From sequence record PV806339.1: 60,026 nt of DNA; one strand, given 5' to 3'. The position numbers and the translations under genes are program-made. Origin of the DNA: a phage. Below, piece after piece: positions 1 through 60,026 of the stretch. The notes beneath the pieces are model-generated. The model made no database searches, was not told where the DNA came from, and was given only the letters and a program-made list of their open reading frames with translations. Each line of letters starts with the position of its first letter. Within the stretch, counting starts at the first letter, position 1.

Positions 1-288
1 ATGGCCGAGCCGATAATCAGAGAATCGAAGGTCGAAAAGCGCTGCTGCGAATACGCGCAGGGGCGCGGGTGGTGGGTGTCAAAATTCACCTCCCCCGGCA
101 AAAAAGCCGTCCCGGATCGCGTGCTGATCCGTGGCGGCATTGTGCTTTTTATCGAATTCAAACGCCCCGGCGAAGAACCAACGGCGCAGCAGTATCACCG
201 CCACAAGGAAATGCGTAAGGCCGGGGCTAACGTGACATGGGTGGACAATTTTGCAGACTTTAAAAACTACATTATCGCCTTTGAGTAG
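1..288 (+). CDS. VRR-NUC domain nuclease (95 aa)
   Basis: ORF starts at window edge; VRR-NUC-like pattern (VPDRVLI...LFIEFKRPGE...Q..W); immediately upstream of and overlapping SNF2 helicase. Confidence 0.6.
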   Translation: MAEPIIRESKVEKRCCEYAQGRGWWVSKFTSPGKKAVPDRVLIRGGIVLFIEFKRPGEEPTAQQYHRHKEMRKAGANVTWVDNFADFKNYIIAFE

Positions 289-334
289 AGCGCTCGCGTA
301 CTGCCTGCGGACGGTTAAACTGAACCGCAGCGAC

Positions 335-1810
335 ATGCACGACTATCAGGACGAAGGCGTCCAGTTCATCAAAGACCATCCGTACTGCGGCATGTTCGTA
401 GACCTCGGCTTGGGTAAGACTGTCATGACCGGGACGGCCATGCTAGACCTGATCGCGGACGGCGAAATCAACAAAGTCCTCGTCGTCGCGCCGAAGCGAG
501 TGGCCCGTACCGGGTGGCCGACGGAATTCGACGAGTGGGGGCATCTGTGCTTCTACAAGATGTCGATTATCGCCGGAAACGCCAAAGAGCGCGCAGCGGC
601 CGCGAGTAAGGACTGTCACTTCTACACGATCAGCGTGGATAACATCGCGTGGCTATGTGAGCACTTCAAGACGAAATGGCCGTTCGACGCCGTGGTGCTG
701 GACGAGTCGAGCATGTTCAAATCCCACACCTCGCAGCGCTTCAAACTGCTGCGCCGGGTGCGGAAGTACATCAAACGGATCGTCGAGTTGACGGCCACGC
801 CTGCGGCCGAAGGGTACATGGGTATCTTCTCGCAAATTTACCTGCTGGACGAAGGCGAGCGCTTTGGCTCCACCATCGGCGGTTATCAGGAAAACTACTT
901 CACGCAGAACCGCTACAACTTCAAATGGAAACTTCGCCCCGGTGCGGAAGACGAGATTATTCGGAAGATTTCTGATATATGTTTAGTCATGAAAGCGGAA
1001 GACTACCTTGACATGCACGAACCGAATTTCGTTCCTGTCCCGGTCGAGTTAGACGGGGAGACGGCCGAGCGGTACCGCATGATGGAGGAAGAGAGCCTCG
1101 TCGAGATTATGCCGGACGATTTCGATGAACATCTGGATGACCCAATCGTGATCGAAGCGGAGCAGGCCGCGTCTTTGCAGTCGAAGCTATTGCAGATGTG
1201 CTCAGGCTTCATCTACGACACGAAAATCGTTGGCATAACGCAAGACGACAAGGTCATTAAGCAGAAGGACACGTACAGGCTGCACGACCTGAAATTCGAT
1301 GCACTGGAAGAACTACTGGAAACCACGCTGGCCGATAAAAACGTGCTGATCGCCTATCACTTCAAGCCGACCCTCGAACGACTGAAAGAGCGGTTTAAAG
1401 ATCTGGTGGTCATGGATGATGACGGTAAGTGCATCAAGAAGTGGAACGCCGGAAAGATTCGACTGCTGGCCGCGCACCCTCAGTCAGCGGGACACGGTTT
1501 AAACCTCCAGCATGGCGGCCACGTCATCGTCTACATCGACAATCCGTGGTCACTCGAACGCTTCCTGCAATTCAATGGCCGATTGCACCGTCAGGGGCAG
1601 AAGTACCCGGTTACGATCTACCAGTTCAAAGCCATGCTGCGAACACCGAACGGGCTTCTGGCCGAGACGGCGGACGACGTAGTCATACAGGCGCTGGTCG
1701 AAAAGGAAGACGTGCAGGACGCGTTCTTCGAACTGCTCGAACGTATCAAAGGGCGCATCAAACGCCGCAAGAAATCGAAAAATAAAGGGGTATGGGATGA
1801 CGAAGAGTAA
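335..1810 (+). CDS. SNF2-family DNA helicase (alternative start at 251)
   Basis: Q-motif region HDYQDEGVQF, P-loop GLGKT, DESS (DExx) box, C-terminal helicase motif GLNLQHGG; ends ...VWDDEE. Confidence 0.75.
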   Translation: MHDYQDEGVQFIKDHPYCGMFVDLGLGKTVMTGTAMLDLIADGEINKVLVVAPKRVARTGWPTEFDEWGHLCFYKMSIIAGNAKERAAAASKDCHFYTISVDNIAWLCEHFKTKWPFDAVVLDESSMFKSHTSQRFKLLRRVRKYIKRIVELTATPAAEGYMGIFSQIYLLDEGERFGSTIGGYQENYFTQNRYNFKWKLRPGAEDEIIRKISDICLVMKAEDYLDMHEPNFVPVPVELDGETAERYRMMEEESLVEIMPDDFDEHLDDPIVIEAEQAASLQSKLLQMCSGFIYDTKIVGITQDDKVIKQKDTYRLHDLKFDALEELLETTLADKNVLIAYHFKPTLERLKERFKDLVVMDDDGKCIKKWNAGKIRLLAAHPQSAGHGLNLQHGGHVIVYIDNPWSLERFLQFNGRLHRQGQKYPVTIYQFKAMLRTPNGLLAETADDVVIQALVEKEDVQDAFFELLERIKGRIKRRKKSKNKGVWDDEE

Positions 1811-2366
1811 TGCGCCACTGGCAACCCGGAATCGCCGCTCTAATGCGCCGGACGCCGATACCGAAGCGATGATCTTTCAGGGCTGCAACATCACGCAACT
1901 GGCGAAGCTGTTTCGCATGGAGCGCCGGGACATCACGCCGAAAATCATGGATGTCCCGCCTGTCGGCGAGCGTGGCGGGTACCCGATCTACGCGGTTCAC
2001 GAAGTGGCCCCGTACCTCGTTAAGCCGCTGTACGATGTCGAGACGTACCTGCGCCGCATGAATTTCAAGGATCTGCCGAAGGAGTTGTCGAAAGAGTTTT
2101 GGGCCGGGCAGCGTGCAAAGCAGGACTTCGACATCAAAGCGGGAAACCTGTGGGAAACCGAGAAGGTGATCGAGCACTTCGGCGAGGCGGTGAAGGTGCT
2201 GCGCATGTCGATGTTGCTCATTCCCGACACGCTGGCGCGTCAGGCCGGACTCAGCGAGCCGCAACGTCAGGTCATCACGTCATCCATTGACGCCATGCTG
2301 AACGACCTGTCGAGCGCGCTGATCGATAAGTTCAACGGCGACGAGGTGGATGACGATGAAGTTTAA
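1797..2366 (+). CDS. putative terminase small subunit (189 aa)
   Basis: Position directly upstream of and overlapping TerL; N-terminal HTH-like segment ITQLAKLF; C-terminus ...DEVDDDEV; call by synteny only. Confidence 0.45.
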   Translation: MTKSNAPLATRNRRSNAPDADTEAMIFQGCNITQLAKLFRMERRDITPKIMDVPPVGERGGYPIYAVHEVAPYLVKPLYDVETYLRRMNFKDLPKELSKEFWAGQRAKQDFDIKAGNLWETEKVIEHFGEAVKVLRMSMLLIPDTLARQAGLSEPQRQVITSSIDAMLNDLSSALIDKFNGDEVDDDEV

Positions 2367-4431
2367 GAGCATCGGGCAGATTATCAGTTCGGTGGCCGAG
2401 CAGTTACGGCCGCCAATGCGCATGACGGTGGCCGACGCGGCCGCCAAGTATCGCTACGTCAACCAACCCGGCGCATACGTCGGGGATTGGCTTAACTCGA
2501 CGACGCCGTACATGGTCGAGCCGATGAACATGATGAACAGCCGGGCGTACGACAAGATGGCCTTTGTCGGCCCGGCGCAGTCCGGTAAAACCGATGCGCT
2601 GATCCTGAATAGCATTGTCTATTCGGTGAAAGTTGACCCGATGGATCTGATGGTCTACTGCCCGACGTCAACGGCCGCGCGCGACTTCTCGATGCGACGT
2701 GTAGACCGTCTTCACCGCCATAGCCCGAAGGTGGGCGAAATGCTGATGAAGAACCGCGACGCCGACAACAAATTCGACAAACACTACGTCACAGGCATCA
2801 TCCTGACGTTGAGTTATCCGTCAGTAACCGAACTGGCCGGGCGTCCCGTTGGCCGCATCATCATCACCGACTACGACCGTATTGACGACGACATCGGTGG
2901 CGACGGTAACGCCTTCGACCTCGCATCAAAACGTACGACGACCTTCGGGTCGTTTGCCATGTGTGCAGCCGAGTCATCACCATCGCGCCCGATTAAAGAC
3001 CCAAGCTGGATTAAGCGCACGCCCCACGAAGCCCCGCCGTGTGACGGGATTGTCGGCCTGTACAACCGAGGCGACCGCCGCCGCTGGAAATGGCCGTGTC
3101 CGCATTGCGACCAGTATTTCGAAGGTACCTTCCAGCTTTTGAAGTGGAACACGAAAGACGCCGATGGCAACCCTCTAACCAACCTCGAAAAGTCGGAGAC
3201 AGTGCGCATGGCCTGTCCACACTGCGGCTGCGAAATAGACCCGGTTGATAAGTATGAAATGAACCTGTGGGGGATGTGGGTGCCGGAAGGCTGTCATGTC
3301 AACGAGTTGGGCCAACTGGCCGGGGTACCGATGCGCTCGTCGTTCGCGTCCTTCTGGCTTCGCGGAACGGCGGCCGCATTCATCACATGGCAGAAACTGG
3401 TTCTGAACTACCTCGATGCGATGGATGACTACGAGCGTACGATGTCCGAAGAGTCCTTGAAGAAATTCTGGAACAACGACATGGGCGAACCGTACGTGCC
3501 GAAGGCGATCGAGACGGTACGCGTTCCGGAAGCGCTGAAAGCCCGCGCCGAGAAGTGGCCGGAACAGACGGTGCCGAAGAATGTGCGGTTCTTGGCGGCC
3601 ACGGTGGACGTGCAGAAGCATAGCTTTGAAGTGTCGGTGCATGGCGTGGCCCCCGGCTACCCATTCGACACCTACCTGATCGACCGCTTCAACATCACGA
3701 AATCGCGCCGACTCGATGACGATGGCGACCCGAAAATCCTGCACCCGGGCGCGTACCTCGAAGATTGGGATCTCATTGAAACCGAAGTGATGAACAAGAC
3801 GTATCCGCTGTCCGATAATTCGGGCCGTTCGCTGCCGATCAAGATGACCGCGTGCGACTCCGGTGGTGAAGCCGGGGTAACGGGCAACGCGTACGAATTC
3901 TTCCGGAAACTGCGGAAGGAAGGGAAAACCGGGCGCTTCTGTCTGGTGAAGGGCGACCCGAAAGCGAACAACCCGCGCACCCGTGTAGCGCTACCGGACT
4001 CCAACCAGAAAGACAAGAAAGCCATCGCACGCGGCGACGTTCCGGTGCTGATGATTAACTCGAACGTGATGAAAGACAGCCTGAACGGCCGACTGGACGT
4101 CGTGGAGCCGGGCAAAGGCATGTACCACATCCCGGACTGGATGGGCGACGCGGTATTCGCCGAACTGTGTACGGAGACGCGTGACGAGAAAGGCTGGCAC
4201 AACCCATCCCACGCCCGAAACGAAACGTGGGACTTGGCATATTATTTATTGGGAATTTGCGTCAGTGGCCGCGTGCTCGGGATTGAGCAGATAGATTGGG
4301 ATAACCCGCCATCATGGGCGGCCGAGTGGGACGATAACAGCATGGTTATTTTACCGCAGAGCGATGAACCTATTGATGCACCGAAAGATACCGAATACAG
4401 TTTCGAGAAACTCGCAATGGCGTTAGCATAG
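2350..4431 (+). CDS. terminase large subunit, lambda GpA-like (693 aa)
   Basis: Walker A VGPAQSGKT; zinc-finger-like CPHCDQYF...CPHCGCEID; size and position match GpA-family terminases. Confidence 0.85.
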   Translation: MTMKFKSIGQIISSVAEQLRPPMRMTVADAAAKYRYVNQPGAYVGDWLNSTTPYMVEPMNMMNSRAYDKMAFVGPAQSGKTDALILNSIVYSVKVDPMDLMVYCPTSTAARDFSMRRVDRLHRHSPKVGEMLMKNRDADNKFDKHYVTGIILTLSYPSVTELAGRPVGRIIITDYDRIDDDIGGDGNAFDLASKRTTTFGSFAMCAAESSPSRPIKDPSWIKRTPHEAPPCDGIVGLYNRGDRRRWKWPCPHCDQYFEGTFQLLKWNTKDADGNPLTNLEKSETVRMACPHCGCEIDPVDKYEMNLWGMWVPEGCHVNELGQLAGVPMRSSFASFWLRGTAAAFITWQKLVLNYLDAMDDYERTMSEESLKKFWNNDMGEPYVPKAIETVRVPEALKARAEKWPEQTVPKNVRFLAATVDVQKHSFEVSVHGVAPGYPFDTYLIDRFNITKSRRLDDDGDPKILHPGAYLEDWDLIETEVMNKTYPLSDNSGRSLPIKMTACDSGGEAGVTGNAYEFFRKLRKEGKTGRFCLVKGDPKANNPRTRVALPDSNQKDKKAIARGDVPVLMINSNVMKDSLNGRLDVVEPGKGMYHIPDWMGDAVFAELCTETRDEKGWHNPSHARNETWDLAYYLLGICVSGRVLGIEQIDWDNPPSWAAEWDDNSMVILPQSDEPIDAPKDTEYSFEKLAMALA

Positions 4432-4441
4432 GAGAACCACC

Positions 4442-4696
4442 ATGACACCCGAAGAATGCCGCGCGCAATATCGCCTCATGCTCAAAGAAGCGATGGATGC
4501 GTACCACCAATTAAACCTCGGCGGCTCGGTGCGCGTCGTGGTGGATCAGAACAGTGAACGCGTGGAATATACCGCAGCGAACCGACAAAGCCTATGGGCC
4601 TACATCGTTCGACTGCAAAACGCGATTAATTCGGACAACCCTTGCGCGGCCTTCATGGGCCTACCAAGTTCACCAGCAGGATTCTTATTCCCATGA
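4442..4696 (+). CDS. head-to-tail joining protein, lambda gpW-like (84 aa)
   Basis: Small ORF between TerL and portal; sequence pattern resembles lambda W; ends ...PAGFLFP. Confidence 0.6.
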   Translation: MTPEECRAQYRLMLKEAMDAYHQLNLGGSVRVVVDQNSERVEYTAANRQSLWAYIVRLQNAINSDNPCAAFMGLPSSPAGFLFP

Positions 4697-6372
4697 CCGA
4701 GAAAAAGAGAAGCACTACACAACGGGCGAAGAAAGCGGCAAAGACCGCCGACGTCGCTACGTTGGACGCCACGCCGCAGAATCCTTCGGCACTCGGTGGC
4801 GGCTTAGAGGGGGCTGAACGGAACACGCGTGAAATGTTCCGCTGGACGCCTGCCATCATTTCACCAGACCAGCAGATCGCCCAAGACGGTACGCTGGCGC
4901 TTTCGCGTGCGCAGGACATCGTACAGAACGATGGCTACGCATTTGGCGCGGTGGCGATTCACCGTGACAGCGTCGTCGGCTCGCAGTACAAACTCAACTC
5001 GAAACCGAATTCGCTGGTGCTCGGCGCGCCGGAAGGTTGGGCGGATGAATTTCAGGAGGTAGTCGAGGCGCGCTTCAACATGGTGGCCGAGTCTCCTGAA
5101 AACTGGTTCGATGCCCGCCGGATGAACACGCTGACCGGGCTTGTCCGTCTGGCCGTTGGCGGCTTCATCATGACCGGGGAAGTTCTGGCGTCATGCGAGT
5201 GGATGAAGCCGAAGGGAACCCGTATGCAGCGCCGTCCGTTCGGCACTGCGATCCAGATGATTTCGCCGTACCGTCTGTCCAACCCGGACAACATCATGGA
5301 CGACAAGTATCTGCGCTCCGGCGTCAAACTGGATGAAATGGGCGCTCCGATCGGCTACTGGCTGCGTAAAGCGTTCCCGGGCGACCCGACTGACCTCGAA
5401 CAATGGCGATGGGAATACCAGCCCGCTCGCTTCGATTGGGGCCGACGTCGGATGATCCACATCATCGAAGCGCTGCTGCCGGGCCAGACTCGCGGTATCA
5501 GTGAAATGGTCGCAGCGTTGAAGCAGATGAAGATGACCCGAAACTTTCAGGAAGTCACGCTGCAAAACGCCATCGTCAACGCGACCTACGCGGCCGCCAT
5601 CGAATCAGAATTGCCGTCTGACGTGGTCTTCAATCAGATGGGGATGGGACAGACGCCGTTCGGCGACATCCTGAAAACCTACATGGGGAGTCTGGCCGAG
5701 TACATCGCCGGATCGAAAAACATCGCAATCGACGGGGCGAAAATCCCGCACCTGTTCCCCGGTACGAAACTGAAAATGCAGCCCGCAGGAACGCCGGGCG
5801 GAGTCGGAACCGATTATGAAGAATCGTTGCTCAGGAACATCGCCGCATCACTCGGCCTTTCGTACGAGCAGTTCAGCCGCGACTATACGAAAACGAACTA
5901 CTCTTCTGCCCGCGCTTCGATGGCTGAAACGTGGAAGTACATGGAAAGCCGTAAAAAGCTGGTAGCCGACCGTTTCGCGTCGATGATTTATACGTTGTGG
6001 TTGGAAGAAGAGGTTAACGCTGGTAATGTTCCACTGCCGCCGGGCTTCACTTGGCGCGACTTCTACGACCCGATGAAACGTGACGCGCTTTGCAACGCAG
6101 AATGGATCGGCGCGAGTCGCGGCCAGATCGACGAGAAGAAAGAAACCGAAGCCGCTATCCTTCGCATCAAGAATGGCCTGTCAACGTACGAAGCAGAAAT
6201 CGCCCGCCTCGGTGGGGACTTCCGCGAAGTATTCAAACAGCGCGCCCGCGAAGAAGGCATCATCAAAGATTTGGGCCTTGATTTCTCCGGCAAGATGGTC
6301 GAAGGGACGGAGGCAAGCGGTTCAACTGGCAGCACTGGCTCGGACAACAACGAAGAGGATACGAAGGAATGA
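4693..6372 (+). CDS. portal protein, lambda gpB-like
   Basis: About 560 aa ORF; ATGA overlap with W stop; lambda synteny W-B-C-D-E. Confidence 0.8.
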   Translation: MTEKKRSTTQRAKKAAKTADVATLDATPQNPSALGGGLEGAERNTREMFRWTPAIISPDQQIAQDGTLALSRAQDIVQNDGYAFGAVAIHRDSVVGSQYKLNSKPNSLVLGAPEGWADEFQEVVEARFNMVAESPENWFDARRMNTLTGLVRLAVGGFIMTGEVLASCEWMKPKGTRMQRRPFGTAIQMISPYRLSNPDNIMDDKYLRSGVKLDEMGAPIGYWLRKAFPGDPTDLEQWRWEYQPARFDWGRRRMIHIIEALLPGQTRGISEMVAALKQMKMTRNFQEVTLQNAIVNATYAAAIESELPSDVVFNQMGMGQTPFGDILKTYMGSLAEYIAGSKNIAIDGAKIPHLFPGTKLKMQPAGTPGGVGTDYEESLLRNIAASLGLSYEQFSRDYTKTNYSSARASMAETWKYMESRKKLVADRFASMIYTLWLEEEVNAGNVPLPPGFTWRDFYDPMKRDALCNAEWIGASRGQIDEKKETEAAILRIKNGLSTYEAEIARLGGDFREVFKQRAREEGIIKDLGLDFSGKMVEGTEASGSTGSTGSDNNEEDTKE

Positions 6373-7685
6373 GCAACCACGTAAGAGCGAGCGTCTCAAT
6401 GGCGCTCAGTCGAATGAACGGCCAGCCGATCGCCATTCGCGAGAATGACCCGACGCTGCTGACCAACATGCAGCAGATGATGTCCTGCGATGACGAAGAT
6501 TTTCAGGAGCGCGCTGAACAGCAGATGCGCGAAAACCTGTGTGCAGCGTACGGCGTTGGCCGACCGTCTGCGGACAAGCCTTTCGCCTTCTCGAACGGCC
6601 TCGCCATCATCCCGATTCACGGCACCCTGATTAACCGCTATGGCGGGTATTACTACGGCTACGTGACGGGCTACAATTTTATCCGCAGTCAGCGTAATGC
6701 AGCGCTGGCCGACCCAGATGTCGAGGCTATCATCTACGACGTTAACTCGAACGGCGGGGAAGCAGCAGGCTGTTTCGAGCTGTCACAGGAAATGTTTGAT
6801 ACACGCGGCGAGAAACCTTCGCTGGCGGTTGTCGATTCAAACTGCTATTCTGCGGCATATGCGTTGGCGAGCGCAGCGGATAAAATCGTTGTAACGCCGT
6901 CCGGCGGTGCCGGAAGCATCGGTGTTATCGCCCTCCACATCGACATGTCGAAGATGTTGGCGGACATCGGTATCACCGTGAATATCATCAAGTCCGGGGA
7001 GCACAAAGCCGACGGCAACCCGTACGAACCAATGAGCGATGAAGTACGAGCAGACTGGCAAGCGAGCGTAGATTCAATGCGTACCGACTTCGTCAATCTT
7101 GTCGCTCAAAACAGGGATTTAGATCCGAAAGTGGTGCGCGACACCGAAGCGATGTGCTATAACGCTGGTGAAGCGATGTCAATCGGTCTAATTGACGCGG
7201 TATCAACGCCTTCGAAGGCTGTTACCGAATTCCTCAACGGGCCGTCCGATAACAGCCCGGATCACTCAGGAGCGAACGCAATGAGCTTTACGCAAGAAGA
7301 AATGGACGCAGCCCGCGCAGAGGCGGCGACCAACGAACGAACCCGCATTGCCGGGATCATGGGCTGTGATGCAGCGGCTAACCGTACCAAACTGGCAAAC
7401 CACATCGCCTTCAACACGAATATGTCCGTTGAAGACGCGACTGCAATGCTGACCAATTCCGCCGAAGAACCGAAAGCCGCTGTTACGACTACCGTCGTTG
7501 ACGCTGCTGCGCCGGGTAAAACCGGAACCGAAGCGAAGGGTGACAGCCCGTTCGATTCAGTGATGGCAAGCGCGGAACATCCTAACGCTGGTGCCGATGC
7601 AGGCAACGAGCAGGAAGGCGCGAAAGAAACGGCTGGCCTGATGGCGGCAATGACCGCTGTCGCTGGCAACAACATGGCTAAGTAA
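6369..7685 (+). CDS. head maturation protease / scaffold, S49 peptidase, lambda gpC-like (438 aa)
   Basis: Strong resemblance to lambda C: GLAIIPIHGTLINR, SNGGEAAG, GSIGVIALH, IIKSGEHKADGNPY; ATGA overlap with portal. Confidence 0.85.
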   Translation: MSNHVRASVSMALSRMNGQPIAIRENDPTLLTNMQQMMSCDDEDFQERAEQQMRENLCAAYGVGRPSADKPFAFSNGLAIIPIHGTLINRYGGYYYGYVTGYNFIRSQRNAALADPDVEAIIYDVNSNGGEAAGCFELSQEMFDTRGEKPSLAVVDSNCYSAAYALASAADKIVVTPSGGAGSIGVIALHIDMSKMLADIGITVNIIKSGEHKADGNPYEPMSDEVRADWQASVDSMRTDFVNLVAQNRDLDPKVVRDTEAMCYNAGEAMSIGLIDAVSTPSKAVTEFLNGPSDNSPDHSGANAMSFTQEEMDAARAEAATNERTRIAGIMGCDAAANRTKLANHIAFNTNMSVEDATAMLTNSAEEPKAAVTTTVVDAAAPGKTGTEAKGDSPFDSVMASAEHPNAGADAGNEQEGAKETAGLMAAMTAVAGNNMAK

Positions 7686-7699
7686 TAGGGGATCTTCGG

Positions 7700-8119
7700 A
7701 TGAATCTTTTGACTATGATGGCCGCCTCCAGCCTGCCTAACTATCTGGCTGGAAACGGCGACCTCGGCTCTTGGGAGCCAACCCAAATCTTCGCAGGTGA
7801 AGCGGATATTGTGACCGAAGGCGGTGCCGCTGGCGCTGACATCGAGATCTATCAGGTTATCGCGAAGAACGCCGCTGGCGCTATGGTGCCACATGACCCG
7901 ACTGCGACCACTGGCACGTCTCCGGACGAAGTACCAGCACCGCAGTCTGTGGCTATCGGTATCGCAGCGCAGCCCGCGAAGTCCGGCCAGAACGTGCCGT
8001 ACTACATCGGTGGTGTATTCAACCACGCTGCCCTCGGTTGGCACGCGTCGCTTGATACGCTGGCAAAACGTCAGGCGGTCTTCGACCGTACTAACATCCA
8101 CATCGGCAATCTGTACTAA
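7700..8119 (+). CDS. head decoration protein, lambda gpD-like (139 aa)
   Basis: Position between protease and major capsid; D-like pattern. Confidence 0.55.
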   Translation: MNLLTMMAASSLPNYLAGNGDLGSWEPTQIFAGEADIVTEGGAAGADIEIYQVIAKNAAGAMVPHDPTATTGTSPDEVPAPQSVAIGIAAQPAKSGQNVPYYIGGVFNHAALGWHASLDTLAKRQAVFDRTNIHIGNLY

Positions 8120-8131
8120 GGAGCAGCGCAA

Positions 8132-9196
8132 ATGGCTGGACTTTACACTACTTACCAACTGCTCGAAGTACAGCGCAAGCTGAAAACGCTGCCTGCGTTC
8201 TTCCTGCAATGGTTCCCGCGCCAGATTAACTTTCAGGAAGACATGATTGCCTTCGATAAAGTTATTCAGGACGTAACCCGCGTCGCTCCGTTCGTTGCAC
8301 CCAACGTACAGGGCCGCGTGATCAAAGAAAGCGGCTACAACACGAAGACTTTTAAACCTGCCTACGTGAAGCCGAAACATGTCATCGACCCTAACATGAT
8401 CATCCCGCGTCAGCCGGGTGAAGCGTTGGGTACTGGCACCCTGTCTATCGCGCAGCGCCGCGACCGTGTCATCGCATATCTGCTGATGAAACACCGCGCC
8501 ATGCACGAAAATACGTGGGAATGGATGGCGGCGCAGGCTGCGCAATACGGTTACGTTGACGTTCAGGGTCAGGACTACCCGCTGGTGCGTGTAGACTTCG
8601 GCCGTGATGCAGCGCTGACCATGACAACCGACTGGACTGCCAGCGGCGTCACCCTGATGGACATGATTGCTGACCTGCGTGACGGTCAACGTCTGGTGTC
8701 CGATAAGTCCATGTCCGGCACCGTGATCCGCGACTACGTCTTCGGCGGCGACGCTTGGGATCAGTTCGTCAAGGTCGGCGGTAAAGAACTGTGGGGCAAA
8801 GACGGCCTGATGGACTCAACCATCCGTGGGTCTGAAACCAACGTTACCCGCCTGTGGGACGACGTGGAAGGCGTTCAGTACATGGGCGAACTGGTAGGGG
8901 CTAACGGTGCTGGCCGTATGCGTATTTGGGTGAACACTCAGAAATACCGCGACCAGAACGACCAAGAACAGTTCCTGATGAAGCAGAAGGCGGTAATGGG
9001 TATTTCCTCGGCGATCGAGGGCGTACGTTGCTTCGGCGCGATTCTGGACAAAGGTGCGGGCTATCAGGCGCTTGATTACTTCCCGAAAATGTGGGATCAG
9101 GAAGACCCGAGTGTGGAATACCTGATGTCTCAGGGCGCACCACTGATGGTTCCGGCCGACCCGAACGCGTCGTTCCTGCTGACCGTGATGTCCTAA
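8132..9196 (+). CDS. major capsid protein, lambda gpE-like (354 aa)
   Basis: YTTYQLL N-terminus, YVKPKH, C-terminal APLMVPADP pattern as in lambda E. Confidence 0.85.
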   Translation: MAGLYTTYQLLEVQRKLKTLPAFFLQWFPRQINFQEDMIAFDKVIQDVTRVAPFVAPNVQGRVIKESGYNTKTFKPAYVKPKHVIDPNMIIPRQPGEALGTGTLSIAQRRDRVIAYLLMKHRAMHENTWEWMAAQAAQYGYVDVQGQDYPLVRVDFGRDAALTMTTDWTASGVTLMDMIADLRDGQRLVSDKSMSGTVIRDYVFGGDAWDQFVKVGGKELWGKDGLMDSTIRGSETNVTRLWDDVEGVQYMGELVGANGAGRMRIWVNTQKYRDQNDQEQFLMKQKAVMGISSAIEGVRCFGAILDKGAGYQALDYFPKMWDQEDPSVEYLMSQGAPLMVPADPNASFLLTVMS

Positions 9197-9218
9197 TAAC
9201 CCGTAATTCAAACCTACG

Positions 9219-9245
9219 ATCCGCCTGTACCGGGCGGGTCGCTTT
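9219..9245 (+). terminator. possible weak intrinsic terminator after major capsid gene
   Basis: Hairpin CCGCC-tgtaccg-GGCGG followed by gtcgcttt; T-tract is poor. Confidence 0.25.
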
Positions 9246-9257
9246 GAGGAAAGAGCC

Positions 9258-9551
9258 ATGCCAAAACGTAAAGTTCTCCAGACCGTCATCGTTTACCGCG
9301 ACGGCGCGCGTATCAAACCGTCCATCGGCGAGATCTTCGATTTCAAACAAGCCGAACTGGACAGCATCAACAAAATCAACCCGGATGCCATCGGCCGCCC
9401 GGTGATGGAAGTTGACGTTGAAAATCAGGCTGCACAGGAAGCCGCAGCGCAGCAGGCGAAAGCTGACGCGTCCAAAAAAGACGAGAAGGCTGACGGTGCT
9501 AAGAAAAACGCCAAAGACGATAAAAAGTCTGGCGCGGAAGATGAAGTCTAA
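9258..9551 (+). CDS. hypothetical protein in lambda FI position (97 aa), Lys/Ala-rich, ends ...AEDEV
   Basis: ORF after capsid gene; low-complexity KKDEKADGAKKNAKDDKK region; acidic DEV C-terminus. Confidence 0.45.
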   Translation: MPKRKVLQTVIVYRDGARIKPSIGEIFDFKQAELDSINKINPDAIGRPVMEVDVENQAAQEAAAQQAKADASKKDEKADGAKKNAKDDKKSGAEDEV

Positions 9552-9553
9552 TC

Positions 9554-9919
9554 ATGGCTTCTAACTTCGCCGCAATTAAAGCGAAGGCTCGCAGGGACGT
9601 ACATGCGTCCCTGTCTGTCGCTGCTCGCTATGAGAATTATGCGCAGGATGTCATCGTAGACGACATTAGCGTCCGCTGGCACAACAAGATCGCCATCATG
9701 GGCGACTTGGAAAACGGTGGTTACGCTAACGTTATCGAGGGCATCGAGCGCATCATTTTTATGCGTGACGAGTTAAATGCAAAAGGGATCATGCTGTCCG
9801 AAGGCGATAGCATCATCATGACGGCCGAGGGGTACGAGAACGCCCGTTTGGTACTCAAAACGCAGGAACCTATCGTCGGGCCAGTGGAAATCGTCTGGCA
9901 GGTGGCGAGGGCCGACTGA
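9554..9919 (+). CDS. putative head-tail connector/head completion protein (FII position)
   Basis: 121 aa ORF; call by lambda-like gene order only. Confidence 0.35.
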   Translation: MASNFAAIKAKARRDVHASLSVAARYENYAQDVIVDDISVRWHNKIAIMGDLENGGYANVIEGIERIIFMRDELNAKGIMLSEGDSIIMTAEGYENARLVLKTQEPIVGPVEIVWQVARAD

Positions 9920-10545
9920 TGCCTGTTAACGTGTTAGCGATCGGCTCCGACGAGTTGAAAGGGTATCTGGAACAGGTACCGGAAATCGCTAACAATTCGA
10001 TCCGCATGGCGATTAATAGCGTGGCTGCTGGCAAGGGCATGACCCTTATCAAGAAGTCGATGACCGACGAGATTGCCTTCCCAACCGGGTATCTCAACGC
10101 AGACCGCCTCAAGCTGACTAAGCGCGCCACCACATCCAACCTCGAAGCTGTCATTGTCGGCCGTAAGCGCGCCACCAGCCTCGCCCGTTTCGTTACAGGC
10201 GGCGCAATGGTGACGAATAGCAAACGGCCCGGCGGTGTACAGGTGCGGGTGAAGAAGGGCAAGACGACGTACCTGAAAAATGCGTTTCTTGTGCGGCTAA
10301 ACAAAGGCGCGAGCCTCACCGAAGACCAGTATAACGTCGGTCTGGCCGTGCGACTTTCTGCCGGGGAATCCCTGTCCAATAAACGCTCGCAGCACAAATC
10401 ATGGCTCGTACCGGGCCGGGTGGCATTGCTGTACGGGCCGTCCGTGGATCAGGTCTTTGCGGAAGTGTCCGGCACCGTCGCGCCGAAGATTGGCGACATG
10501 GTGGCCGCTGAATTCCATCGTAACTTTGCGAGGCTGTCTAAATGA
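9919..10545 (+). CDS. putative tail completion protein (Z position)
   Basis: 208 aa ORF, start overlaps previous stop; synteny only. Confidence 0.3.
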   Translation: MPVNVLAIGSDELKGYLEQVPEIANNSIRMAINSVAAGKGMTLIKKSMTDEIAFPTGYLNADRLKLTKRATTSNLEAVIVGRKRATSLARFVTGGAMVTNSKRPGGVQVRVKKGKTTYLKNAFLVRLNKGASLTEDQYNVGLAVRLSAGESLSNKRSQHKSWLVPGRVALLYGPSVDQVFAEVSGTVAPKIGDMVAAEFHRNFARLSK

Positions 10546-11045
10546 GTCAAAGGCTTGACATTCTTAAAGCATTGACAGCGCACCTTGAACAGATCACCAT
10601 TGAGAACGGATACGCCTACGACCTGAAAGGTAAAGTGTATCGCGGGCGCGACCGATTCGGCGCGGACTTCACGTCCAAACTGCCAATCGTGTCGATCCTC
10701 GAAGCGAAGGCCACGGACTACGGAGCCTTTGCCAACGAGGAACAGACCGTACGAATGGACGATTGGGTGCTGCTGGTGCAGGGGTGGGTCAAAGATGACC
10801 CGAGAAACCCGACCGACCCGGCGTACGAACTGCTGGCCGAGGTGGAAAAGCGACTGGCGATGTTGGTGGCGAAGGACGAGAACGGACAACCGATGTATCC
10901 GGCCCTCTACCGCTTGGGTGGGAAGATTGCTAAACTCACACTCGCGCAGCCCGTTGTCAGGCCACCCGAAGACGGCTTGTCCGATACAGCGTTTTTCTTC
11001 CTACCTGTTAGGGTAGGACTCAAAGTGGACATTAGGAATCCTTAA
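10542..11045 (+). CDS. putative tail terminator protein (U position)
   Basis: 167 aa ORF overlapping previous stop; synteny only. Confidence 0.3.
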   Translation: MSQRLDILKALTAHLEQITIENGYAYDLKGKVYRGRDRFGADFTSKLPIVSILEAKATDYGAFANEEQTVRMDDWVLLVQGWVKDDPRNPTDPAYELLAEVEKRLAMLVAKDENGQPMYPALYRLGGKIAKLTLAQPVVRPPEDGLSDTAFFFLPVRVGLKVDIRNP

Positions 11046-11058
11046 CAGGAGAAACAGA

Positions 11059-12198
11059 ATGAACGATAACTACCAAAACAACTACGTGGTAGGTCGCGGA
11101 ACGGTCTACTTTGACCGATTCCAAGACGGCACTAACCGTAAGACGGGTGAAATGTATTTCGGTAACACGCCGGAATTCACCATCAACACCGATTCCGAAA
11201 CGCTGGATCACTACTCTTCCGATCACGGTATGCGCGTGATGGATGCGTCCGTCCTGCTGGAAGCGTCTCAGGGCGGTACCTTTACCTGTGACAACATCAA
11301 CGCGGATAACCTCGCGCTGTGGTTCCTCGGTGAAGTATCGAACACCACTCAGACGCAGCAGACCGACGCGAAAGAAGTGTTCAACCCGATCATGCGCGGC
11401 CGTTACTATCAACTCGGCACCACTGACGATAACCCGACGGGTGTTCGCAGCGTGACTAACTTCCAGATGGTCAAGGCTGACGCGTCCATCGCAATTTCCG
11501 TTGGTACAGGCGACATCACTTCTATCGTGGGTGCCACTGTCGTTAACCCGGCGGGTAACTACGAAATTGATCTGGAAGCTGGCCGTATCTACATCGAGCC
11601 GGATTCAGCCGACCTCGCGGGCAACGTGCAGATCGCGGTTCAGTACGACGTTGATGCGCAGAAACGTACGCTGGTCATCGGCAAGTCCAACATGGTGTAT
11701 GGCGCGCTGCGCATGATCTCCGATAACCCGGTGGGTCTGAACAAGAACTACTACTTCCCGAAAGTGTCCATCGCGCCGGACGGCGATTATGCACTGAAAG
11801 GCGACGACTGGCAGGTCATGTCCTTCACCTTCAAGGCCATGCAGCTTAACAACATCACGCAGCGCGTCTACATCGACATCGTCGAAGCGGCCGCAGCGGT
11901 TGACCCGACCACGCAACGCACCATCGAGATTTCGCCTGCATCGACCTCGGCCGCATCCGGTGGCGCAGGTGTCGTTTGTACGGTGACTGTCCGTGACGGC
12001 ACTGGCACAGCAGTTCAGGGCGATGCAGTGACGTTTACCACCGTTTCCGGTGCGACCGTTACGCCTAACAGCGCGACGACCGGGTCTACCGGGACGGCGA
12101 CCACCACCGTCAACCGTGCCGCCGCTGGTACCGCGACTGTCACCGCCACGCTGGCGAACGGCAAAGCGGCCACGACTGGCACCATTACCTTCTCGTAA
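11059..12198 (+). CDS. major tail protein with C-terminal bacterial Ig-like domain (379 aa)
   Basis: Position before G/GT and tape measure; Thr/Ala/Gly-rich Ig-like C-terminus (VTVRDGTGTAVQGDAVTF...TATVTATLANG) as in lambda gpV; RBS AGGAG upstream. Confidence 0.6.
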   Translation: MNDNYQNNYVVGRGTVYFDRFQDGTNRKTGEMYFGNTPEFTINTDSETLDHYSSDHGMRVMDASVLLEASQGGTFTCDNINADNLALWFLGEVSNTTQTQQTDAKEVFNPIMRGRYYQLGTTDDNPTGVRSVTNFQMVKADASIAISVGTGDITSIVGATVVNPAGNYEIDLEAGRIYIEPDSADLAGNVQIAVQYDVDAQKRTLVIGKSNMVYGALRMISDNPVGLNKNYYFPKVSIAPDGDYALKGDDWQVMSFTFKAMQLNNITQRVYIDIVEAAAAVDPTTQRTIEISPASTSAASGGAGVVCTVTVRDGTGTAVQGDAVTFTTVSGATVTPNSATTGSTGTATTTVNRAAAGTATVTATLANGKAATTGTITFS

Positions 12199-12214
12199 TA
12201 CATGCCAAACTGAT

Positions 12215-12240
12215 AAAGCGCCTTCGGGCGCTTTTCTTTT
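12215..12240 (+). terminator. Rho-independent terminator after major tail gene
   Basis: Stem AAGCGCC / GGCGCTT with UUCG tetraloop followed by TTTTCTTTT. Confidence 0.7.
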
Positions 12241-12294
12241 ATCTGCAAGTATGTGCTACATTAACGACGGATTAGCGCAAAGGAGATCCGTCAA

Positions 12295-12756
12295 ATGTCA
12301 TTAGCAGATTACGCACCAGAAATCGAAGAAATCACCATCCCGGCCAGACACGGTAAAAAGGCTGGCTCGTTTAACGTCCGTGGGCTTTCCTTCCACGACA
12401 TTTCCAAAATCATCCGCGTCCACTATCACGACCTTGATGGCCTGTTCGACCTGTATCAGAAGACTGCCGGGGAAGACCTGACGGCCATCGCTACGGGGCG
12501 ATTCGCCGTGTCGCTGGTATCGGACGCGCCGGGGCTGGTGGCACATGTCATCGCGCTGGCCGCAGACGAAGAAGCCGAACTGGAAAAGGTACAGACGCTG
12601 CCGCTTCTGGTGCAGTTCGACGCCTTGAAAAAGATTGCTGGTCTGACGTTCTCGGACGTTGAAGAAGTAAAAAAGATGTTCGCTCAGGTAATGGAGCAGA
12701 TCGGCAAGATGAAGGGCGAAGAGGCGGGGTCGAAACCCGGTCAAAGCGCGAAATAG
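12295..12756 (+). CDS. tail assembly chaperone, lambda gpG-like (153 aa)
   Basis: ORF immediately upstream of tape measure; contains slippery heptamer near 3' end. Confidence 0.6.
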   Translation: MSLADYAPEIEEITIPARHGKKAGSFNVRGLSFHDISKIIRVHYHDLDGLFDLYQKTAGEDLTAIATGRFAVSLVSDAPGLVAHVIALAADEEAELEKVQTLPLLVQFDALKKIAGLTFSDVEEVKKMFAQVMEQIGKMKGEEAGSKPGQSAK

Positions 12757-12998
12757 TTCTCGACTTCCACAATAACCTTCGTGCCACGGTGTCCTTCCTC
12801 ATGTCCGAGGGACACCCGGCCGCCCGGCATTACCCGTTAGGATATTTGTGGTCAGAAACGAAAATCGCGAAGCGCCGGGTAAACGCGGGTTATGTCACCC
12901 AAAGTTTACTGATGCAGTCCTGTATCGGCGCTGTACTCAACGGCAAGAAAGGCGGGAAAGAGTATAAAAAACTAATCAAGGAATTATCTGATGGCTAA
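12295..12998 (+). CDS. tail assembly chaperone G-T fusion via programmed -1 frameshift
   Basis: Heptamer A_AAA_AAG at 12669-12675 in zero frame (gtA AAA AAG); -1 frame is open from 12675 to stop at 12998, overlapping tape measure start at 12991. Confidence 0.6.
12669..12675 (+). other. slippery heptamer A_AAA_AAG for -1 ribosomal frameshift
   Basis: Read directly; codons GTA AAA AAG encode V-K-K of ...SDVEEVKKMF... Confidence 0.6.
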
Positions 12999-15900
12999 CA
13001 GTAAAGACGTCGAGCTACGAATCCGGGCGAGGGACTACAGCCAGAAGCCCCTAAAGGCTGTGACCAGTGCCATCGAGCAGATGGCGAAGGCGCAGGACGA
13101 ACAGCGTAAAGCAGCCGAGCGCGGTGAAGTCTCGACGCGTGATCTGGAAGCCGCATACAAAAAGCTGGAAAGTGCCGGGAACCAACTGCTTAAACTCAAC
13201 TCGCTGATCGAGGTGTTCAAACGGCAGAATCAGGCCATGACGGAGGCGACGGCCAAGACCGAAGGACTCCGCCAGAAACAGGCCGATCTCCAGAAGACCT
13301 ACGATTCCACCGAGAAGGTTACGCAGAAACAGGAACGGGCGCTGGCCCGGGTAACACGTCAGGTTGAAGCCGCAACCCGCGCGGAAGCGAATCAGGCCGA
13401 GCGCGTGTCCCGGGCTACCCGCGACCTCGAACGATACGGGATCGAGACGTCGAAAGTTGGGGCGGCCCAAGCGGGTATCGTCACCAGCGTCGCGCAGGTC
13501 AACCGTGTCCTCGAACGTCAGGACGAAATCATTTCAACGTCTGCCGCTGCGGCCGCACAAGCGAAGGTCATTCGTGGATTGCAGCAGCAGGCTGATCAGG
13601 CGATGGCGACGGCGCGCGGGTACCAAACCCTCGGCCGCGTGGTGCAGCAGGCAACCGGGCAACTCGGGCCGCTTGGCACGCAGATCCAGACTATCGTCAG
13701 CCCGGCAGAAGCGGCGCGCCGCACGCTGTCCGGCCTTGAGAATCAGGTACACGGCGTTACTACCGAACTGGCCCGTAACAGTAAGGAAGTGGAAAACGTC
13801 GCTCAGAAAGTCCGAATGCTCAACGAGGCGAATAAAACCGTCTCGGCGCTGGCGCAGCAAATCGACCTGTACCGCCAGCAGGTGTCAACCCTTCGGAACG
13901 CCCGCACTGAATACCAACAAGCGCGACAAGACGTCATCAAGTTAGCACAGCAGATGCGCACCGCGACAACTGATACGGGCGCTTTAGGTATTCAGATGCA
14001 GGCCGCCCAACAACGGCTTTCCGCAGCCGCGACGGCCATGCGAAACACGGCCACGGCCGCCCGGTCTACCCAAGCCGCGTTACGAGCGGCGCAGGTGGAC
14101 ACGCGTAACCTGTCCGATGCGGAAGCCCGGCTGATCTCCACCAGCCAACAATCGGCCGCAGCGCTTAACACGCTGTCCACCGCGACGAACCGGAACAGCC
14201 AAGCGGCGCGCGACGGCTCGAAGGCGTGGTCACTGTTCCGAGACGAGGGCCGTACCACGCTGTCCTTCCTGCAACGTATTCGCGGTGAAGTGCTGGCGCT
14301 GACGACCACTTACATCGGTTTTCAGGGGGCTATCAATCTGGCGGGAGGCGCGATCGACGCGTACAAGAACCGTCAGCAGGCGATGGTCAAAATTGCGAAC
14401 GTGGTGGGTAACAGCCAAGCGGCCATCAACAAAGAGTGGGAATACATGGTCGGTCTGGCGAATACGCTCGGGATCGACATCACCACCCTGTCACAGTCGT
14501 ACACGAAATTCGCCGTATCCGCGAAGGCGGTCGGCCTGTCATTGCAGGACTCAAAGTTCATCTTCGAAAGCGTAGCGAAAGCGGGCCGCGTCTTCCACCT
14601 GTCACAAGATGACATGGAAGGCGTATTCCGCGCGCTGGAACAGATGTTGTCGAAGGGTCAGGTGTATGCGGAAGAACTGCGCGGCCAATTGGGTGAACGT
14701 CTCCCGGCGGCCTTCGCGCTGTTCGCAAAAGGCATGGACATGACCACCGCCGAACTGATGAAGGCGATGGAAAACGGGGAAGTCACTGGCGAGGCGGTTA
14801 TCAACTTCGCCCGCGAGCAGGCCAAAGCGATTGACGCTCAACTCGCCACGGCGCAGAAAGGTGTCGATGCGATGGAAGCGCGCGCCCGCAACGCCATGAA
14901 CGCGTTTCAACTGGCATTGGCCGACGCAGGCTTTATCGAAGCGTACGTGCAGATGCTTAACAAGATCACCGACTTCCTGAACAGCGAGGATGGTCGGGCG
15001 GCCGCCGTTAAACTCGGCGAGGCGTTCGGCACGTTGGCCGACGCTGTGACGTGGTGCATCGAGAACGTGGACACGCTGATCACCGCGTTAAGCGTTCTGG
15101 CCGGGCTGAAAGTGGTGCAGTTCATCGGCGGCATGATTTCGGGCCTTAAAAACCTGCTGCCGCTGTTCAGCACGCTCGGTAAAATCGGCGATGGCATTAT
15201 CACGATGCTAGAAGGTGTCGCGGCCAGAATGATTGCGGCACAAGGGGCCGTAGGGCTTCTCGGCATCGCGTTGAAAGGGCTGACCCGGTTAATCCCGATT
15301 GTCGGATGGGCGCTGCTGGCGTACGACATCGGTGCCATCATGTACGACCAGTCGCAGACCTTCCGCGAGGCGGTCAACGCGATCATCCGGGACTTCAAGA
15401 ACCTCGGGAATCAACTGGCAGCCGTCGTCGAGTCCATCCCGGCGCTGCTGTACGATCTGGCGGTATCGGTGCTGCGCCCTATTACCACGATGTTCGCCGA
15501 CACCACGCAGGCGATTATTAAGTGGATCGCGGATGTCCTGAAACTGATCCCGGGCGTTGGTCAAGGGCTGTCCGAGTGGGCCATGTCCATTGGCGACGAC
15601 CTGACGAAAGAGCAGCGTGGCTTCCTCGAATCGACTGGCCGCATTTGGGACAACGTCAATAAACAGTGGGTGAAACTGAACGACGAAATGGTCGCGAAGA
15701 ACGCCGATGCGACTGACAAGATTCGCGGGCAGGTCAACCAACTGGCCGCCGACATGGCCGCTATCACGAAGGGCGAAGGCTTCCAGTTCACCCAAGACCC
15801 GGGAACAGGCGTCACGAAGCGCAGCCGCGAGATCGCGGGCCTGACGAAAGAGTTAGGCAAGATGGAAGAGGCGGCCAAGAAGGCGGACGTTGCGTCGCGT

Positions 15901-17286
15901 AAAGCGGAACAGCGGAAAAGCCTGTCCGGACGCCTTGCCATTATCGACGAGGAATTCGCGCCGCAGTACGCCCGCGCTAAGTCGATCGGCGGCTCGGAGG
16001 GTGATGCCCTTACCAAACGTCTCGACGCCGTTGTGGCCGCGCGCAAGAAGGCAGAAACGACCCTCTTCAACTCGCAGCAACGTACGACGGGTGGTATCAA
16101 GAAACAGGAAAACGCATTACAGGCGCTGATCAACAAGTACAACGAGTTGAATGCCGCCGTCGGCGTGAAGGAAGTTAAGATTGACCCGAATGCCACGTTT
16201 GACGACCGTCTGGCCGCTAAACTGGCCGCTGTCAATACGCAGTACGATCAGCTGATCGCCAAGTCGAAGAAACTCGGGACTGGCGGGCAGAATCTGGCCG
16301 GGCAGTTCGAAGACCTTCGCAAACGCAATCTGGAATACGCGACCACGCAGGCCAAACTCGAAGAACTGAAACGCATTGAGGATCAGTTAAACTCGCAGCA
16401 GGAGACGAAGAAAAACCTGCTGGACGAAATCAATGCCAAACGGCAGGCCGGGGTTATCTCCGAAAATGAAGCCGTCGCGCAGACGGTAGCCTTGTATCAG
16501 AACATGAATACGGGCATCGCGTCGTCAGCCGAGCAGCTTGACGCCTTCGCGCAGAAGATTAAAGACACGATGTCGCCGGAAGAATTCAGCCGCATCATGG
16601 CGCAGATTGCATCCGTCAAAGCCGGGCTGGTGGACGTCACAGGCACCTTCACGACGATGGACACGACTGTCGTTCAGGGCGTGCTGGACGGAATGAGCAC
16701 GGCGCTGTCATCCATCGTTGACGAAATGGCGTTGGTCGTGGCCGGGTCGCAAAGCATTGGCGATGCGTTCTCAAACCTCGGCGTGGCCGTGGCACGGTTC
16801 TTCGCGGACTTCTTGCAGAAGATCGCAATGGCAATCTTGCAGCAGATGGCGCTCAACGCACTGGCCTCTATGGGGGGTGGCATCGGTTCGGCGGCCGTTG
16901 CATTAGGCGGCACCGTGGCGAAACACAATGGCGGCACCGTCGGCAGTAAGACAACTGGCGGCACGCAGATGAAGGGCGGCATCAGCCCGGCCATGTTCGC
17001 GAATGCCCCGCGCTTCCACGACGGCGGTCTGCCGGGCTTGCGTTCTGACGAGGTTCCGACCATTCTGCAAAAAGGCGAACAGGTGCTGTCGAAGGATGAC
17101 CCGAACAACGTGCTTAACCAATCACGCGGAGGCGGCCAGACGGCGCAGTCGCCACAAGGTCTTCGCTTCGTGCTGGTGGATGATAGGTCGAAAGTGCCGG
17201 AAGCCATGAACACGCCGGAAGGAGAAAAGGCGGTGATGCAGATTCTTCAACGCAACGTACCGACGTTGAAAAACTTAGTGGGATAA
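12991..17286 (+). CDS. tail tape measure protein (1431 aa)
   Basis: Very long ORF after G/GT; coiled-coil-rich N-terminus, Ala/Gly-rich hydrophobic middle region. Confidence 0.85.
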   Translation: MANSKDVELRIRARDYSQKPLKAVTSAIEQMAKAQDEQRKAAERGEVSTRDLEAAYKKLESAGNQLLKLNSLIEVFKRQNQAMTEATAKTEGLRQKQADLQKTYDSTEKVTQKQERALARVTRQVEAATRAEANQAERVSRATRDLERYGIETSKVGAAQAGIVTSVAQVNRVLERQDEIISTSAAAAAQAKVIRGLQQQADQAMATARGYQTLGRVVQQATGQLGPLGTQIQTIVSPAEAARRTLSGLENQVHGVTTELARNSKEVENVAQKVRMLNEANKTVSALAQQIDLYRQQVSTLRNARTEYQQARQDVIKLAQQMRTATTDTGALGIQMQAAQQRLSAAATAMRNTATAARSTQAALRAAQVDTRNLSDAEARLISTSQQSAAALNTLSTATNRNSQAARDGSKAWSLFRDEGRTTLSFLQRIRGEVLALTTTYIGFQGAINLAGGAIDAYKNRQQAMVKIANVVGNSQAAINKEWEYMVGLANTLGIDITTLSQSYTKFAVSAKAVGLSLQDSKFIFESVAKAGRVFHLSQDDMEGVFRALEQMLSKGQVYAEELRGQLGERLPAAFALFAKGMDMTTAELMKAMENGEVTGEAVINFAREQAKAIDAQLATAQKGVDAMEARARNAMNAFQLALADAGFIEAYVQMLNKITDFLNSEDGRAAAVKLGEAFGTLADAVTWCIENVDTLITALSVLAGLKVVQFIGGMISGLKNLLPLFSTLGKIGDGIITMLEGVAARMIAAQGAVGLLGIALKGLTRLIPIVGWALLAYDIGAIMYDQSQTFREAVNAIIRDFKNLGNQLAAVVESIPALLYDLAVSVLRPITTMFADTTQAIIKWIADVLKLIPGVGQGLSEWAMSIGDDLTKEQRGFLESTGRIWDNVNKQWVKLNDEMVAKNADATDKIRGQVNQLAADMAAITKGEGFQFTQDPGTGVTKRSREIAGLTKELGKMEEAAKKADVASRKAEQRKSLSGRLAIIDEEFAPQYARAKSIGGSEGDALTKRLDAVVAARKKAETTLFNSQQRTTGGIKKQENALQALINKYNELNAAVGVKEVKIDPNATFDDRLAAKLAAVNTQYDQLIAKSKKLGTGGQNLAGQFEDLRKRNLEYATTQAKLEELKRIEDQLNSQQETKKNLLDEINAKRQAGVISENEAVAQTVALYQNMNTGIASSAEQLDAFAQKIKDTMSPEEFSRIMAQIASVKAGLVDVTGTFTTMDTTVVQGVLDGMSTALSSIVDEMALVVAGSQSIGDAFSNLGVAVARFFADFLQKIAMAILQQMALNALASMGGGIGSAAVALGGTVAKHNGGTVGSKTTGGTQMKGGISPAMFANAPRFHDGGLPGLRSDEVPTILQKGEQVLSKDDPNNVLNQSRGGGQTAQSPQGLRFVLVDDRSKVPEAMNTPEGEKAVMQILQRNVPTLKNLVG

Positions 17287-17291
17287 TAACA

Positions 17292-18980
17292 ATGGCTTTG
17301 AGCGGACTGCGCCCCGCGCGCGAACAGTTTAACCAAGCAATCTACGACGCCCTTAACGGGGCGTACCAGCTTTACGTTCAGGACGTCTTCGGTCAGGCTG
17401 CGGCCAACCAGACGTACTACATGGCGAAGTGGATGAAGTTGAAGGCCGGGTCTTATACGGCGGTCATGTATGTCGATGACTCCGGCACCCTGTCTATCGA
17501 TCATGCCGTCGTCGCGACTGCGGCCATCGGCACCAATCCGAACAGCGGGGAGTTTACGATCTCCGCCGACGGCGTGTACCGCTTTGACTGCATCTACTCC
17601 AACGTCCCGGCCGACACCCCGGCGTACATGGCATTCCAGCTAATCCTTGACGGCCAGACCGTCGAGGTTAGCCGGGCCAACGACTTTATCGCGGACATCG
17701 TGCCGATCCCGGATAAGGCATTGGGGCCGAAGCCGCCATACTCCGACGACGTCCGCCTGACGTACCCGGTGTTCCTGCCGCTGCCGAACTGGAAAGACGG
17801 CGTCACCGAGCGCATCGAGTGGCAAACTGACGTCATGATTTCCGAGTCCGGCGCAGAACAGCGACGCCCGATCCGCCTGCACCCTCGCCGCTCATTCGAA
17901 GCGACGTTCCTGCGTTGGGAAGAAAAGCGTACGCTGCTCGATACGACCATCGCGGGCGTCGGCCAGTCTCCGTTACTCCTGCCTTTGTGGCACGACATGA
18001 CAGCCACGGAAAACGATGCGCCAGCCGGGTCGGTGGACATCTTCGGCCAGTTCCGGGTGAAAGACTTCAACGTGGGTGACGTGGTCATGTTCAACCGTGG
18101 CACGACGTGGGACTATGAGACGAACATCATCGCCGGGCTGGACATTGACGCCGGGCATATGACGCTGACGTTTGGCCTCCAGTCGGACACGCCGCGAGGC
18201 ACGCGCCTGTATCCGGTTCGCGTTGCGCAGATCCGGGAGGCGATGAACGGCCAGCAGATGACCGATAGCGTGTCACAGACCCAAGTCCGGTTCTTCTGCA
18301 CCGAGAACTATGACCTGACGCCATCGTGGTCAGACTTCCCTGTCTACACCCGTACCGGGCTGCACATCTTCGTCCTGCCGGAAGATTGGGGATCGTCCAA
18401 TGAAATCACGTCTGACCGCCTGACCTACAATTTCGATAACCAGTCCGGCCCGGTGGTCATTGTTGACCCGGGCGGCCAGAACTACGGCACCGTGAAGAAG
18501 TCGTACACCATTAACGGCCGCACAGCGGATCGGCAGTTCCGGCAGATCCTGTTCGCGCTCCGTGGCCGCACCAAGACTTTCCACCTGCCGCTCGATACGA
18601 ATGACTTCATTCTGTCCCGCGACATCAACCCGGCCGACGGCGCGCTCGTAGTCCGGCGCTGCGGTTATACTCAGTACATCGGCGGGACGCAGGAAACGAA
18701 ACGTGACATCATGGTCGAACTGTACGACGGCACCAGAATCCCGACCACCATCATTTCGAGTCGTATCGTTGGGGATGAAGAGTGGCTATTCCTGTCACAG
18801 TCCATCCCGGCGACGTCCAGAAACGACGTCCGGCGCATCGGATATATCCCCGTAGCGCGATTAGATGTTGACGGAATCGAAATAAAACGGTTGACTGACT
18901 CGGCGGGCGTAAGTCAAGTTTCTCTGACCTTCAAGTTTTTCGACGATCGGAGGATTGCAACGCCCTTACCATTATCATAA
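17292..18980 (+). CDS. minor (distal) tail protein (562 aa)
   Basis: First ORF after tape measure; synteny. Confidence 0.5.
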   Translation: MALSGLRPAREQFNQAIYDALNGAYQLYVQDVFGQAAANQTYYMAKWMKLKAGSYTAVMYVDDSGTLSIDHAVVATAAIGTNPNSGEFTISADGVYRFDCIYSNVPADTPAYMAFQLILDGQTVEVSRANDFIADIVPIPDKALGPKPPYSDDVRLTYPVFLPLPNWKDGVTERIEWQTDVMISESGAEQRRPIRLHPRRSFEATFLRWEEKRTLLDTTIAGVGQSPLLLPLWHDMTATENDAPAGSVDIFGQFRVKDFNVGDVVMFNRGTTWDYETNIIAGLDIDAGHMTLTFGLQSDTPRGTRLYPVRVAQIREAMNGQQMTDSVSQTQVRFFCTENYDLTPSWSDFPVYTRTGLHIFVLPEDWGSSNEITSDRLTYNFDNQSGPVVIVDPGGQNYGTVKKSYTINGRTADRQFRQILFALRGRTKTFHLPLDTNDFILSRDINPADGALVVRRCGYTQYIGGTQETKRDIMVELYDGTRIPTTIISSRIVGDEEWLFLSQSIPATSRNDVRRIGYIPVARLDVDGIEIKRLTDSAGVSQVSLTFKFFDDRRIATPLPLS

Positions 18981-18989
18981 GAGGGCATT

Positions 18990-19808
18990 ATGTCTTACAA
19001 CATTATCGAGACGTCCAACGACAACGGCAGGCCCGTATTTATGTACGAGTTTCGCCTGCTGGATAAATACTGGCGTTATACCTCCGCAGACGCTAAAGTA
19101 AGTGCGCTGGGGAGCATTTGGGAACCGATGGGAGTGTCCGACGACGGGATTAAACAAACGGGCGAGGCTAAGACGGATGCGCTAAATCTGACGCTGCCAA
19201 ACTCGAATCCCGTCGTCGGCCTCTTCATCGGGACTCCCCCCGGCTCCCCCGTAACCCTGACTATCCGACGGATGCACCTTGACGATAACGACCCGGTGGT
19301 CTGTTATGTCGGCACCGTCGATAGCATCAATCAGGGCGAAAACCCTACCGTAGCAACTGTCACCTGTTCAACCCTGTCGGCCACGATGGACAGAAATGGT
19401 CTGCGCCTGTCGTGGAGCCGTGGTTGTCCGCACGCGCTGTATGACGGCCAATGCCGCGTTAACAAAGAAGCCTTCCGCGTGGATGCCACGATCCTTACCG
19501 TTGGCGCGGGTACCGTTACGGCTGCTGCATACGCCACACGGCCAGATGGGTATTTCGCAGGCGGCTTCATCGAGTGGATAGATCCGGTGTACGGCGTGGA
19601 ACGTCGCGGCATCGAAACCCATACCGGGAATACCATTACCATCTTTGGTACCGTAGACGGCTTGGCCGGGGGCTACATCCTCAAGACTTACCCGGGATGC
19701 CCGCGCACCAGTACGGCCTGTGATACCATCTTCAACAATCTGGCGAACTTCGGCGGTATCCCGTCGCTGCCAGACCGTTCCCCGTTCGACGGCAACCCAA
19801 TCTTTTAA
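18990..19808 (+). CDS. minor tail protein (272 aa), possibly DUF2163/BR0599-like
   Basis: Position; Cys-containing motif GCPHALYDGQC...GCPRTSTACD. Confidence 0.4.
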   Translation: MSYNIIETSNDNGRPVFMYEFRLLDKYWRYTSADAKVSALGSIWEPMGVSDDGIKQTGEAKTDALNLTLPNSNPVVGLFIGTPPGSPVTLTIRRMHLDDNDPVVCYVGTVDSINQGENPTVATVTCSTLSATMDRNGLRLSWSRGCPHALYDGQCRVNKEAFRVDATILTVGAGTVTAAAYATRPDGYFAGGFIEWIDPVYGVERRGIETHTGNTITIFGTVDGLAGGYILKTYPGCPRTSTACDTIFNNLANFGGIPSLPDRSPFDGNPIF

Positions 19809-19819
19809 GGAGAATCGCT

Positions 19820-20050
19820 ATGTGGTGGGCGTTAGCTATGCTGGTGGCCTCGGTGCTGATCAACGCGGCCCTCGCGCCGAAGCCTGCATCGGCAAAACCA
19901 GCAACAATTCAGGACTTCGACATCCCGCAGGTGAAGGAAGGCACGCCGCAGTCCGTGGTATTCGGCGAGGTGTGGACAGCCGACTGGCAGGTATTGGGCT
20001 TCGGCAACTTCCGAACCAAAGCAGTTAAAGCGAAACAGGCGAAAAAATAA
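19820..20050 (+). CDS. small hydrophobic protein (76 aa)
   Basis: N-terminal hydrophobic helix WWALAMLVASVLINAALAP; RBS AAGGAG. Confidence 0.4.
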   Translation: MWWALAMLVASVLINAALAPKPASAKPATIQDFDIPQVKEGTPQSVVFGEVWTADWQVLGFGNFRTKAVKAKQAKK

Positions 20051-20289
20051 TGAGCAGACACGACGAGCCGCAGGATCAGCCGCGCATCTTTATGCGCCAT
20101 GCCCGGAAACTCGGGTATTGCAAAAACGGGTCGGAGCGCTTGGCCGAGCGCTTCGGAATCACCTTCGAACAATTCCTACGGGAAGGCTACCCGGTAGCGG
20201 AAGCCATGAAGTCCGCAAACCCGCTGCTGCGTAAAGCCGCAGCCGTGGCCCAACAAGAATGGGACGAGGCGCACGCACATGGGAAGTAA
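20050..20289 (+). CDS. hypothetical protein (79 aa)
   Basis: ORF overlapping neighbours in tail module. Confidence 0.35.
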   Translation: MSRHDEPQDQPRIFMRHARKLGYCKNGSERLAERFGITFEQFLREGYPVAEAMKSANPLLRKAAAVAQQEWDEAHAHGK

Positions 20290-23200
20290 AGCCAAGAAGA
20301 TTACGGTTGGGTACAAATACTACATGGGCCTGTTTATGGGCCTTTTCCGTGGCCCGGTGAATGAGATTGTCGAGATCCGCGTGGGCGACCGTACCGCGTG
20401 GACAGGCTCAATCACTGGCAACACAACCATCCAGATTAACCGCGAAGACTTGTTCGGCGGCACGAAGGCGGAAGGCGGCATTGATGGCCCGCTAGAACTG
20501 TACATGGGCGCGCCGACGCAGACCGTCAGCCAGAAGTTAAAGAACATGCTCGGTGGCCGCCAGCCGGAATTCCGTGGTGTCGTTACCGCGTATTTCGACG
20601 GCCTGATCTGCGCCATGAACCCATACCCGAAGCAGTGGAAATTCAAGGCCCGCCGCTCTACGGCCGGGTGGACTGGCGGCGTCTGGTATCCGGAAAAATG
20701 TCTGGTCAAGATGCAGGGGTACGACGGTCAGGGCAATCAGCACGAAATCCATGCCATGAACCCTGCGCACATCCTGTATGAGTGCCAGTCGAACTTCGAA
20801 TGGGGCCGTGGCCTGTCACGCTCGCTTATCGACGATACGACGTTCCGCCTTGTGGCCGACACCCTGTTTAACGAGAACTTCGGCCTTTGCATCCGATGGA
20901 ACCGTCAGGACACGCTCGAATCGTTCATGCAGCTTATCCTCGACCACATTGGCGGTGCGATGTACGTCAGCAAAGTGACGGGCAAACTGTCCCTGCGGTT
21001 GATCCGGAAGGACTACGACTTCGACACGCTGCCGATCTTCGACACGGATTCCGGGCTGCTGTCCATTCAGGAAGCGACCAACGCGTCTCCGGCCAATCTG
21101 GTTAACGAAGTGGTCGTGACCTACCACAACCCGATCATGGACGAAGACCAGCAGGTGCGTAGCCACAACCTCGCGCAGATCCAGAATCAGGGCTGTCTGA
21201 ACAGCAACACGATTGAATACCTCGGCATCCCTACCGGGAAACTGGCGATGCAGGTGGCACAGCGTGACTTGCGCGCCGCGTCTACCAACGTCCGCCGTTT
21301 CACCGTGATCTGTGACCGCCGGGCATGGAACGTGCAGCCGGGCGACGTGCTGAAAGTGCGTGACCCGAAACAGCGCGGCCTGACCGAAGTTGTTATCCGC
21401 GTCGGTACCGTTGAAGATGGCACGCTGCCGGACGGCAAGATCAAGATTGTCGCGCTGCAAGACCAGTTCGCCTTCCAGTTAAACACGTTCAACCAAGTCG
21501 AGCCACCATCCGGATACGAGCCTGACCTGACTCCCGCGATTGCCCGCCGTATCGTGTACGAAATGCCGTACGTGGATCTGGTGCAGCAGCTACCGGACGG
21601 CGAACTGAACGCCGTTGGCCCGAACGATGCGTTCATCAACTCGCAGGCCGAGAAGCCGACTGACATGTCCGCCGCGTATGACATGGGTATCATGGCCGAA
21701 GGTGAATCGGGCTTCGACATCCGTGGCAACGGTGACTTCGGCGCGTTCGGATCACTGGCCGCCGACATCGACTACCTGTCAACGCAAATCGTTCTGTCCG
21801 AAATGACCGACATGTGGGACGACGTGCAGCCCGGATTTGTGGCGCGCATCGCCAAGCCTGTTCTTGACGGCCAACGCACGCAGATGGAAATCGCGGAAGA
21901 GTTTGTCCGCATCGACGCCATCAATGGCAACGTGATTACCGTGGCGCGCGGCGTACTTGACACCATCCCATTCCGCCACCAGAAAAGCGAAATGCTTTGG
22001 GTGACGACGTACGACGGCGGTACCGACTGGCAGAAATACGCGGGCAACGAGTCCATCGACATCAAGATTCTGCCGTGGACATTGGGCGGTGGCCGCTTCC
22101 CGATTGAAGATGCGCCGATTGATCATCTGGACATGGACTTCCGCCAGATCCGCCCATACCCGCCGGGCAACGTGCAGCACTATCTCGCTTCGACGTCAAC
22201 GCTGCAACGCTGGTATGTCCCGTCCGCGCTTACCTACACGGCCAACGCCGGGGAAACGCCTGACACGTACACCCTGACTTGGGCGCACCGCGACCGTATC
22301 CTGCAAGCGGATAAGCCTGTGCCGCACACCGACGGCGACATCGGGCCAGAACCGGGTACCACGTACACCATCCGCGTCTACAATCAGGAAGGCACGTTAG
22401 TTCGCACCGAATCCGGCATCAACGGCACGTCGTGGAATTGGCCGTACGCAACCGCAGCGGCTGACATGAATGTCGAAGCCAGTCTGTTCGACCCGGTGCT
22501 CGCGACGCTCCGCCTGACGTCTGTCCGCAGTGGCCGCGAAAGTTGGGAATACTACGAAATGAAGGTCAGCGTTTATAAAAAGCCGCCGCAGTTCGTGTAT
22601 GACGCCAGCCTGATGCAGTTCGCCGCGCAGCCGTACAACGCCGCCAGTGATCCTAACCCGCCAACGCCACCGATGGACGGCCCGTATGTTTCGTCCCTGA
22701 TGCAGTTCGCCGCGCAGCCGGATGGTAGCGGTGATTTCGGCGAAGCAGATAGCATGAGTGGCCCGAACGTGGCGCTGCTGCCGCACCAAGTTACGCAGAC
22801 GTCGTCCATCATTACGCCGCTCGATACGCTGCTGTACGAAACACCGTACATCCAGTTATCCCGCGACGGCCGTGACCTGAACACGTCGAAAGTCAGCGCG
22901 TACGTGGCGCGTTCGTCCGACCGTACCGTCGATTCGTATACCCTGTTCACCAAGCATGAAGCCGATGCGGATTACGCTTCCGCCGGGACTCAGCCGTGGA
23001 CACCGTGGGGCATGACAACCGTCGGCCTCGGCTTCTTCACGGACGAAGTGACGATTGACCCGACGTCGGATAAAGACGGCGTTCCTATCGCGGGCGCGCA
23101 GGTGGGCGATCTTCTGCTTATCGATCAGGAATTGATGTCCATCACCGCCATCAACGGCCGCACGTACAAGATTGGGCGTGGCGTGGCTGACACCATTCCG

Positions 23201-24169
23201 GCGCAGCACTACAGCCGCCGTCCGGTCTGGCTGATCTCCGTGGGCTTCGGCTACTCCGACATGGCATTCGGCGATAACGAAAAGGCGATGGTCATCGTCC
23301 GCCCGGATACCTACGGCACCGACATCCCGCTGAACAAGCTGTACCCGCTCCAGTTGCAGATGCAGTACCGCCCGAAACGTCCATACCCGCCGGGCCTGAT
23401 GATGATTGGCGGCCAACCGTTCTTCAACACCGCGAGCGGACTGGCAGACGATTTCAACCCGTACAACAACCTGAAAGCGAAAGACGTGGCCTGCACGTAC
23501 GCCCACCGCAACCGCGTAACTCAGGCAAACACGGCGCGCGACCATTTCGCCGTCGGTATCAACCCGGAACCGGGCGTGAAGTACCGCGTGCGTATCGGCT
23601 ATGCGTACTGGTCGCAGTCCGGCAGTGGATTCTCGCTGCTGTCTCAGTTCGACACGGAAGACGCGGGCTTCATCATGCGCGCGGCCGACCTTGAACGTTG
23701 GGGCCGTCAGGCGGGCTATGCGCAAGACGCTGGCGGATACTCCACGTTAAACGTGACCGTCAACGCGATTCGTGATGGAATGCTGAACTGGCAGGGATAC
23801 ACGATGACCGTGCGCGTGCCGTCCTTCCCGCTTCCTCCGGGTCAGAAACCGGGCGGTGGCGATGGGCCGTGGAACCCGCCGGGCGGAGGCAATACAGGCG
23901 GTACCACGCCACCTACGGAGCCGCCGGATCGTCCAGACCCGAGCGAGCCGGGTACAACCGACCCATCCGAGCCGACCAAGCCGGACGAACCGGAAGATCC
24001 GCAACCGCCTGTAGACCCGGAAGACCCGGATACTGATCCGCCGACTCCGCCAGACCCGCCGATCGACCCGACCAACGTGCCGGGCTGGTCATTGAGTTGG
24101 GATCACGGTTGGGCGATGACGCTGCCAGATTTCCGATACGTTCCACCAGCAGAAGAGGAACCTGAATAA
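20279..24169 (+). CDS. host specificity / central tail fibre protein (1296 aa)
   Basis: Largest tail-tip ORF; Pro/acidic low-complexity C-terminus; internal repeat SLMQFAAQP x2. Confidence 0.6.
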   Translation: MGSKAKKITVGYKYYMGLFMGLFRGPVNEIVEIRVGDRTAWTGSITGNTTIQINREDLFGGTKAEGGIDGPLELYMGAPTQTVSQKLKNMLGGRQPEFRGVVTAYFDGLICAMNPYPKQWKFKARRSTAGWTGGVWYPEKCLVKMQGYDGQGNQHEIHAMNPAHILYECQSNFEWGRGLSRSLIDDTTFRLVADTLFNENFGLCIRWNRQDTLESFMQLILDHIGGAMYVSKVTGKLSLRLIRKDYDFDTLPIFDTDSGLLSIQEATNASPANLVNEVVVTYHNPIMDEDQQVRSHNLAQIQNQGCLNSNTIEYLGIPTGKLAMQVAQRDLRAASTNVRRFTVICDRRAWNVQPGDVLKVRDPKQRGLTEVVIRVGTVEDGTLPDGKIKIVALQDQFAFQLNTFNQVEPPSGYEPDLTPAIARRIVYEMPYVDLVQQLPDGELNAVGPNDAFINSQAEKPTDMSAAYDMGIMAEGESGFDIRGNGDFGAFGSLAADIDYLSTQIVLSEMTDMWDDVQPGFVARIAKPVLDGQRTQMEIAEEFVRIDAINGNVITVARGVLDTIPFRHQKSEMLWVTTYDGGTDWQKYAGNESIDIKILPWTLGGGRFPIEDAPIDHLDMDFRQIRPYPPGNVQHYLASTSTLQRWYVPSALTYTANAGETPDTYTLTWAHRDRILQADKPVPHTDGDIGPEPGTTYTIRVYNQEGTLVRTESGINGTSWNWPYATAAADMNVEASLFDPVLATLRLTSVRSGRESWEYYEMKVSVYKKPPQFVYDASLMQFAAQPYNAASDPNPPTPPMDGPYVSSLMQFAAQPDGSGDFGEADSMSGPNVALLPHQVTQTSSIITPLDTLLYETPYIQLSRDGRDLNTSKVSAYVARSSDRTVDSYTLFTKHEADADYASAGTQPWTPWGMTTVGLGFFTDEVTIDPTSDKDGVPIAGAQVGDLLLIDQELMSITAINGRTYKIGRGVADTIPAQHYSRRPVWLISVGFGYSDMAFGDNEKAMVIVRPDTYGTDIPLNKLYPLQLQMQYRPKRPYPPGLMMIGGQPFFNTASGLADDFNPYNNLKAKDVACTYAHRNRVTQANTARDHFAVGINPEPGVKYRVRIGYAYWSQSGSGFSLLSQFDTEDAGFIMRAADLERWGRQAGYAQDAGGYSTLNVTVNAIRDGMLNWQGYTMTVRVPSFPLPPGQKPGGGDGPWNPPGGGNTGGTTPPTEPPDRPDPSEPGTTDPSEPTKPDEPEDPQPPVDPEDPDTDPPTPPDPPIDPTNVPGWSLSWDHGWAMTLPDFRYVPPAEEEPE

Positions 24170-24909
24170 TGCCGAAAAAGACAGCCCCGAATCAGGGGCT
24201 ACCCTACGGGTGGATTCGCGGGGAAGACTATTGGGGTGGCCCGATGTCCGACTCGCAAATCTTCCTCGACACCACGCTATTCCTGACACTGGAATCGCTG
24301 ACCTTCTCCGCTCCGCCGCCTAACGCGGTGGACGGGGCCACCTACGTCGTCGCGGCCAACCCGACGGGGGCGTGGGCCGGGCATGAAGGCGATGTGGCCG
24401 TGTACGTGGAAAAGGTCTGGACGTTTTACACGCCTCGCTACGGGTGGCGCGCTCGCGTTCGTTCGTACGAGAAGTTCTTGTGGTTCAATGGCACGACGTG
24501 GATTGACGAGGCGACCGGGGAAGACCCGGTCAACCCTGACCCTGACCCAAGCGTTAAGCCGAAATGGTACGACATCGGGGTGACGGTGTCGGACAGCATG
24601 TACGCGAATGAGCCTGTCGTGCATCTGCCGATCCTTGACCCGATGTACCTGCCCGCCAACATGGTAGGATCTCAGTTTGACATGGCCGACGGTGCAAGCC
24701 CGGCCTATTATCAATTCCGCGTGCAGCGCAACGGCCAGAACGTCGCAACGATGACCGTGGAAATCGGAAACTTCAACGCGTCGTTTACCACTACCGGGGG
24801 CAACCCGATTTCCTTCGCGGCCGGGGATCGCATGACGGTTCGCGCGCAGCAGGAAGCCGTCGCCGGGATGAAAAACTTTGGCTTCGTAATTCGCATGGGA
24901 CTGGTCTAA
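24169..24909 (+). CDS. hypothetical tail-associated protein (246 aa)
   Basis: ATGA overlap with host specificity gene. Confidence 0.4.
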   Translation: MPKKTAPNQGLPYGWIRGEDYWGGPMSDSQIFLDTTLFLTLESLTFSAPPPNAVDGATYVVAANPTGAWAGHEGDVAVYVEKVWTFYTPRYGWRARVRSYEKFLWFNGTTWIDEATGEDPVNPDPDPSVKPKWYDIGVTVSDSMYANEPVVHLPILDPMYLPANMVGSQFDMADGASPAYYQFRVQRNGQNVATMTVEIGNFNASFTTTGGNPISFAAGDRMTVRAQQEAVAGMKNFGFVIRMGLV

Positions 24910-24918
24910 GGGGATCAC

Positions 24919-25926
24919 ATGGCAAGTTATTTTGATGGATATGAGCAGTTCCGGTCTACGGACAAGTCTAACCCGGGAACCTTTATGCGGCTCGCCGGGT
25001 ACACGGTTCGCGGTGCAATCTCCGCAGGTCTTGGTCGCCTCCAGACGAGCATCGGCCTGTACACACTGAACAGCGCCTACGAGCGCGATTGGACGTGGGG
25101 CGGTGACACCCTTACCATCGGCTTCGCGTGCAAGCAGCAGGCGCGTGGCGCGCTATTTGGGCTAAAGGTCGGTGACGCCACTGGCCGCGATGTTCCGCAT
25201 GTCGTTGTCTACACTGACCCGGTGTCGGCGCTCGTCACCATCCAGACCGGGCCAGACCAGTCGGAAGTCGGGTATGTCACGCCGATCCCGACACGCTGGT
25301 ATTACTATGAAGTCGTGATGAACCGCGCCACGAAGGTTATCGAGGTGTTTGTCAACGGGAAATCGGACGTAGCCTATACACTGCCGGACGTCCTTGCGGC
25401 GTCGGCCGTCGTGCGCATGGTCTTCAACCCGTTCGACATGCTGCCATCGTTCCCGGCCGACGCGGAGTACACGGAAGACACGAAGGTATTCGACGACATG
25501 TACGCGCAGGACGGCGGCCGCTTAGGGGCCATCCAGATCAGCGGACGTCTGCCGGACGGCGACCGCGATACCGAATGGGGCGTGGCCGGGCCTAACCCAA
25601 CGGCCGCACATAACCAGATGGTCGGCCGACTGCCGCCAGACATGGCAAACAAGTACATCTACACTGGCACGAATGACCGTCACGACTCGTTTATCTCGAC
25701 GAACAAACTGCCGGATAACGGGGCCATTCTGGCGCAGGGTCTGATCGCCTTAGTCCGGAAGGCCACGGCCGACCCGGTGTCGATTATCGCGAACATTGAC
25801 AGCCACACTGTTACCCTGTCGAATATCGGCCGTAATTGGGAATATCGTTACGCGCAATTCACCACAAGCGGTTATGATCAGGCCGCCATTGAAGCCGCCG
25901 AATTCGGTGTGCGTTCAGTTCTATAA
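24919..25926 (+). CDS. fibre-like protein, paralog 1 (335 aa)
   Basis: Shares MxxFxDG[YF][DE] N-terminus, WYY[YF]E[VI], I.ISGRLP..D.D.EW and FG[VI] C-terminus with next two ORFs. Confidence 0.5.
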   Translation: MASYFDGYEQFRSTDKSNPGTFMRLAGYTVRGAISAGLGRLQTSIGLYTLNSAYERDWTWGGDTLTIGFACKQQARGALFGLKVGDATGRDVPHVVVYTDPVSALVTIQTGPDQSEVGYVTPIPTRWYYYEVVMNRATKVIEVFVNGKSDVAYTLPDVLAASAVVRMVFNPFDMLPSFPADAEYTEDTKVFDDMYAQDGGRLGAIQISGRLPDGDRDTEWGVAGPNPTAAHNQMVGRLPPDMANKYIYTGTNDRHDSFISTNKLPDNGAILAQGLIALVRKATADPVSIIANIDSHTVTLSNIGRNWEYRYAQFTTSGYDQAAIEAAEFGVRSVL

Positions 25927-25936
25927 AGGGGTTACT

Positions 25937-26899
25937 ATGCTGAAATTTATGGACGGTTTTGACCAGCTACGCGGCTGGTCTGACGTTACGGATGGGCTGA
26001 CCAAATGCGGGTACACCGTGTCTGGCACGCCCACGTTAGAAGAAGGACGCGTGGCTACGCAGATGGCGGTATCACTGCCGGACACGGCCAGCCTGAAACG
26101 CGTGTTCACCTCCGGGGCCACGAAAGTCGTGTTTGGCTTTGCCTTCCGGGCCATCGGTCTGCGCCACACCCTGATCACCATCAAAGATGTCGTGACGATT
26201 ACGTGGAGCGAGACGGACGGGAAGATCACGGCCGCTGGCGGTACCGGAACGGCGGTGCTGCTGCTGGACTTGTGGTACTACATCGAAGTGGTTCTGGACA
26301 AGACCACCAGCACGATCGAGGTGTACGTGAACAACGGGCTGGACATCACCGCGCCATCGCCGTCGAGCGCTAACCCGGTCACTAACTATGAAGTCACATG
26401 GGCGGGCGTTGCCACGGCGCAGTACCTTCTCGACGACCTCCAGTTCATCGACAATCAGCCGGGCAAGTATACCGGGCGCATCGGGCCTATCCAGATCACC
26501 AGTCGCTTGCCGATGGTGGACGTGGACAAAGAATGGTCGCCGTCATCCGGCAACGACCACTACCCGCTCGTCTACAATCAGCCGCCCGTCGAGGGGTCGT
26601 ACATCCAGTCGAACACGTCCGGCGCGACCGACACGTTTCTATCAAACACCGTCATCCCTGATACGCAAAACATTCTGGCCGTCGGCATGACCGTGCTGAA
26701 TAAAAAGTCAGACGTGGACAACCGTCAGTTAGGCATGGTCATCGGCCAAAAAGGCGACACGCAAAAAGAAGTTATCGACGCGGCGCTATCCACGACTGAA
26801 AAGTATAGTTATGCTGTGTTCGAGACGAACGCGGCCGGGCAAGACTGGAATGACGAACGACTCAGCGAAGCGCCGTTCGGCGTCATCGTAAGACCATAA
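25937..26899 (+). CDS. fibre-like protein, paralog 2 (320 aa; start refined from ORF 25796)
   Basis: ATG at 25937 with RBS AAAGGGG after previous stop; paralog of 24919 and 26913 ORFs. Confidence 0.5.
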   Translation: MLKFMDGFDQLRGWSDVTDGLTKCGYTVSGTPTLEEGRVATQMAVSLPDTASLKRVFTSGATKVVFGFAFRAIGLRHTLITIKDVVTITWSETDGKITAAGGTGTAVLLLDLWYYIEVVLDKTTSTIEVYVNNGLDITAPSPSSANPVTNYEVTWAGVATAQYLLDDLQFIDNQPGKYTGRIGPIQITSRLPMVDVDKEWSPSSGNDHYPLVYNQPPVEGSYIQSNTSGATDTFLSNTVIPDTQNILAVGMTVLNKKSDVDNRQLGMVIGQKGDTQKEVIDAALSTTEKYSYAVFETNAAGQDWNDERLSEAPFGVIVRP

Positions 26900-26912
26900 G
26901 GAGCATACCGAA

Positions 26913-27932
26913 ATGTTTAAATTCTGTGACGGGTACGACCACTATGCCGAAATCGGCGTGAAGGGTACGGCCCTACAAGGTTATCTGGAAGCCGCCGGGT
27001 ACGTGGTGCGTAATGCCAGCGATACGACGTTTTCCGTTGTCGAGGGCCGCCGGACAGGTGCGCGTGCGCTGAAATTCACCGTGGCCGCCAGTTCATCGGT
27101 CAACGCCTCGCTGTCATGGGGATTCACCACGACGGCCTCGTCAGTCGTCTTCGGATTTGCCATGAAAGCCGGGCTGTCCCGTATGCGTATCGCGCGTATC
27201 GAGAACATCGTGGATATCGAGTGGGACACCACGACCGGGAAAATCCGCGTAGGCGAGCAGTTAGGCGTCAACCCGCTGATCCTGAACGCATGGTACTACT
27301 TCGAAATCGAGATCGATAAGACGGCCAACACCGTCAAGGTCTACGCGAATAACGAATTGCAGTTAACCGTTACGCCATCGAGTGCGCCGACCACCACGTA
27401 CACAATCGTTTGGGGCCAGACGGGTACCGCACCTAATGCGGGCGAACAGACACTGGATGACTTCTACGTGATCGACGGTTCCGGTAGCCGCAACAACGCG
27501 CGCCTGACTCCGGTCGAAGTGACCAGCCGTATGCCGACGGCCGACGTTTCTACGCAGTGGGACGTTGTGAACGCCTCGTCCTCCACGCCGCACTATCAGA
27601 TCGTGTCACAGCTTTCCCCGGGCGGCGAGTCGAAGCCATACCTGCAATCGAACACCGCAGGGGCCACGGATATGTACCGTTCGAACGTGACGCTGCCGAA
27701 CAATAACCAGATCTTCGCCGTATCTGTTATCGCGTACGCCCGTAAAGGCGACCTTGATGATCGTAAACTCGGTCTGGTGGTCAACACGGAAGGCGGTACG
27801 CCGACTGAAATTCAGGTGCCGCTTACCGAGTCGTATAAGTATTATCAGGCATCGTTCGAGCAAGCGCCGGGCGGAAGTGACTGGAACCAGAACAACGTCG
27901 AATCTTTGCAATTCGGCATCATCACGCGATAA
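26913..27932 (+). CDS. fibre-like protein, paralog 3 (339 aa)
   Basis: Paralogous motifs MFKFCDGYDHY, WYYFEIEIDKT, VEVTSRMPTADVSTQW, FGIITR. Confidence 0.5.
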   Translation: MFKFCDGYDHYAEIGVKGTALQGYLEAAGYVVRNASDTTFSVVEGRRTGARALKFTVAASSSVNASLSWGFTTTASSVVFGFAMKAGLSRMRIARIENIVDIEWDTTTGKIRVGEQLGVNPLILNAWYYFEIEIDKTANTVKVYANNELQLTVTPSSAPTTTYTIVWGQTGTAPNAGEQTLDDFYVIDGSGSRNNARLTPVEVTSRMPTADVSTQWDVVNASSSTPHYQIVSQLSPGGESKPYLQSNTAGATDMYRSNVTLPNNNQIFAVSVIAYARKGDLDDRKLGLVVNTEGGTPTEIQVPLTESYKYYQASFEQAPGGSDWNQNNVESLQFGIITR

Positions 27933-27946
27933 GGGAGGGACACACT

Positions 27947-29176
27947 ATGCCTGTAGTATGGCACTGCGGTTTTAATGGTTTTATCAACAATACGTCGGGG
28001 CAGGGTCAGTCGAACCTGTTTATCAACACAAACGATACCGGGACGGTGAGCCATGCCCTCTCCGCCGACAATTTAATTAATAACGTTTTTGGTCGTGGCG
28101 GAAACGGCTACCAAAACGGCGGCTTTCTCCCTTTGATCACTTACTACGGACGTAAATGGTCGTCGTCCGGGTCGTACGGGTCGTCTTATGTTTTTGGTCG
28201 TGTTAAGCCGTCTTTCTTTGATAACTCCGTGCCATGTCTAAGCACCGAACAATACCAACCTGCTAACACTTCCGACTGGTGGGGAGGGTGGCAGTTCCGT
28301 ATCGATTTGTGCTGGCCCTCGGCGGAACGCCTGACGACGTCGTGGCGCATGGGCTTCCGTATTGGCCGCGCAACACACCCCACATACAATATTGGTTATC
28401 AAGTCTATATCTGCCCGGCGGGTATTAACGAAGCAAACGGCCAAGACTTGTATCGTATCTCGATCTCTGCGGGTCAGGACGAGAAGTATATGGAGGTGGA
28501 ATGGTTGGCGGACAGCAAGACCCTTAACATCTATCTGAACGACGAACTTGTCTCGACCCGCACCAACTATACTGCCAACGATATGTCGTACGGCCTTATT
28601 TTGATGTGCGAACATTTCGTTGGCACTAACACTAGCTCCACACCGTTCTTCGGTTTTGAACTGCGGGACATGTATGTCCAGAAAATCGTTTCAGATGCAG
28701 ATCAACGCCTCGGGTCTTCGACGAAAGTATATGCGTTCAATCCCGTTAATGACGATGTTGTACAGTTCTCTCGGCCAGACGCATATTCGTCAAACGCCGC
28801 CGTCGCGGTAACGCCGATCGCTCCCGGGGGTATCACCCCGACGCCGTCGCAATCTCCCGCAATTCTCGGGGCGGACGTGGTCGGACAGCAAGACCTGTAT
28901 AACATTGACATTTCCAAAGTCAGCACACGTCTGGCGTCGATTGAAGCGGTCAACGTCCGGACGATGGCCCGAAATCCGTTGCTTGGAAATAGACAATCTG
29001 CCGCGATCGCTAAATCCGGGGCGACCCAAACCCAAAGCGAGAACACATCGACGCTCGAACAAGGCGGCCTGTGGCGTTTCAACACGTTGCAGATGGTGTC
29101 TGACCCGGCGGACGGCGCACGTTGGAACCTTACAAAACTGGCCGGGCTTAAAGTCGGTACCAAATTCGTCGCGTAA
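27947..29176 (+). CDS. fibre-like protein, divergent paralog 4 (409 aa)
   Basis: Gly/Asn-rich N-terminus; weaker shared motifs; position in the tandem array. Confidence 0.4.
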   Translation: MPVVWHCGFNGFINNTSGQGQSNLFINTNDTGTVSHALSADNLINNVFGRGGNGYQNGGFLPLITYYGRKWSSSGSYGSSYVFGRVKPSFFDNSVPCLSTEQYQPANTSDWWGGWQFRIDLCWPSAERLTTSWRMGFRIGRATHPTYNIGYQVYICPAGINEANGQDLYRISISAGQDEKYMEVEWLADSKTLNIYLNDELVSTRTNYTANDMSYGLILMCEHFVGTNTSSTPFFGFELRDMYVQKIVSDADQRLGSSTKVYAFNPVNDDVVQFSRPDAYSSNAAVAVTPIAPGGITPTPSQSPAILGADVVGQQDLYNIDISKVSTRLASIEAVNVRTMARNPLLGNRQSAAIAKSGATQTQSENTSTLEQGGLWRFNTLQMVSDPADGARWNLTKLAGLKVGTKFVA

Positions 29177-29185
29177 GGGGGCCAT

Positions 29186-31381
29186 GTGGCTGATGAAGAC
29201 GTAGGTATCAGCGCGGCCAAGTTGGTCGGCGAAGCCTTGCAGTGGAATGGCGAGAAGCCCAAACTCACATACCTGTCCCGGTGTGTAGGGGAAGCGTTAG
29301 CCATTTCCGCATTGAACATGGACGCGGCGAAAAACTTCGGGGAGGTTTTGCAGTGGGACGGTAAATTGCCGTCCATCTTCCGCGCCTCCAGACTGGTCGG
29401 CGAAGTGCTGGCGATTCAAAAGATGGAGATCCGCGCATCGTCAATGATTTGCGAAGCGCTGGTCAAAGAGCCGCAATTTATGGCGGCCGAAATGATCTGC
29501 GAGGCTATCGGTCAGGCGGCCACGGAACGGCCACCGCTTTACGCAGATGCGGTGTATGAGTATGTCACGCAGCACGACGTCGTACCGCCTTTGTCGGAAG
29601 TCATTTCTCCGGAAAGTCTGTACACGTTGTGGAATTACGCCATTGTCCAGCGGCCGATCGATGACCCGATTTCCTACAACATCGTGAAGCAGGCGGTGAC
29701 GCTGTCCGTTCTGGCGTCGCCTATCGTGACCATTTCGTACGACAAGGTGAAGACCGCGTGGTCGTATGCTGTGGTGTCCGCGACGCTCGGTGACTTCCCG
29801 CTGCCGGATGAAATGTGGTCGAAGATCAGCACGAAGCAGGTCTGGAATCTGGTATTGCAGTCGATCGACATCCCGTACGTCCCGACGTCTGGTGTGTTCG
29901 TTCGTCATGAATCGACGCTGGTGGTTCAGGCCCATCCGCTGCCGATGTACACGACGCCTGCGTCCGTGAAGTCGAACGCGGTTCTGGCCGCGCAGAAGCG
30001 CCCGGTTGAACGACTCCCGCGCTCAATGACTCGCGTGGCGCAGGGATTATCGCAGGCCGTTACCGCGCTGCCGATCCCGATGCCACGGTCTGACGTGTTC
30101 GCCGCGCAGATGCTGTCACAGGCTGTAATCCCGGCCGACTTCGTTGACCCGACTGTCGGCGTCGAGCACGCGGCCGCAGTGACGTCGTACGCCGTTTGCG
30201 AGTATCAGGTGTCGCTTCCTATCAGTTACACGCGCGCGAAGTCCCTGACGCCGCTGGTGCTGCAATTTAGCGATAACCAACGAGTCATTCCGCTGTCCAC
30301 GATGCGCACCAAACATGTTTCGTCTCAGTTCTTGGTCAAGTCTGACTTGCTCCCGGTGCTGTCCACGATGCGCACCGAACATGTTTCGTCTCAGTTCTTG
30401 GTCAAGTCTGACTTGCTCCCGGTGCTGTCTCGGACGCGCGTTAAACAGGTACGCGGCTATGCAGTGCGGGCGGAAGAGTACACGCCTCCGATTAACCTGC
30501 TGGTGTGGTCGCGCGCTGACGCTGTTCGCATGTCGGTGGTGCAGCAGGCAACGGACTACCCTGACCCGGGAATCCCTACAACGTCGGCCATCGTCAGCGC
30601 GGCCACGGCGTACCACGTCATGAAAGCGCTGGACTACGAAGATCCGAACGACATGTGGGAGGCGAGCAAGGTTCAGATCGTGCCGCAGTTCTTAGAGAAG
30701 GTGGTGAAAGCCCAACCGCTGCGGCTCCCGATCTCGTACGCTCCGCTGGCGCAATTTGTTGAACTGGTGACGCGGTACCAGTACATGCCGCCTCCGGGCG
30801 AAGTCGCCGAGTCCGGTATCCATGTTCGTCAGGTGATGCAGCCAGTGGCGTTCCGCGCGACGTACCCTGACCCGACTGTCCCGGTATCCCACCTGACGGT
30901 CAATCAGGTGCTGGAGCACATCGCGATCCCGGCCGACTATCCGGACGTCCACCTGCCGACGTCGGACGCGATTGTAAATCAGGTATTGGAACACGTTGCG
31001 CAGATTGACGATTTCCCTGATCCCGGTACCATGTTCCGGCCGCTTATTGTCAGCCAGATCATTCAGCAGGCGGCACAGGATGCGTCTTACCCGGATTGGA
31101 GCACACTGCATAAACCGCTTGCGGTTCAGCAGGTAATTCAGCATGTATCAATGACGGCGGAATACCCTGACAAGGACGTCCCGCAATCATTTGCAAAAGT
31201 GTCTCAAGTTTTGCAGCACTATGCCGATAAAGCTAATTACCCAGACAAAGATGCTCCCCAATCCACGCTACGAGTCCGTCAGGTACTTGAGCAGGTAATG
31301 ATGCGCGACAAGTCGATGTACGAAATGCCGCAGCCACCACGGAAACATCGGGTGCAAATCACTTGCCGCTTTGTGTACTGA
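29186..31381 (+). CDS. repeat-rich fibre-like protein (731 aa; GTG start)
   Basis: RBS AAGGGGG; periodic ~24-aa repeats (YPDxxxPxSxxxVxQVLxHV...) and a 22-aa exact tandem duplication. Confidence 0.55.
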   Translation: MADEDVGISAAKLVGEALQWNGEKPKLTYLSRCVGEALAISALNMDAAKNFGEVLQWDGKLPSIFRASRLVGEVLAIQKMEIRASSMICEALVKEPQFMAAEMICEAIGQAATERPPLYADAVYEYVTQHDVVPPLSEVISPESLYTLWNYAIVQRPIDDPISYNIVKQAVTLSVLASPIVTISYDKVKTAWSYAVVSATLGDFPLPDEMWSKISTKQVWNLVLQSIDIPYVPTSGVFVRHESTLVVQAHPLPMYTTPASVKSNAVLAAQKRPVERLPRSMTRVAQGLSQAVTALPIPMPRSDVFAAQMLSQAVIPADFVDPTVGVEHAAAVTSYAVCEYQVSLPISYTRAKSLTPLVLQFSDNQRVIPLSTMRTKHVSSQFLVKSDLLPVLSTMRTEHVSSQFLVKSDLLPVLSRTRVKQVRGYAVRAEEYTPPINLLVWSRADAVRMSVVQQATDYPDPGIPTTSAIVSAATAYHVMKALDYEDPNDMWEASKVQIVPQFLEKVVKAQPLRLPISYAPLAQFVELVTRYQYMPPPGEVAESGIHVRQVMQPVAFRATYPDPTVPVSHLTVNQVLEHIAIPADYPDVHLPTSDAIVNQVLEHVAQIDDFPDPGTMFRPLIVSQIIQQAAQDASYPDWSTLHKPLAVQQVIQHVSMTAEYPDKDVPQSFAKVSQVLQHYADKANYPDKDAPQSTLRVRQVLEQVMMRDKSMYEMPQPPRKHRVQITCRFVY
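30293..30424 (+). repeat. 66-bp tandem direct repeat, 2 copies, 65/66 identical, inside fibre-like CDS
   Basis: Copy 1 30293-30358, copy 2 30359-30424; single a/g difference at 30311 vs 30377. Confidence 0.9.
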
Positions 31382-31402
31382 CAATTGACGGGTTAATATT
31401 CT

Positions 31403-31428
31403 TAGCGGGCTTGTCCCGCTAATTTTTT
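31403..31428 (+). terminator. Rho-independent terminator after fibre genes
   Basis: Stem TAGCGGG / CCCGCTA followed by ATTTTTT. Confidence 0.6.
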
Positions 31429-31443
31429 GTGAGGAAGCACCCA

Positions 31444-31782
31444 ATGAGCGAAATGGAACGGGAACGGCCGGGGGATAACTCCGGCGGCATCAAGTTAGAC
31501 TTGTCTGTCAATCTCCCCACGATTCTGACGATGGCTTCGATGCTGGTGGCGGCGGTACTGTACGTCAACAACCGCTTCGCCGACCTATCAAACCAGAACA
31601 CGCAGACGGACACCCGGCTTACCAACGTCGAGAAACGTCAGGACTCCACTGACGCGGCGTTCACGGTTCTCCGGGCCGAAACCGTCTCGCAAAACTCCGC
31701 CCTTCGTTCAGACCTTCGCGCCGACATGCGCGACCTGAAACAAAGCGTGGATACCCTATCTTCCCAAATGATGAGGAAATAA
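31444..31782 (+). CDS. putative holin (single TM, about 112 aa)
   Basis: RBS GAGGAAG; one TM LPTILTMASMLVAAVLYV; first gene of lysis cassette. Confidence 0.4.
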   Translation: MSEMERERPGDNSGGIKLDLSVNLPTILTMASMLVAAVLYVNNRFADLSNQNTQTDTRLTNVEKRQDSTDAAFTVLRAETVSQNSALRSDLRADMRDLKQSVDTLSSQMMRK

Positions 31783-31785
31783 CCG

Positions 31786-32499
31786 ATGGCTAAACAGAAG
31801 CCGCGCGGGATTCGCAATAACAACCCGGGCAACATCGAGTGGGGGTCGCCGTGGCAAGGGCTGATCCCGCGCAGTGAAGCGACGGACAGCCGCTTCGCAC
31901 AGTTCAAAGACCCGGCATCCGGCATCCGCGCCATTGCCGTCACTCTGACCACCTACTACGACAAGCGCAAAGCGAATGACGGTAGCAAAATCGACTCGGT
32001 GCGAGAAGTTATCGAGCGGTGGGCACCCGCCGTTGAGAACAACGTATCGGCCTACGCTAAACAGGTTGCCGCCGTTCTGGCCGTTGACCCGAATAGCGAA
32101 ACGCTGAACCTCCACGACTACGACACCATGCGCGGTCTGGTGGAAGGCATCATCCGCCACGAAAACGGGAACCCGGAAGCGTTCGGCCTGACGTCGTACA
32201 GCAACGCGAATACGTGGTACTCGGACGAAGTGATCGAGGAAGGTCTGCGCCGGGCGGGCATCGTTAAGGCGGCCAAGCCTGTTAACCGTACCACCGTGGC
32301 CGCGACAAGCGTGGCAGGACTCGGCGCGGCGCAACTGGTTGACATGGTACAGCCCGTCAAGGCTGCGATGGACAGCGCCCACGGTGATATTTCTTCCGGT
32401 GATTGGGTACGCATCGCATTCGGCGCGGCCACAATCGCGATTGGCCTGTACATGGGATGGGTCGCGTACCGGAAGCATCGGGCCGGGGCCGCTGCATGA
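31786..32499 (+). CDS. putative endolysin with C-terminal transmembrane helix (237 aa)
   Basis: Position between holin-like and spanin genes; N-terminal RGIRNNNPGNIEWG motif; C-terminal TM WVRIAFGAATIAIGLYMGWVAY; enzyme family not verified. Confidence 0.4.
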   Translation: MAKQKPRGIRNNNPGNIEWGSPWQGLIPRSEATDSRFAQFKDPASGIRAIAVTLTTYYDKRKANDGSKIDSVREVIERWAPAVENNVSAYAKQVAAVLAVDPNSETLNLHDYDTMRGLVEGIIRHENGNPEAFGLTSYSNANTWYSDEVIEEGLRRAGIVKAAKPVNRTTVAATSVAGLGAAQLVDMVQPVKAAMDSAHGDISSGDWVRIAFGAATIAIGLYMGWVAYRKHRAGAAA

Positions 32500-32750
32500 C
32501 GGGGCTACTCGCCCGGATTAAGACGGGCGTCCTTGCGGCGCTCGTTTTCGTTGTGGCCCTCTTCGGCGTCTGGCGGGCAGGACGCACGAAGGGCAAACAG
32601 GATCAGATTAATAACCAGAACAATGACACGTTGCGGGAACAGGCAAACGCGGATAAAAATGTGGCCGAGGTGCATAATGAAATCAATAAACTCCCTGATG
32701 GTGGCGCTAACGATCTGCTTCGCCGTAAGTGGATGCGTCGAAAGGATTAA
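32496..32750 (+). CDS. i-spanin (Rz-like), N-terminal TM (84 aa)
   Basis: ATGA overlap with previous gene; TM GVLAALVFVVALFGVW followed by charged/coiled region. Confidence 0.5.
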   Translation: MTGLLARIKTGVLAALVFVVALFGVWRAGRTKGKQDQINNQNNDTLREQANADKNVAEVHNEINKLPDGGANDLLRRKWMRRKD

Positions 32751-32880
32751 CCCTGCGCCGTCTTTCTGTTCTGTCGCGCGCGCCATCTACATCGGTGAGG
32801 AAGACGTGCTGACAGATGAAACCGCACGGCAGATCGCCACCCACGATGAAATCGGCGAACGGCTATGCGGCTGGAAATAG
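32677..32880 (+). CDS. o-spanin (Rz1-like) outer-membrane lipoprotein, overlapping i-spanin in +1 frame
   Basis: Signal peptide with lipobox MKSINSLMVALTICFAVSG-C; starts inside i-spanin gene and extends beyond it. Confidence 0.55.
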   Translation: MKSINSLMVALTICFAVSGCVERINPAPSFCSVARAIYIGEEDVLTDETARQIATHDEIGERLCGWK

Positions 32881-33342
32881 TTAAATGGTCGGGTGGGTGA
32901 TAACCACCGTACGTTCACCCTCGATTGTCTGGTGGTACCGCAGTGAGGACACCAGATGATCGAGGTTATTGAAGACCGGGATATTCAGCCGCTTCGCCTC
33001 TTCCACCTCCGCGCGGGTACCTGAACTGCGCATCGCGTCTTCACCAATCAGCAGAACCGCGTCACAGCGGCGCATCAATTCCATCGTGCATTCCAGCCAA
33101 TATTCATCCGGTATCTCGCCCTCGGTCTTGTACTCGAAGTTGGCCGTGTTCAGGTGCGGCGTGACCGGGAACATCTTGTGGACGTAGAGTTGATCGACAA
33201 CCGACACGGCCGTCTCTTCGGCTTTCAGGATGTTGACCTTCGTCGGAACGGTGCAGCCAGAACCGATGATGTACGGGCGGTACGGCCCGGCCAGATAGAT
33301 CATGACGGGCTTGGCCGCCGGGTTACACATATTCACGTTCAT
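32881..33342 (-). CDS. nucleoside 2-deoxyribosyltransferase-like protein (153 aa)
   Basis: IYLAGPY N-terminal motif and CDAVLLIGEDAMRSSGTRAEVEEAKRLNIPVF C-terminal region typical of NDT/DUF4406-like fold. Confidence 0.45.
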   Translation of the reverse strand: MNVNMCNPAAKPVMIYLAGPYRPYIIGSGCTVPTKVNILKAEETAVSVVDQLYVHKMFPVTPHLNTANFEYKTEGEIPDEYWLECTMELMRRCDAVLLIGEDAMRSSGTRAEVEEAKRLNIPVFNNLDHLVSSLRYHQTIEGERTVVITHPTI

Positions 33343-33623
33343 ATTAAGCCTCGGTTATATTCGTCCACGTATTTTTCATTTTCAGGAGATCGGTCTACCT
33401 GATTAATCTCGCTGAACTCGCAGGAAATAATATCCCCGCTAGGCAGGCGCACCCGCCAAAAAATATCCTCTTCACGCGGCCCGGTGCGTTCCCATTCGAG
33501 CACGGTTCCGTAGTATTTATGCCCGTTGAATCGGTCAGTGAAATGCACGGAGTCGCCTTTAATCGGCCAGCCCGGTTTTATCTTGGCACGGTATTTCCGT
33601 TTTATAGCCTCAACGTCGATCAT
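33339..33623 (-). CDS. hypothetical protein (94 aa)
   Basis: ORF overlapping neighbours in - strand operon. Confidence 0.45.
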   Translation of the reverse strand: MIDVEAIKRKYRAKIKPGWPIKGDSVHFTDRFNGHKYYGTVLEWERTGPREEDIFWRVRLPSGDIISCEFSEINQVDRSPENEKYVDEYNRGLI

Positions 33624-34519
33624 ACTTCATCGTCCTCGAAGTCTTCGTCAAAAAGGTCAGACTGGAACGGCTCACATGATGATGTGCAGCCATCGCCGTC
33701 GTCCGGGTTAGTGCGGGTCAGGTACAGCAGGCGCTGGCGGTCTTCCAGTCCGGCGTCGGCCATAAGCTGATCCGTGTTTCGTTTGCCACGGAACCATGTG
33801 TGGCCGTCTTCCGCTTTAACGTGGCCGTACTGGATTTCCATGTCGCGGTTCCACGTAAACCATTCAGGGTGTTCGTGGGCTATCAGGTACAGCTTTGCAT
33901 TGCTCTTTTTAAAGCAGGTCAGGCAGTTCCCGTAATGCGGCGGGATGTTCAGTTTGAACGGCATGGCATCCCAATAATCGTTCACGTCCTGCTTATCGAA
34001 ACTCCCCCAATGGCAAAGGGGGTACACCAGATTGAATTTCTTGGCCGACGCTTTGTTCGGGTCAGCCCGCTCCGGCTCGTCCGACCGCATTCCGATGGCC
34101 GTCTTGGCACTCCACCCCCGGCGCGCAAGACCATTGCTGCGCATCCAGTGGCGAATCGTCTGCGTTTTCAGATAGTCGCTGCACTTCTGGCGCGATATGT
34201 TCGGGATGCCCTCGACGCTGATCAGGCTTTCAAACGGTTCGCCCTTCCGTGCGGCCGTCTCGAAACTGACGACCCGGTGGCGCATCCCGACACCGTGTTC
34301 CGGACTGGCGTAGCCCTCCAGCCACACCAGATTCAGGCCGAAGTGTTTATCCACCTTGTCGGCGAATATCAGTGTTTCTTCGTGCTCCCGGCCAGTATTG
34401 GCGAACACGAAACGCAGGTCATATTTGTGGCCGTAATTCTCGATCAGGTATGCACAAAGAAAGCCGGACGACTGGCCGCCGGAAAAGCTGACGACAAGCG
34501 GCTCTTTGTTAGTTGGCAT
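33620..34519 (-). CDS. PAPS-reductase-like PP-loop protein (about 299 aa from Met at 34519; ORF extends to 34603)
   Basis: PP-loop VVSFSGGQSS; C-terminal Cys cluster CLTCF...GDGCTSSC; ATG at 34519 after upstream stop; ends ...FEDDEV. Confidence 0.55.
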   Translation of the reverse strand: MPTNKEPLVVSFSGGQSSGFLCAYLIENYGHKYDLRFVFANTGREHEETLIFADKVDKHFGLNLVWLEGYASPEHGVGMRHRVVSFETAARKGEPFESLISVEGIPNISRQKCSDYLKTQTIRHWMRSNGLARRGWSAKTAIGMRSDEPERADPNKASAKKFNLVYPLCHWGSFDKQDVNDYWDAMPFKLNIPPHYGNCLTCFKKSNAKLYLIAHEHPEWFTWNRDMEIQYGHVKAEDGHTWFRGKRNTDQLMADAGLEDRQRLLYLTRTNPDDGDGCTSSCEPFQSDLFDEDFEDDEV

Positions 34520-35222
34520 CGGTTGAATCCTCGCATAATGGTATGAAGTCCTTCGGGCCGTCGCCTGAACCGGGGAAGCGCCGGAAGACCATTTCGTCTT
34601 CAATGGTCAGTTTATCCTTGCTGTTCCCGCGACGATAGAAGTCGGCCATGCCGCTGCCGTACGTGCGGTCAATCCCGGCACCATACGGATCTTGCGGGCA
34701 AAGTTCCAGCGCCAGCACTTCTCGCCAGTCCGGCCGATCGATGCGGCTGACGATGCGATGGTTATTCGACACCCGGCAGTACCCCGAGGCTATCAGCGTT
34801 TCCACCAGCCGGGCCTGTTCCTTGCCACGCATCGTTTTCGCGCGCTTGACGTCCTCTTTCCTTGCCCGGGCGAAATACTCCCGCGAGAAGCGGCTACCGA
34901 CGTTCTCCGCGAAGATGCGCAGGTCTTTGATGACCATGCCCCATTTCCGTCGGCTACCTTCTTCCACGTATCGAATGGCCCCGGCGTAGCGCAGCAGCAT
35001 TGCATCGGTCAGGCGGGCATTCTTCGGGTCTTTGGCCTTCCACCAGCCGTACACTTCCACCATGCGGGCCATCGCCTTGTCGCTGTACCATAGCTCGGCG
35101 TGGCTGGTGGGCGAGTATTCCGGGTAACACTTCGCTCCGCCGTCAAACGCCCGGTAGCAGTACCAGATCCCGCCGCTGTACTGGAAGTGCGGTATCTTGT
35201 GTCGCTCTTTCATCGTAGCCAT
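34509..35222 (-). CDS. hypothetical protein (237 aa)
   Basis: ORF directly upstream of PAPS-reductase-like gene. Confidence 0.5.
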   Translation of the reverse strand: MATMKERHKIPHFQYSGGIWYCYRAFDGGAKCYPEYSPTSHAELWYSDKAMARMVEVYGWWKAKDPKNARLTDAMLLRYAGAIRYVEEGSRRKWGMVIKDLRIFAENVGSRFSREYFARARKEDVKRAKTMRGKEQARLVETLIASGYCRVSNNHRIVSRIDRPDWREVLALELCPQDPYGAGIDRTYGSGMADFYRRGNSKDKLTIEDEMVFRRFPGSGDGPKDFIPLCEDSTDAN

Positions 35223-35223
35223 G

Positions 35224-35676
35224 TCAGCCCTCGGCCAGTTCAGGATTAATGGTAAACCGCAGCCCGTACTTAAAATCGTTTACGGACAGCAGATGGATGA
35301 TGTCGTCCGAGTTTTCTATCTTGATGCCCTTCGCGGCCAGCGCTTCCCTCGGCGGAAGCCACGGATCGATAGTCAACTGGCGGTATACCGGGGCCATGTG
35401 TATCGGCGAGCCTTCGCGCACGATGAATGGCAGCGGGTACGGACGGCCAGACCGGGCGTGGATACGACGTGGCACGGGCGAACGGGTAATACCGTAGAAC
35501 GATGCCATAACGTCGGTCAGCCCTTTGCCGTACATCGAGCGTATGACTTCTTCGTCGCCGCGCAGGAGCCGCTTAACGATATGCCGGACAAACGGGTACA
35601 GATCCCACTTCGCGCGTTGGCGGATGACCGAAGCCTGTCGGCGGGCCTCCTGCTGGAATAATGATCCGCGTTTCAT
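35224..35676 (-). CDS. hypothetical protein (150 aa)
   Basis: ORF in - strand operon. Confidence 0.5.
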   Translation of the reverse strand: MKRGSLFQQEARRQASVIRQRAKWDLYPFVRHIVKRLLRGDEEVIRSMYGKGLTDVMASFYGITRSPVPRRIHARSGRPYPLPFIVREGSPIHMAPVYRQLTIDPWLPPREALAAKGIKIENSDDIIHLLSVNDFKYGLRFTINPELAEG

Positions 35677-36020
35677 TTTTTATATTTATCCTCTTCGTTG
35701 AAATTACGGACAGGCACGCCGTCCCAAATGCGTACGATGCCCGGGTGCGCCTCGCGCCACGATCCGAGCAGGTGGTCAGCCCACTCCTTCAAGTCTTCGC
35801 TGTATGCGGCCAGAAGTCGGTCTTCAATGGACTGGCGTTCCGCTGCGGACATCGGCCCGACCTGATGGATGATGTCAAACCAGATCTCGTCGTGGACACC
35901 GTTGACGGCCACCAGATAGCCTTTTGCTTCCAGATCTGCGATGACGGCGTGGGTGCGGTCGGCTTTCATGCGCATGTAATTCATGCGGCGGCCCTCCCCC
36001 ATAAGATTTGTAGGGTGCAT
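35673..36020 (-). CDS. hypothetical protein (115 aa)
   Basis: ORF in - strand operon. Confidence 0.45.
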   Translation of the reverse strand: MHPTNLMGEGRRMNYMRMKADRTHAVIADLEAKGYLVAVNGVHDEIWFDIIHQVGPMSAAERQSIEDRLLAAYSEDLKEWADHLLGSWREAHPGIVRIWDGVPVRNFNEEDKYKK

Positions 36021-36262
36021 GGCGGCTCGTCCGGGTCGGAATAGATTTCGAACCCGGCGTCCTTGATCCAGCCGATAAGCATGGCGCGGGATTTATCGGA
36101 CAGCGGGTGGTCGTTGTGTAACAGCGCGACCGTAGTGGTGGTCAGCCCGGCCGATGCGGCCCGGCGGATAAGACGCTCTACCTCGCCACGTACTTCAATC
36201 GCTTCGGCGGTGTGGTGATCGGTAGCAGCTTTATACATTTCATCGGCAGTGATAGTCAGCAT
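35981..36262 (-). CDS. hypothetical protein (93 aa)
   Basis: ATG at 36262 preceded by GGGGG RBS, leader hairpin and promoter. Confidence 0.5.
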   Translation of the reverse strand: MLTITADEMYKAATDHHTAEAIEVRGEVERLIRRAASAGLTTTTVALLHNDHPLSDKSRAMLIGWIKDAGFEIYSDPDEPPCTLQILWGRAAA

Positions 36263-36306
36263 GTTGCCCCCTAAAGTAAAAATCCCCGTTGTTGCCTTCG
36301 GGGATA

Positions 36307-36335
36307 ATATAGGTTATACACGCGACGTATGTCAA
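36307..36335 (-). promoter_or_regulatory. sigma70-like promoter with conserved extended spacer (- strand)
   Basis: On - strand: TTGACA (36335-36330), 17-nt spacer TACGTCGCGTGTATAAC, -10 CTATAT/TATATT. Confidence 0.55.
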
Positions 36336-36342
36336 ACAGTTT

Positions 36343-36855
36343 CTAAGACTTTCTTTTCCGGGCGTGCTCCAGTCGATCACCGTGGCCCTTCTCGACCATG
36401 AAATCGCGGGTCTGTTTGTGCAGGTTGGCGATCGTCTCCTTCGTTTTCCGCCAGCGCGCCACTAACCCTTCGCGCACTTCCCGTTCGCGGAACAGGACGG
36501 CCAAGTCCGTCGCGGTGATGTCGTACCCTTCGCACGCGGCCAAAACTCCGGCCTTGAATTCGTAGAACAGGCTTTGGATCTCCCGGAATTCGGCCTCGGT
36601 TACGATCTCGATATTGACCGTTTTCCCTTCACCGATGTCGTCCTCGGTAAACAGGCACCCGGCTTCGCCAATGGCGCGGCCATCGTCCTTCCGGTAGCGC
36701 GTATTCCCTACGATGATCTGCGTCGGCGTGGTGCGCTCTACGCGTCGTTTCACGGCGAAGGTTACTTCCGGGCTGTACCCGATACGAATGCTGTTACGCT
36801 CCAGTGTCATGTCGCCAGTTTCGAGGTGTCCGAATCTCAATTTTTTATCGGCCAT
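36343..36855 (-). CDS. hypothetical protein (170 aa)
   Basis: ORF. Confidence 0.5.
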   Translation of the reverse strand: MADKKLRFGHLETGDMTLERNSIRIGYSPEVTFAVKRRVERTTPTQIIVGNTRYRKDDGRAIGEAGCLFTEDDIGEGKTVNIEIVTEAEFREIQSLFYEFKAGVLAACEGYDITATDLAVLFREREVREGLVARWRKTKETIANLHKQTRDFMVEKGHGDRLEHARKRKS

Positions 36856-37091
36856 TCTGCGTATTCTCCCTTCGGTAATTCGTCAGTCACGTCGCGCTCG
36901 GCCCATTTCAGGAACGCTTCGCGGGTGCAACTTGGATAGTGTCGGCCAAAGCCTACGACCGGGCCGTCATACTGGATGTGCGTGGCACCGATGTACAGGA
37001 TGGTGCGGTCGTTCACCAGTCCGCTGCGGTTCTGCGGCCGTTTACCGCGATAGGTGCGGCCGACTTTAAGTTTTAACGCTTCATCGGCCAT
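36837..37091 (-). CDS. hypothetical protein (84 aa)
   Basis: ORF. Confidence 0.4.
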   Translation of the reverse strand: MADEALKLKVGRTYRGKRPQNRSGLVNDRTILYIGATHIQYDGPVVGFGRHYPSCTREAFLKWAERDVTDELPKGEYAEWPIKN

Positions 37092-37326
37092 CGGTGTCCA
37101 CCTCGACTTCGAACGTGCGCGGAACGGTCATGGTCAGCACGTCATTCTCGGTGAACGGTGACAGCGGTTCGTCGCCCGGCTGGAAGCGCAGCGTCACGCT
37201 GCCGACGTTGTGATACGTGATATAGCGAAGGCGGAACTGCTCGCCGAAGATGGTCGCGAGTACGCCCGGCTTAACGTCTCCTGCGGGAATTTTCATGGTC
37301 ATAGTCTCCAGTCTAACGGCTCCCAT
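37081..37326 (-). CDS. hypothetical protein (81 aa)
   Basis: ORF. Confidence 0.4.
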   Translation of the reverse strand: MGAVRLETMTMKIPAGDVKPGVLATIFGEQFRLRYITYHNVGSVTLRFQPGDEPLSPFTENDVLTMTVPRTFEVEVDTDGR

Positions 37327-37493
37327 TGGCCGTCTCGTTTGATGTAGCAGCCGCTTAACGGGCTGTATTTGGTTGGTAGTTCGGTCTGGACGCTGACGTC
37401 GTTACACCCGATCGCCGCGCCCACACGGCCAATAACAAACAGCACACCGCAGATAATCAATACAAACAGCGTTAGCGCAGCGATCTTCTTCAT
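37299..37493 (-). CDS. small membrane/secreted protein (64 aa)
   Basis: N-terminal hydrophobic segment KKIAALTLFVLIICGVLFVIG. Confidence 0.4.
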   Translation of the reverse strand: MKKIAALTLFVLIICGVLFVIGRVGAAIGCNDVSVQTELPTKYSPLSGCYIKRDGQWEPLDWRL

Positions 37494-37503
37494 GGTGGCC
37501 CCT

Positions 37504-38322
37504 TTATTCCTTCGGTGGATTTGATTGGTGGCGATTTAGCCAGATGACAATCCCGGCAGTATAATTGATCACGCCGAGCAACTCCCTAACCCTTTGGTCA
37601 TGCGTTGGCAGGTTGACGCCTTCTACGACCTTCTTGCACACCTGATAGACCAAGCCGAGCGGGCTACCGATCAGGTCGGAAATAGCGTTCATCGGCTGCT
37701 GGTGGAAAGGCAGGTCGTTTGCGTGGCGTTCCCGCCCTTTACCATACGCGGCTTGCGTCAGCGCATCATGCAGCACTTTGACTAATTCGGAATAATCGTT
37801 GCTGTCTTTGACGTCCCGGAATTCGTATTTCCATGACCGGGGGGCCGAAGGTGCCACGGCTTCCGGCGCGACGAGGGCTTCGTTAAGCGGCCAGCCCTGC
37901 GCGAAGGAGAACATGATGTAATTCATTGCGTCGATGTACTGATTCTCTTCGAGACAACGACGAATGGCGTCGGAACATTGCTTCGGCCAGTCCGGCTGCA
38001 TCCATCCCAATTCCAGTCCCGGGTTTTTGCGCTCGAACTGCACCAGACGGTCAAGCATGTAGCCGAAAGTCTTCTCGGCCTGTTCAACCGTTGGCGCGCT
38101 CAGTTTAGGGCGGCGCAGCACGATGACCGTCTCGGCGTCGGCGGCTTTCGGGATGGCGATCTGATTGTCCATCATGGAATTGATAAGTTCGAGAACGTGG
38201 TCGGTCGCGTCGTCGTCCGTTTCAAAGTCGTCCATGTCGAGGTTCAGTGCGTTCATCACTGAATTGCGGAAACGCTGCGCGGATGGCTTGCCAGCGTGCT
38301 TTTGTTTTGATGCGTCTACCAT
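37504..38322 (-). CDS. hypothetical protein (272 aa)
   Basis: ATG at 38322 preceded by leader hairpin and promoter. Confidence 0.5.
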   Translation of the reverse strand: MVDASKQKHAGKPSAQRFRNSVMNALNLDMDDFETDDDATDHVLELINSMMDNQIAIPKAADAETVIVLRRPKLSAPTVEQAEKTFGYMLDRLVQFERKNPGLELGWMQPDWPKQCSDAIRRCLEENQYIDAMNYIMFSFAQGWPLNEALVAPEAVAPSAPRSWKYEFRDVKDSNDYSELVKVLHDALTQAAYGKGRERHANDLPFHQQPMNAISDLIGSPLGLVYQVCKKVVEGVNLPTHDQRVRELLGVINYTAGIVIWLNRHQSNPPKE

Positions 38323-38361
38323 AATAAAAAACTCCCGTTGGTGGATTAACCTTCGGGAGTA

Positions 38362-38390
38362 ATATTAATTACACATGTCGCGTGTGTCAA
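38362..38390 (-). promoter_or_regulatory. sigma70-like promoter with conserved extended spacer (- strand)
   Basis: On - strand: TTGACA (38390-38385), spacer CACGCGACATGTGTAAT (17), -10 TAATAT (38367-38362). Confidence 0.55.
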
Positions 38391-38399
38391 ACGCTTTCT

Positions 38400-39086
38400 T
38401 TAAATCTCGTCCCACATCTTGATCCAGCGGTTCCGGATCTTGGCCGATACGTTAGCCAGTGGCGCGCCGATTTCCAGTAGCGTTTCACGGTCGATATACT
38501 CGTTGGGGTGAATGCGGTCACTCTCCGGGTCGAAGATGTGGATGGCCGCGCCGAACCCGGCTGACGTGATTTCGCTGCTGCCTTCCTTCGGCCGGAACCA
38601 GACTGGCGGTTCAAACCCGATGCGCCCTTTGATGAAGATGGTACGCGTGGCGATAGCGTCCGGCCACCAGCTTTCTGATGTCGCGGACTTGGTCAGCCAG
38701 ATGGTTCCCGCACCTTTGGCCCGTTCTTCGTCGGCCTTGCGCATGATGTGCGTCATCCCGGTCAGGTGATCTTTCCCGGCGCGCTTCTGGCTGTAAGGGG
38801 GGTTAGCGTAGGCCCAAACGCGGGTCTTCTGGTCGAACCCGTCGCTGGCGTGGATCTCGGCCAGACGTTTTGACCAGTCCTGCTTTAACGCATTGTCTTC
38901 GGCGGTGAAGAAGCGCTGACATTTGGCGTTCTGGCCGTCGGTGAACAGGTCAAGCACGATTGGCCCGTACAGCTTGTTAATCGCTTGAAACAGCCATTCC
39001 GGCGTACGCCATTGGTCGCCGATCATCTTTGGTTCGTGTTCGTCCATGTTTTTCATGGCGTTGAGTGCATCAACATACTGGCTCAT
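38400..39086 (-). CDS. phage-type N6-adenine DNA methyltransferase (228 aa)
   Basis: WRTPEWLF motif and catalytic NPPY (ANPPYS) characteristic of N6A methyltransferases. Confidence 0.7.
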   Translation of the reverse strand: MSQYVDALNAMKNMDEHEPKMIGDQWRTPEWLFQAINKLYGPIVLDLFTDGQNAKCQRFFTAEDNALKQDWSKRLAEIHASDGFDQKTRVWAYANPPYSQKRAGKDHLTGMTHIMRKADEERAKGAGTIWLTKSATSESWWPDAIATRTIFIKGRIGFEPPVWFRPKEGSSEITSAGFGAAIHIFDPESDRIHPNEYIDRETLLEIGAPLANVSAKIRNRWIKMWDEI

Positions 39087-40186
39087 TAAAACGTGTCTCC
39101 GTTAAGCAGGTCTTCGGCCTCGCGGTAGAAGGCTTCGTATTTGTCCTCCGACATCATTGTCAGCGAATGGACGCCTGCATATTTGCGGGTCAGATCGCTG
39201 AACGTGGACGCGCTCGCGAGGGAGTGGAGGCGGTTGATCATGTCTTTGACCATTTGCTGCGTGACCGTCTTCGGTGGCGGTGACAGCAGCAGGTTATCGC
39301 ACATCGCATGGATGAACGACGTTACTTGTGGCGGAAGCCCGACTACCAGATCTGCATCAATGCGATAGTGCGGGATTTCGAGGTATTCCGCCGCCTGTAA
39401 CGGGTATGTGTGGAAGGCGGACAGGACAACCATGCGAGCGGCCGTAAGGTCGATGGCCGCCAGTTCTTCCCATGCCGCGCGAACCGAGGCGGACTGTCGG
39501 GTGTACCGTACGTTATTCTGTAGTGACTTGATCGTGGCGCGCAGCTTAGTGATTTCCCGGTCGTGCTCGGTGTTATCGTCGGCGTGACGGCGGTGGGCCT
39601 CGGATAACTGGATTTGCAGACTGGTGACAGCGCTTTCAGCAGTATCGAGACGGCGGCCTTTGTCGTCCAGCGCTTCGCGTAGTGCAGCCAGTTCGCCCGG
39701 CGTGATGTTGGCGAGGCGCAGCGGTTCGAAGTCTTTCAGCGTCAGCGGGCCATCGCTGGTCATCTGTCCGGTCAGGCGCTGTATGTCCTGCATGGCGAGG
39801 CTTCCGGCCAGTTCGAGGCTGGTGGTGCCTGCAATCTTCGCGTATTTAGCGCGGGCGCGTACCGTTTCGAGGATGGTGCTCAGGATCTGCTGGCACTGCT
39901 CGCGCTCCCACTCGGTCACTTCGGCGGCCGTTGGCGTAACTGCGGACGGACGTTTAACCCGCGTCCAGTGAATGCGGATCTCCCGGGGCATCGCGTCACC
40001 GTCCACCTCGACTTCATCGACTGACTGGATGTTCCCTTCCGGAACGCCGCAGTTATCGAGAAGGTATTTATGCGCCACGCACAGGATATGATTCGGGGAT
40101 ATGCCGCCTTCCTGCTCGATAGCCATGACGAGGATGTCTTTCAGGCTTTTGTCGTCGGTGATGTAAGTGACTTTTGGTTCGCTCAT
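39086..40186 (-). CDS. hypothetical protein (366 aa), coiled-coil-rich
   Basis: ORF; ATGA overlap with upstream gene. Confidence 0.5.
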   Translation of the reverse strand: MSEPKVTYITDDKSLKDILVMAIEQEGGISPNHILCVAHKYLLDNCGVPEGNIQSVDEVEVDGDAMPREIRIHWTRVKRPSAVTPTAAEVTEWEREQCQQILSTILETVRARAKYAKIAGTTSLELAGSLAMQDIQRLTGQMTSDGPLTLKDFEPLRLANITPGELAALREALDDKGRRLDTAESAVTSLQIQLSEAHRRHADDNTEHDREITKLRATIKSLQNNVRYTRQSASVRAAWEELAAIDLTAARMVVLSAFHTYPLQAAEYLEIPHYRIDADLVVGLPPQVTSFIHAMCDNLLLSPPPKTVTQQMVKDMINRLHSLASASTFSDLTRKYAGVHSLTMMSEDKYEAFYREAEDLLNGDTF

Positions 40187-40788
40187 TTGGATACCTTTAA
40201 GATGTTAGAGAATTCAACGATGTTGACGATTTTGTGCTGGCGGCCGCTGTTCGATCTGGCGAGGCTGGCCGACTCCATCACGCGAGGATTCATTTCAACG
40301 CGCGGCGTGCGCCCGGTACCGTATTGATCCATGCTGCTCATGCGGTCAACGCTGATGCTGTACATCTGGCTGGCCGTCATCCAGTTACCCATCGTATTGA
40401 TGAAAAATTCCATCGCCTGCAATGCGTCGAGCGCATAGACCAACGTGGACGCGTTGTCCGTGTACAGCACGTACGCGCCGACGGACGGCACAACCTTATC
40501 GACGCCGCTCATGTACTGCTCGATCCATTCTGGCGGCACTGGCGGCACGGCCAGACGTTCCCCGGTAGCCGGGCTGCCGTACGGATAGGCGAAAGCCGGG
40601 CTGGACGACACGCGACGTCCGGTAGGCGTGGTCGTCGCCATTGCTTTCGGCGCGTCGGACTCCGGCGCGGTGCATGGGGGTGGGTCGATGTCATTCGCAT
40701 CCCATGTCTTCTGGCAGTCCCGGCAATAGAATTGGTCACTATGCTGCACGACTGATAAGTGGCTTCCGCCAGTGGCTTCGATTCTCAT
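40183..40788 (-). CDS. hypothetical protein (ORF to 40851; likely Met at 40788)
   Basis: ATGA overlap at 40785-40788; N-terminal CRDC Cys pair. Confidence 0.45.
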   Translation of the reverse strand: MRIEATGGSHLSVVQHSDQFYCRDCQKTWDANDIDPPPCTAPESDAPKAMATTTPTGRRVSSSPAFAYPYGSPATGERLAVPPVPPEWIEQYMSGVDKVVPSVGAYVLYTDNASTLVYALDALQAMEFFINTMGNWMTASQMYSISVDRMSSMDQYGTGRTPRVEMNPRVMESASLARSNSGRQHKIVNIVEFSNILKVSK

Positions 40789-41531
40789 ATCTCGACTTCC
40801 CCTTCGGTTAAAATGCGAAACGCGCCGCCGCCGACTTTCCAGCCCTGCCATACGTCGGCCAGAAGCGCCGCCCGGTACTTCCGGTGAAACACGTTATAAA
40901 TCATGTCCCAATTCTCACTCGGCAGGTCAGACGCGATACCGCCGCCCTCCCACGCCCAATCACGCGGCGACTGCGTCAGCCATTTCAGCGGAGGACGGGG
41001 GTAGGTGTACGGATTCGCCAGACCGCAGGCCACCAGCCCGCGTTTAATCCATGCACGTTGCCACCATAAATCGTGAACCGTCTTCCCGGCGATGAATTCT
41101 TCGTCCAGCATCGCGCACAGGATCGTCATGGCGGCCTTTTCTGCGTTCATGGGTACGCCAATGTCGTCCCAATCTTCCAGCGCCGCCCTGACGCCGTCAG
41201 CGCTGCCGTCGTCGTTGCTGGTGGATGAACGGTCATGCAGGATGACGTCGAACACCATGAACGGGAACACGACCTGTTCGCCGTTCCGCGTGTATTTCGG
41301 GTTAGGCTCGCTGAACATGGCCGAGTACAGGCGGCGGATGTGGTCTTCGAGATCCGGGACGAAGCCAGTCAGGTTTTCGGTGGTGTCGGCGTTAACGACT
41401 TCAAGGTCGGTTCCGTTGGTGCGGACAAGGCAGCGCGGCCCGTACGGCAGGGGGAACACGTACAGCACTTCTTTCCCGATCAACGCTTGGTTGAAAGGTA
41501 CGAATTTCATTACGTGGGTCTTCATCGGCAT
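40785..41531 (-). CDS. hypothetical protein (248 aa)
   Basis: ATG at 41531 with AAGGAG RBS and upstream promoter. Confidence 0.5.
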   Translation of the reverse strand: MPMKTHVMKFVPFNQALIGKEVLYVFPLPYGPRCLVRTNGTDLEVVNADTTENLTGFVPDLEDHIRRLYSAMFSEPNPKYTRNGEQVVFPFMVFDVILHDRSSTSNDDGSADGVRAALEDWDDIGVPMNAEKAAMTILCAMLDEEFIAGKTVHDLWWQRAWIKRGLVACGLANPYTYPRPPLKWLTQSPRDWAWEGGGIASDLPSENWDMIYNVFHRKYRAALLADVWQGWKVGGGAFRILTEGEVEI

Positions 41532-41553
41532 GACTCCTTTGTTATGGTACGGG

Positions 41554-41582
41554 AATATTAGTCGTACACGCGACGTACGTCA
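41554..41582 (-). promoter_or_regulatory. sigma70-like promoter with conserved extended spacer (- strand)
   Basis: On - strand: TTGACG (41582-41577), spacer TACGTCGCGTGTACGAC (17), -10 TAATAT (41559-41554). Confidence 0.55.
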
Positions 41583-41720
41583 ATAACTTTATTCGGGGCA
41601 AAAGAAAGCCCGCGTAAAGGGATTGCGGGCTTTTGGAAGGTGGCATCCGAAGATTACCACTGGCTTAAAGCGGACAACGCAGGAGCCGATAAGGAAGCAC
41701 TATGCCGAGTCCGCAGTTAA

Positions 41721-41996
41721 TCATATGTCGGGGTTACTGTAAATAAGATTCCAGTATTTGTACTCCTTCAAGTCCAGTTCGATGACGCATGGGTCATCCA
41801 GCGCGCTCAGGCAGGTGCCGTAGTCCTCGACAAAGACGCAGGAGGATTCCGGGTGATGCAGCAGGCGTACCCGGCGGTAGTTCAGGTGCCATTCCGGACT
41901 GAACACATGATCCTCCGGCTGGCGTATCAGCATGATCTGGCCTGTCGTTTTGACCTGCCAGTATTGGTCTACTTGGGGCGTGGCATAGGCTCCCAT
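41721..41996 (-). CDS. hypothetical protein (about 92 aa from Met at 41996; ORF extends to 42128)
   Basis: AAGGAG RBS before ATG at 41996, just downstream of previous stop. Confidence 0.4.
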   Translation of the reverse strand: MGAYATPQVDQYWQVKTTGQIMLIRQPEDHVFSPEWHLNYRRVRLLHHPESSCVFVEDYGTCLSALDDPCVIELDLKEYKYWNLIYSNPDI

Positions 41997-42000
41997 TTCG

Positions 42001-42234
42001 TTACTCCTTTTTATCCGCTTTGTCCCGGTAAACGCGGGTACCCATCTTCCCGTAGATCTGGTCTTGCAACGTGAACCGGATGGACAGGCGGATGTTAAGC
42101 CGATAGCCCATTCGACGCAGATAGCCAAGATCCTGCGGCTTCACGCCTTCGATAAAGAACGAATCGCCGTCCTTCATCCCGAGCAGAAGTTTTTCGTGAG
42201 TTTCACGCACGCTTTTGTCGGTAGTCGCGGCCAT
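42001..42234 (-). CDS. hypothetical protein (77 aa)
   Basis: ORF. Confidence 0.4.
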   Translation of the reverse strand: MAATTDKSVRETHEKLLLGMKDGDSFFIEGVKPQDLGYLRRMGYRLNIRLSIRFTLQDQIYGKMGTRVYRDKADKKE

Positions 42235-42236
42235 TG

Positions 42237-43313
42237 TTAAACCTCGTCGTCGTCTTCTTCGTCGTTCAGCGTTCCGGTGTACTCGACTACCTGCCCGGCC
42301 TCGTCCAGCACGCTGATCACCGCACGCAGGGACTTATCGAGTTGGAACAGGTTAGCCATCATGGTCAGGAACTGGCCGCCGTCGGTGCCGTAGCGTTCGA
42401 GCGTGGCGTCGTAGTTCGCATCAACGTCGGCCTCGCCGATGTGGATACCGGACAGGATGGCTTTGTCGGACAGGCGGAAGTACACGGTGTCGATGCCCGG
42501 GCATTGCGTATCGACTTCGAGATCCAGCGCGCGGACAGTCCAGTGACGTGACAGCAGGTCAACCACCGACTCGTCTTTGAAGATGTCCGTGTCCTTCATC
42601 TTGACGTCGTCGCCATCGTCGTGTTTCAGGTGGATAAACGCATCGCCCTTGATGCCGTCCTGCTGGCCGAGAACCGCGCGCTGCATTAACTGGCGCAGCT
42701 CATACTCGCTCGGCAGGAGGTGTTCGACGGGCCATGTGCCGAGCGCGGTACGGATCAGCGCGCTGCACTCTTCTGCCGTCTTCGCGCTCGACGTGAACAC
42801 GTACACGAACGGGGCGGACAGGATGACGTTGACGCGGGAAGGGCGGATAGGCGCGTGTTTCAGCATTTCCGCTTCCACGTCGTCCTTCATCTGCGCCCAA
42901 TCCTTGCGGTTCGGCTCCCAACCCTCGATCTCTTTCTCCCGCAACGCGGCCATGCGCTTCACGACTTCATTTCGTACGCTGACGCCGGGCAACACACGTT
43001 CGCGCTTCTCGATCTGGAAGACGATGGCGTTTGTTCCGGGGATGGCGAGGGCGAATTTACTTTCAACCTCTTCGCCGTACGCTGCAAAGCCCATTGTCTT
43101 GTAAGACGCCTCCGGCGGATCTGACACTTCATGCTTTTCGAGTGCATCGCTAAACGCTCCTTTCGCGAAAGCCGTTACGGCCTCTTCGTCAACGTTCGGC
43201 AGGTTCAGGATCAGGCGGTGCAGCGGCTTGACCTTCTCGTTACCGTCGTTGGCCGCGTCATACAGCGCGCCGAGGTGCAAGATAATGGCTTTCTCATAAC
43301 CCTTGATTTTCAT
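42237..43313 (-). CDS. recombination-associated RdgC-like protein (358 aa), ends ...EEDDDEV
   Basis: Length and several colinear segments resemble RdgC (e.g. ALGTWPVEHLLPSEYEL); identification tentative. Confidence 0.4.
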   Translation of the reverse strand: MKIKGYEKAIILHLGALYDAANDGNEKVKPLHRLILNLPNVDEEAVTAFAKGAFSDALEKHEVSDPPEASYKTMGFAAYGEEVESKFALAIPGTNAIVFQIEKRERVLPGVSVRNEVVKRMAALREKEIEGWEPNRKDWAQMKDDVEAEMLKHAPIRPSRVNVILSAPFVYVFTSSAKTAEECSALIRTALGTWPVEHLLPSEYELRQLMQRAVLGQQDGIKGDAFIHLKHDDGDDVKMKDTDIFKDESVVDLLSRHWTVRALDLEVDTQCPGIDTVYFRLSDKAILSGIHIGEADVDANYDATLERYGTDGGQFLTMMANLFQLDKSLRAVISVLDEAGQVVEYTGTLNDEEDDDEV

Positions 43314-43656
43314 GCTCTATGGCTCCTACGTTAATTAAATTGGCTGGTGCTCCGTGGTACATCGACTGCGCAGCATGGAACATCGCGGCGCGTAGTGCTT
43401 CTTTGGCCGCCCGAAGGCCCGCCATTGATTCAGCGTACTGGTCGCTGACCGTGTTATACGCCGCCTCGTCGTTGTCCAGTGTGGCGAGGTCAAGCATTTT
43501 GGTACTGTGGGCCTGCACTTCGTCTTCCATGTCCTTGAAAAACGTCTCAAGGGCAGACAGTTTGCAGGTGATTTGGTCTAACCGGACTTTGCGCAGTTCT
43601 TGGAACTGCACGCGAACGAATTCAATGCCTTCCACCAGCCACCTCCACGACGACAT
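43294..43656 (-). CDS. hypothetical protein (120 aa)
   Basis: ORF. Confidence 0.45.
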   Translation of the reverse strand: MSSWRWLVEGIEFVRVQFQELRKVRLDQITCKLSALETFFKDMEDEVQAHSTKMLDLATLDNDEAAYNTVSDQYAESMAGLRAAKEALRAAMFHAAQSMYHGAPANLINVGAIEHENQGL

Positions 43657-43957
43657 TCTGCACTTCCGGGCATGGCATATTCGTCATGGCCCAATCCAGA
43701 AACTTCACGATGTACATGCGCATGGCCGTGCATTCATCCGCGCCGCGAGCCTCGCCGTGCTTCGCGATGGCCGGGTCGCCAGACTGATAGAAGGTCACGC
43801 GGTGATTCGTGGCCGCCGACACCTTGATCCCGGTGTGCGTGGCATGGATGGTCACGCTGTAGATCCGCTCGATAGCGCGGAACGCCGGGACGACGTCGAT
43901 GCGGCCTTTCGGGTGCATGGCGTTGTTCACCATCAACGCGGTATTAGTCGGCTGCAT
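43622..43957 (-). CDS. hypothetical protein (111 aa)
   Basis: ORF. Confidence 0.4.
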   Translation of the reverse strand: MQPTNTALMVNNAMHPKGRIDVVPAFRAIERIYSVTIHATHTGIKVSAATNHRVTFYQSGDPAIAKHGEARGADECTAMRMYIVKFLDWAMTNMPCPEVQNVVVEVAGGRH

Positions 43958-44384
43958 TCAGAGGTTCCTCTTTCAGACGGTAGGTGATGGTGTCCGGGCG
44001 AGTCGCGTCGATTTCCAGTTCAGGCATCTGCCCGGTGATCAGGCGGGACGGCGTAAGGACTGCGGTGCGCAGGCCATTCTCGAACATGATGTTGGCCGCC
44101 GTGACCAGCGAAATACTTTCGATGTGGTCTTGGGTCTGGTCGAGGCGGCGCTGTAACAGTTCGACCTTCTCCGCGTTCGTGTCCGGAATGTCGAAGGCAG
44201 ACCGCAAGCCATCGATCAACGCAATAGCGTCCGCGCGGGTCAGGGGGGTAACGATCTCGGTGTCGCCGTTGTCCTTCTCGATGTAGATCTCGCCGTCCTT
44301 CTGGCCGGGCTTCTTGTAGATAAAGGCCGTGCGGGTGATGTCGCGTACCGGACTCAGTTCAATAGGGTGGTGCGTGGTTTTCAT
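43944..44384 (-). CDS. hypothetical protein (146 aa)
   Basis: ORF. Confidence 0.45.
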   Translation of the reverse strand: MKTTHHPIELSPVRDITRTAFIYKKPGQKDGEIYIEKDNGDTEIVTPLTRADAIALIDGLRSAFDIPDTNAEKVELLQRRLDQTQDHIESISLVTAANIMFENGLRTAVLTPSRLITGQMPELEIDATRPDTITYRLKEEPLNAAD

Positions 44385-44455
44385 CGGTGTGCGTCCTATA
44401 GGGTGTCAGGTCAAAAGGGTGGTACGCCATTTTTCAGGCGTGCCGTCCTACGTTT

Positions 44456-44827
44456 TTAAACTTCGTCGTCGTCCGAAACGTCGGTGTCAGTACAGGTCAC
44501 AACGGCCTGAATGAACATGCGGCCAGACGGGTAAGTCACCAGCGCGGATTCCATGCTGAACCGTTGGCCGTGGTGTTTCATGGCGTTCCGGATGGAAGAA
44601 TTAAGGCTGGCCCGCATCTTCGCTTTGAGGGCATTGGCCTCGTCCTGTACCTGCGAAAGCGTACGGTCAAGCGGGAGTTCTTGGGACAGGGTGTACACGC
44701 CACCGACTTCCAGCGCAATGAGGTTCCCCACGACGCTGTACACGCGCACGCGTGACGGCAGTTCAACATCCGGCTCGGTCGTCATCATTGCGCCAGTCAG
44801 TTCGGCCGGGCTTAGTTCTTTGCTCAT
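44456..44827 (-). CDS. hypothetical protein (123 aa), ends ...VSDDDEV
   Basis: First gene of - strand early operon; GGAG RBS; promoter upstream. Confidence 0.5.
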   Translation of the reverse strand: MSKELSPAELTGAMMTTEPDVELPSRVRVYSVVGNLIALEVGGVYTLSQELPLDRTLSQVQDEANALKAKMRASLNSSIRNAMKHHGQRFSMESALVTYPSGRMFIQAVVTCTDTDVSDDDEV

Positions 44828-44869
44828 TGGGATGGCTCCAGTTGGTTCGTTAAATGTTACGTTCGGAGA

Positions 44870-44898
44870 ACAATAGTTCTACACGCGACGTATGTCAA
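44870..44898 (-). promoter_or_regulatory. sigma70-like promoter with conserved extended spacer (- strand)
   Basis: On - strand: TTGACA (44898-44893), spacer TACGTCGCGTGTAGAAC (17), -10 TATTGT (44875-44870). Confidence 0.55.
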
Positions 44899-44951
44899 TT
44901 CATTTCATCCAGTAATTATGATGACCGGGTGACACTCCAGTTTAGTTTCAG

Positions 44952-45187
44952 CCGGATGACTTTTTGAAGTAAGGCGGGTGGCCGGGCCGCCGGGCTTCAA
45001 CCGGGTAACTTTTTCAAGTAAGCGCGGAACGTCGCAACGACAACCGGACAGGTTTTTCAAGTAAGCCCGTCAGCCGGGTGAAATTGCCCCGACGCTGGTG
45101 GACAAAACCGTCAGCCGGGTAGGTTTTTGAAGTAAGAACTGGCCGCGTCGTTCAAAATTTTTCAACCGGGTAACTTTTTCAAGTAAG
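44952..45187. repeat. array of five 22-bp direct repeats CCGG(G/A)T(A/G)(A/G)(C/G)TTTTT(C/G)AAGTAAG
   Basis: Copies at 44952-44973, 45001-45022, 45044-45065, 45115-45136, 45166-45187; copies 2 and 5 identical. Confidence 0.85.
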
Positions 45188-45493
45188 CCCGTCGGGAATT
45201 TTTATAGAGAAAGTCAGGCCCGGCGCGGCCTGCCGTTGTGGGCGGTTGTCGTTTTTGGCGGGATTTCGTACAAATCGTTATAAATCAACGGCTTAACCTA
45301 TGCGCCGATCGGCCTGTTTTGGCCCGGTTGGCGTCGGTTTTTCGTATAGAGTTCAAGTGTTTAGGACGTGGCGCGGTGTGCCGTTTGGCGGTGTGCCGGG
45401 GCGGGGGCCGTGGGGCGCGGCGGTGCAATGCGGCCCGGCGTGGCGATCGGTGGCGCTTTTATGTGCGGTTAATCAAATAATATGAAAAAAGAT

Positions 45494-45522
45494 TTGACGC
45501 ACGCCGCGTATATCATTTACAT
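45494..45522 (+). promoter_or_regulatory. sigma70-like promoter with conserved extended spacer (+ strand)
   Basis: TTGACG (45494-45499), spacer CACGCCGCGTATATCAT (17), -10 TTACAT/TACATT; followed by CCCTTCGGGGG hairpin. Confidence 0.5.
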
Positions 45523-45587
45523 TTAAATTCCCTTCGGGGGACGGGGCAAAAAGTCCCGGCGATAAACTAACTTTATGAGGTGTCACG

Positions 45588-45848
45588 ATGGAAAAGGTAT
45601 ACAACGCGATCAAGGGTCAGACGTTGCAACATTGGTTATCAATCGTTATTAAGCGCGACGAAAGCGGCACGGCAACGGTTGAACTGCATAGCACGATCCA
45701 CGTTAACCGGGTGAGCACGCTTTCTTTTTCATGGGGGAAGGAATTCACCGACGCCGATATTTTAAATGACAATGATTTATTACGCGTTATTTATCAGAAG
45801 TACGGCCGCGAAATTTTCACCGCCGAATATACCCGCGATTTCAAATAA
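45588..45848 (+). CDS. hypothetical early protein (86 aa)
   Basis: ORF downstream of promoter. Confidence 0.5.
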   Translation: MEKVYNAIKGQTLQHWLSIVIKRDESGTATVELHSTIHVNRVSTLSFSWGKEFTDADILNDNDLLRVIYQKYGREIFTAEYTRDFK

Positions 45849-45861
45849 GAGGATCAACACA

Positions 45862-46401
45862 ATGCAAACTATCATTACCAAATATTCTAACGGTTCAATT
45901 ATGGCTAAATGCTGGAATGGTTGGACGCGTTCACAGTATGACGCTGAATTAAATAGCGAACAAAATCACCGCGCGGCCGCTGAAAAGTTGATCGCTAAAC
46001 TCAATGCGAATAAATCAGTTAGTTGGGGGATTGTTGCTAGTGCGCCATCCGTGCCGGGCGTGCGTGGTACGGATAATGGCTGGACGTTTATGATCGGTTA
46101 TATTCCAGAAGTCGCGCCGCTGGATATGTCGATCACTGTTAAATTCTGCCCGGCAACAAATAAAGGCCCGGCGTATATGCGCGTTTATTCGTGGTTAGTG
46201 CCGCGCGGGATCAAGGTTAACTATTCGCCACGCGTCGCCGACGGGTCAGACATTCAAGCCAATGCACGATACGCGGCCGGGATCATGTTAGAGCGAATTA
46301 ATGAAATATGCCGCGAGGGGGGCGATCTTTTAGGCTGGAAAATTGCGGACTATGTGCAATTGTACGACGGCGATCGCCTGTTCACACTGAAAGCTAATTA
46401 A
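45862..46401 (+). CDS. hypothetical early protein (about 180 aa; start refined from ORF 45766)
   Basis: RBS AAGAGG before ATG at 45862. Confidence 0.5.
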   Translation: MQTIITKYSNGSIMAKCWNGWTRSQYDAELNSEQNHRAAAEKLIAKLNANKSVSWGIVASAPSVPGVRGTDNGWTFMIGYIPEVAPLDMSITVKFCPATNKGPAYMRVYSWLVPRGIKVNYSPRVADGSDIQANARYAAGIMLERINEICREGGDLLGWKIADYVQLYDGDRLFTLKAN

Positions 46402-46415
46402 TCCGGGGGCGCGTC

Positions 46416-46616
46416 ATGTTAATGGCTATTATCTTGATCGGTTATTCAATTATTGCGGCTGTTATATATCGTGACGCGCGGGCGGTGTGGCGTCGCTGTA
46501 AGGTTGAGCGCCGTTATTCTTTCGGGCGTAAAACTTTTTATTTACGCGAGCGTAAAACAGGCCGTTTGATCGGCTGTTCAAATAATTTTTTCACTCTTCT
46601 GTTACAAGGGGCTTAA
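46416..46616 (+). CDS. small membrane protein (66 aa)
   Basis: N-terminal TM LMAIILIGYSIIAAVIY. Confidence 0.4.
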   Translation: MLMAIILIGYSIIAAVIYRDARAVWRRCKVERRYSFGRKTFYLRERKTGRLIGCSNNFFTLLLQGA

Positions 46617-46618
46617 TC

Positions 46619-47101
46619 ATGAATCTTAATTCTATCAATAAAGATCAACGTTTATACGTCATGAAAGCGGGCGCGGGCTTTACCTGCTACGGGTTCGACG
46701 TGCTGAACAATAAAGCGCGCCGGGCGTTGGAATGGTTAAAGCGTCACGGCCGCGCGGCTGAAATGCTGTTAGGGGCAAAGGGGATCGACGTCATCGCGCT
46801 GGATATTCCCGCCCGCGTTGGTACTAAAAAACATTTTGCCGCGTGCAATAAGGTATTCGACGCCGCGCGGATCTATTCCATCGCGAGCGGCAATAAATGC
46901 GATGCGGAATATACACCGCAATTAATCGGCCTTGAGGGTCGCCGCGTGGAAGTGGTGGACGCATACGGGGAAACGCGCCGCTTTACCGTGGGGCGGTCAT
47001 CCGGCTGGATGCCTTGCCACCTTGAGATCGCCCGCCGCGATTCCAACGGCGGCCCGGCGGTGACGGGCGCGCCTTTTAAATCCGTATCCGTAATTAACTA
47101 A
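46619..47101 (+). CDS. hypothetical early protein (160 aa)
   Basis: ORF. Confidence 0.5.
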   Translation: MNLNSINKDQRLYVMKAGAGFTCYGFDVLNNKARRALEWLKRHGRAAEMLLGAKGIDVIALDIPARVGTKKHFAACNKVFDAARIYSIASGNKCDAEYTPQLIGLEGRRVEVVDAYGETRRFTVGRSSGWMPCHLEIARRDSNGGPAVTGAPFKSVSVIN

Positions 47102-47112
47102 CCGGGGGATCT

Positions 47113-47316
47113 ATGGGTCATATGTATGGCGTTATCTTGTCAAATGGTACGCATTGCGACACGTCAACCACGGAAAAGGGCGCGAAAAATTACGCCACGC
47201 GCCACGGTTACAAGGAAGTAAGCCGCCGCCTGAATTGCGGCTATGACGTCGAAATCGTAGCACATCGCGCCGGGTCGAAATGGATCGACGGGCCTGCTAA
47301 CCACTCAACCAAATAA
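47113..47316 (+). CDS. hypothetical early protein (67 aa)
   Basis: RBS GGGGGAT. Confidence 0.4.
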   Translation: MGHMYGVILSNGTHCDTSTTEKGAKNYATRHGYKEVSRRLNCGYDVEIVAHRAGSKWIDGPANHSTK

Positions 47317-47326
47317 GGGGATCACC

Positions 47327-47875
47327 ATGAAACTAAATATCACCGCGCCGGGCCTGTTCTTTAATCGTAGCGGCGACCGCGTCACCGTGGATCAAATCGT
47401 TTTAGAGAATAGCGCCGGGGCCGTCGTGTCATTCCCTGTTAAGGGCCGGATCTGGAAAATGTACCGGGGCGCTTATCGTCCGCGTGAGTTCAAGATCTGG
47501 ACGGCGGCGGGCAAGTTTTACGCGGGCGAACAATCCCGATCGCCGTGGGATATTGTCGGCGAGGTTGTCGCGGACGATGTGCGCCCGGTGTACTGGCAAG
47601 ATCTGACCGATGTCCAGAAAGCGCAAGCCGCCGCCAAATATCACAACGGGGAAGGCACGCCGGAAGATTATTTCACCTATACGCCGGATCAATTCATCCT
47701 GATTAATGGTGACGTTTACGATCTGGACGCCGACGCGGCCGTTTATGAGGTGGAAGGGTTAAAAGGTCATGTGCGCATACTGGAAAGCTCAAAGGCGGAC
47801 GGGGCCGCGTTGGCGGTGCAATGTGTGGACGGCTGGCAAGTAATAAGCGTTTACCGCGTACAGGTGGCATCATGA
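47327..47875 (+). CDS. hypothetical early protein (182 aa)
   Basis: RBS AAGGGGAT. Confidence 0.5.
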   Translation: MKLNITAPGLFFNRSGDRVTVDQIVLENSAGAVVSFPVKGRIWKMYRGAYRPREFKIWTAAGKFYAGEQSRSPWDIVGEVVADDVRPVYWQDLTDVQKAQAAAKYHNGEGTPEDYFTYTPDQFILINGDVYDLDADAAVYEVEGLKGHVRILESSKADGAALAVQCVDGWQVISVYRVQVAS

Positions 47876-48093
47876 ATAAAACCGGATTTTCGGGGAACGC
47901 CGCAAGGGCCGCGATCAAGTTTACCGCGTGCGGCGCGATCGTGGCGTTTATCGGGGCGGCGGTTATTTTCGGCGACAACGTCGGGCCATATAAAGTGTTT
48001 TTGTATACCGTCGCCGGGGGCGTATGTGTGCGCCTGATTTGGCCGACTCAAGACGAGGGCGACGCGCTTTTAAAACGGGATGACGGCCCGTAA
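47872..48093 (+). CDS. small membrane protein (about 73 aa; start refined from ORF 47821)
   Basis: ATGA overlap; hydrophobic segments AIKFTACGAIVAFIGAAVIFG and VFLYTVAGGVCV. Confidence 0.4.
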   Translation: MNKTGFSGNAARAAIKFTACGAIVAFIGAAVIFGDNVGPYKVFLYTVAGGVCVRLIWPTQDEGDALLKRDDGP

Positions 48094-48127
48094 TGGTGAC
48101 GCGGCCGACGATTAAAGAGAAAAGTTA

Positions 48128-48157
48128 TTGACGCACGCCGCGTATATCATCTATTAT
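48128..48157 (+). promoter_or_regulatory. sigma70-like promoter with conserved extended spacer (+ strand)
   Basis: TTGACG (48128-48133), spacer CACGCCGCGTATATCAT (17), -10 CTATTA/TATTAT; followed by CCCTTCGGGGG hairpin. Confidence 0.55.
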
Positions 48158-48218
48158 TAAATTCCCTTCGGGGGCCGGGGGCAATGGGGCCGACGGTTAT
48201 CAAAACAGGTACATAAAA

Positions 48219-49388
48219 ATGACTCACGATCAAATCGTTGCAATGGTTAACAAATACAGCATTAAAGCCGATCGCGCCGTTTCTTATAACTTTGATAAAT
48301 ATGGTTCGACGCAAGTCGAGATCCGCGAGATTGACGGCGGCTGTTTAGTGTGGCGCGCGTGGTCTTATGAAAGCAATTTTGAAAACGTGTTAGAAAGCGC
48401 GCTCGATCATTCCGGTGTACTGAAAACCGCCGACGAAATCGCAGAACAGGAAGCCGCCGCACGCGCTCAAAAGCTCCGCAATGACGCGATTTTCTTTGAG
48501 GTTCACGGCTTCGAAGATGATTTCATTCTTAACCTGTCCGACTTTACCCGCGCTGAAATCGAAGCGGAGATCATCGCGATGAATGCAGAATTAAACGCGG
48601 CAAGCGCCGACGCCGACGCGGCAACGTTTGACGCCGCCGATCATGTTTTACGCTCAACCAATCCGGCCGGGGAATATGTGTATTTAAAGCGCGGTTTCTG
48701 GATGTTAGATCTTGAGGACGCGGAGATCCTGAACGCGCGCCCGGATATACACTGGACAAGCCTTTACGATACCCCGATCGAATATGTGACCGTTGAGCAG
48801 GCCCGCAAGGATGACCCGGAAAGCGATTTCATCAAGCAAATGAAAGCGGGCTATGTGACCGCCCCGGCCGACTATGTCGATCGCGCGTGCGCCGCCGTTG
48901 AGCGTGGCAACGTTAACGCATCGGGGATCGTGCTGCATACCTTGCGCGACAAAATCGACGGCGAATTTTACGAAATCTCGACCCGTATTAGCCCGGCCGA
49001 ATATCAGGTTTATCGTGTGCGCGTTGTCGTGTCGTGCTGCATTGATGGCGCGTTTCATAACGTCATTGAACTGGATCGCGACGTCAACACGGTTGAACAC
49101 GTCCGCGACGTGGTGCGCGTCGGCTGCATGAAACAATACATCAAGCAAGCCCGCGCGACGTTTGCCGCGACCGGGGCCGCAACGCTGAACAATGACAAGA
49201 CGGCGACCCGTATCAAGATTAAAACCGTTGCGGGCATGACGTTGATCGCTAAAACCGAAGACGTGATTTTTTCAGAAAGCGGCCTGTTTTGCTCCGCGTG
49301 GTTAATGCGCCTTGATTTACTGGAAAACAAGACATACGCGCAAGCCGTCCTAACGTCGCAAATCAAATCAATCGAATTTATCAAATAA
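48219..49388 (+). CDS. hypothetical early protein (389 aa)
   Basis: ORF downstream of promoter. Confidence 0.55.
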   Translation: MTHDQIVAMVNKYSIKADRAVSYNFDKYGSTQVEIREIDGGCLVWRAWSYESNFENVLESALDHSGVLKTADEIAEQEAAARAQKLRNDAIFFEVHGFEDDFILNLSDFTRAEIEAEIIAMNAELNAASADADAATFDAADHVLRSTNPAGEYVYLKRGFWMLDLEDAEILNARPDIHWTSLYDTPIEYVTVEQARKDDPESDFIKQMKAGYVTAPADYVDRACAAVERGNVNASGIVLHTLRDKIDGEFYEISTRISPAEYQVYRVRVVVSCCIDGAFHNVIELDRDVNTVEHVRDVVRVGCMKQYIKQARATFAATGAATLNNDKTATRIKIKTVAGMTLIAKTEDVIFSESGLFCSAWLMRLDLLENKTYAQAVLTSQIKSIEFIK

Positions 49389-49398
49389 GGGGATCGCG

Positions 49399-49623
49399 AT
49401 GTTTTACACCGTGCTTTTAAACGCCGACTTCGAAGGGGCGACAAACGTCAAAATCTTTTACGTGGAAGGGGAAACGGTAGAAGACGCCGTGACCGCCGCG
49501 ATCGATGACATCAACGCGACCGAAGCGGAGATCGGCGGGGATGACTTCGAACCGTTAGCGCGTGACCAGTTCACGATCATTGCAGTTTTTCCGGGCTATC
49601 AGCCTAACGTGTGGGAGGGTTAA
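49399..49623 (+). CDS. hypothetical early protein (74 aa)
   Basis: RBS AAGGGGAT. Confidence 0.4.
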   Translation: MFYTVLLNADFEGATNVKIFYVEGETVEDAVTAAIDDINATEAEIGGDDFEPLARDQFTIIAVFPGYQPNVWEG

Positions 49624-49626
49624 CCG

Positions 49627-49896
49627 ATGGAAATTAACGGCGTACAGGTCAAAAGCGTTGAGCGGTTCAGCAATTACGCGGAATGGTTAGCGCGTCAAAT
49701 GGTGGCGGGCGTGCCGTTGGCGTCGCACGCTTGCCCGCATTGCGGATCGGCGTTGCACGTCATCGCAAACGGTGACAAGGGCGATCAATGGGATTCTACT
49801 TGCGCTTGTCCGGTGTGCGCGGGCTTCTTTCATCGCTCAATCATTCACGGCGAAAAGCCGGAAATAACGATCGTTAAACTGGATCGAGGTTGGTAA
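49627..49896 (+). CDS. putative zinc-ribbon protein (89 aa)
   Basis: Cys motifs CPHCGS...CACPVC. Confidence 0.45.
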   Translation: MEINGVQVKSVERFSNYAEWLARQMVAGVPLASHACPHCGSALHVIANGDKGDQWDSTCACPVCAGFFHRSIIHGEKPEITIVKLDRGW

Positions 49897-50048
49897 TTAT
49901 GGCGGGCTTATGGTTTTTAGTGGTGACGATGTGCGGCGCGGTTGGCGCTGATAATATGGCGGCCGATTGTCACGATTATGTTATTGACGCGGGGATCTCT
50001 TATGACGATTGCCGCGCGGCCGTGGCGAGGCGGTAGAAGGGGGCAACG

Positions 50049-50300
50049 ATGAATAAAGGCCAATACCGCGCCGCGCGTCGCCTGATACGTGATAACGGGA
50101 TCTATGCGTTGCGATGGCTGGACGATGACACCGCGCCGATTATGGACGTGTTAGCAAGCCAGCCGGATGACCAGTTAGAGACAAGGGCGGCGATCGTGGC
50201 GTACAGCGCCCGCGCCGGGCTTGCGTGCAATGTGCGTAAAACGGCGTCACTTGACCTTTTAGCGCGGTACCATGACCGCAAGGCGGCCGCGAATGGATAA
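50049..50300 (+). CDS. hypothetical early protein (83 aa)
   Basis: ORF. Confidence 0.4.
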   Translation: MNKGQYRAARRLIRDNGIYALRWLDDDTAPIMDVLASQPDDQLETRAAIVAYSARAGLACNVRKTASLDLLARYHDRKAAANG

Positions 50301-50544
50301 GGCGCAACGCTTAACGGCCGCACGTATGGCGGCGGATCGGTATGCCGGGATCGCAAGGGCAAAAGGTTTTAAGCGTCATATTGATGGCGTGACGTTTACC
50401 CGGGCCGATGCGGATCTAACGTGGGATGACCGGGCGCGCGCTTTCCGTGTGACGCTGTACAAAATGGACGGGGCCGCGCGTCTTGCCGTTGCCACTGTAC
50501 GCGCTAACGCGATGCTTAACGTGCTGTTAAAAGCGTTTATCTAA
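50293..50544 (+). CDS. hypothetical early protein (about 83 aa; start refined from ORF 50272)
   Basis: ATG at 50293 overlapping previous stop. Confidence 0.4.
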   Translation: MDKAQRLTAARMAADRYAGIARAKGFKRHIDGVTFTRADADLTWDDRARAFRVTLYKMDGAARLAVATVRANAMLNVLLKAFI

Positions 50545-50613
50545 AACCGAATTTTCGGGGAACGCCGCACGATCCCTTTTAACCTGTTTTGACATATTCC
50601 CCATGTATCAAAG

Positions 50614-50637
50614 GCCGCCTATCCGGGCGGCTTTTTT
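50614..50637 (+). terminator. Rho-independent terminator ending the + strand early cluster
   Basis: Stem GCCGCC / GGCGGC with loop tatccg followed by TTTTTT. Confidence 0.7.
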
Positions 50638-50648
50638 ATTGCCTTTCT

Positions 50649-50846
50649 GATATACGCGGCGTGCGTTGGTGTGCCGTGTATCGGGCCTATGGTGCGCCGC
50701 TGTAGTTGATATACGCGGCGTGCGTATGGCGGCCCGTCCTGCTTTCTTCCTTCCTGATATACACGACGTGCATCAATGCGGCCTTATGTGCGCGCTATGC
50801 CGTATGGCGGCCCGCTATGGTGCTGCATGATATACGCGGCGTGCGT
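50649..50846. repeat. four copies of the promoter-core motif in reverse orientation (GATATACGCGGCGTGCGT)
   Basis: Copies at 50649-50666, 50708-50725, 50755-50775 (variant), 50829-50846; reverse complement of the spacer core of the 45494 and 48128 promoters; no matching -10 on the - strand. Confidence 0.8.
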
Positions 50847-51307
50847 TGGTGTGCGGCTGTATATGGCTATCTATTCCCCTTTCTATGGTATCCCCTGCTA
50901 TATGGTGTGACGGGGCGTTATTGTATGCCCTTATTTCGGCCGCTATGGGGGCTAGGCGGGGCGATCGTGGTGTAAGGTATGCCTACCTATTACGATCTAT
51001 CTTGCGAGGCGTGGCGGGCGGCTGAGAAAGAATTACGGTCACGATTTCAAAAAGGTACTTACCCGCCAGTCGGTCGGCCCGGGGGTGCGCAGAGCCGCTT
51101 TCTCGGAAAATGGGCCGGATCTGCCATAGCCCCGCTTTGCGAAATCAATAACTTAGCCGAAAAACCGAATTTCTCCCGTAGGGAGTCTCCAAATCGCGGT
51201 GGTGACGGGGGTGCGGGCGGAACGGCGCTTTAGCCCCGCAATCGGTTGATTGTATTACTGTTTTACCCGGTGGGCGGGTGCTGACCAAGTCCACGGCAGC
51301 AGTATCA

Positions 51308-51590
51308 GGTTACAAGTTACAGACGGGTTACAAGTTTTTCGCTTTGTAACCTCTAACTATCTCACTGTTTTTACTGCGTTTTTCTCCTATAAAGTTACAA
51401 GTTACAAATAAAGTATAGTAATAGTCCAGAAATAGAGAAAACGAGGTAAAAATGTGAATTTTATATAGGGGGGAATTTTACCCGGGCGCTAAACCACTTC
51501 GGTTTGTAACCTGAATACCCGGATCGCTGAGAGCCGCGCCACCACTGGCCCGAACATGGTTACAAACGGCGAAAATGGTATGTAACCTTT
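51308..51590. repeat. iteron array of GTTACAA / TTGTAAC heptamers (at least 8 copies, both orientations)
   Basis: GGTTACAAG at 51308 and 51325, TTGTAACC at 51344 and 51504, tandem GTTACAAGTTACAA at 51394-51407, GGTTACAAAC at 51558, TGTAACC at 51580; AT-rich surroundings. Confidence 0.8.
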
Positions 51591-51608
51591 TGCCCGTTTT
51601 GGCCGTTT

Positions 51609-51662
51609 TCTTGCGTTTCAATAACAAATTTGTTATACGTCTTGCCCCGAATCCTGCTATAA
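51609..51662 (+). promoter_or_regulatory. candidate promoter/operator region upstream of XRE regulator
   Basis: Palindrome ACAAATTTGT, TATAAT hexamer, repeated TTTGTTATA. Confidence 0.35.
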
Positions 51663-51696
51663 TTTATTTGTTATAAACAGCAAAAATAGGTCAAAA

Positions 51697-51984
51697 ATGC
51701 AGCACGATGAATGCCGTGAAACGTTGATGGATTTCAAACGACAATTACAGACACATTTGAAGGCGATTTTACGTCGTCAGGGGGTCACACAGAGCGCGCT
51801 TGCGACGATGATCGGCGTACACCAGTCAAGATTAAGTTTCATGCTTAACAGTGACGCAGACAGAGTTTCGATCGATAAACTCATTGAAGCGATAGTGAAA
51901 CTGGACGGCGTGTTTATGGTGAAAATCGGAGATCAAACAGACATAAATCGAGTGCGGTACAAGGAGTGCGAAGACAACGTTTGA
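51697..51984 (+). CDS. XRE-family helix-turn-helix transcriptional regulator (95 aa)
   Basis: HTH GVTQSALATMIGVHQSRLSFML typical of Cro/CI-type regulators. Confidence 0.65.
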   Translation: MQHDECRETLMDFKRQLQTHLKAILRRQGVTQSALATMIGVHQSRLSFMLNSDADRVSIDKLIEAIVKLDGVFMVKIGDQTDINRVRYKECEDNV

Positions 51985-51995
51985 CAGACAAAAAT

Positions 51996-52020
51996 AAGGC
52001 CGGATTTCCCGGCCTTTTTA
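51996..52020. terminator. bidirectional Rho-independent terminator between convergent genes
   Basis: Stem AAGGCCGG / CCGGCCTT with loop atttc; A-run upstream and T-run downstream. Confidence 0.7.
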
Positions 52021-52024
52021 TCGA

Positions 52025-54610
52025 CTAAACTTCGTCTTCATCGTCAAACGGGTCTGGCTTTTTGCCGACCAGTTTTTCGACTTCTGCGTCATGCCGTTTT
52101 AACGTAGTCTGCACCCACGACGAGTTAAGTTTCCCCGCGTCGTCGAATGCCCCTTTGACCCGCTTCCTGACATAAACGCGGCCAGATTCGCCGCCAAATT
52201 TGACCACGCCGCCCGGCTTGAAGCCCAATTCCATAAGCATGTTTTTCAGGCGGTTCGTCTTCGGCATTTCCACGTCTGTCATTTCGAGGAATGCGTTTTT
52301 CAGGGACGGCACGAAGATGACGTCGCGGTGTACGCCCGGCGTCGTTCCGTCACGAAGCATTTGTGCGATTGCGCCTTCCACGCCATCGTCAGACGCGTCG
52401 GCCATGACCGCGAATGCTTCGGTGTCCTGCGGTGCGTGTCCTTTGGCATCGAAATCCTTTCCGATCTCCCAATCGAGGAACCACTTTTTGATAGCAGGTG
52501 CGTGGTTTTCGATTGCCCGGTACACGTTTTTGAAGAAGCGCGCGCGTTCAGTCTTCGACCCGTAAACCCGCTCCATGTCCAGATGATTTTCTGCCTGCGT
52601 GGACACCACCAGATAACGACGCTGGTTTTCATCGAGTGGCAATGCGTTGAAGTGGTTGGTGAACATCATTTTGCTGCTGGTGTTCACGACTTCCTTCGGC
52701 TTGCGGCCCTTTGGCTCAATCTGGAAGCGATCGTTTGTGATGAATTCCTTCTGGCGTTCCACCGCGCTGTACCGATCGCCTTTGTCGTAGATCTCTTCCA
52801 CGATTTTCAGGATGTGGCCCTCGGCCCAATCGCTGAAACGGCCATTCATCACGGTGTTTGACACATAGCCCACGTTCGACGCGCCGAGCATCCGCGACAT
52901 GATGATGCCGAGCGTCGTTTTACCAGAACCATGCGCACCACGGATCAGAAGCGAGTAGTTGATGCGTTTCGTTGGGTGCTGAATAACCCACGCCATCCAG
53001 TCCAGAACATAGCGGCGTTCCTTCTCGTTCGGGAAAAGCACGATGAAGAAGTCTTTGATGATCTCCAGCGCCTTTTTGTCGTACGGAGAAAGGTCAGTCG
53101 CGGCCTCCGGAATGGATTCAGGGTCAAAAGAGTTCAGCCACGTACGCCCACGGTCGTCAATAAAGAATTCCGGCCCGATCACCCCCTCTTTCGGCTTCCA
53201 CACAGATTCCGGCATGTCACCGTGCATCGCCGGGTAGTACATCGCGTCCCAAACGATAGGAACCGGGCGGACTACCGACGCATAGTGGACAGGCTTGAAG
53301 GCTTCTTCCTCAAACACGCATTTTTTCGCAAAAGCGACGTCGAAAGCGCCTTTTGTGATGTAATCGCCCGTGGTTTTTTCGATAAAACTGTCATTTGCCT
53401 TCGAGAAAACGAAGTTTTTCAGCCACTGCGGAGTCTCTTTTGACCCGTAATCGAAGCCCAAAAGCTCCCTTTTGTCACCAGCAGTGAGGCGGAAGTTGTT
53501 GATCCTGCGGTATGCTTCGGCCGCAATCTGGACGATGGCCTTGCGGGTAAGCCCGAAAATCTGCGCTTTTTTGAATGATTCGGCCCACGCATTCCAGTCA
53601 TTCGCCTCGGTACACTCGGCGAAAGCCTCGCGGTACTCGATGGCGCGTTCTTCCTGCTCGGCTTTCTCGATGTCCTGCACTTCTTTGATGATGGTGCCGA
53701 GCGTGATCAGTCGAGTCGAGTTGTGCGCGAAGCCCTTATCCCACTTGTATTCGAAATCACCTTCGTCGAAGTTGTGTGCCTGCATGGCCCATTCGCGGGC
53801 AATGGCCTTCGCCTCGTCCTGATCGCGGCAGGAAATTTGCAGCGCGGCCAGTACGGTGATGTAGTTCTCGTAATCTTCCGGGTTCGGGTATTTCAGGACG
53901 ATGTCGCGCAGTTCATCGTACGTGCCGTCCCACTTTTTGACGTCAGACAGCGCGGCCCAATCGTCATCGTCTGCCGAACCGATAGACTCATAACCGTTCA
54001 TTGGCCGTTTGACCATTGTCCAGCCCAAGTCCTTCGCGTATCGGTCGAATTCGGCGGCGATCTCGCGAGCGGTATCGAGGCTGATCTCTTCGAGGTCAAG
54101 GTCGGCGGCGTTGTTCAGCGGATTCTCGCCATCAATCCAGTAATAGTCGCGCTTGGTGTCCGGGTGGATACCGTACGCAACGAACTGCTGGCCGTCGGCG
54201 AGGATTTCAACTGCATGGCGCTGGCCGAAGTCGTCTTCCCACACGCCGGATTTCACTTTGGCGAACGGGTTTTCGGTTCGGTACAGGTAGAGTTTCTTCG
54301 GCTCCCGGCCGATACGACATGGCGCTGCACCGACGTTCTCGGCGATCCAGTCTGCCATGTGCGCCACGGCGTCTTCATCGTAAACGTCGATGTCAACCGC
54401 CGGGGTGTATTTGGTCAGAATCCCGATGCCGTTATTCGTATAGCGTTTCGCCCAACGCTGGATCTGCTCCTTATCATTGATTGTTCGTTCCCAATCTTCA
54501 CCGATAGGGCGTTTGCCCGCACCCTTCTTATCGGCGTCCGGGGCGTAGATAGGTACGATGGTGTACCCATTCCCCCAAAGCGTTTCGCCGTACTCTTGCC
54601 AGTAGTTCAT
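52025..54610 (-). CDS. bifunctional DNA primase-polymerase / SF3 (D5/P4-type) helicase (861 aa), ends ...DDEDEV
   Basis: N-terminal prim-pol-like region (GIGILTKYTPAVDIDVYD); C-terminal Walker A LIRGAHGSGKTTLG. Confidence 0.7.
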   Translation of the reverse strand: MNYWQEYGETLWGNGYTIVPIYAPDADKKGAGKRPIGEDWERTINDKEQIQRWAKRYTNNGIGILTKYTPAVDIDVYDEDAVAHMADWIAENVGAAPCRIGREPKKLYLYRTENPFAKVKSGVWEDDFGQRHAVEILADGQQFVAYGIHPDTKRDYYWIDGENPLNNAADLDLEEISLDTAREIAAEFDRYAKDLGWTMVKRPMNGYESIGSADDDDWAALSDVKKWDGTYDELRDIVLKYPNPEDYENYITVLAALQISCRDQDEAKAIAREWAMQAHNFDEGDFEYKWDKGFAHNSTRLITLGTIIKEVQDIEKAEQEERAIEYREAFAECTEANDWNAWAESFKKAQIFGLTRKAIVQIAAEAYRRINNFRLTAGDKRELLGFDYGSKETPQWLKNFVFSKANDSFIEKTTGDYITKGAFDVAFAKKCVFEEEAFKPVHYASVVRPVPIVWDAMYYPAMHGDMPESVWKPKEGVIGPEFFIDDRGRTWLNSFDPESIPEAATDLSPYDKKALEIIKDFFIVLFPNEKERRYVLDWMAWVIQHPTKRINYSLLIRGAHGSGKTTLGIIMSRMLGASNVGYVSNTVMNGRFSDWAEGHILKIVEEIYDKGDRYSAVERQKEFITNDRFQIEPKGRKPKEVVNTSSKMMFTNHFNALPLDENQRRYLVVSTQAENHLDMERVYGSKTERARFFKNVYRAIENHAPAIKKWFLDWEIGKDFDAKGHAPQDTEAFAVMADASDDGVEGAIAQMLRDGTTPGVHRDVIFVPSLKNAFLEMTDVEMPKTNRLKNMLMELGFKPGGVVKFGGESGRVYVRKRVKGAFDDAGKLNSSWVQTTLKRHDAEVEKLVGKKPDPFDDEDEV

Positions 54611-54888
54611 TCAAGGATTTCCCCTGTTTCGCTGTCCGTTTTGATCCATGAAGGGTTAGTCAGCCAATGCGGACGGATGCCGCAGTGAGGGACAGCTTTG
54701 CAAACTTTTTCGGCCACGCTGCTCGTTACGTTGTTCTGCACGGCCCATAACAATGTCGGGTAACTGATCTTCGCTGCCTTCGCCAGTTCGGCCATTCTGG
54801 CGTTCGGGTCTACCTCCAAAGCCGCTTGCATCATGAGAAATTTGACCCGCATCCGGTCGTCGTTTAAAGCCCAATCTGGAAATCGCAT
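54607..54888 (-). CDS. small HTH-like protein (93 aa), upstream of primase
   Basis: HTH-like MAELAKAAKISYPTLLWAVQ; ATGA overlap with primase start. Confidence 0.45.
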   Translation of the reverse strand: MRFPDWALNDDRMRVKFLMMQAALEVDPNARMAELAKAAKISYPTLLWAVQNNVTSSVAEKVCKAVPHCGIRPHWLTNPSWIKTDSETGEILE

Positions 54889-54930
54889 AGTGATGCCCTC
54901 GCGTAATGTGCGCGTGTTATAGATTTGCGG

Positions 54931-54959
54931 ATATTATATCCGGGCTTGACATCTGTCAA
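54931..54959 (-). promoter_or_regulatory. sigma70-like promoter for primase operon (- strand)
   Basis: On - strand: TTGACA, 17-nt spacer GATGTCAAGCCCGGATA, -10 TAATAT; -35 lies within palindrome TTGACATCTGTCAA. Confidence 0.5.
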
Positions 54960-55048
54960 GTTGGCCAGTTATTCGGGTACCAAAGGCGCTTTATGTCCGG
55001 AAAACAAAGGGCTTGCGGTACCCGAATAAAAAATTTCTAAAAAAGTGT

Positions 55049-55078
55049 TTGACAGTGATTCGGCGTTTGGGCCATACT
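55049..55078 (+). promoter_or_regulatory. sigma70-like promoter for + strand replication genes
   Basis: TTGACA (55049-55054), 18-nt spacer, -10 CATACT (55073-55078). Confidence 0.5.
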
Positions 55079-55130
55079 TCATCCCGTCAACACGACACGA
55101 CCTTTTAAACACTTAACGGAGTAGAAAATT

Positions 55131-55547
55131 ATGTCTGGTATCTTCGAACAACTGCTGGCTGAACAACAAAAAACCAACACCCTGCTGGAAGGCGTTCTGG
55201 CAGCACTGAAAGGCGGCGCGGTGAACACTTCCGCTGACGCTGGTAGCGAAACTACTGAAAAAACCACCACCACCAAAGGCGGTGCTAAGGGCGGCGCGAA
55301 AGGCGGTGCAGGTAAAACCGAAACTAAAGCGGTCAAGCCTAAACACACCAAAGACGAAGTAGTCGCGGCTGTCGTTGCGGTTAAAGACGCGTTCGGCGCG
55401 CCGGAAGCCAAGAAAATCACCGCACACTTCGGCCTCGCCAAAGTCGCGGAAGCGAAGGAAGAACACTTCGACGAAATCGTCGAAATGTGTGAAGCCAAAC
55501 TGGCTGAAAAAGATGAAGGCGGTAACGGCGAAGAAGACGACGTTTAA
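55131..55547 (+). CDS. hypothetical Lys/Ala/Gly-rich protein (138 aa), ends ...GEEDDV
   Basis: RBS GGAG; KGGAKGGAKGGAGK repeat; flanked by promoter and terminator. Confidence 0.55.
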   Translation: MSGIFEQLLAEQQKTNTLLEGVLAALKGGAVNTSADAGSETTEKTTTTKGGAKGGAKGGAGKTETKAVKPKHTKDEVVAAVVAVKDAFGAPEAKKITAHFGLAKVAEAKEEHFDEIVEMCEAKLAEKDEGGNGEEDDV

Positions 55548-55562
55548 TCTTTCGCCCCGCAT

Positions 55563-55587
55563 CGGCTCCCTTCGGGGGGCCGTTTTT
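55563..55587 (+). terminator. Rho-independent terminator with UUCG tetraloop
   Basis: Stem CGGCTCCC / GGGGGCCG, loop TTCG, then TTTTT. Confidence 0.65.
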
Positions 55588-55608
55588 CACACCAACGGAG
55601 AGGCAATT

Positions 55609-55938
55609 GTGACCAGCATTACTTTCACCAACGTAGCAACATCCGGCGGCGCAGTTCTCGCGCGCACTTGGGCGGAGTTTCGTTTTCAAATCGGTGATCG
55701 CGATGTGCTGTTCAGAGTTACTTCACCTGTTTCGAAACACGAAGCGCCGCTGCTCGTAACCCATGCTGCATCGGGCTATCGAGTGTGCGACGTCTGGTGG
55801 GACGACGTGGCGAAGACTCGCTTTAACGCAGGCCGCAATAATTACAGCGGGGCAGGCGCTAGGGCATTGGTAGCGACGATTGAGCGAGTCGGCGAACACC
55901 GATTCCTCAATGCGATAAAGGCGTATCCGAATGAGTAG
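55609..55938 (+). CDS. hypothetical protein (109 aa; GTG start within ORF 55375..55938)
   Basis: RBS ACGGAGAGG before GTG at 55609. Confidence 0.4.
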   Translation: MTSITFTNVATSGGAVLARTWAEFRFQIGDRDVLFRVTSPVSKHEAPLLVTHAASGYRVCDVWWDDVAKTRFNAGRNNYSGAGARALVATIERVGEHRFLNAIKAYPNE

Positions 55939-57268
55939 TAAGTCACTGTTAGTCCGCATCATGCGGGAATTCGGCGGTGGCGGCCACTCAATCTTCGCGC
56001 CTTCTGCGTCAGCGCGTTGGATCGCATGTTCTGGAAGCCTGATAGCCGGGCTTTTCGAGCATGACGAAACCATCTACGAGGCGGCGGAAGGCACGGTGGC
56101 CCACGGAATCGCCGAACAATGGCTGCGAACGGATGTCCGGCCAACCCATTTAATCGGTACGGTCGAGACGATCACGGAAGGCGGTGTCAGCCATGACATC
56201 CCCATTACTCGGTCAATGCTCGACTCGGTTCAGGAGTACGTTGACTGGTGCCGATTTGAAGAGGGTGAAATGTTCACGGAAATCCGGGTCTGGTTTACCG
56301 ACCTGATGCCGCGAGCGAACCCGGATGAACCTGACGAAGACCCGATCGAGTTTGTCGCTCAGGGCGGAACGGCGGATAATATCATCATCCGCGACCGAAC
56401 CTTGATCGTGACCGACCTGAAATACGGGACTGGCGTTCAGGTTTTCGCGGAAGGGAACCCGCAGGCGCTACTTTACGCGTACGGTGCGTACCGCGCTTTC
56501 TCGGATGAATACGAGTTTGACCGTATTGTCATCCGGATCGCGCAGCCGAGGCTCGACCATTTCGATACGTGGGAAATCACGATTGACGAATTGTTAGAGT
56601 TCGCGGAGTATGCCCGGGAGCGAATTGCAGCGGCATGGAGCCTTACCGCGCCGCGCCGCGCATCCCTGAAAGGGTGTCGCTTTTGCCGGGCAGCACATAA
56701 CTGCGCAGCGATAGCGTACATGATGGAATGCGCAGTGGGCGGGGACGTGGAATTCCTTGAAGCTGAATTCGGGGAGGAAGAAATGTCAGTATTGCGTGAT
56801 GCGCTGGCGCAGGAATATAAGTTCCGGCGTGCGCAGTTCGGAAACCTGACAACCGAGCAGATGGCGAAGATCCTGCCATACCGCAAGGTGGTCGAAAACT
56901 GGTTCTCGCGCCTTGACTTCGAACTGGAACGCCGCGCAATGAACGGCGAGAAGGTACCGGGTCAAAAGCTGGTGGAGTCGCGGACAAACCGTAAATTCGC
57001 CAACGAGAAAGATGCGATCGCGCTGTTCCGGTTCCTCGATATTGACGAGGACAAGTACATCGAACGCAAACTGCGTACCCCGGCGCAGATGGAAGAAGTG
57101 CTTAGGGATGAATTGGGCGTGTCCCGGGCTGGCGCGCCGAACATCATCGCGGGGATCGTCTACAAGCCGGAAGGCAAGCCGACACTGGCACCGCTGACCG
57201 ATAAGCGGCCACCACTGGACGGCAAGTATTCCGGGGCGTGGGACGACGAAGATGATGACGAAGTGTAA
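55931..57268 (+). CDS. PD-(D/E)xK exonuclease, Cas4/RecB-like with Cys cluster (DUF2800-like, 445 aa), ends ...DDEDDDEV
   Basis: Nuclease motif region IVTDLKYG; N-terminal Cys (WIACSG) plus C-terminal CRFCRAAHNC; position before SSB and DNA polymerase. Confidence 0.55.
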   Translation: MSSKSLLVRIMREFGGGGHSIFAPSASARWIACSGSLIAGLFEHDETIYEAAEGTVAHGIAEQWLRTDVRPTHLIGTVETITEGGVSHDIPITRSMLDSVQEYVDWCRFEEGEMFTEIRVWFTDLMPRANPDEPDEDPIEFVAQGGTADNIIIRDRTLIVTDLKYGTGVQVFAEGNPQALLYAYGAYRAFSDEYEFDRIVIRIAQPRLDHFDTWEITIDELLEFAEYARERIAAAWSLTAPRRASLKGCRFCRAAHNCAAIAYMMECAVGGDVEFLEAEFGEEEMSVLRDALAQEYKFRRAQFGNLTTEQMAKILPYRKVVENWFSRLDFELERRAMNGEKVPGQKLVESRTNRKFANEKDAIALFRFLDIDEDKYIERKLRTPAQMEEVLRDELGVSRAGAPNIIAGIVYKPEGKPTLAPLTDKRPPLDGKYSGAWDDEDDDEV

Positions 57269-57322
57269 ACCCGTAAAACCGTAGAAAGTAAACCCGTAAA
57301 ACAGTAAACCGAGGATATTAAG

Positions 57323-57919
57323 ATGGCCGAGAAATTAGTCCCTGCGAAAAAAGTCAAGAATGGCGTGCTGTACAAATCTGGTCACATCAAGATTTCTAAC
57401 GTACGTGCTTCTTACCCGCACCTCGATAAGCCGTACGGCGGTGAAGACGGCGGCGAGCCGAAATACTCGCTGACGCTTTTGATGCCGAAAGACAGCCACG
57501 GCGAGATCGAGAAAATCATCCGTGAGCAGATCGAAGTCACCAAGAAGAACCACAAGACAGGCGCGCTGAAAGTCGCCCCGTCCATGTTGTTCATCAAAGA
57601 CGGTGATACCGATTTTCCGGATAAACCGGAATGCGAAGGGATGTGGGTTATCTCCGCACGCGAAAGCAAACGCCCGGATGTGTATAACATCGAGCGCGAA
57701 GAGTTGACTACCTCTTCCGAAATTCTGGAAGAGATCTACGGTGGTTGTTGGGTGTCGGTTGTCATCCGTCCGTGGTCGCAGGAAAACAAATTCGGCAAAC
57801 GCGTTAACGCCAACCTGATTTCCGTTCTGAAACGCAAAGACGACGAGCCGTTCGGTGAAGGTCGTGTGGACACGTCCGACGCGTGGGATGAAGACGAAGA
57901 TTGGGAAGACGAAGTGTAA
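57323..57919 (+). CDS. single-stranded DNA-binding protein, T7 gp2.5-like (DUF2815-like, 198 aa), ends ...EDWEDEV
   Basis: ASYPHLDKPY and F.KDGD motifs colinear with T7 gp2.5; acidic C-terminal tail. Confidence 0.65.
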   Translation: MAEKLVPAKKVKNGVLYKSGHIKISNVRASYPHLDKPYGGEDGGEPKYSLTLLMPKDSHGEIEKIIREQIEVTKKNHKTGALKVAPSMLFIKDGDTDFPDKPECEGMWVISARESKRPDVYNIEREELTTSSEILEEIYGGCWVSVVIRPWSQENKFGKRVNANLISVLKRKDDEPFGEGRVDTSDAWDEDEDWEDEV

Positions 57920-57985
57920 TGTACGCCCTCGGGCGGTAATACAAGGCCCGCCGCGTGCGGGCTTTTTTCATACAGGAGCGTTAAC

Positions 57986-60025
57986 GTGACCGATTGCATT
58001 AATCTGGACTATGAATCCCGAAGCCGGGTGAACCTTAAAACGAACGGATTCGACCGATATTCGAACGACGAATCGACTAAAATTCTGATGGGCGCATGGT
58101 CTATCAATGGCGGAGCGGTGCAGCACATCGACCTTCACCGAGGGAAGAAGTTGCCCGGCGAACTGCGTGAAGCGCTGGAAGACCCGGCCGTCGAGAAGTG
58201 GGCCTTTAACGCGCAGTTCGAACGCGTAATGACCCGCCGGGTGCTCGGCATCAAGACGCCGTATAAATCGTGGCGCTGTACGATGGCGCTGGCGTACATG
58301 CTCGGCTTTGCTGGCGACCTTCTGGCCGTCGGCACGCAGATCGGCTTGCCGGAAGAGAAACTGAAAGACCCGGAAGGCAAGCGCCTGATCGACCTGTTCA
58401 GCAAGCCGCAGCGTGTCACGAAGAAAAACCCGTTTGAGTGGCGCAATGAAGCGACCGACCCGGAAGACTGGTGGCACTTCTGCAAATATAACGTGCGGGA
58501 CGTTGAAACCGAACTGGCGATTAAAGCCCGCCTGATGCGGTACCCGGTTCTGGATGCCGAATGGGACATGTACGCGCTGGATCAGTTCATCAACGATACA
58601 GGCGTGATGATTGACCGCGAATTCGCGTACTCGGCGCTGGCGCTCGCAGAGGCGCGCAAACCGCAGATTATCGAAGAAATGGCCGACATCACTGGCCTGA
58701 ACAACCCCAATTCCCCGGCTCAGTTAACACCGTGGCTCAAAGAGCGCGGCTATCCGTTCAGCGACCTTCGCAGTGACACCGTCAACAAGGTCATTCGCGA
58801 AGCCGATGAAAACGGCGTTGACCCGGATGCGATCCGCGTGCTGCGGATGCGCCTGAATAGCGCGAAAAACTCCCTGTCAAAATATCAGACCATGATTGAC
58901 GCGGCTGGCGAAGATGGCCGATTCCGCTTCTCGCTGCAATTCGCCGGGGCAAGCCGCACGAACCGTTGGGCTGGCCGCCGTATTCAGACTCAAAACCTGC
59001 CGAGAACGCCGAAGCTGATCGAGGACGTGACCGACCTGTCCATCGTTAACAAGATGATCCACCAGCGCGACCTTGATGCGTTGACGCTGTATGTGGGCGA
59101 GCCGATGGACGCGCTGGTGGGCTGCATTCGCTCCGCCTTCATCCCGACGCCGGGCCACAAGTTCATCGTTGCCGACCTGTCGTCCATCGAATCCGTGGTC
59201 ATCGGGTGGCTGACAAACTGCAAATGGTTCATGGACACGCTGGCGGCCAAGCACGACCTTTACCGTTCATTCGCGGCTCACTGGCTGCACCTGCCGTACG
59301 AAGAAACGAAGCCACACCGCCCGAAAGCCAAACCTGCTACCCTCGGCGCGGGCTATCGCCTCGGCGGCGGCCACATGGACGAGAATGGCAAGAAGACCGG
59401 ACTGTGGGGCTACGCCGAAAACATGGGCGTACACATGACGCAGAAAGAGGCAGAAGAGTCGGTACAGGCGTTCCGCGACCTTTGCCCGGAAATTGTGCGC
59501 GCATGGTATGACCTCGAAAACGCGGTATTCAAGGTTATCCGTACCCGTCAGGCCGTCGTATGGGGCTGTCTGATCATCGAATACACAAAACCTTTCCTGA
59601 CCATCCGTCTGCCGTCTGGCCGCAAAATGTATTACTTCCGTCCGCGTCTGGTCGAGCGCCAGATGACCGTTCAGAAAGGGCCGAAGAAGGGTGAGAAGTA
59701 CACAAAGACCAACTTCCAGTACGAAGGCAAGGTGGAAGGCAGCGGCACCAAGTGGGGCAAGATTTACAGCCACGGCGGTAAGCTGGTGGAAAACATCGTT
59801 CAGGCGCTGGCGCGCGACGTGCTCGCCGAAGGTCTGAAAAAGGCGCACCGCATGGGCTTCCGGATCGTCATGCACATCCACGATGAAATCGTAACCGAAG
59901 TGCCGGAAGACAGCCCGCTGACCGTGGACGACCTTATTTCCTGCATGGCGGCCGAACTACCGTGGGCCGAAGGGCTACCGCTTGGCGCTGCCGGGTGGGA
60001 AGGCTATTTCTACCGTAAGGATTAA
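57986..60025 (+). CDS. family A DNA polymerase with N-terminal 3'-5' exonuclease domain (679 aa)
   Basis: Exo I LDYESRS; motif A ADLSSIES; motif B region KAKPATLGAGYRLG; motif C HIHDEIV. Confidence 0.75.
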   Translation: MTDCINLDYESRSRVNLKTNGFDRYSNDESTKILMGAWSINGGAVQHIDLHRGKKLPGELREALEDPAVEKWAFNAQFERVMTRRVLGIKTPYKSWRCTMALAYMLGFAGDLLAVGTQIGLPEEKLKDPEGKRLIDLFSKPQRVTKKNPFEWRNEATDPEDWWHFCKYNVRDVETELAIKARLMRYPVLDAEWDMYALDQFINDTGVMIDREFAYSALALAEARKPQIIEEMADITGLNNPNSPAQLTPWLKERGYPFSDLRSDTVNKVIREADENGVDPDAIRVLRMRLNSAKNSLSKYQTMIDAAGEDGRFRFSLQFAGASRTNRWAGRRIQTQNLPRTPKLIEDVTDLSIVNKMIHQRDLDALTLYVGEPMDALVGCIRSAFIPTPGHKFIVADLSSIESVVIGWLTNCKWFMDTLAAKHDLYRSFAAHWLHLPYEETKPHRPKAKPATLGAGYRLGGGHMDENGKKTGLWGYAENMGVHMTQKEAEESVQAFRDLCPEIVRAWYDLENAVFKVIRTRQAVVWGCLIIEYTKPFLTIRLPSGRKMYYFRPRLVERQMTVQKGPKKGEKYTKTNFQYEGKVEGSGTKWGKIYSHGGKLVENIVQALARDVLAEGLKKAHRMGFRIVMHIHDEIVTEVPEDSPLTVDDLISCMAAELPWAEGLPLGAAGWEGYFYRKD

Positions 60026-60026
60026 C

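What the first reader, a model, noticed from the sequence alone, without database searches (positions are those of the whole stretch)
51308..51662. GTTACAA iteron array and palindromes in a 1.1-kb non-coding region: candidate origin or operator, possibly also packaging site
At least eight GTTACAA/TTGTAAC heptamers in both orientations within ~280 bp, AT-rich sequence, the palindrome ACAAATTTGT and repeated TTTGTTATA sit directly upstream of an XRE-family regulator and adjacent to the convergent primase-helicase gene. Iterons next to a primase gene are a typical origin arrangement. The terminase genes at 1797-4431 are tightly overlapped with upstream genes, leaving no intergenic room for a lambda-style cos site there, so this large non-coding region is also a candidate for cos/pac.
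Basis: partly seen in the sequence, partly recalled or inferred. Interest (0 to 1): 0.55.

Follow-up and report, generated by a model that had tools for sequence, protein, structure and literature searches.

The report
Replication origin iterons of a Chi-like phage
The GTTACAA repeats are most likely the replication origin of a Chi-like Salmonella phage, read by the tail domain of the phage's own primase-helicase; this is an ordinary kind of origin not previously marked in this phage family, and related phages change repeat and protein together in a predictable way.

Summary
The window is a Chi-like Salmonella phage (Chivirus). The repeats are real. There are seven exact GTTACAA plus two one-mismatch copies at 51309-51586, against 0.11 expected. 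They flank the least stable 100 bp of the whole 60 kb.

In relatives from several genera the same nine positions and orientations are kept, but the heptamer itself changes: GTTACAA, GTAACAA, GTAACAG or ATTACAA. It is not the XRE protein gp1, whose gene is missing or of a different type in phages that keep the array. It is not the terminase, which is 100% identical in two phages with different heptamers.

The C-terminal winged-helix domain of the primase-helicase gp2 does track the heptamer. One wing residue (K804 versus C) separates G-first from A-first repeats. Predictions from the protein alone held on 7 of 7 newly fetched contigs.

This is the layout of an origin served by a self-loading helicase, as in SaPI Rep/PriRep and P4 alpha.

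The ATAAC-N6-GTTAT palindromes are probably gp1's own operators. The true cos site (GGTGCGCAGAGC) lies at 51084-51095, in the same gap but outside the flagged interval.

Everything here is comparative; nothing is biochemical.

The parts
51309..51407 (.). Left iteron cluster, six sites: S1 51309-51315 (+), S2 51316-51322 (+, GTTACAG), S3 51327-51333 (+), S4 51344-51350 (-), S5 51394-51400 (+), S6 51401-51407 (+).
   Evidence: The same positions and orientations relative to the cos end are found in Chi, Siskin, Stilesk, Seifer and others, with type switches in other phages. Heptamer columns are 83-89% identical against 35-51% for spacer columns.
51408..51503 (.). AT-rich centre of the array, the candidate DNA-unwinding element. 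It ends in the conserved box TATATAGGGGGG (51462-51473).
   Evidence: 51368-51468 is the least stable 100-bp duplex of the whole window, 5.4 sd from the mean. A+T is 66-74%. The corresponding stretch is visibly AT-rich in every relative printed.
51504..51586 (.). Right iteron cluster, three sites: S7 51504-51510 (-), S8 51559-51565 (+), S9 51580-51586 (-, GTTACAT).
   Evidence: These sites are kept in Siskin and BP12C, where the surrounding sequence and the gp1 gene differ. S5 and S6 face S7 across the AT-rich centre.
52166..52381 (-). Winged-helix part of the gp2 primase-helicase C-terminal domain (about aa 744-815), the proposed iteron reader. The K804 codon is at 52199-52201.
52025..54610 (-). 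gp2, a fused primase-polymerase and SF3-type helicase with a C-terminal DNA-binding domain (861 aa), the proposed initiator.
   Evidence: Pfam: Prim-Pol 13-168, PriCT_2 243-309, DUF5906 557-665, VapE-like. Stilesk and PibeRecoleta gp2 are identical over aa 1 to about 750 and about 75% identical after that.
51621..51675 (+). Probable gp1 (XRE) operators and promoter. Perfect palindrome ATAACAAATTTGTTAT at 51621-51636; second imperfect copy ATAATTTATTTGTTAT at 51659-51674; extended -10 TGcTATAAT at 51655-51663.
   Evidence: ATAAC-N6-GTTAT is found only in phages with this gp1 type (window, Chi, FSL SP-030). It is absent with other gp1 types and in gp1-less phages. The promoter was read from the sequence; the consensus scan, which needs a -35, found none.
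51697..51984 (+). gp1, an XRE/HTH_37-family regulator (95 aa). It is a variable cassette between the origin and the 3' end of gp2.
   Evidence: Pfam HTH_37 1.5e-10, HTH_3. The gene is replaced by other HTH types or absent in relatives.
51084..51095 (+). cosN: the 12-nt 5' cohesive end GGTGCGCAGAGC, which is the left end of the mature genome.
   Evidence: Ends determined experimentally for Chi (PMC4342425). Single exact match in the window. Records with an annotated cos overhang start exactly here.
51096..51300 (.). Conserved cos-proximal segment, the better cosB candidate. TAGCCCCGC at 51127-51135 and 51231-51239; IHF-consensus sites at 51143-51155 (+) and 51239-51251 (-).
   Evidence: Two of the four WATCAANNNNTTR matches in 60 kb lie here. 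The blocks are conserved across genera that share the cos overhang. The segment is 96-100% identical between Stilesk and PibeRecoleta up to nt ~250, except 90% in one 50-nt block.
51996..52016 (.). Bidirectional terminator hairpin between the convergent gp1 and gp2 genes.
   Evidence: z -4.5 and -4.3 on the two strands. Annotated as a terminator in Siskin and Seifer.

Best explanation
The nine GTTACAA-type heptamers are iterons of the phage's replication origin.

Shown:
- The window is a Chi-like phage.
- The array starts 226 bp from the left cohesive end. It has six sites, then an AT-rich stretch of about 100 bp, then three sites. The sites nearest the AT-rich centre face each other.
- Related phages keep this layout but switch the heptamer sequence at all sites together.
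- The switch tracks the last ~110-120 residues of the primase-helicase gp2. That region is predicted to fold as a winged helix.

Inferred:
- After the genome circularises through cos, gp2 binds the iterons on both flanks through its C-terminal winged helix. Wing residue K804 would read the first G.
- gp2 assembles as an SF3 helicase ring or rings and melts the AT-rich centre.
- It primes with its own N-terminal Prim-Pol domain and hands over to the phage DNA polymerase. This is how SaPI Rep/PriRep and P4 alpha work.
- The ATAAC-N6-GTTAT palindromes next to the array are a separate element: operators through which the XRE protein gp1 controls its own extended -10 promoter.
- cos is another separate element at 51084-51095.
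For: **Real, non-random array.** 7 exact copies against 0.11 expected, maximum 3 in 20,000 shuffles.

**Layout kept across genera.** Positions and orientations are conserved in Chivirus, Redjacvirus and Yonseivirus, while the spacers diverge. Heptamer columns are 83-89% identical against 35-51% for spacer columns.

**Concerted type switches.** GTTACAA, GTAACAA, GTAACAG, GT[TA]ACAGTT and ATTACAA occur at the same positions, including among Salmonella phages. This excludes a host factor.

**Stilesk versus PibeRecoleta.** gp2 is 100% identical up to about aa 750 and about 75% after that. gp3, TerS, TerL and the helicase are 100% identical. The divergent DNA block runs from the first iteron to the start of the C-terminal domain.

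**One separating column.** Over 21 unique C-terminal domains, exactly one of about 140 alignment columns separates G-first from A-first iterons. That column is residue 804: K or S with G, C with A. The C-type domains are not each other's nearest relatives, which points to at least two independent changes.

**Predictions from the protein alone.** Iteron types guessed from the Klebsiella-type wings listed were then found. On newly fetched contigs the stated predictions held 7 of 7.

**Unwinding element.** The centre of the array is the least stable 100 bp of the genome.

**Precedent.** SaPI origins have 6-12 short iterons immediately downstream of rep. They have an AT-rich centre and oppositely oriented iterons on each side, and are read by a C-terminal winged-helix domain; PriRep5 is a fused primase-helicase (PMC9371898). 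P4 alpha binds its origin repeats with a winged helix (PMC4234260).
Against: - There is no binding, replication or marker-frequency data. Everything is comparative.
- The C-terminal domain and the array are physically adjacent, so a single recombination can move both. Part of the covariation could be linkage. The convergent K-to-C changes and the blind predictions argue against linkage alone.
- Stilesk and PibeRecoleta also differ in right-arm genes of unknown function (80-95% identity). That pair alone does not exclude another reader.
- The rules for heptamer position 3 (V or L at residue 802; S, A or T at 809) have exceptions in Smarc5 and Enc34.
- In the window the gp1 gene sits between the array and gp2.
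- Sites S1 and S2 are degenerate in some GTTACAA phages.
Confidence: 0.72

Rival explanations
1. The heptamers are operators for the XRE regulator gp1, which would control early transcription from the left end.
For: They lie directly upstream of gp1. gp1 is a DNA-binding HTH protein.
Against: The array is intact in phages without any gp1 gene: Enc34, PibeRecoleta, BSPM4, ST-374 and a metagenomic contig. The same GTTACAA type occurs with at least four different gp1 types. A different motif, ATAAC-N6-GTTAT, is the one that follows the gp1 type and overlaps gp1's -10.
Confidence: 0.03
2. The heptamers are cosB-like binding sites for the small terminase subunit and serve packaging.
For: They lie on the genome side of cosN, as lambda cosB does. 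The large terminase is of the lambda gpA type.
Against: TerS and TerL are 100% identical in Stilesk and PibeRecoleta, yet most of the heptamers differ. Phages with the same cos overhang carry five heptamer types. The array starts 226 bp from the nick. The intervening conserved segment, with two IHF-consensus sites and two TAGCCCCGC blocks, is a better cosB candidate.
Confidence: 0.05
3. The heptamers are bound by gp2's C-terminal domain, or by another variable phage protein, for a purpose other than initiation. Examples are autoregulation, transcriptional control of the left end, or a replication-fork or partition-like function.
For: The covariation shows a specific phage-encoded reader, not what the binding achieves. 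Right-arm proteins also differ between Stilesk and PibeRecoleta.
Against: Iterons on both sides of the least stable DNA of the genome, next to the gene of an SF3 primase-helicase with a C-terminal winged helix, is the arrangement of known origins. No second iteron cluster or other candidate origin was seen in the window. No promoter-like hexamer pairs were found in the array.
Confidence: 0.15
4. The repeats are binding sites for a host protein (IHF, DnaA, a response regulator), or are a chance by-product of AT-rich sequence.
For: GTTACA resembles half-sites of some enterobacterial regulators (from memory, not tested). The region is AT-rich.
Against: No shuffle reached the observed count. Phages of the same host genus carry different heptamers at the same positions. 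There are no DnaA boxes in the gap. The IHF consensus matches lie outside the array.
Confidence: 0.02

Closest known systems
SaPI (Staphylococcus aureus pathogenicity island) replication module: Pri/Rep or fused PriRep5 plus ori
   Same: The initiator is an SF3-type self-loading helicase, fused to a primase in PriRep5, with a C-terminal winged-helix domain that reads short iterons. There are 6-12 iterons just beyond the 3' end of the initiator gene. The centre is AT-rich, with iterons on both sides pointing in opposite directions. Specificity differs between elements (PMC9371898).
   Different: No detectable sequence similarity was found with any solved structure. The element here is a virulent cos phage of enterobacteria, not a satellite. 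The iterons are 7-9 bp rather than 5-6. A variable HTH gene is often inserted between the origin and the initiator gene. The origin lies about 130 bp from the cos-proximal packaging signals. Binding and melting have been shown for SaPI but not here.
Satellite phage P4 alpha protein with ori/crr
   Same: One polypeptide carries a primase, an SF3 helicase and a C-terminal winged-helix origin-binding domain that binds short repeats at the origin (as summarised in PMC4234260).
pRN1 ORF904 and related phage Prim-Pol/SF3 replication proteins
   Same: The domain order is the same: Prim-Pol, SF3 helicase, winged helix. The origin lies just downstream of the replication gene (PMC4234260).
   Different: The pRN1 origin is a 100-nt stem-loop without iterons. 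Here the origin is a classical iteron and AT-rich arrangement.
Lambda cos (cosQ-cosN-cosB with IHF site I1)
   Same: A gpA-type large terminase, a 12-nt 5' cohesive end and IHF-consensus sites just inside the left end.
   Different: This applies to 51084-51300, not to the flagged heptamers. The terminase genes are about 10 kb away. The heptamers do not follow the terminase.

Membership tests
Iteron origin served by a self-loading SF3 helicase initiator with a C-terminal winged helix (SaPI Rep/PriRep, P4 alpha type) | Multiple short repeats (iterons), more than chance | tested here: met
   Nine sites. 7 exact copies against 0.11 expected; 0 of 20,000 shuffles reach that count.
Iteron origin served by a self-loading SF3 helicase initiator with a C-terminal winged helix (SaPI Rep/PriRep, P4 alpha type) | AT-rich centre with iterons on both sides in opposite orientation | tested here: met
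   Site orientations are + + + - + +, then the AT-rich centre, then - + -. The centre is the least stable 100 bp of 60 kb.
Iteron origin served by a self-loading SF3 helicase initiator with a C-terminal winged helix (SaPI Rep/PriRep, P4 alpha type) | Origin immediately beyond the 3' end of the initiator gene | tested here: met
   It is directly adjacent in Enc34, PibeRecoleta, BSPM4 and ST-374. In the window the two are separated only by the 288-bp gp1 cassette and a terminator.
Iteron origin served by a self-loading SF3 helicase initiator with a C-terminal winged helix (SaPI Rep/PriRep, P4 alpha type) | Initiator has an SF3-type helicase core and a C-terminal winged-helix domain | tested here: met
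Iteron origin served by a self-loading SF3 helicase initiator with a C-terminal winged helix (SaPI Rep/PriRep, P4 alpha type) | The initiator's C-terminal domain binds its own iterons specifically | not testable with these tools
   Indirect support only. A single separating column at residue 804. Module breakpoints at the array start and the C-terminal domain start. 7 of 7 blind predictions.
Iteron origin served by a self-loading SF3 helicase initiator with a C-terminal winged helix (SaPI Rep/PriRep, P4 alpha type) | Replication starts here and depends on the initiator | not testable with these tools
   No experimental data were found in the held literature.
Lambda-type cos site | Cohesive-end sequence at the site | tested here: met
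   GGTGCGCAGAGC at 51084-51095 equals the ends determined for Chi. This lies outside the flagged interval.
Lambda-type cos site | The repeats are terminase (small subunit) recognition sites | tested here: not met
   The heptamers differ between phages whose TerS and TerL are 100% identical.
XRE/Cro-type operator | The sites co-occur and co-vary with the regulator gene | tested here: not met
   Not met for GTTACAA: the array is present without gp1 and with at least four gp1 types. Met for the ATAAC-N6-GTTAT palindromes, which occur only with this gp1 type.
Host-initiator origin (DnaA boxes) | DnaA boxes TTWTNCACA in the region | tested here: not met
   Two matches in the window, both outside the gap.

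The most novel reading that the evidence does not exclude
Chi-like phages carry interchangeable 'replicon specificity cassettes', each made of the iteron array plus the last ~110-120 residues of gp2. These have diversified into at least five orthogonal types among otherwise near-identical virulent phages of the same hosts. A one-residue switch (K804 to C) retargets the initiator from G-first to A-first iterons. This would point to selection for private origins, for example to avoid competition in mixed infections or to escape satellites or defences that exploit the origin. It would also give a natural, readable winged-helix recognition code.
Probability: 0.35. Interest if true: 0.7.

Novelty: new member of a known kind. 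Interest (0 to 1): 0.5.

Why it matters
**An unmarked origin.** No record or paper I could reach marks an origin for Chi-like phages (Casjensviridae). If this reading is right, it gives the origin and its initiator domain for a whole family. The family includes phages used in Salmonella biocontrol and flagellum research.

**A natural specificity series.** The same scaffold carries five iteron types, and one wing residue tracks one base. This makes winged-helix-to-iteron recognition directly testable with a few point mutants.

**Better annotation.** The work separates three elements that sit side by side in one gap:
- cos and its probable cosB
- the origin
- the gp1 operator

Small ORFs called across this gap, including across cos itself, are likely spurious.

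Tried and rejected
- **GC skew.** Cumulative GC skew over the window follows transcription direction and gives no origin signal.
- **RNA families.** Rfam found only sub-threshold chance hits in 50300-52100.
- **Promoters.** The sigma-70 consensus scan found no promoter in the gap. gp1's extended -10 was read by eye.
- **Homologue search with the C-terminal domain alone.** It returned only 2 proteins. The full-length query was needed.
- **Collection scans.** Scans of IMG/VR and JGI metagenomes with gp2 gave few loci. Most diversity came from the GenBank phage collection and from exact-protein look-ups.
- **Other readers considered and rejected.** Host factors (IHF, DnaA, OmpR-like), gp3 and TerS were all rejected. 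The heptamer type changes among phages of one host, and between phages with identical gp3 and TerS.
- **Position 3 of the heptamer.** No single alignment column separates T from A at this position.

Full report
**What the window is.** The 1.15-kb gap at 50545-51696 and its flanks match Chi-like Salmonella phages. Identity is 97.8% to SeZq-1 and 92.9% to Chi. The gp2 protein is 100% identical to that of phage Utah. The gap lies between the last rightward gene (ending 50544, with a terminator hairpin at about 50610-50635) and an XRE/HTH_37 gene, gp1, at 51697-51984 (+). gp1 is convergent with an 861-aa Prim-Pol/PriCT_2/DUF5906 primase-helicase, gp2, at 52025-54610 (-).

**The observation.**
- GTTACAA occurs exactly seven times in 51309-51565 and three times elsewhere in 60 kb.
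- Two one-mismatch copies (51316 GTTACAG; 51580-51586 GTTACAT on the - strand) complete a set of nine.
- Shuffles that keep the local dinucleotide content give 0.11 copies on average and never more than 3 in 20,000 trials.

'At least eight' is true only if the near-copies are counted.

**cos is in the same gap but elsewhere.** Hendrix et al. determined Chi's ends as 12-nt 5' extensions, GGTGCGCAGAGC (PMC4342425). That sequence occurs once in the window, at 51084-51095. Many GenBank records with an annotated cos overhang start exactly there.

The next ~210 bp are conserved across genera. They carry two TAGCCCCGC blocks and two of the window's four matches to the IHF consensus WATCAANNNNTTR. This segment is the better cosB candidate. 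The heptamer array starts at +226 from the left end.

**The array is a conserved architecture with a changeable word.** Measured from the cos end, the sites lie at 226+, 233+, 244+, 262-, 311+, 318+, 422-, 476+ and 498-. The same positions and orientations recur in these phages:
- Chi
- Siskin and BP12C, which have a different gp1 module
- Seifer (Yonseivirus)
- Stilesk (Redjacvirus)
- Smarc6
- FSL SP-088 and FSL SP-124

Between divergent phages of the GTTACAA type, heptamer columns are 83-89% identical and the remaining array columns 35-51%.

Other relatives keep the layout but change the word at nearly all sites together:

| Heptamer | Phages |
|---|---|
| GTAACAA | Smarc5, PibeRecoleta, SAP012, one Klebsiella group |
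| GTAACAG | FSL SP-030 |
| GT[TA]ACAGTT | a metagenomic phage |
| ATTACAA | Enc34, BSPM4, ST-374, KPN N98 group |
| GTAAGRAG-like | PSTCR9 |

Several types occur among Salmonella phages.

**Who reads it.**
- Not gp1. Enc34, PibeRecoleta, BSPM4, ST-374 and the metagenomic phage have no gp1 gene yet keep the array. GTTACAA is shared by phages with at least four gp1 types.
- Not terminase and not gp3. Stilesk (GTTACAA) and PibeRecoleta (GTAACAA) have 100% identical TerS, TerL, gp3 and helicase.
- In that pair gp2 is identical through about residue 750 and then only about 75% identical. At the DNA level the divergent block runs from nt ~251, the first iteron, to nt ~1330, the start of the C-terminal domain.
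- That pair also differs in right-arm genes, so I looked for residue-level covariation.
- Over 21 unique C-terminal domains, exactly one alignment column separates iterons that start with G from those that start with A. It is residue 804: K (or S) with G, C with A.
- The C-type domains are not each other's closest relatives. BSPM4 is 90% identical to K-type Smarc6, and Enc34 is closest to the window at 74%. The change happened at least twice.
- Heptamer position 3 (T or A) goes mostly with V or L at residue 802 and with S or P versus A or T at 809. Smarc5 and Enc34 are exceptions.

**Prediction tests.** From wing sequences alone I guessed the iteron types of the Klebsiella-type phages and then found them.

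I then wrote down predictions for seven further proteins, fetched their contigs and checked:
- Three C804 proteins all have ATTACAA arrays.
- Three 'LLK..AGR' proteins all have GTAACAA.
- One 'VLK..PGR' protein has a G-first array (GTTACAA).

That is seven of seven.

**Why an origin.** The ~100 bp between sites S6 and S7 are AT-rich in every relative. In the window, 51368-51468 is the single least stable 100-bp duplex of all 60 kb (dG -112.7 against mean -150.3, sd 7.0).

Iterons on both flanks point toward an easily melted centre. They sit just beyond the 3' end of a gene for a fused primase and SF3 helicase with a C-terminal winged helix. This is the arrangement described for SaPI origins and Rep/PriRep5 (PMC9371898) and, more loosely, for P4 alpha (PMC4234260). 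There are no DnaA boxes in the gap and no second heptamer cluster in the window.

**Proposed mechanism (inferred).**
1. After cos joining, gp2 binds both iteron clusters through its winged helix.
2. It assembles as a ring or rings and melts the centre.
3. It primes with its own Prim-Pol domain.
4. The phage polymerase takes over.

**The palindromes are a different element.** ATAACAAATTTGTTAT (51621-51636) and its imperfect second copy (51659-51674) bracket an extended -10, TGcTATAAT, 34 nt upstream of the gp1 start codon. ATAAC-N6-GTTAT occurs only in phages with this gp1 type: the window, Chi, and the homologue in FSL SP-030, where it overlaps TATAAT. It is absent with other gp1 types and in gp1-less phages. 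This fits autoregulation by gp1. It has not been tested biochemically.

- The origin idea is supported and given a candidate initiator domain.
- The operator idea fails for the heptamers and holds for the palindromes.
- The cos idea is right about the gap but not about the interval.

**Novelty and limits.** No origin is annotated in the Chi-like records I read. None is described in the papers I could search. The mechanism is of a known kind, so I file this as a new member of that kind.

The attractive extra is the natural series of specificity switches with a one-residue correlate.

The limits are these:
- All evidence is comparative.
- The C-terminal domain and the array are adjacent, so linkage contributes to their co-inheritance.
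- The covariation test was not corrected for phylogeny.
- Function as an origin rests on architecture and analogy.

Noticed in passing
window 50648-50854; also 45494-45555 and 48128-48190: There are four direct copies of TGATATACGCGGCGTGCGT, 230-435 bp left of cosN. The same 15-mer occurs exactly, in the opposite orientation, inside two conserved promoter-like modules: TTGACGCACGCCGCGTATATCAT..TTAAATTCCCTTCGGGGG. These lie upstream of + strand genes at 45.5 and 48.1 kb. The motif may be a phage regulator site or a phage-specific promoter element. Its function is unknown.
   Followed up: partly
window 51096-51300: The conserved cos-proximal segment has two TAGCCCCGC blocks (51127-51135, 51231-51239). 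Each is next to a match to the IHF consensus (51143-51155 +, 51239-51251 -). This is probably the real cosB.
   Followed up: partly
window 51044-51060: ATTTCAAAAAGGTACTT, about 25-40 bp left of cosN, is conserved in a metagenomic relative and in Klebsiella phage KPN N98. It is a cosQ-like candidate.
   Followed up: no
window 51462-51473: The box TATATAGGGGGG lies at the right edge of the AT-rich centre. Variants (TATAGGG, TATAAGGGG, TATATAGAG) sit at the same place in relatives. It could be a priming site, a start site or a -10-like element.
   Followed up: no
window ~51440-51990 and the same slot in relatives: The slot between the origin and the 3' end of gp2 is a mosaic hot spot. It holds at least five different HTH gene types or nothing at all. 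Many relatives stop aligning with the window at about 51438.
   Followed up: partly
window 50979-51233: An 84-aa ORF runs straight across the cohesive-end site. One GenBank record (SAL_R1) annotates six small ORFs in this gap, while the curated Chi record annotates none. These ORFs are probably not genes.
   Followed up: no
L019 (PibeRecoleta) ~575-600: A copy of the TATACGCGGCGTGTG motif sits between the origin and the gp2 stop codon, where other phages carry gp1.
   Followed up: no
L050 (PSTCR9) 350-650; L051 (PM87) 1100-1350: More distant relatives keep repeats beyond the primase gene but with other words. PSTCR9 has GTAAGRAGT-type repeats. PM87 has a 17-bp CTGTACAAAWTTTATACAG repeat.
   Followed up: partly
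L046 (sal2) first iteron cluster: sal2 mixes GATTACAAG-type and GTTACAA-type sites in its first cluster while carrying a K804 wing. It may be a recombinant or transitional array.
   Followed up: no

What the first reader, a model, noticed from the sequence alone, without database searches (positions are those of the whole stretch)
55049..55587. Monocistronic unit encoding a low-complexity Lys/Ala/Gly-rich protein with acidic V-terminated tail
A sigma70 promoter (55049-55078), strong RBS, a 138-aa ORF with KGGAKGGAKGGAGK repeats and C-terminal GNGEEDDV, then a UUCG-tetraloop terminator (55563-55587) make a self-contained, probably highly expressed early unit. Candidate roles: nucleoid-associated or DNA-binding host-takeover protein, or a competitor for the DEV-tail docking site.
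Basis: partly seen in the sequence, partly recalled or inferred. Interest (0 to 1): 0.45.

Follow-up and report, generated by a model that had tools for sequence, protein, structure and literature searches.

The report
Abundant early replication-module protein, SSB-like tail
This is gene 4 of a Chi-like Salmonella/E. coli phage: a real, probably very highly expressed small protein of unknown function. It always sits at the head of the phage's DNA-replication genes, and its acidic tail ends in the same phage-specific tip as the tails of the phage's DNA-binding and replication proteins.

Summary
The promoter (55049-55078), GGAG ribosome-binding site, 138-aa ORF (55131-55547) and UUCG hairpin terminator (55563-55587) are all present. 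Promoter and terminator recur at the same positions in diverged relatives.

The window is a whole Chi-like phage genome (Chivirus), and the ORF is Chi gp4, annotated "hypothetical" (phrog_7721). It has no Pfam, NCBIfam or PDB relative.

It belongs to a large family: 290 representatives at 50% identity, with a fixed plan. That plan is an N-terminal helix, a variable basic A/K/T/G linker, a three-helix core, and an acidic tail ending in one hydrophobic residue. The KGGA repeats are not conserved.

Codon optimality is the highest in the genome. The unit is probably not strictly monocistronic, because no other strong sigma70 match precedes the downstream replication genes. The terminator therefore looks like an attenuator.

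gp4 homologues sit between the primase operon and the exonuclease-SSB genes across deep divergence, even where the polymerase family has been swapped.

Nine of about 77 proteins in the window end in [DE][DE]V (0.08 expected). The gp4 tip covaries with the SSB tip across phages.

Best reading: an abundant accessory protein of the SSB-centred replication/recombination machinery that shares the SSB-tail docking site. The whole protein is acidic, so a nucleoid-protein role is poorly supported. Biochemical function is untested.

The parts
54969..55029 (.). Inverted repeat with 24-nt arms (83% complementary), containing GGTACC. It lies between the divergent promoters and is a candidate operator.
   Evidence: I1. 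The GGTACC-containing right arm is conserved upstream of the promoter in most of the diverged lineages. Function not tested.
54931..54959 (-). Divergent sigma70-like promoter (TTGACA-17-TAATAT) for the leftward regulator (gp3) and primase (gp2) operon.
   Evidence: Gene identities.
55025..55044 (+). A/T-rich UP-element-like tract immediately upstream of the -35 hexamer.
   Evidence: Sequence. An equivalent A/T tract is present in all 13 lineages compared. Its role as an UP element is an inference.
55049..55078 (+). Sigma70-type promoter: TTGACA (55049-55054), 18-nt spacer, CATACT (55073-55078).
   Evidence: 10/12. It is one of only three >=10/12 matches on the + strand of the 60-kb window. Its position is conserved in 13 diverged lineages.
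55085..55096 (+). Conserved 5'-UTR motif CGTCAACACGAC. It is partly palindromic with GTGTTTGAC, which overlaps the -35. Candidate operator half-site.
   Evidence: identical or near-identical in the window, L012, L015, L019, L003, L004, L033 and L034. Function not tested.
55118..55121 (+). Shine-Dalgarno GGAG, 9 nt upstream of the ATG, in an unstructured initiation region.
55131..55547 (+). Coding sequence of the 138-aa protein (Chi gp4 orthologue; phrog_7721), including the TAA stop.
   Evidence: Region 54600-56000, which contains the gene, is 100% identical in DNA to phage Utah and phage SeWh-1. The Chi record annotates it as CHI_4. phrog_7721 match E=1.7e-69. Third-position substitution bias.
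55140..55214 (+). N-terminal amphipathic helix, residues 4-28 (MSGIFEQLLAEQQKTNTLLEGVLAAL).
   Evidence: AlphaFold2 with the 71-sequence alignment gives mean pLDDT of 87, 95 and 77 for residue blocks 1-10, 11-20 and 21-30. Conserved across the family.
55215..55334 (+). Disordered basic linker rich in T/K/G/A, residues 29-68. It holds the KGGA repeats (12-nt DNA repeat at 55275-55306).
   Evidence: pLDDT below 50. Variable in length and sequence. Net charge of residues 29-73 is +4. Family linker composition is A 25%, K 18%, T 17%, G 9%, P 7.5%, with RGRP cores in 7 of 150 homologues. Tandem repeat.
55335..55508 (+). Conserved core, residues 69-126: the KPKHTKDE motif plus three helices. The model with the deeper alignment places them at 74-88, 90-99 and 113-131, so the third runs a few residues into the tail region.
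   Evidence: Most columns are invariant in 28 homologues. pLDDT 88-92. No significant match in Pfam, PDB sequences or PDB folds.
55509..55544 (+). Acidic C-terminal tail, residues 127-138 (KDEGGNGEEDDV), ending in a single hydrophobic residue.
   Evidence: N-x-EEDDV is nearly invariant in Chi-like homologues. 144 of the 150 representatives listed end in L, I, M or V. The tip covaries with the SSB tip.
55563..55587 (+). Intrinsic terminator or attenuator: 8-bp G+C-rich stem, UUCG loop and T5 run.
   Evidence: Equivalent hairpins with compensated stems follow the homologous gene in many lineages. Read-through is inferred from the absence of other strong sigma70 matches downstream.

Best explanation
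The unit encodes Chi gp4, a genuine and probably very abundant early protein. It is a conserved accessory component of the phage's SSB-centred replication/recombination module.

Transcription starts at a conserved host-type promoter. A hairpin terminator just after the gene most likely stops part of the transcripts, so gp4 is made in excess over the downstream exonuclease, SSB and polymerase genes.

The protein has four parts:
- An N-terminal amphipathic helix, inferred to mediate self-association or partner binding.
- A disordered, basic, histone-H1-like linker, inferred to give weak non-specific DNA contact.
- A small three-helix core with no known relative.
- An acidic tail ending in valine.

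The tail carries the same phage-specific tip as the tails of the SSB, primase, two exonucleases, small terminase and others. I infer that it plugs into the same receptor as the SSB tail. The most likely receptor is the groove of the phage SSB itself, with the replisome less likely.

Because gp4 is probably the most abundant tail-bearer, it would act as an adaptor or buffer. It would either tether that receptor to DNA through the basic linker or modulate access of the other tail-bearing proteins.

Shown here: the anatomy, conservation, synteny, expression signals and tail covariation. Inferred: DNA contact, the identity of the receptor, and the adaptor or competitor action.
For: - Identity and family: 100% DNA identity to Chi-like phages over 54600-56000. 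Annotated CHI_4. phrog_7721 at E=1.7e-69. 290 clusters at 50% identity, nearly all 105-145 aa with one architecture.
- Expression: the promoter is conserved in 13 lineages. Fop of 0.78 is the highest in the genome. The initiation region is unstructured. The terminator is conserved with compensated stems.
- No other >=10/12 sigma70 match lies on the + strand downstream.
- A similar UUCG terminator follows the high-Fop major tail gene at 12215-12234.
- Synteny: primase(-), regulator(-), then gp4(+), exonuclease(+), SSB(+) is kept down to about 33% SSB identity. The gap between gp4 and the exonuclease is often 0-70 nt.
- The gp4 homologue and the tails persist where PolA is replaced by a different polymerase family, phrog_1252. 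Polymerase swapping in Casjensviridae is reported in PMC11348598.
- Tail network: nine of about 77 proteins end in [DE][DE]V, against 0.08 expected.
- Tips are lineage-specific (V; I; L; GGL; LV) and are shared by primase, gp4, exonuclease, SSB and TerS.
- The gp4 tip matches the SSB tip in 18 of 29 dereplicated loci against 7.5 expected. No permutation of 20,000 reached the observed value.
- Receptor precedents: in the Enc34 (Chi-like) SSB crystal the acidic C-terminus docks in the concave beta-sheet groove of a neighbouring SSB, burying 842 A2 (PMC5686142).
- In T7 the acidic tails of gp4 and gp2.5 compete for basic patches on the polymerase (bioRxiv 10.64898/2026.05.20.726333).
- Linker: A/K/T/G/P-rich, net +4, with RGRP cores in 7 of 150 homologues.
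Against: - There is no experimental datum on gp4 in any phage. Searches for the tail motif and for the replication module found nothing on gp4 or on a shared tail. An earlier search for Chivirus transcriptomics was also unproductive.
- Covariation is partly phylogenetic inertia. The gp4 tip disagrees with the SSB tip in several lineages: I against L in L035, L040, L048, L049 and L054; M against L in L042; V against I in L041 and L047.
- Distant homologues (L075, L078, L084) lack the tail altogether, so the tail is not the family's core function.
- Tail-bearers include proteins outside replication: TerS, a 97-aa head-module protein and a PAPS-reductase-like protein. The common receptor may therefore not be a replisome component.
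- Late or phage-specific promoters would not be seen by the sigma70 scan, so the need for read-through is not proven.
Confidence: 0.45

Rival explanations
1. Pure decoy or regulator. gp4 has no DNA-related activity of its own. It is an abundant SSB-tail mimic that titrates the common docking site. That would delay or balance recruitment of primase, exonucleases and terminase, or keep free SSB from self-associating until ssDNA appears.
For: - Highest codon optimality in the genome, and a promoter-proximal position followed by an attenuator.
- The tail tip covaries with the SSB tip.
- In T7 the tails of gp4 and gp2.5 compete for one site.
- The SSB tail docks on a neighbouring SSB in the Enc34 crystal.
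Against: - A decoy would need only a tail. The family instead conserves an N-terminal helix and a 55-aa core much more strongly than the tail.
- Tail-less homologues exist.
Confidence: 0.15
2. Accessory factor of the exonuclease/annealing recombination pair. gp4 works specifically with the Cas4-like (DUF2800) exonuclease and the gp2.5-type SSB/annealase. It would be a loading or mediator factor for recombination-dependent replication, analogous in position to the first gene of lambda's gam-bet-exo operon.
For: - The gp4 homologue lies 0-70 nt upstream of the exonuclease in most lineages, and the gp4-exonuclease-SSB trio survives polymerase swaps.
- phrog_112 describes the SSB family as also ssDNA-annealing.
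Against: - hhalign gives 0.3% probability against the Red-beta C-terminal domain and 0.1% against lambda Gam.
- In Chi-like phages a terminator and an extra gene (gp5) separate gp4 from the exonuclease.
Confidence: 0.15
3. Host-directed early protein: a nucleoid-associated or host-takeover factor, or an anti-defence DNA or SSB mimic. It would be made first and in bulk, like T7 Ocr, and would act on host proteins rather than on the phage replisome.
For: - It is the first gene of an early, host-promoter-driven operon with bulk-expression signals.
- It is acidic overall.
- It has an H1-like linker, and a few homologues carry AT-hook cores.
Against: - Net -7 with a family median pI of 4.84 argues against a nucleoid-coating protein.
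- Conserved synteny inside the replication module holds across many diverged phage lineages.
- The tail tip tracks the phage's own SSB and varies between phage lineages. By my own knowledge, the host SSB tip is nearly invariant among bacteria, so a varying tip points to a phage-encoded partner.
- There is no uniformly acidic folded surface of the Ocr type. The core carries net -5, but the linker is basic.
Confidence: 0.1
4. Transcription regulator in the Cro position. gp4 would be a small DNA-binding protein acting on the palindromes around the divergent promoters to time early transcription.
For: - It is the first gene of the rightward operon, next to a 24-nt-arm inverted repeat and a conserved 5'-UTR motif.
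- It has a three-helix core.
Against: - No helix-turn-helix or any DNA-binding family is detected.
- The core is acidic, net -5.
- Dedicated regulators (gp3 and gp1, an HTH protein) are encoded next door.
- A regulator does not need the top codon optimality in the genome or an SSB-like tail.
Confidence: 0.05

Closest known systems
Acidic C-terminal tails of phage T7 gp2.5 (SSB) and gp4 (primase-helicase)
   Same: Disordered acidic tails ending in one hydrophobic residue are carried by more than one replication protein of the same phage and compete for one docking surface (PMC5686142). Here the SSB is itself a gp2.5/Enc34-type protein.
   Different: T7 has two tail-bearers that end in Phe and dock on PolA/thioredoxin. 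Here nine proteins end in Val, including a small non-enzymatic protein (gp4), TerS and a head-module protein. The set persists when PolA is replaced by another polymerase family. No binding has been measured.
Enc34 ORF6 SSB (crystal structure, Chi-like phage)
   Same: It belongs to the same phage group; the Enc34 locus L015 has an SSB 88% identical to the window's. Its acidic tail docks in the concave beta-sheet groove of a neighbouring SSB molecule. That gives a concrete candidate receptor for tails of this type.
   Different: gp4 is not an OB-fold protein and has no detectable relation to the SSB. Only the tail is shared. The last 11 residues, including the tip, were not visible in that structure.
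Bacterial SSB C-terminal tip (DDDIPF) interaction hub
   Same: An acidic run plus a hydrophobic C-terminus serves as a portable docking peptide for many DNA-metabolism proteins (own knowledge; one search lists the literature).
   Different: The direction is inverted. In bacteria one protein (SSB) carries the tip and many partners carry pockets. Here many proteins carry the tip. The IPF motif is absent.
Lambda Red-beta C-terminal domain (three-helix bundle that binds lambda Exo and the SSB tail peptide)
   Different: There is no sequence or profile similarity: hhalign 0.3%. There is no RecT domain, and the fold score is in the non-specific range. This is a resemblance only.
Histone H1 C-terminal domain / HMGB-type architecture (basic low-complexity region plus acidic tail)
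   Same: An A/K/T/P-rich disordered basic segment is combined with an acidic tail in one chain. In HMGB1 such a tail folds back on the basic part (own knowledge).
   Different: The whole protein is acidic. The basic segment is short (about 45 aa, net +4) and poorly conserved in sequence. DNA binding is untested.
Promoter-proximal gene followed by a leaky terminator (for example lambda cro-tR1; attenuators after abundant structural genes)
   Same: Promoter, a small first gene, a hairpin terminator, then essential downstream genes without a promoter match of their own. The same UUCG-type terminator follows the major tail gene.
   Different: No antiterminator is identified, and termination efficiency is unknown.

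Membership tests
phrog_7721 (Chi gp4-like proteins, unknown function) | Full-length match to the family profile | tested here: met
   E=1.7e-69, residues 1-138 on profile positions 1-138 of 138. The Chi record annotates the orthologue as CHI_4.
T7-type acidic-tail docking (gp2.5/gp4 kind) | Disordered acidic C-terminal segment ending in a hydrophobic residue | tested here: met
   KDEGGNGEEDDV, net -5, with the last five residues below pLDDT 50. 144 of 150 family representatives end in L, I, M or V.
T7-type acidic-tail docking (gp2.5/gp4 kind) | The same tail type is carried by the SSB and other replication proteins of the same phage | tested here: met
   Primase, Cas4-like exonuclease, SSB and others end in D[DE]V. 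The gp4 and SSB tips covary across phages.
T7-type acidic-tail docking (gp2.5/gp4 kind) | The tail binds a defined receptor (a polymerase basic patch or the SSB groove), and its loss impairs replication | not testable with these tools
   No complex prediction or experiment is available. Indirect evidence only: the Enc34 crystal contact and persistence through polymerase swaps.
Bacterial SSB-Ct mimic | Terminal D-D-D-I-P-F or closely similar IPF tip | tested here: not met
   The tail ends EEDDV. Family tips are DDI, DGL, DDL, DDM and the like.
RecT/Red-beta single-strand annealing proteins (annotation in some public records) | RecT domain (Pfam PF03837) and a length of about 250-350 aa | tested here: not met
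   No Pfam family at E<=0.01, and none consistently among 71 members at E<=1. The protein is 138 aa. hhalign against the Red-beta C-terminal domain gives 0.3%.
Nucleoid-associated / histone-like DNA-binding proteins | Net basic protein with a recognised DNA-binding fold or repeated AT-hook or H1-like motifs | tested here: not met
   Net -7 and pI 5.0, with a family median pI of 4.84. No DNA-binding family is detected. Only the 45-aa linker is basic. RGRP cores occur in 7 of 150 homologues, not in this protein.
Ocr-like DNA-mimic anti-restriction proteins | A folded, uniformly acidic surface that imitates DNA | tested here: inconclusive
Lambda Gam-type nuclease inhibitors | Sequence or profile similarity to Gam | tested here: not met
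   hhalign probability 0.1%.
Ribosomal protein L7/L12-like (similar composition and helix-hinge-domain plan) | Profile similarity to L7/L12 | tested here: not met
   hhalign probability 2.6%.
Rho-independent terminator | G+C-rich hairpin directly followed by a U-run, downstream of a stop codon | tested here: met
   8-bp stem with 7 G-C pairs, UUCG loop and T5. MFE -17.4 kcal/mol. Conserved with compensated stems in relatives. Termination efficiency was not measured.
Sigma70-dependent promoter | -35 and -10 hexamers at 16-18 nt spacing, upstream of a gene, conserved in relatives | tested here: met
   10/12 match. Conserved position and hexamers in 13 lineages. The transcription start was not mapped.

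The most novel reading that the evidence does not exclude
gp4 is the abundant organiser of a 'C-terminal zip-code' network. Each phage of this group would mark its DNA-handling proteins with one phage-specific acidic tip. The marked proteins here are the SSB, primase, two exonucleases, a DNA-modification enzyme, the small terminase, a head-module protein and gp4. gp4 would combine an oligomerising helix, a disordered DNA-binding linker, a conserved core and the same tip. In that way it would scaffold a replication-to-packaging factory, possibly a condensate, that concentrates all tip-bearing clients on phage DNA. Tip divergence between phages (V, I, L, GGL, LV) would then keep co-infecting relatives' machineries apart.
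Probability: 0.12. Interest if true: 0.85.

Novelty: new variant of a known kind. Interest (0 to 1): 0.55.

Why it matters
The gene belongs to a large, completely uncharacterised phage protein family. That family heads the replication operon in Chi-like and many related siphoviruses, and it appears to be among the most highly expressed phage genes.

The tail evidence extends the T7 idea of acidic tails competing for one docking site. T7 has two such proteins. Here a genome-wide, lineage-specific code is carried by about nine proteins, reaching from replication into DNA modification and packaging. The searches run here found no description of this.

If gp4 turns out to be an adaptor, a buffer or a scaffold for that network, three things would follow:
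- A new accessory component of phage replisomes would be defined.
- The tolerance of these modules to polymerase swapping would be explained.
- A simple handle, a 5-10 residue peptide, would be available for probing or disrupting phage replication.

If it turns out to be dispensable, it remains an ordinary conserved hypothetical gene with a well-defined expression cassette.

Tried and rejected
- Family and structure searches gave no function. There were no hits in Pfam for the single protein or for 71 family members, in NCBIfam, or in PDB sequences by profile. Foldseek against PDB had no hit at E<=0.001.
- The 'RecT protein' label in some public records was rejected: there is no RecT domain, and hhalign against the Red-beta C-terminal domain gives 0.3%.
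- Lambda Gam (0.1%) and ribosomal L7/L12 (2.6%) were rejected as relatives.
- I considered whether the D-E-V ending is a by-product of a Shine-Dalgarno sequence for a downstream coupled gene. This was rejected by reading the sequence. The gp4 tail codons (GAA GAA GAC GAC GTT TAA) contain no GGAG-like run and are followed by a terminator, not a coupled gene. In addition, tips such as GGL or DDI covary at the protein level.
- gp4 as the receptor for all the tails is made unlikely. SSB, exonuclease and primase share tail tips in lineages where no gp4 homologue was detected.
- PolA as the conserved receptor, or gp4 as a PolA-specific processivity factor, is weakened. The gp4 homologue and the tails persist with a different polymerase family.
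- Pattern-based locus retrieval failed or gave few loci with the broad family alignment and with single distant members. It was replaced by retrieval through the SSB.
- Literature searches for Chivirus transcriptomics and for the tail motif found nothing relevant.
Full report
**What the window is.** The region 54600-56000 is 100% identical to Escherichia phage Utah and Salmonella phages SeWh-1 and SeZq-1, and about 96% identical to phage Chi. The window is therefore a Chi-like siphovirus (Chivirus, Casjensviridae). The 60,026 bases look like one complete, rotated genome. The DNA polymerase ORF ends at 60025, and the window restarts with the endonuclease, helicase and terminase genes.

The ORF at 55131-55547 is the orthologue of Chi gene 4, annotated 'hypothetical protein'. 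Its neighbours are:
- To the left and divergent: a small regulator (gp3) and a Prim-Pol/D5-type primase-helicase (gp2).
- To the right: gp5, a DUF2800/Cas4-like exonuclease, an Enc34/gp2.5-type SSB, and DNA polymerase A.

**Check of the observation.**
- Promoter: TTGACA-18-CATACT at 55049-55078, 10/12.
- Ribosome-binding site: GGAG, 9 nt before the ATG.
- ORF: 138 aa, with KGGAKGGAKGGAGK and C-terminal GNGEEDDV.
- Repeat: a 12-nt DNA tandem repeat underlies the KGGA units.
- Terminator: an 8-bp G+C stem with a UUCG loop and a T5 run at 55563-55587.

A consensus match alone proves little, so I used comparison with relatives. In 13 diverged lineages the homologous gene is preceded, 78-85 nt upstream, by TTGAC(A/G/T) and a -10 hexamer at 16-18 nt. 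Each also has an A/T-rich tract and usually a GGTACC-containing motif upstream, and a conserved CGTCAACACGAC-like motif downstream.

A hairpin plus T-run follows the homologous stop codon in many lineages with different stem sequences. Examples are CGGCTCCC/GGGGGCCG here, GGCGGCTC/GAGCCGCC in L016, AGGCCCG/CGGGCCT in L003 and CGGCCCC/GGGGCCG in the Klebsiella phages.

The + frame is the real one. Substitutions among relatives fall 85:15:15 on codon positions 3:1:2. The two longer antisense ORFs have ordinary or poor codon usage.

**Expression.** Using the classical E. coli optimal-codon set (my own knowledge of that set), gp4 has Fop 0.78. The mean for 76 genes of the window is 0.52 with sd 0.08, and the next best are 0.73 and 0.68, the latter being the SSB. 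The initiation region is less structured than shuffled controls. These signals support 'highly expressed, early'.

'Monocistronic' is doubtful. My scan and the tool's scans find no other >=10/12 sigma70 match on the + strand from 55078 through gp5, exonuclease, SSB, polymerase, helicase and terminase. The 9/12 matches are no more frequent than in shuffles. The terminator is therefore best read as an attenuator that raises gp4 output relative to the downstream genes. The same kind of UUCG terminator follows the high-Fop major tail gene at 12215-12234. Promoters of other types would escape this scan, so this is an inference.

**The protein and its family.** No Pfam, NCBIfam or PDB-sequence relative exists. 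The word-index search found 161 close relatives. Those on long contigs sit on roughly 59-kb Chi-like genomes. A profile search of 1.84 billion representatives found 290 clusters, nearly all 105-145 aa.

They share one plan:
- An N-terminal amphipathic helix.
- A variable low-complexity linker ending in KPKHT(K/R)(D/E)E.
- A core of about 55 aa.
- An acidic tail ending in one hydrophobic residue. Among the 150 representatives listed the last residue is L in 80, I in 49, M in 12 and V in 3.

With the deeper alignment AlphaFold2 gives confident helices at 4-28, 74-88, 90-99 and 113-131 (pLDDT 87-95), and a disordered linker and tail.

The KGGA repeats sit in the linker, which varies in length and sequence even among Chi-like phages. 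The repeat itself is therefore not a conserved feature, although its composition is. Family linkers are A 25%, K 18%, T 17%, G 9% and P 7.5%, and 7 of 150 carry RGRP AT-hook cores.

The whole protein is acidic: net -7, pI 5.0, family median pI 4.84. The charge is split as linker +4, core -5 and tail -5.

**Genomic context across phages.** I retrieved 80 viral loci through the SSB, plus six through gp4 relatives. I located homologues of the window's genes with HMMER.

The order primase(-), regulator(-), then gp4(+), exonuclease(+), SSB(+), polymerase(+) and TerS(+) is kept down to about 33% SSB identity. In most non-Chi lineages gp4 lies 0-70 nt upstream of the exonuclease. Chi-like phages have gp5 inserted there.

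Several loci have no PolA. Four that I checked carry a different polymerase family (phrog_1252) at the same place, yet keep the gp4 homologue, the exonuclease and the SSB. This fits the repeated PolA/PolB swaps reported for Casjensviridae (PMC11348598). The function of gp4 is thus tied to the exonuclease-SSB-primase core rather than to a particular polymerase.

**The tail.** In the window nine proteins end in [DE][DE]V, against 0.08 expected from composition:
- small terminase (TerS)
- a 97-aa protein encoded next to the major head gene
- a PAPS-reductase-like protein
- a recombination exonuclease
- a 123-aa protein of unknown function
- the primase
- gp4
- the Cas4-like exonuclease
- the SSB

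Across phages the tip is lineage-specific and shared within a genome. It is D[DE]V in Chi-likes, D[DE]L in L026, L027 and L061, and D[DE]I in L032 and L036. It is GGL, NGL or EGL in L071, L073, L077 and L083, and LV or LI in L006 and L007.

The gp4 tip follows the SSB tip. After dereplication at 70% SSB identity, 18 of 29 last residues match against 7.5 expected, and no permutation of 20,000 reached that value. For the last two residues the figures are 9 against 3.2, p=0.0008. Telling pairs are GSLV/DGLV, DALV/DDLV, NGGL/MGGL, GSGL/DSGL and EDLA/DDVA.

The permutation ignores phylogeny, and there are real exceptions with I or M against L and V against I. The signal is therefore strong but not a proof of a single shared pocket. 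Distant family members lack the tail, and tail sharing between SSB, exonuclease and primase exists in lineages without a detectable gp4 homologue. The tail is thus an add-on that connects gp4 to a wider network, and gp4 is unlikely to be that network's receptor.

**Mechanism.** Two precedents bear on the receptor.
- In T7 the acidic tails of the helicase and the SSB compete for basic patches on the polymerase.
- In the crystal of the Enc34 SSB, from a Chi-like phage, the acidic C-terminus lies in the concave beta-sheet groove of the neighbouring SSB and buries 842 A2 (PMC5686142).

The gp4 homologue and the tails survive polymerase replacement, so I favour the SSB as receptor, or another conserved non-polymerase partner.

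I therefore commit to this reading. gp4 is an abundant early accessory protein of the SSB-centred replication/recombination machinery. Its basic linker gives weak DNA contact. Its helix and core mediate self-association or partner binding. Its tail occupies the SSB-tail docking site, so it acts as an adaptor or buffer within the tail network.

My confidence is about 0.45 for this reading as a whole. It is much higher, about 0.9, for the statements that this is a real, highly expressed, conserved replication-module gene.

The rivals are scored in their own section of this report: a pure decoy, an exonuclease/annealase mediator, a host-directed factor, and a Cro-like regulator.

**Novelty and score.** The gene is known only as a hypothetical ORF. 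The docking principle is known from T7 and bacterial SSBs. What is new is a dedicated small protein family using it, and the breadth of the tail code. I found no description of either in the searchable literature.

I rate it a new variant of a known kind, with interest 0.55. It is held down because no function is demonstrated and the fold is uninformative.

Noticed in passing
window 1797-2366, 9258-9551, 33620-34603, 42237-43313, 44456-44827, 52025-54610, 55131-55547, 55931-57268, 57323-57919; also L003-L087: Nine proteins of this genome end in [DE][DE]V, against 0.08 expected. They are TerS, a 97-aa head-module protein, a PAPS-reductase-like protein, a recombination exonuclease, a 123-aa unknown, the primase, gp4, the Cas4-like exonuclease and the SSB. 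In related phages the same set of proteins shares a different, lineage-specific tip (I, L, GGL, LV). The DNA polymerase never carries it.
   Followed up: partly
window 54969-55029: An inverted repeat with 24-nt arms (83% complementary, containing GGTACC) lies exactly between the divergent early promoters. The GGTACC arm is conserved in most of the distant relatives compared. It could be an operator or an origin-related element.
   Followed up: partly
window 55085-55096 and 55045-55054: The 5'-UTR motif CGTCAACACGAC is conserved across very diverged lineages. It is an imperfect inverted copy of GTGTTTGAC, which overlaps the -35 hexamer, so the two flank the core promoter like paired operator half-sites.
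   Followed up: no
window 9258-9551: A 97-aa ORF directly after the major head gene has a K/A/D-rich disordered C-terminal half ending in EDEV. Its codon optimality (Fop 0.73) is second only to gp4. Function unknown (phrog_7559).
   Followed up: partly
window 12215-12234: A second UUCG-tetraloop terminator (AAAGCGCC UUCG GGCGCUUU plus a T-run) lies directly after the major tail protein gene (11059-12198), inside the long + strand structural operon. This is the same 'abundant product then attenuator' layout as after gp4.
   Followed up: no
window 55113-55562 (-) and 55079-55498 (-): Two antisense ORFs of 149 and 139 aa overlap gp4 and are longer than it. Codon usage and the third-position substitution pattern show they are not coding. 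A longest-ORF gene caller would mis-annotate this locus.
   Followed up: yes
window 55609-55938: gp5 (109 aa, GTG start, phrog_8318, unknown function) is an insertion specific to Chi-like phages, between gp4 and the exonuclease. In most other lineages the exonuclease follows the gp4 homologue within 0-70 nt.
   Followed up: partly
public records of gp4 homologues (e.g. NC_029045, MF415413, MN106244): Several GenBank and UniRef records name this protein 'RecT protein'. Nothing supports that: there is no RecT domain, the protein is 138 aa, and hhalign against the Red-beta C-terminal domain gives 0.3%. It looks like a propagated misannotation.
   Followed up: yes
L040, L042, L048, L059 (and other loci with no PolA match): These related phages carry a different DNA polymerase family (phrog_1252) in the slot that PolA occupies in Chi. 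The gp4 homologue, exonuclease, SSB, primase and their tails are unchanged. In L040, L048 and L050 that polymerase ends in an acidic run without a hydrophobic tip.
   Followed up: partly
L075:4919-5278, L078:3185-3484, L084:7240-7686: Distant members of the gp4 family keep the N-terminal helix, linker and three-helix core but stop right after the last helix, with no acidic tail. The SSBs of the same loci still have acidic tails.
   Followed up: no
L072 and L082: In two lineages the gp4 homologue and the SSB share unusual endings: EDLA with DDVA, and RRSLV with RRDVV. The SSB ORFs there are unusually long (306-320 aa). This may be an alternative tail type or a start or frame problem in my ORF calls.
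   Followed up: no
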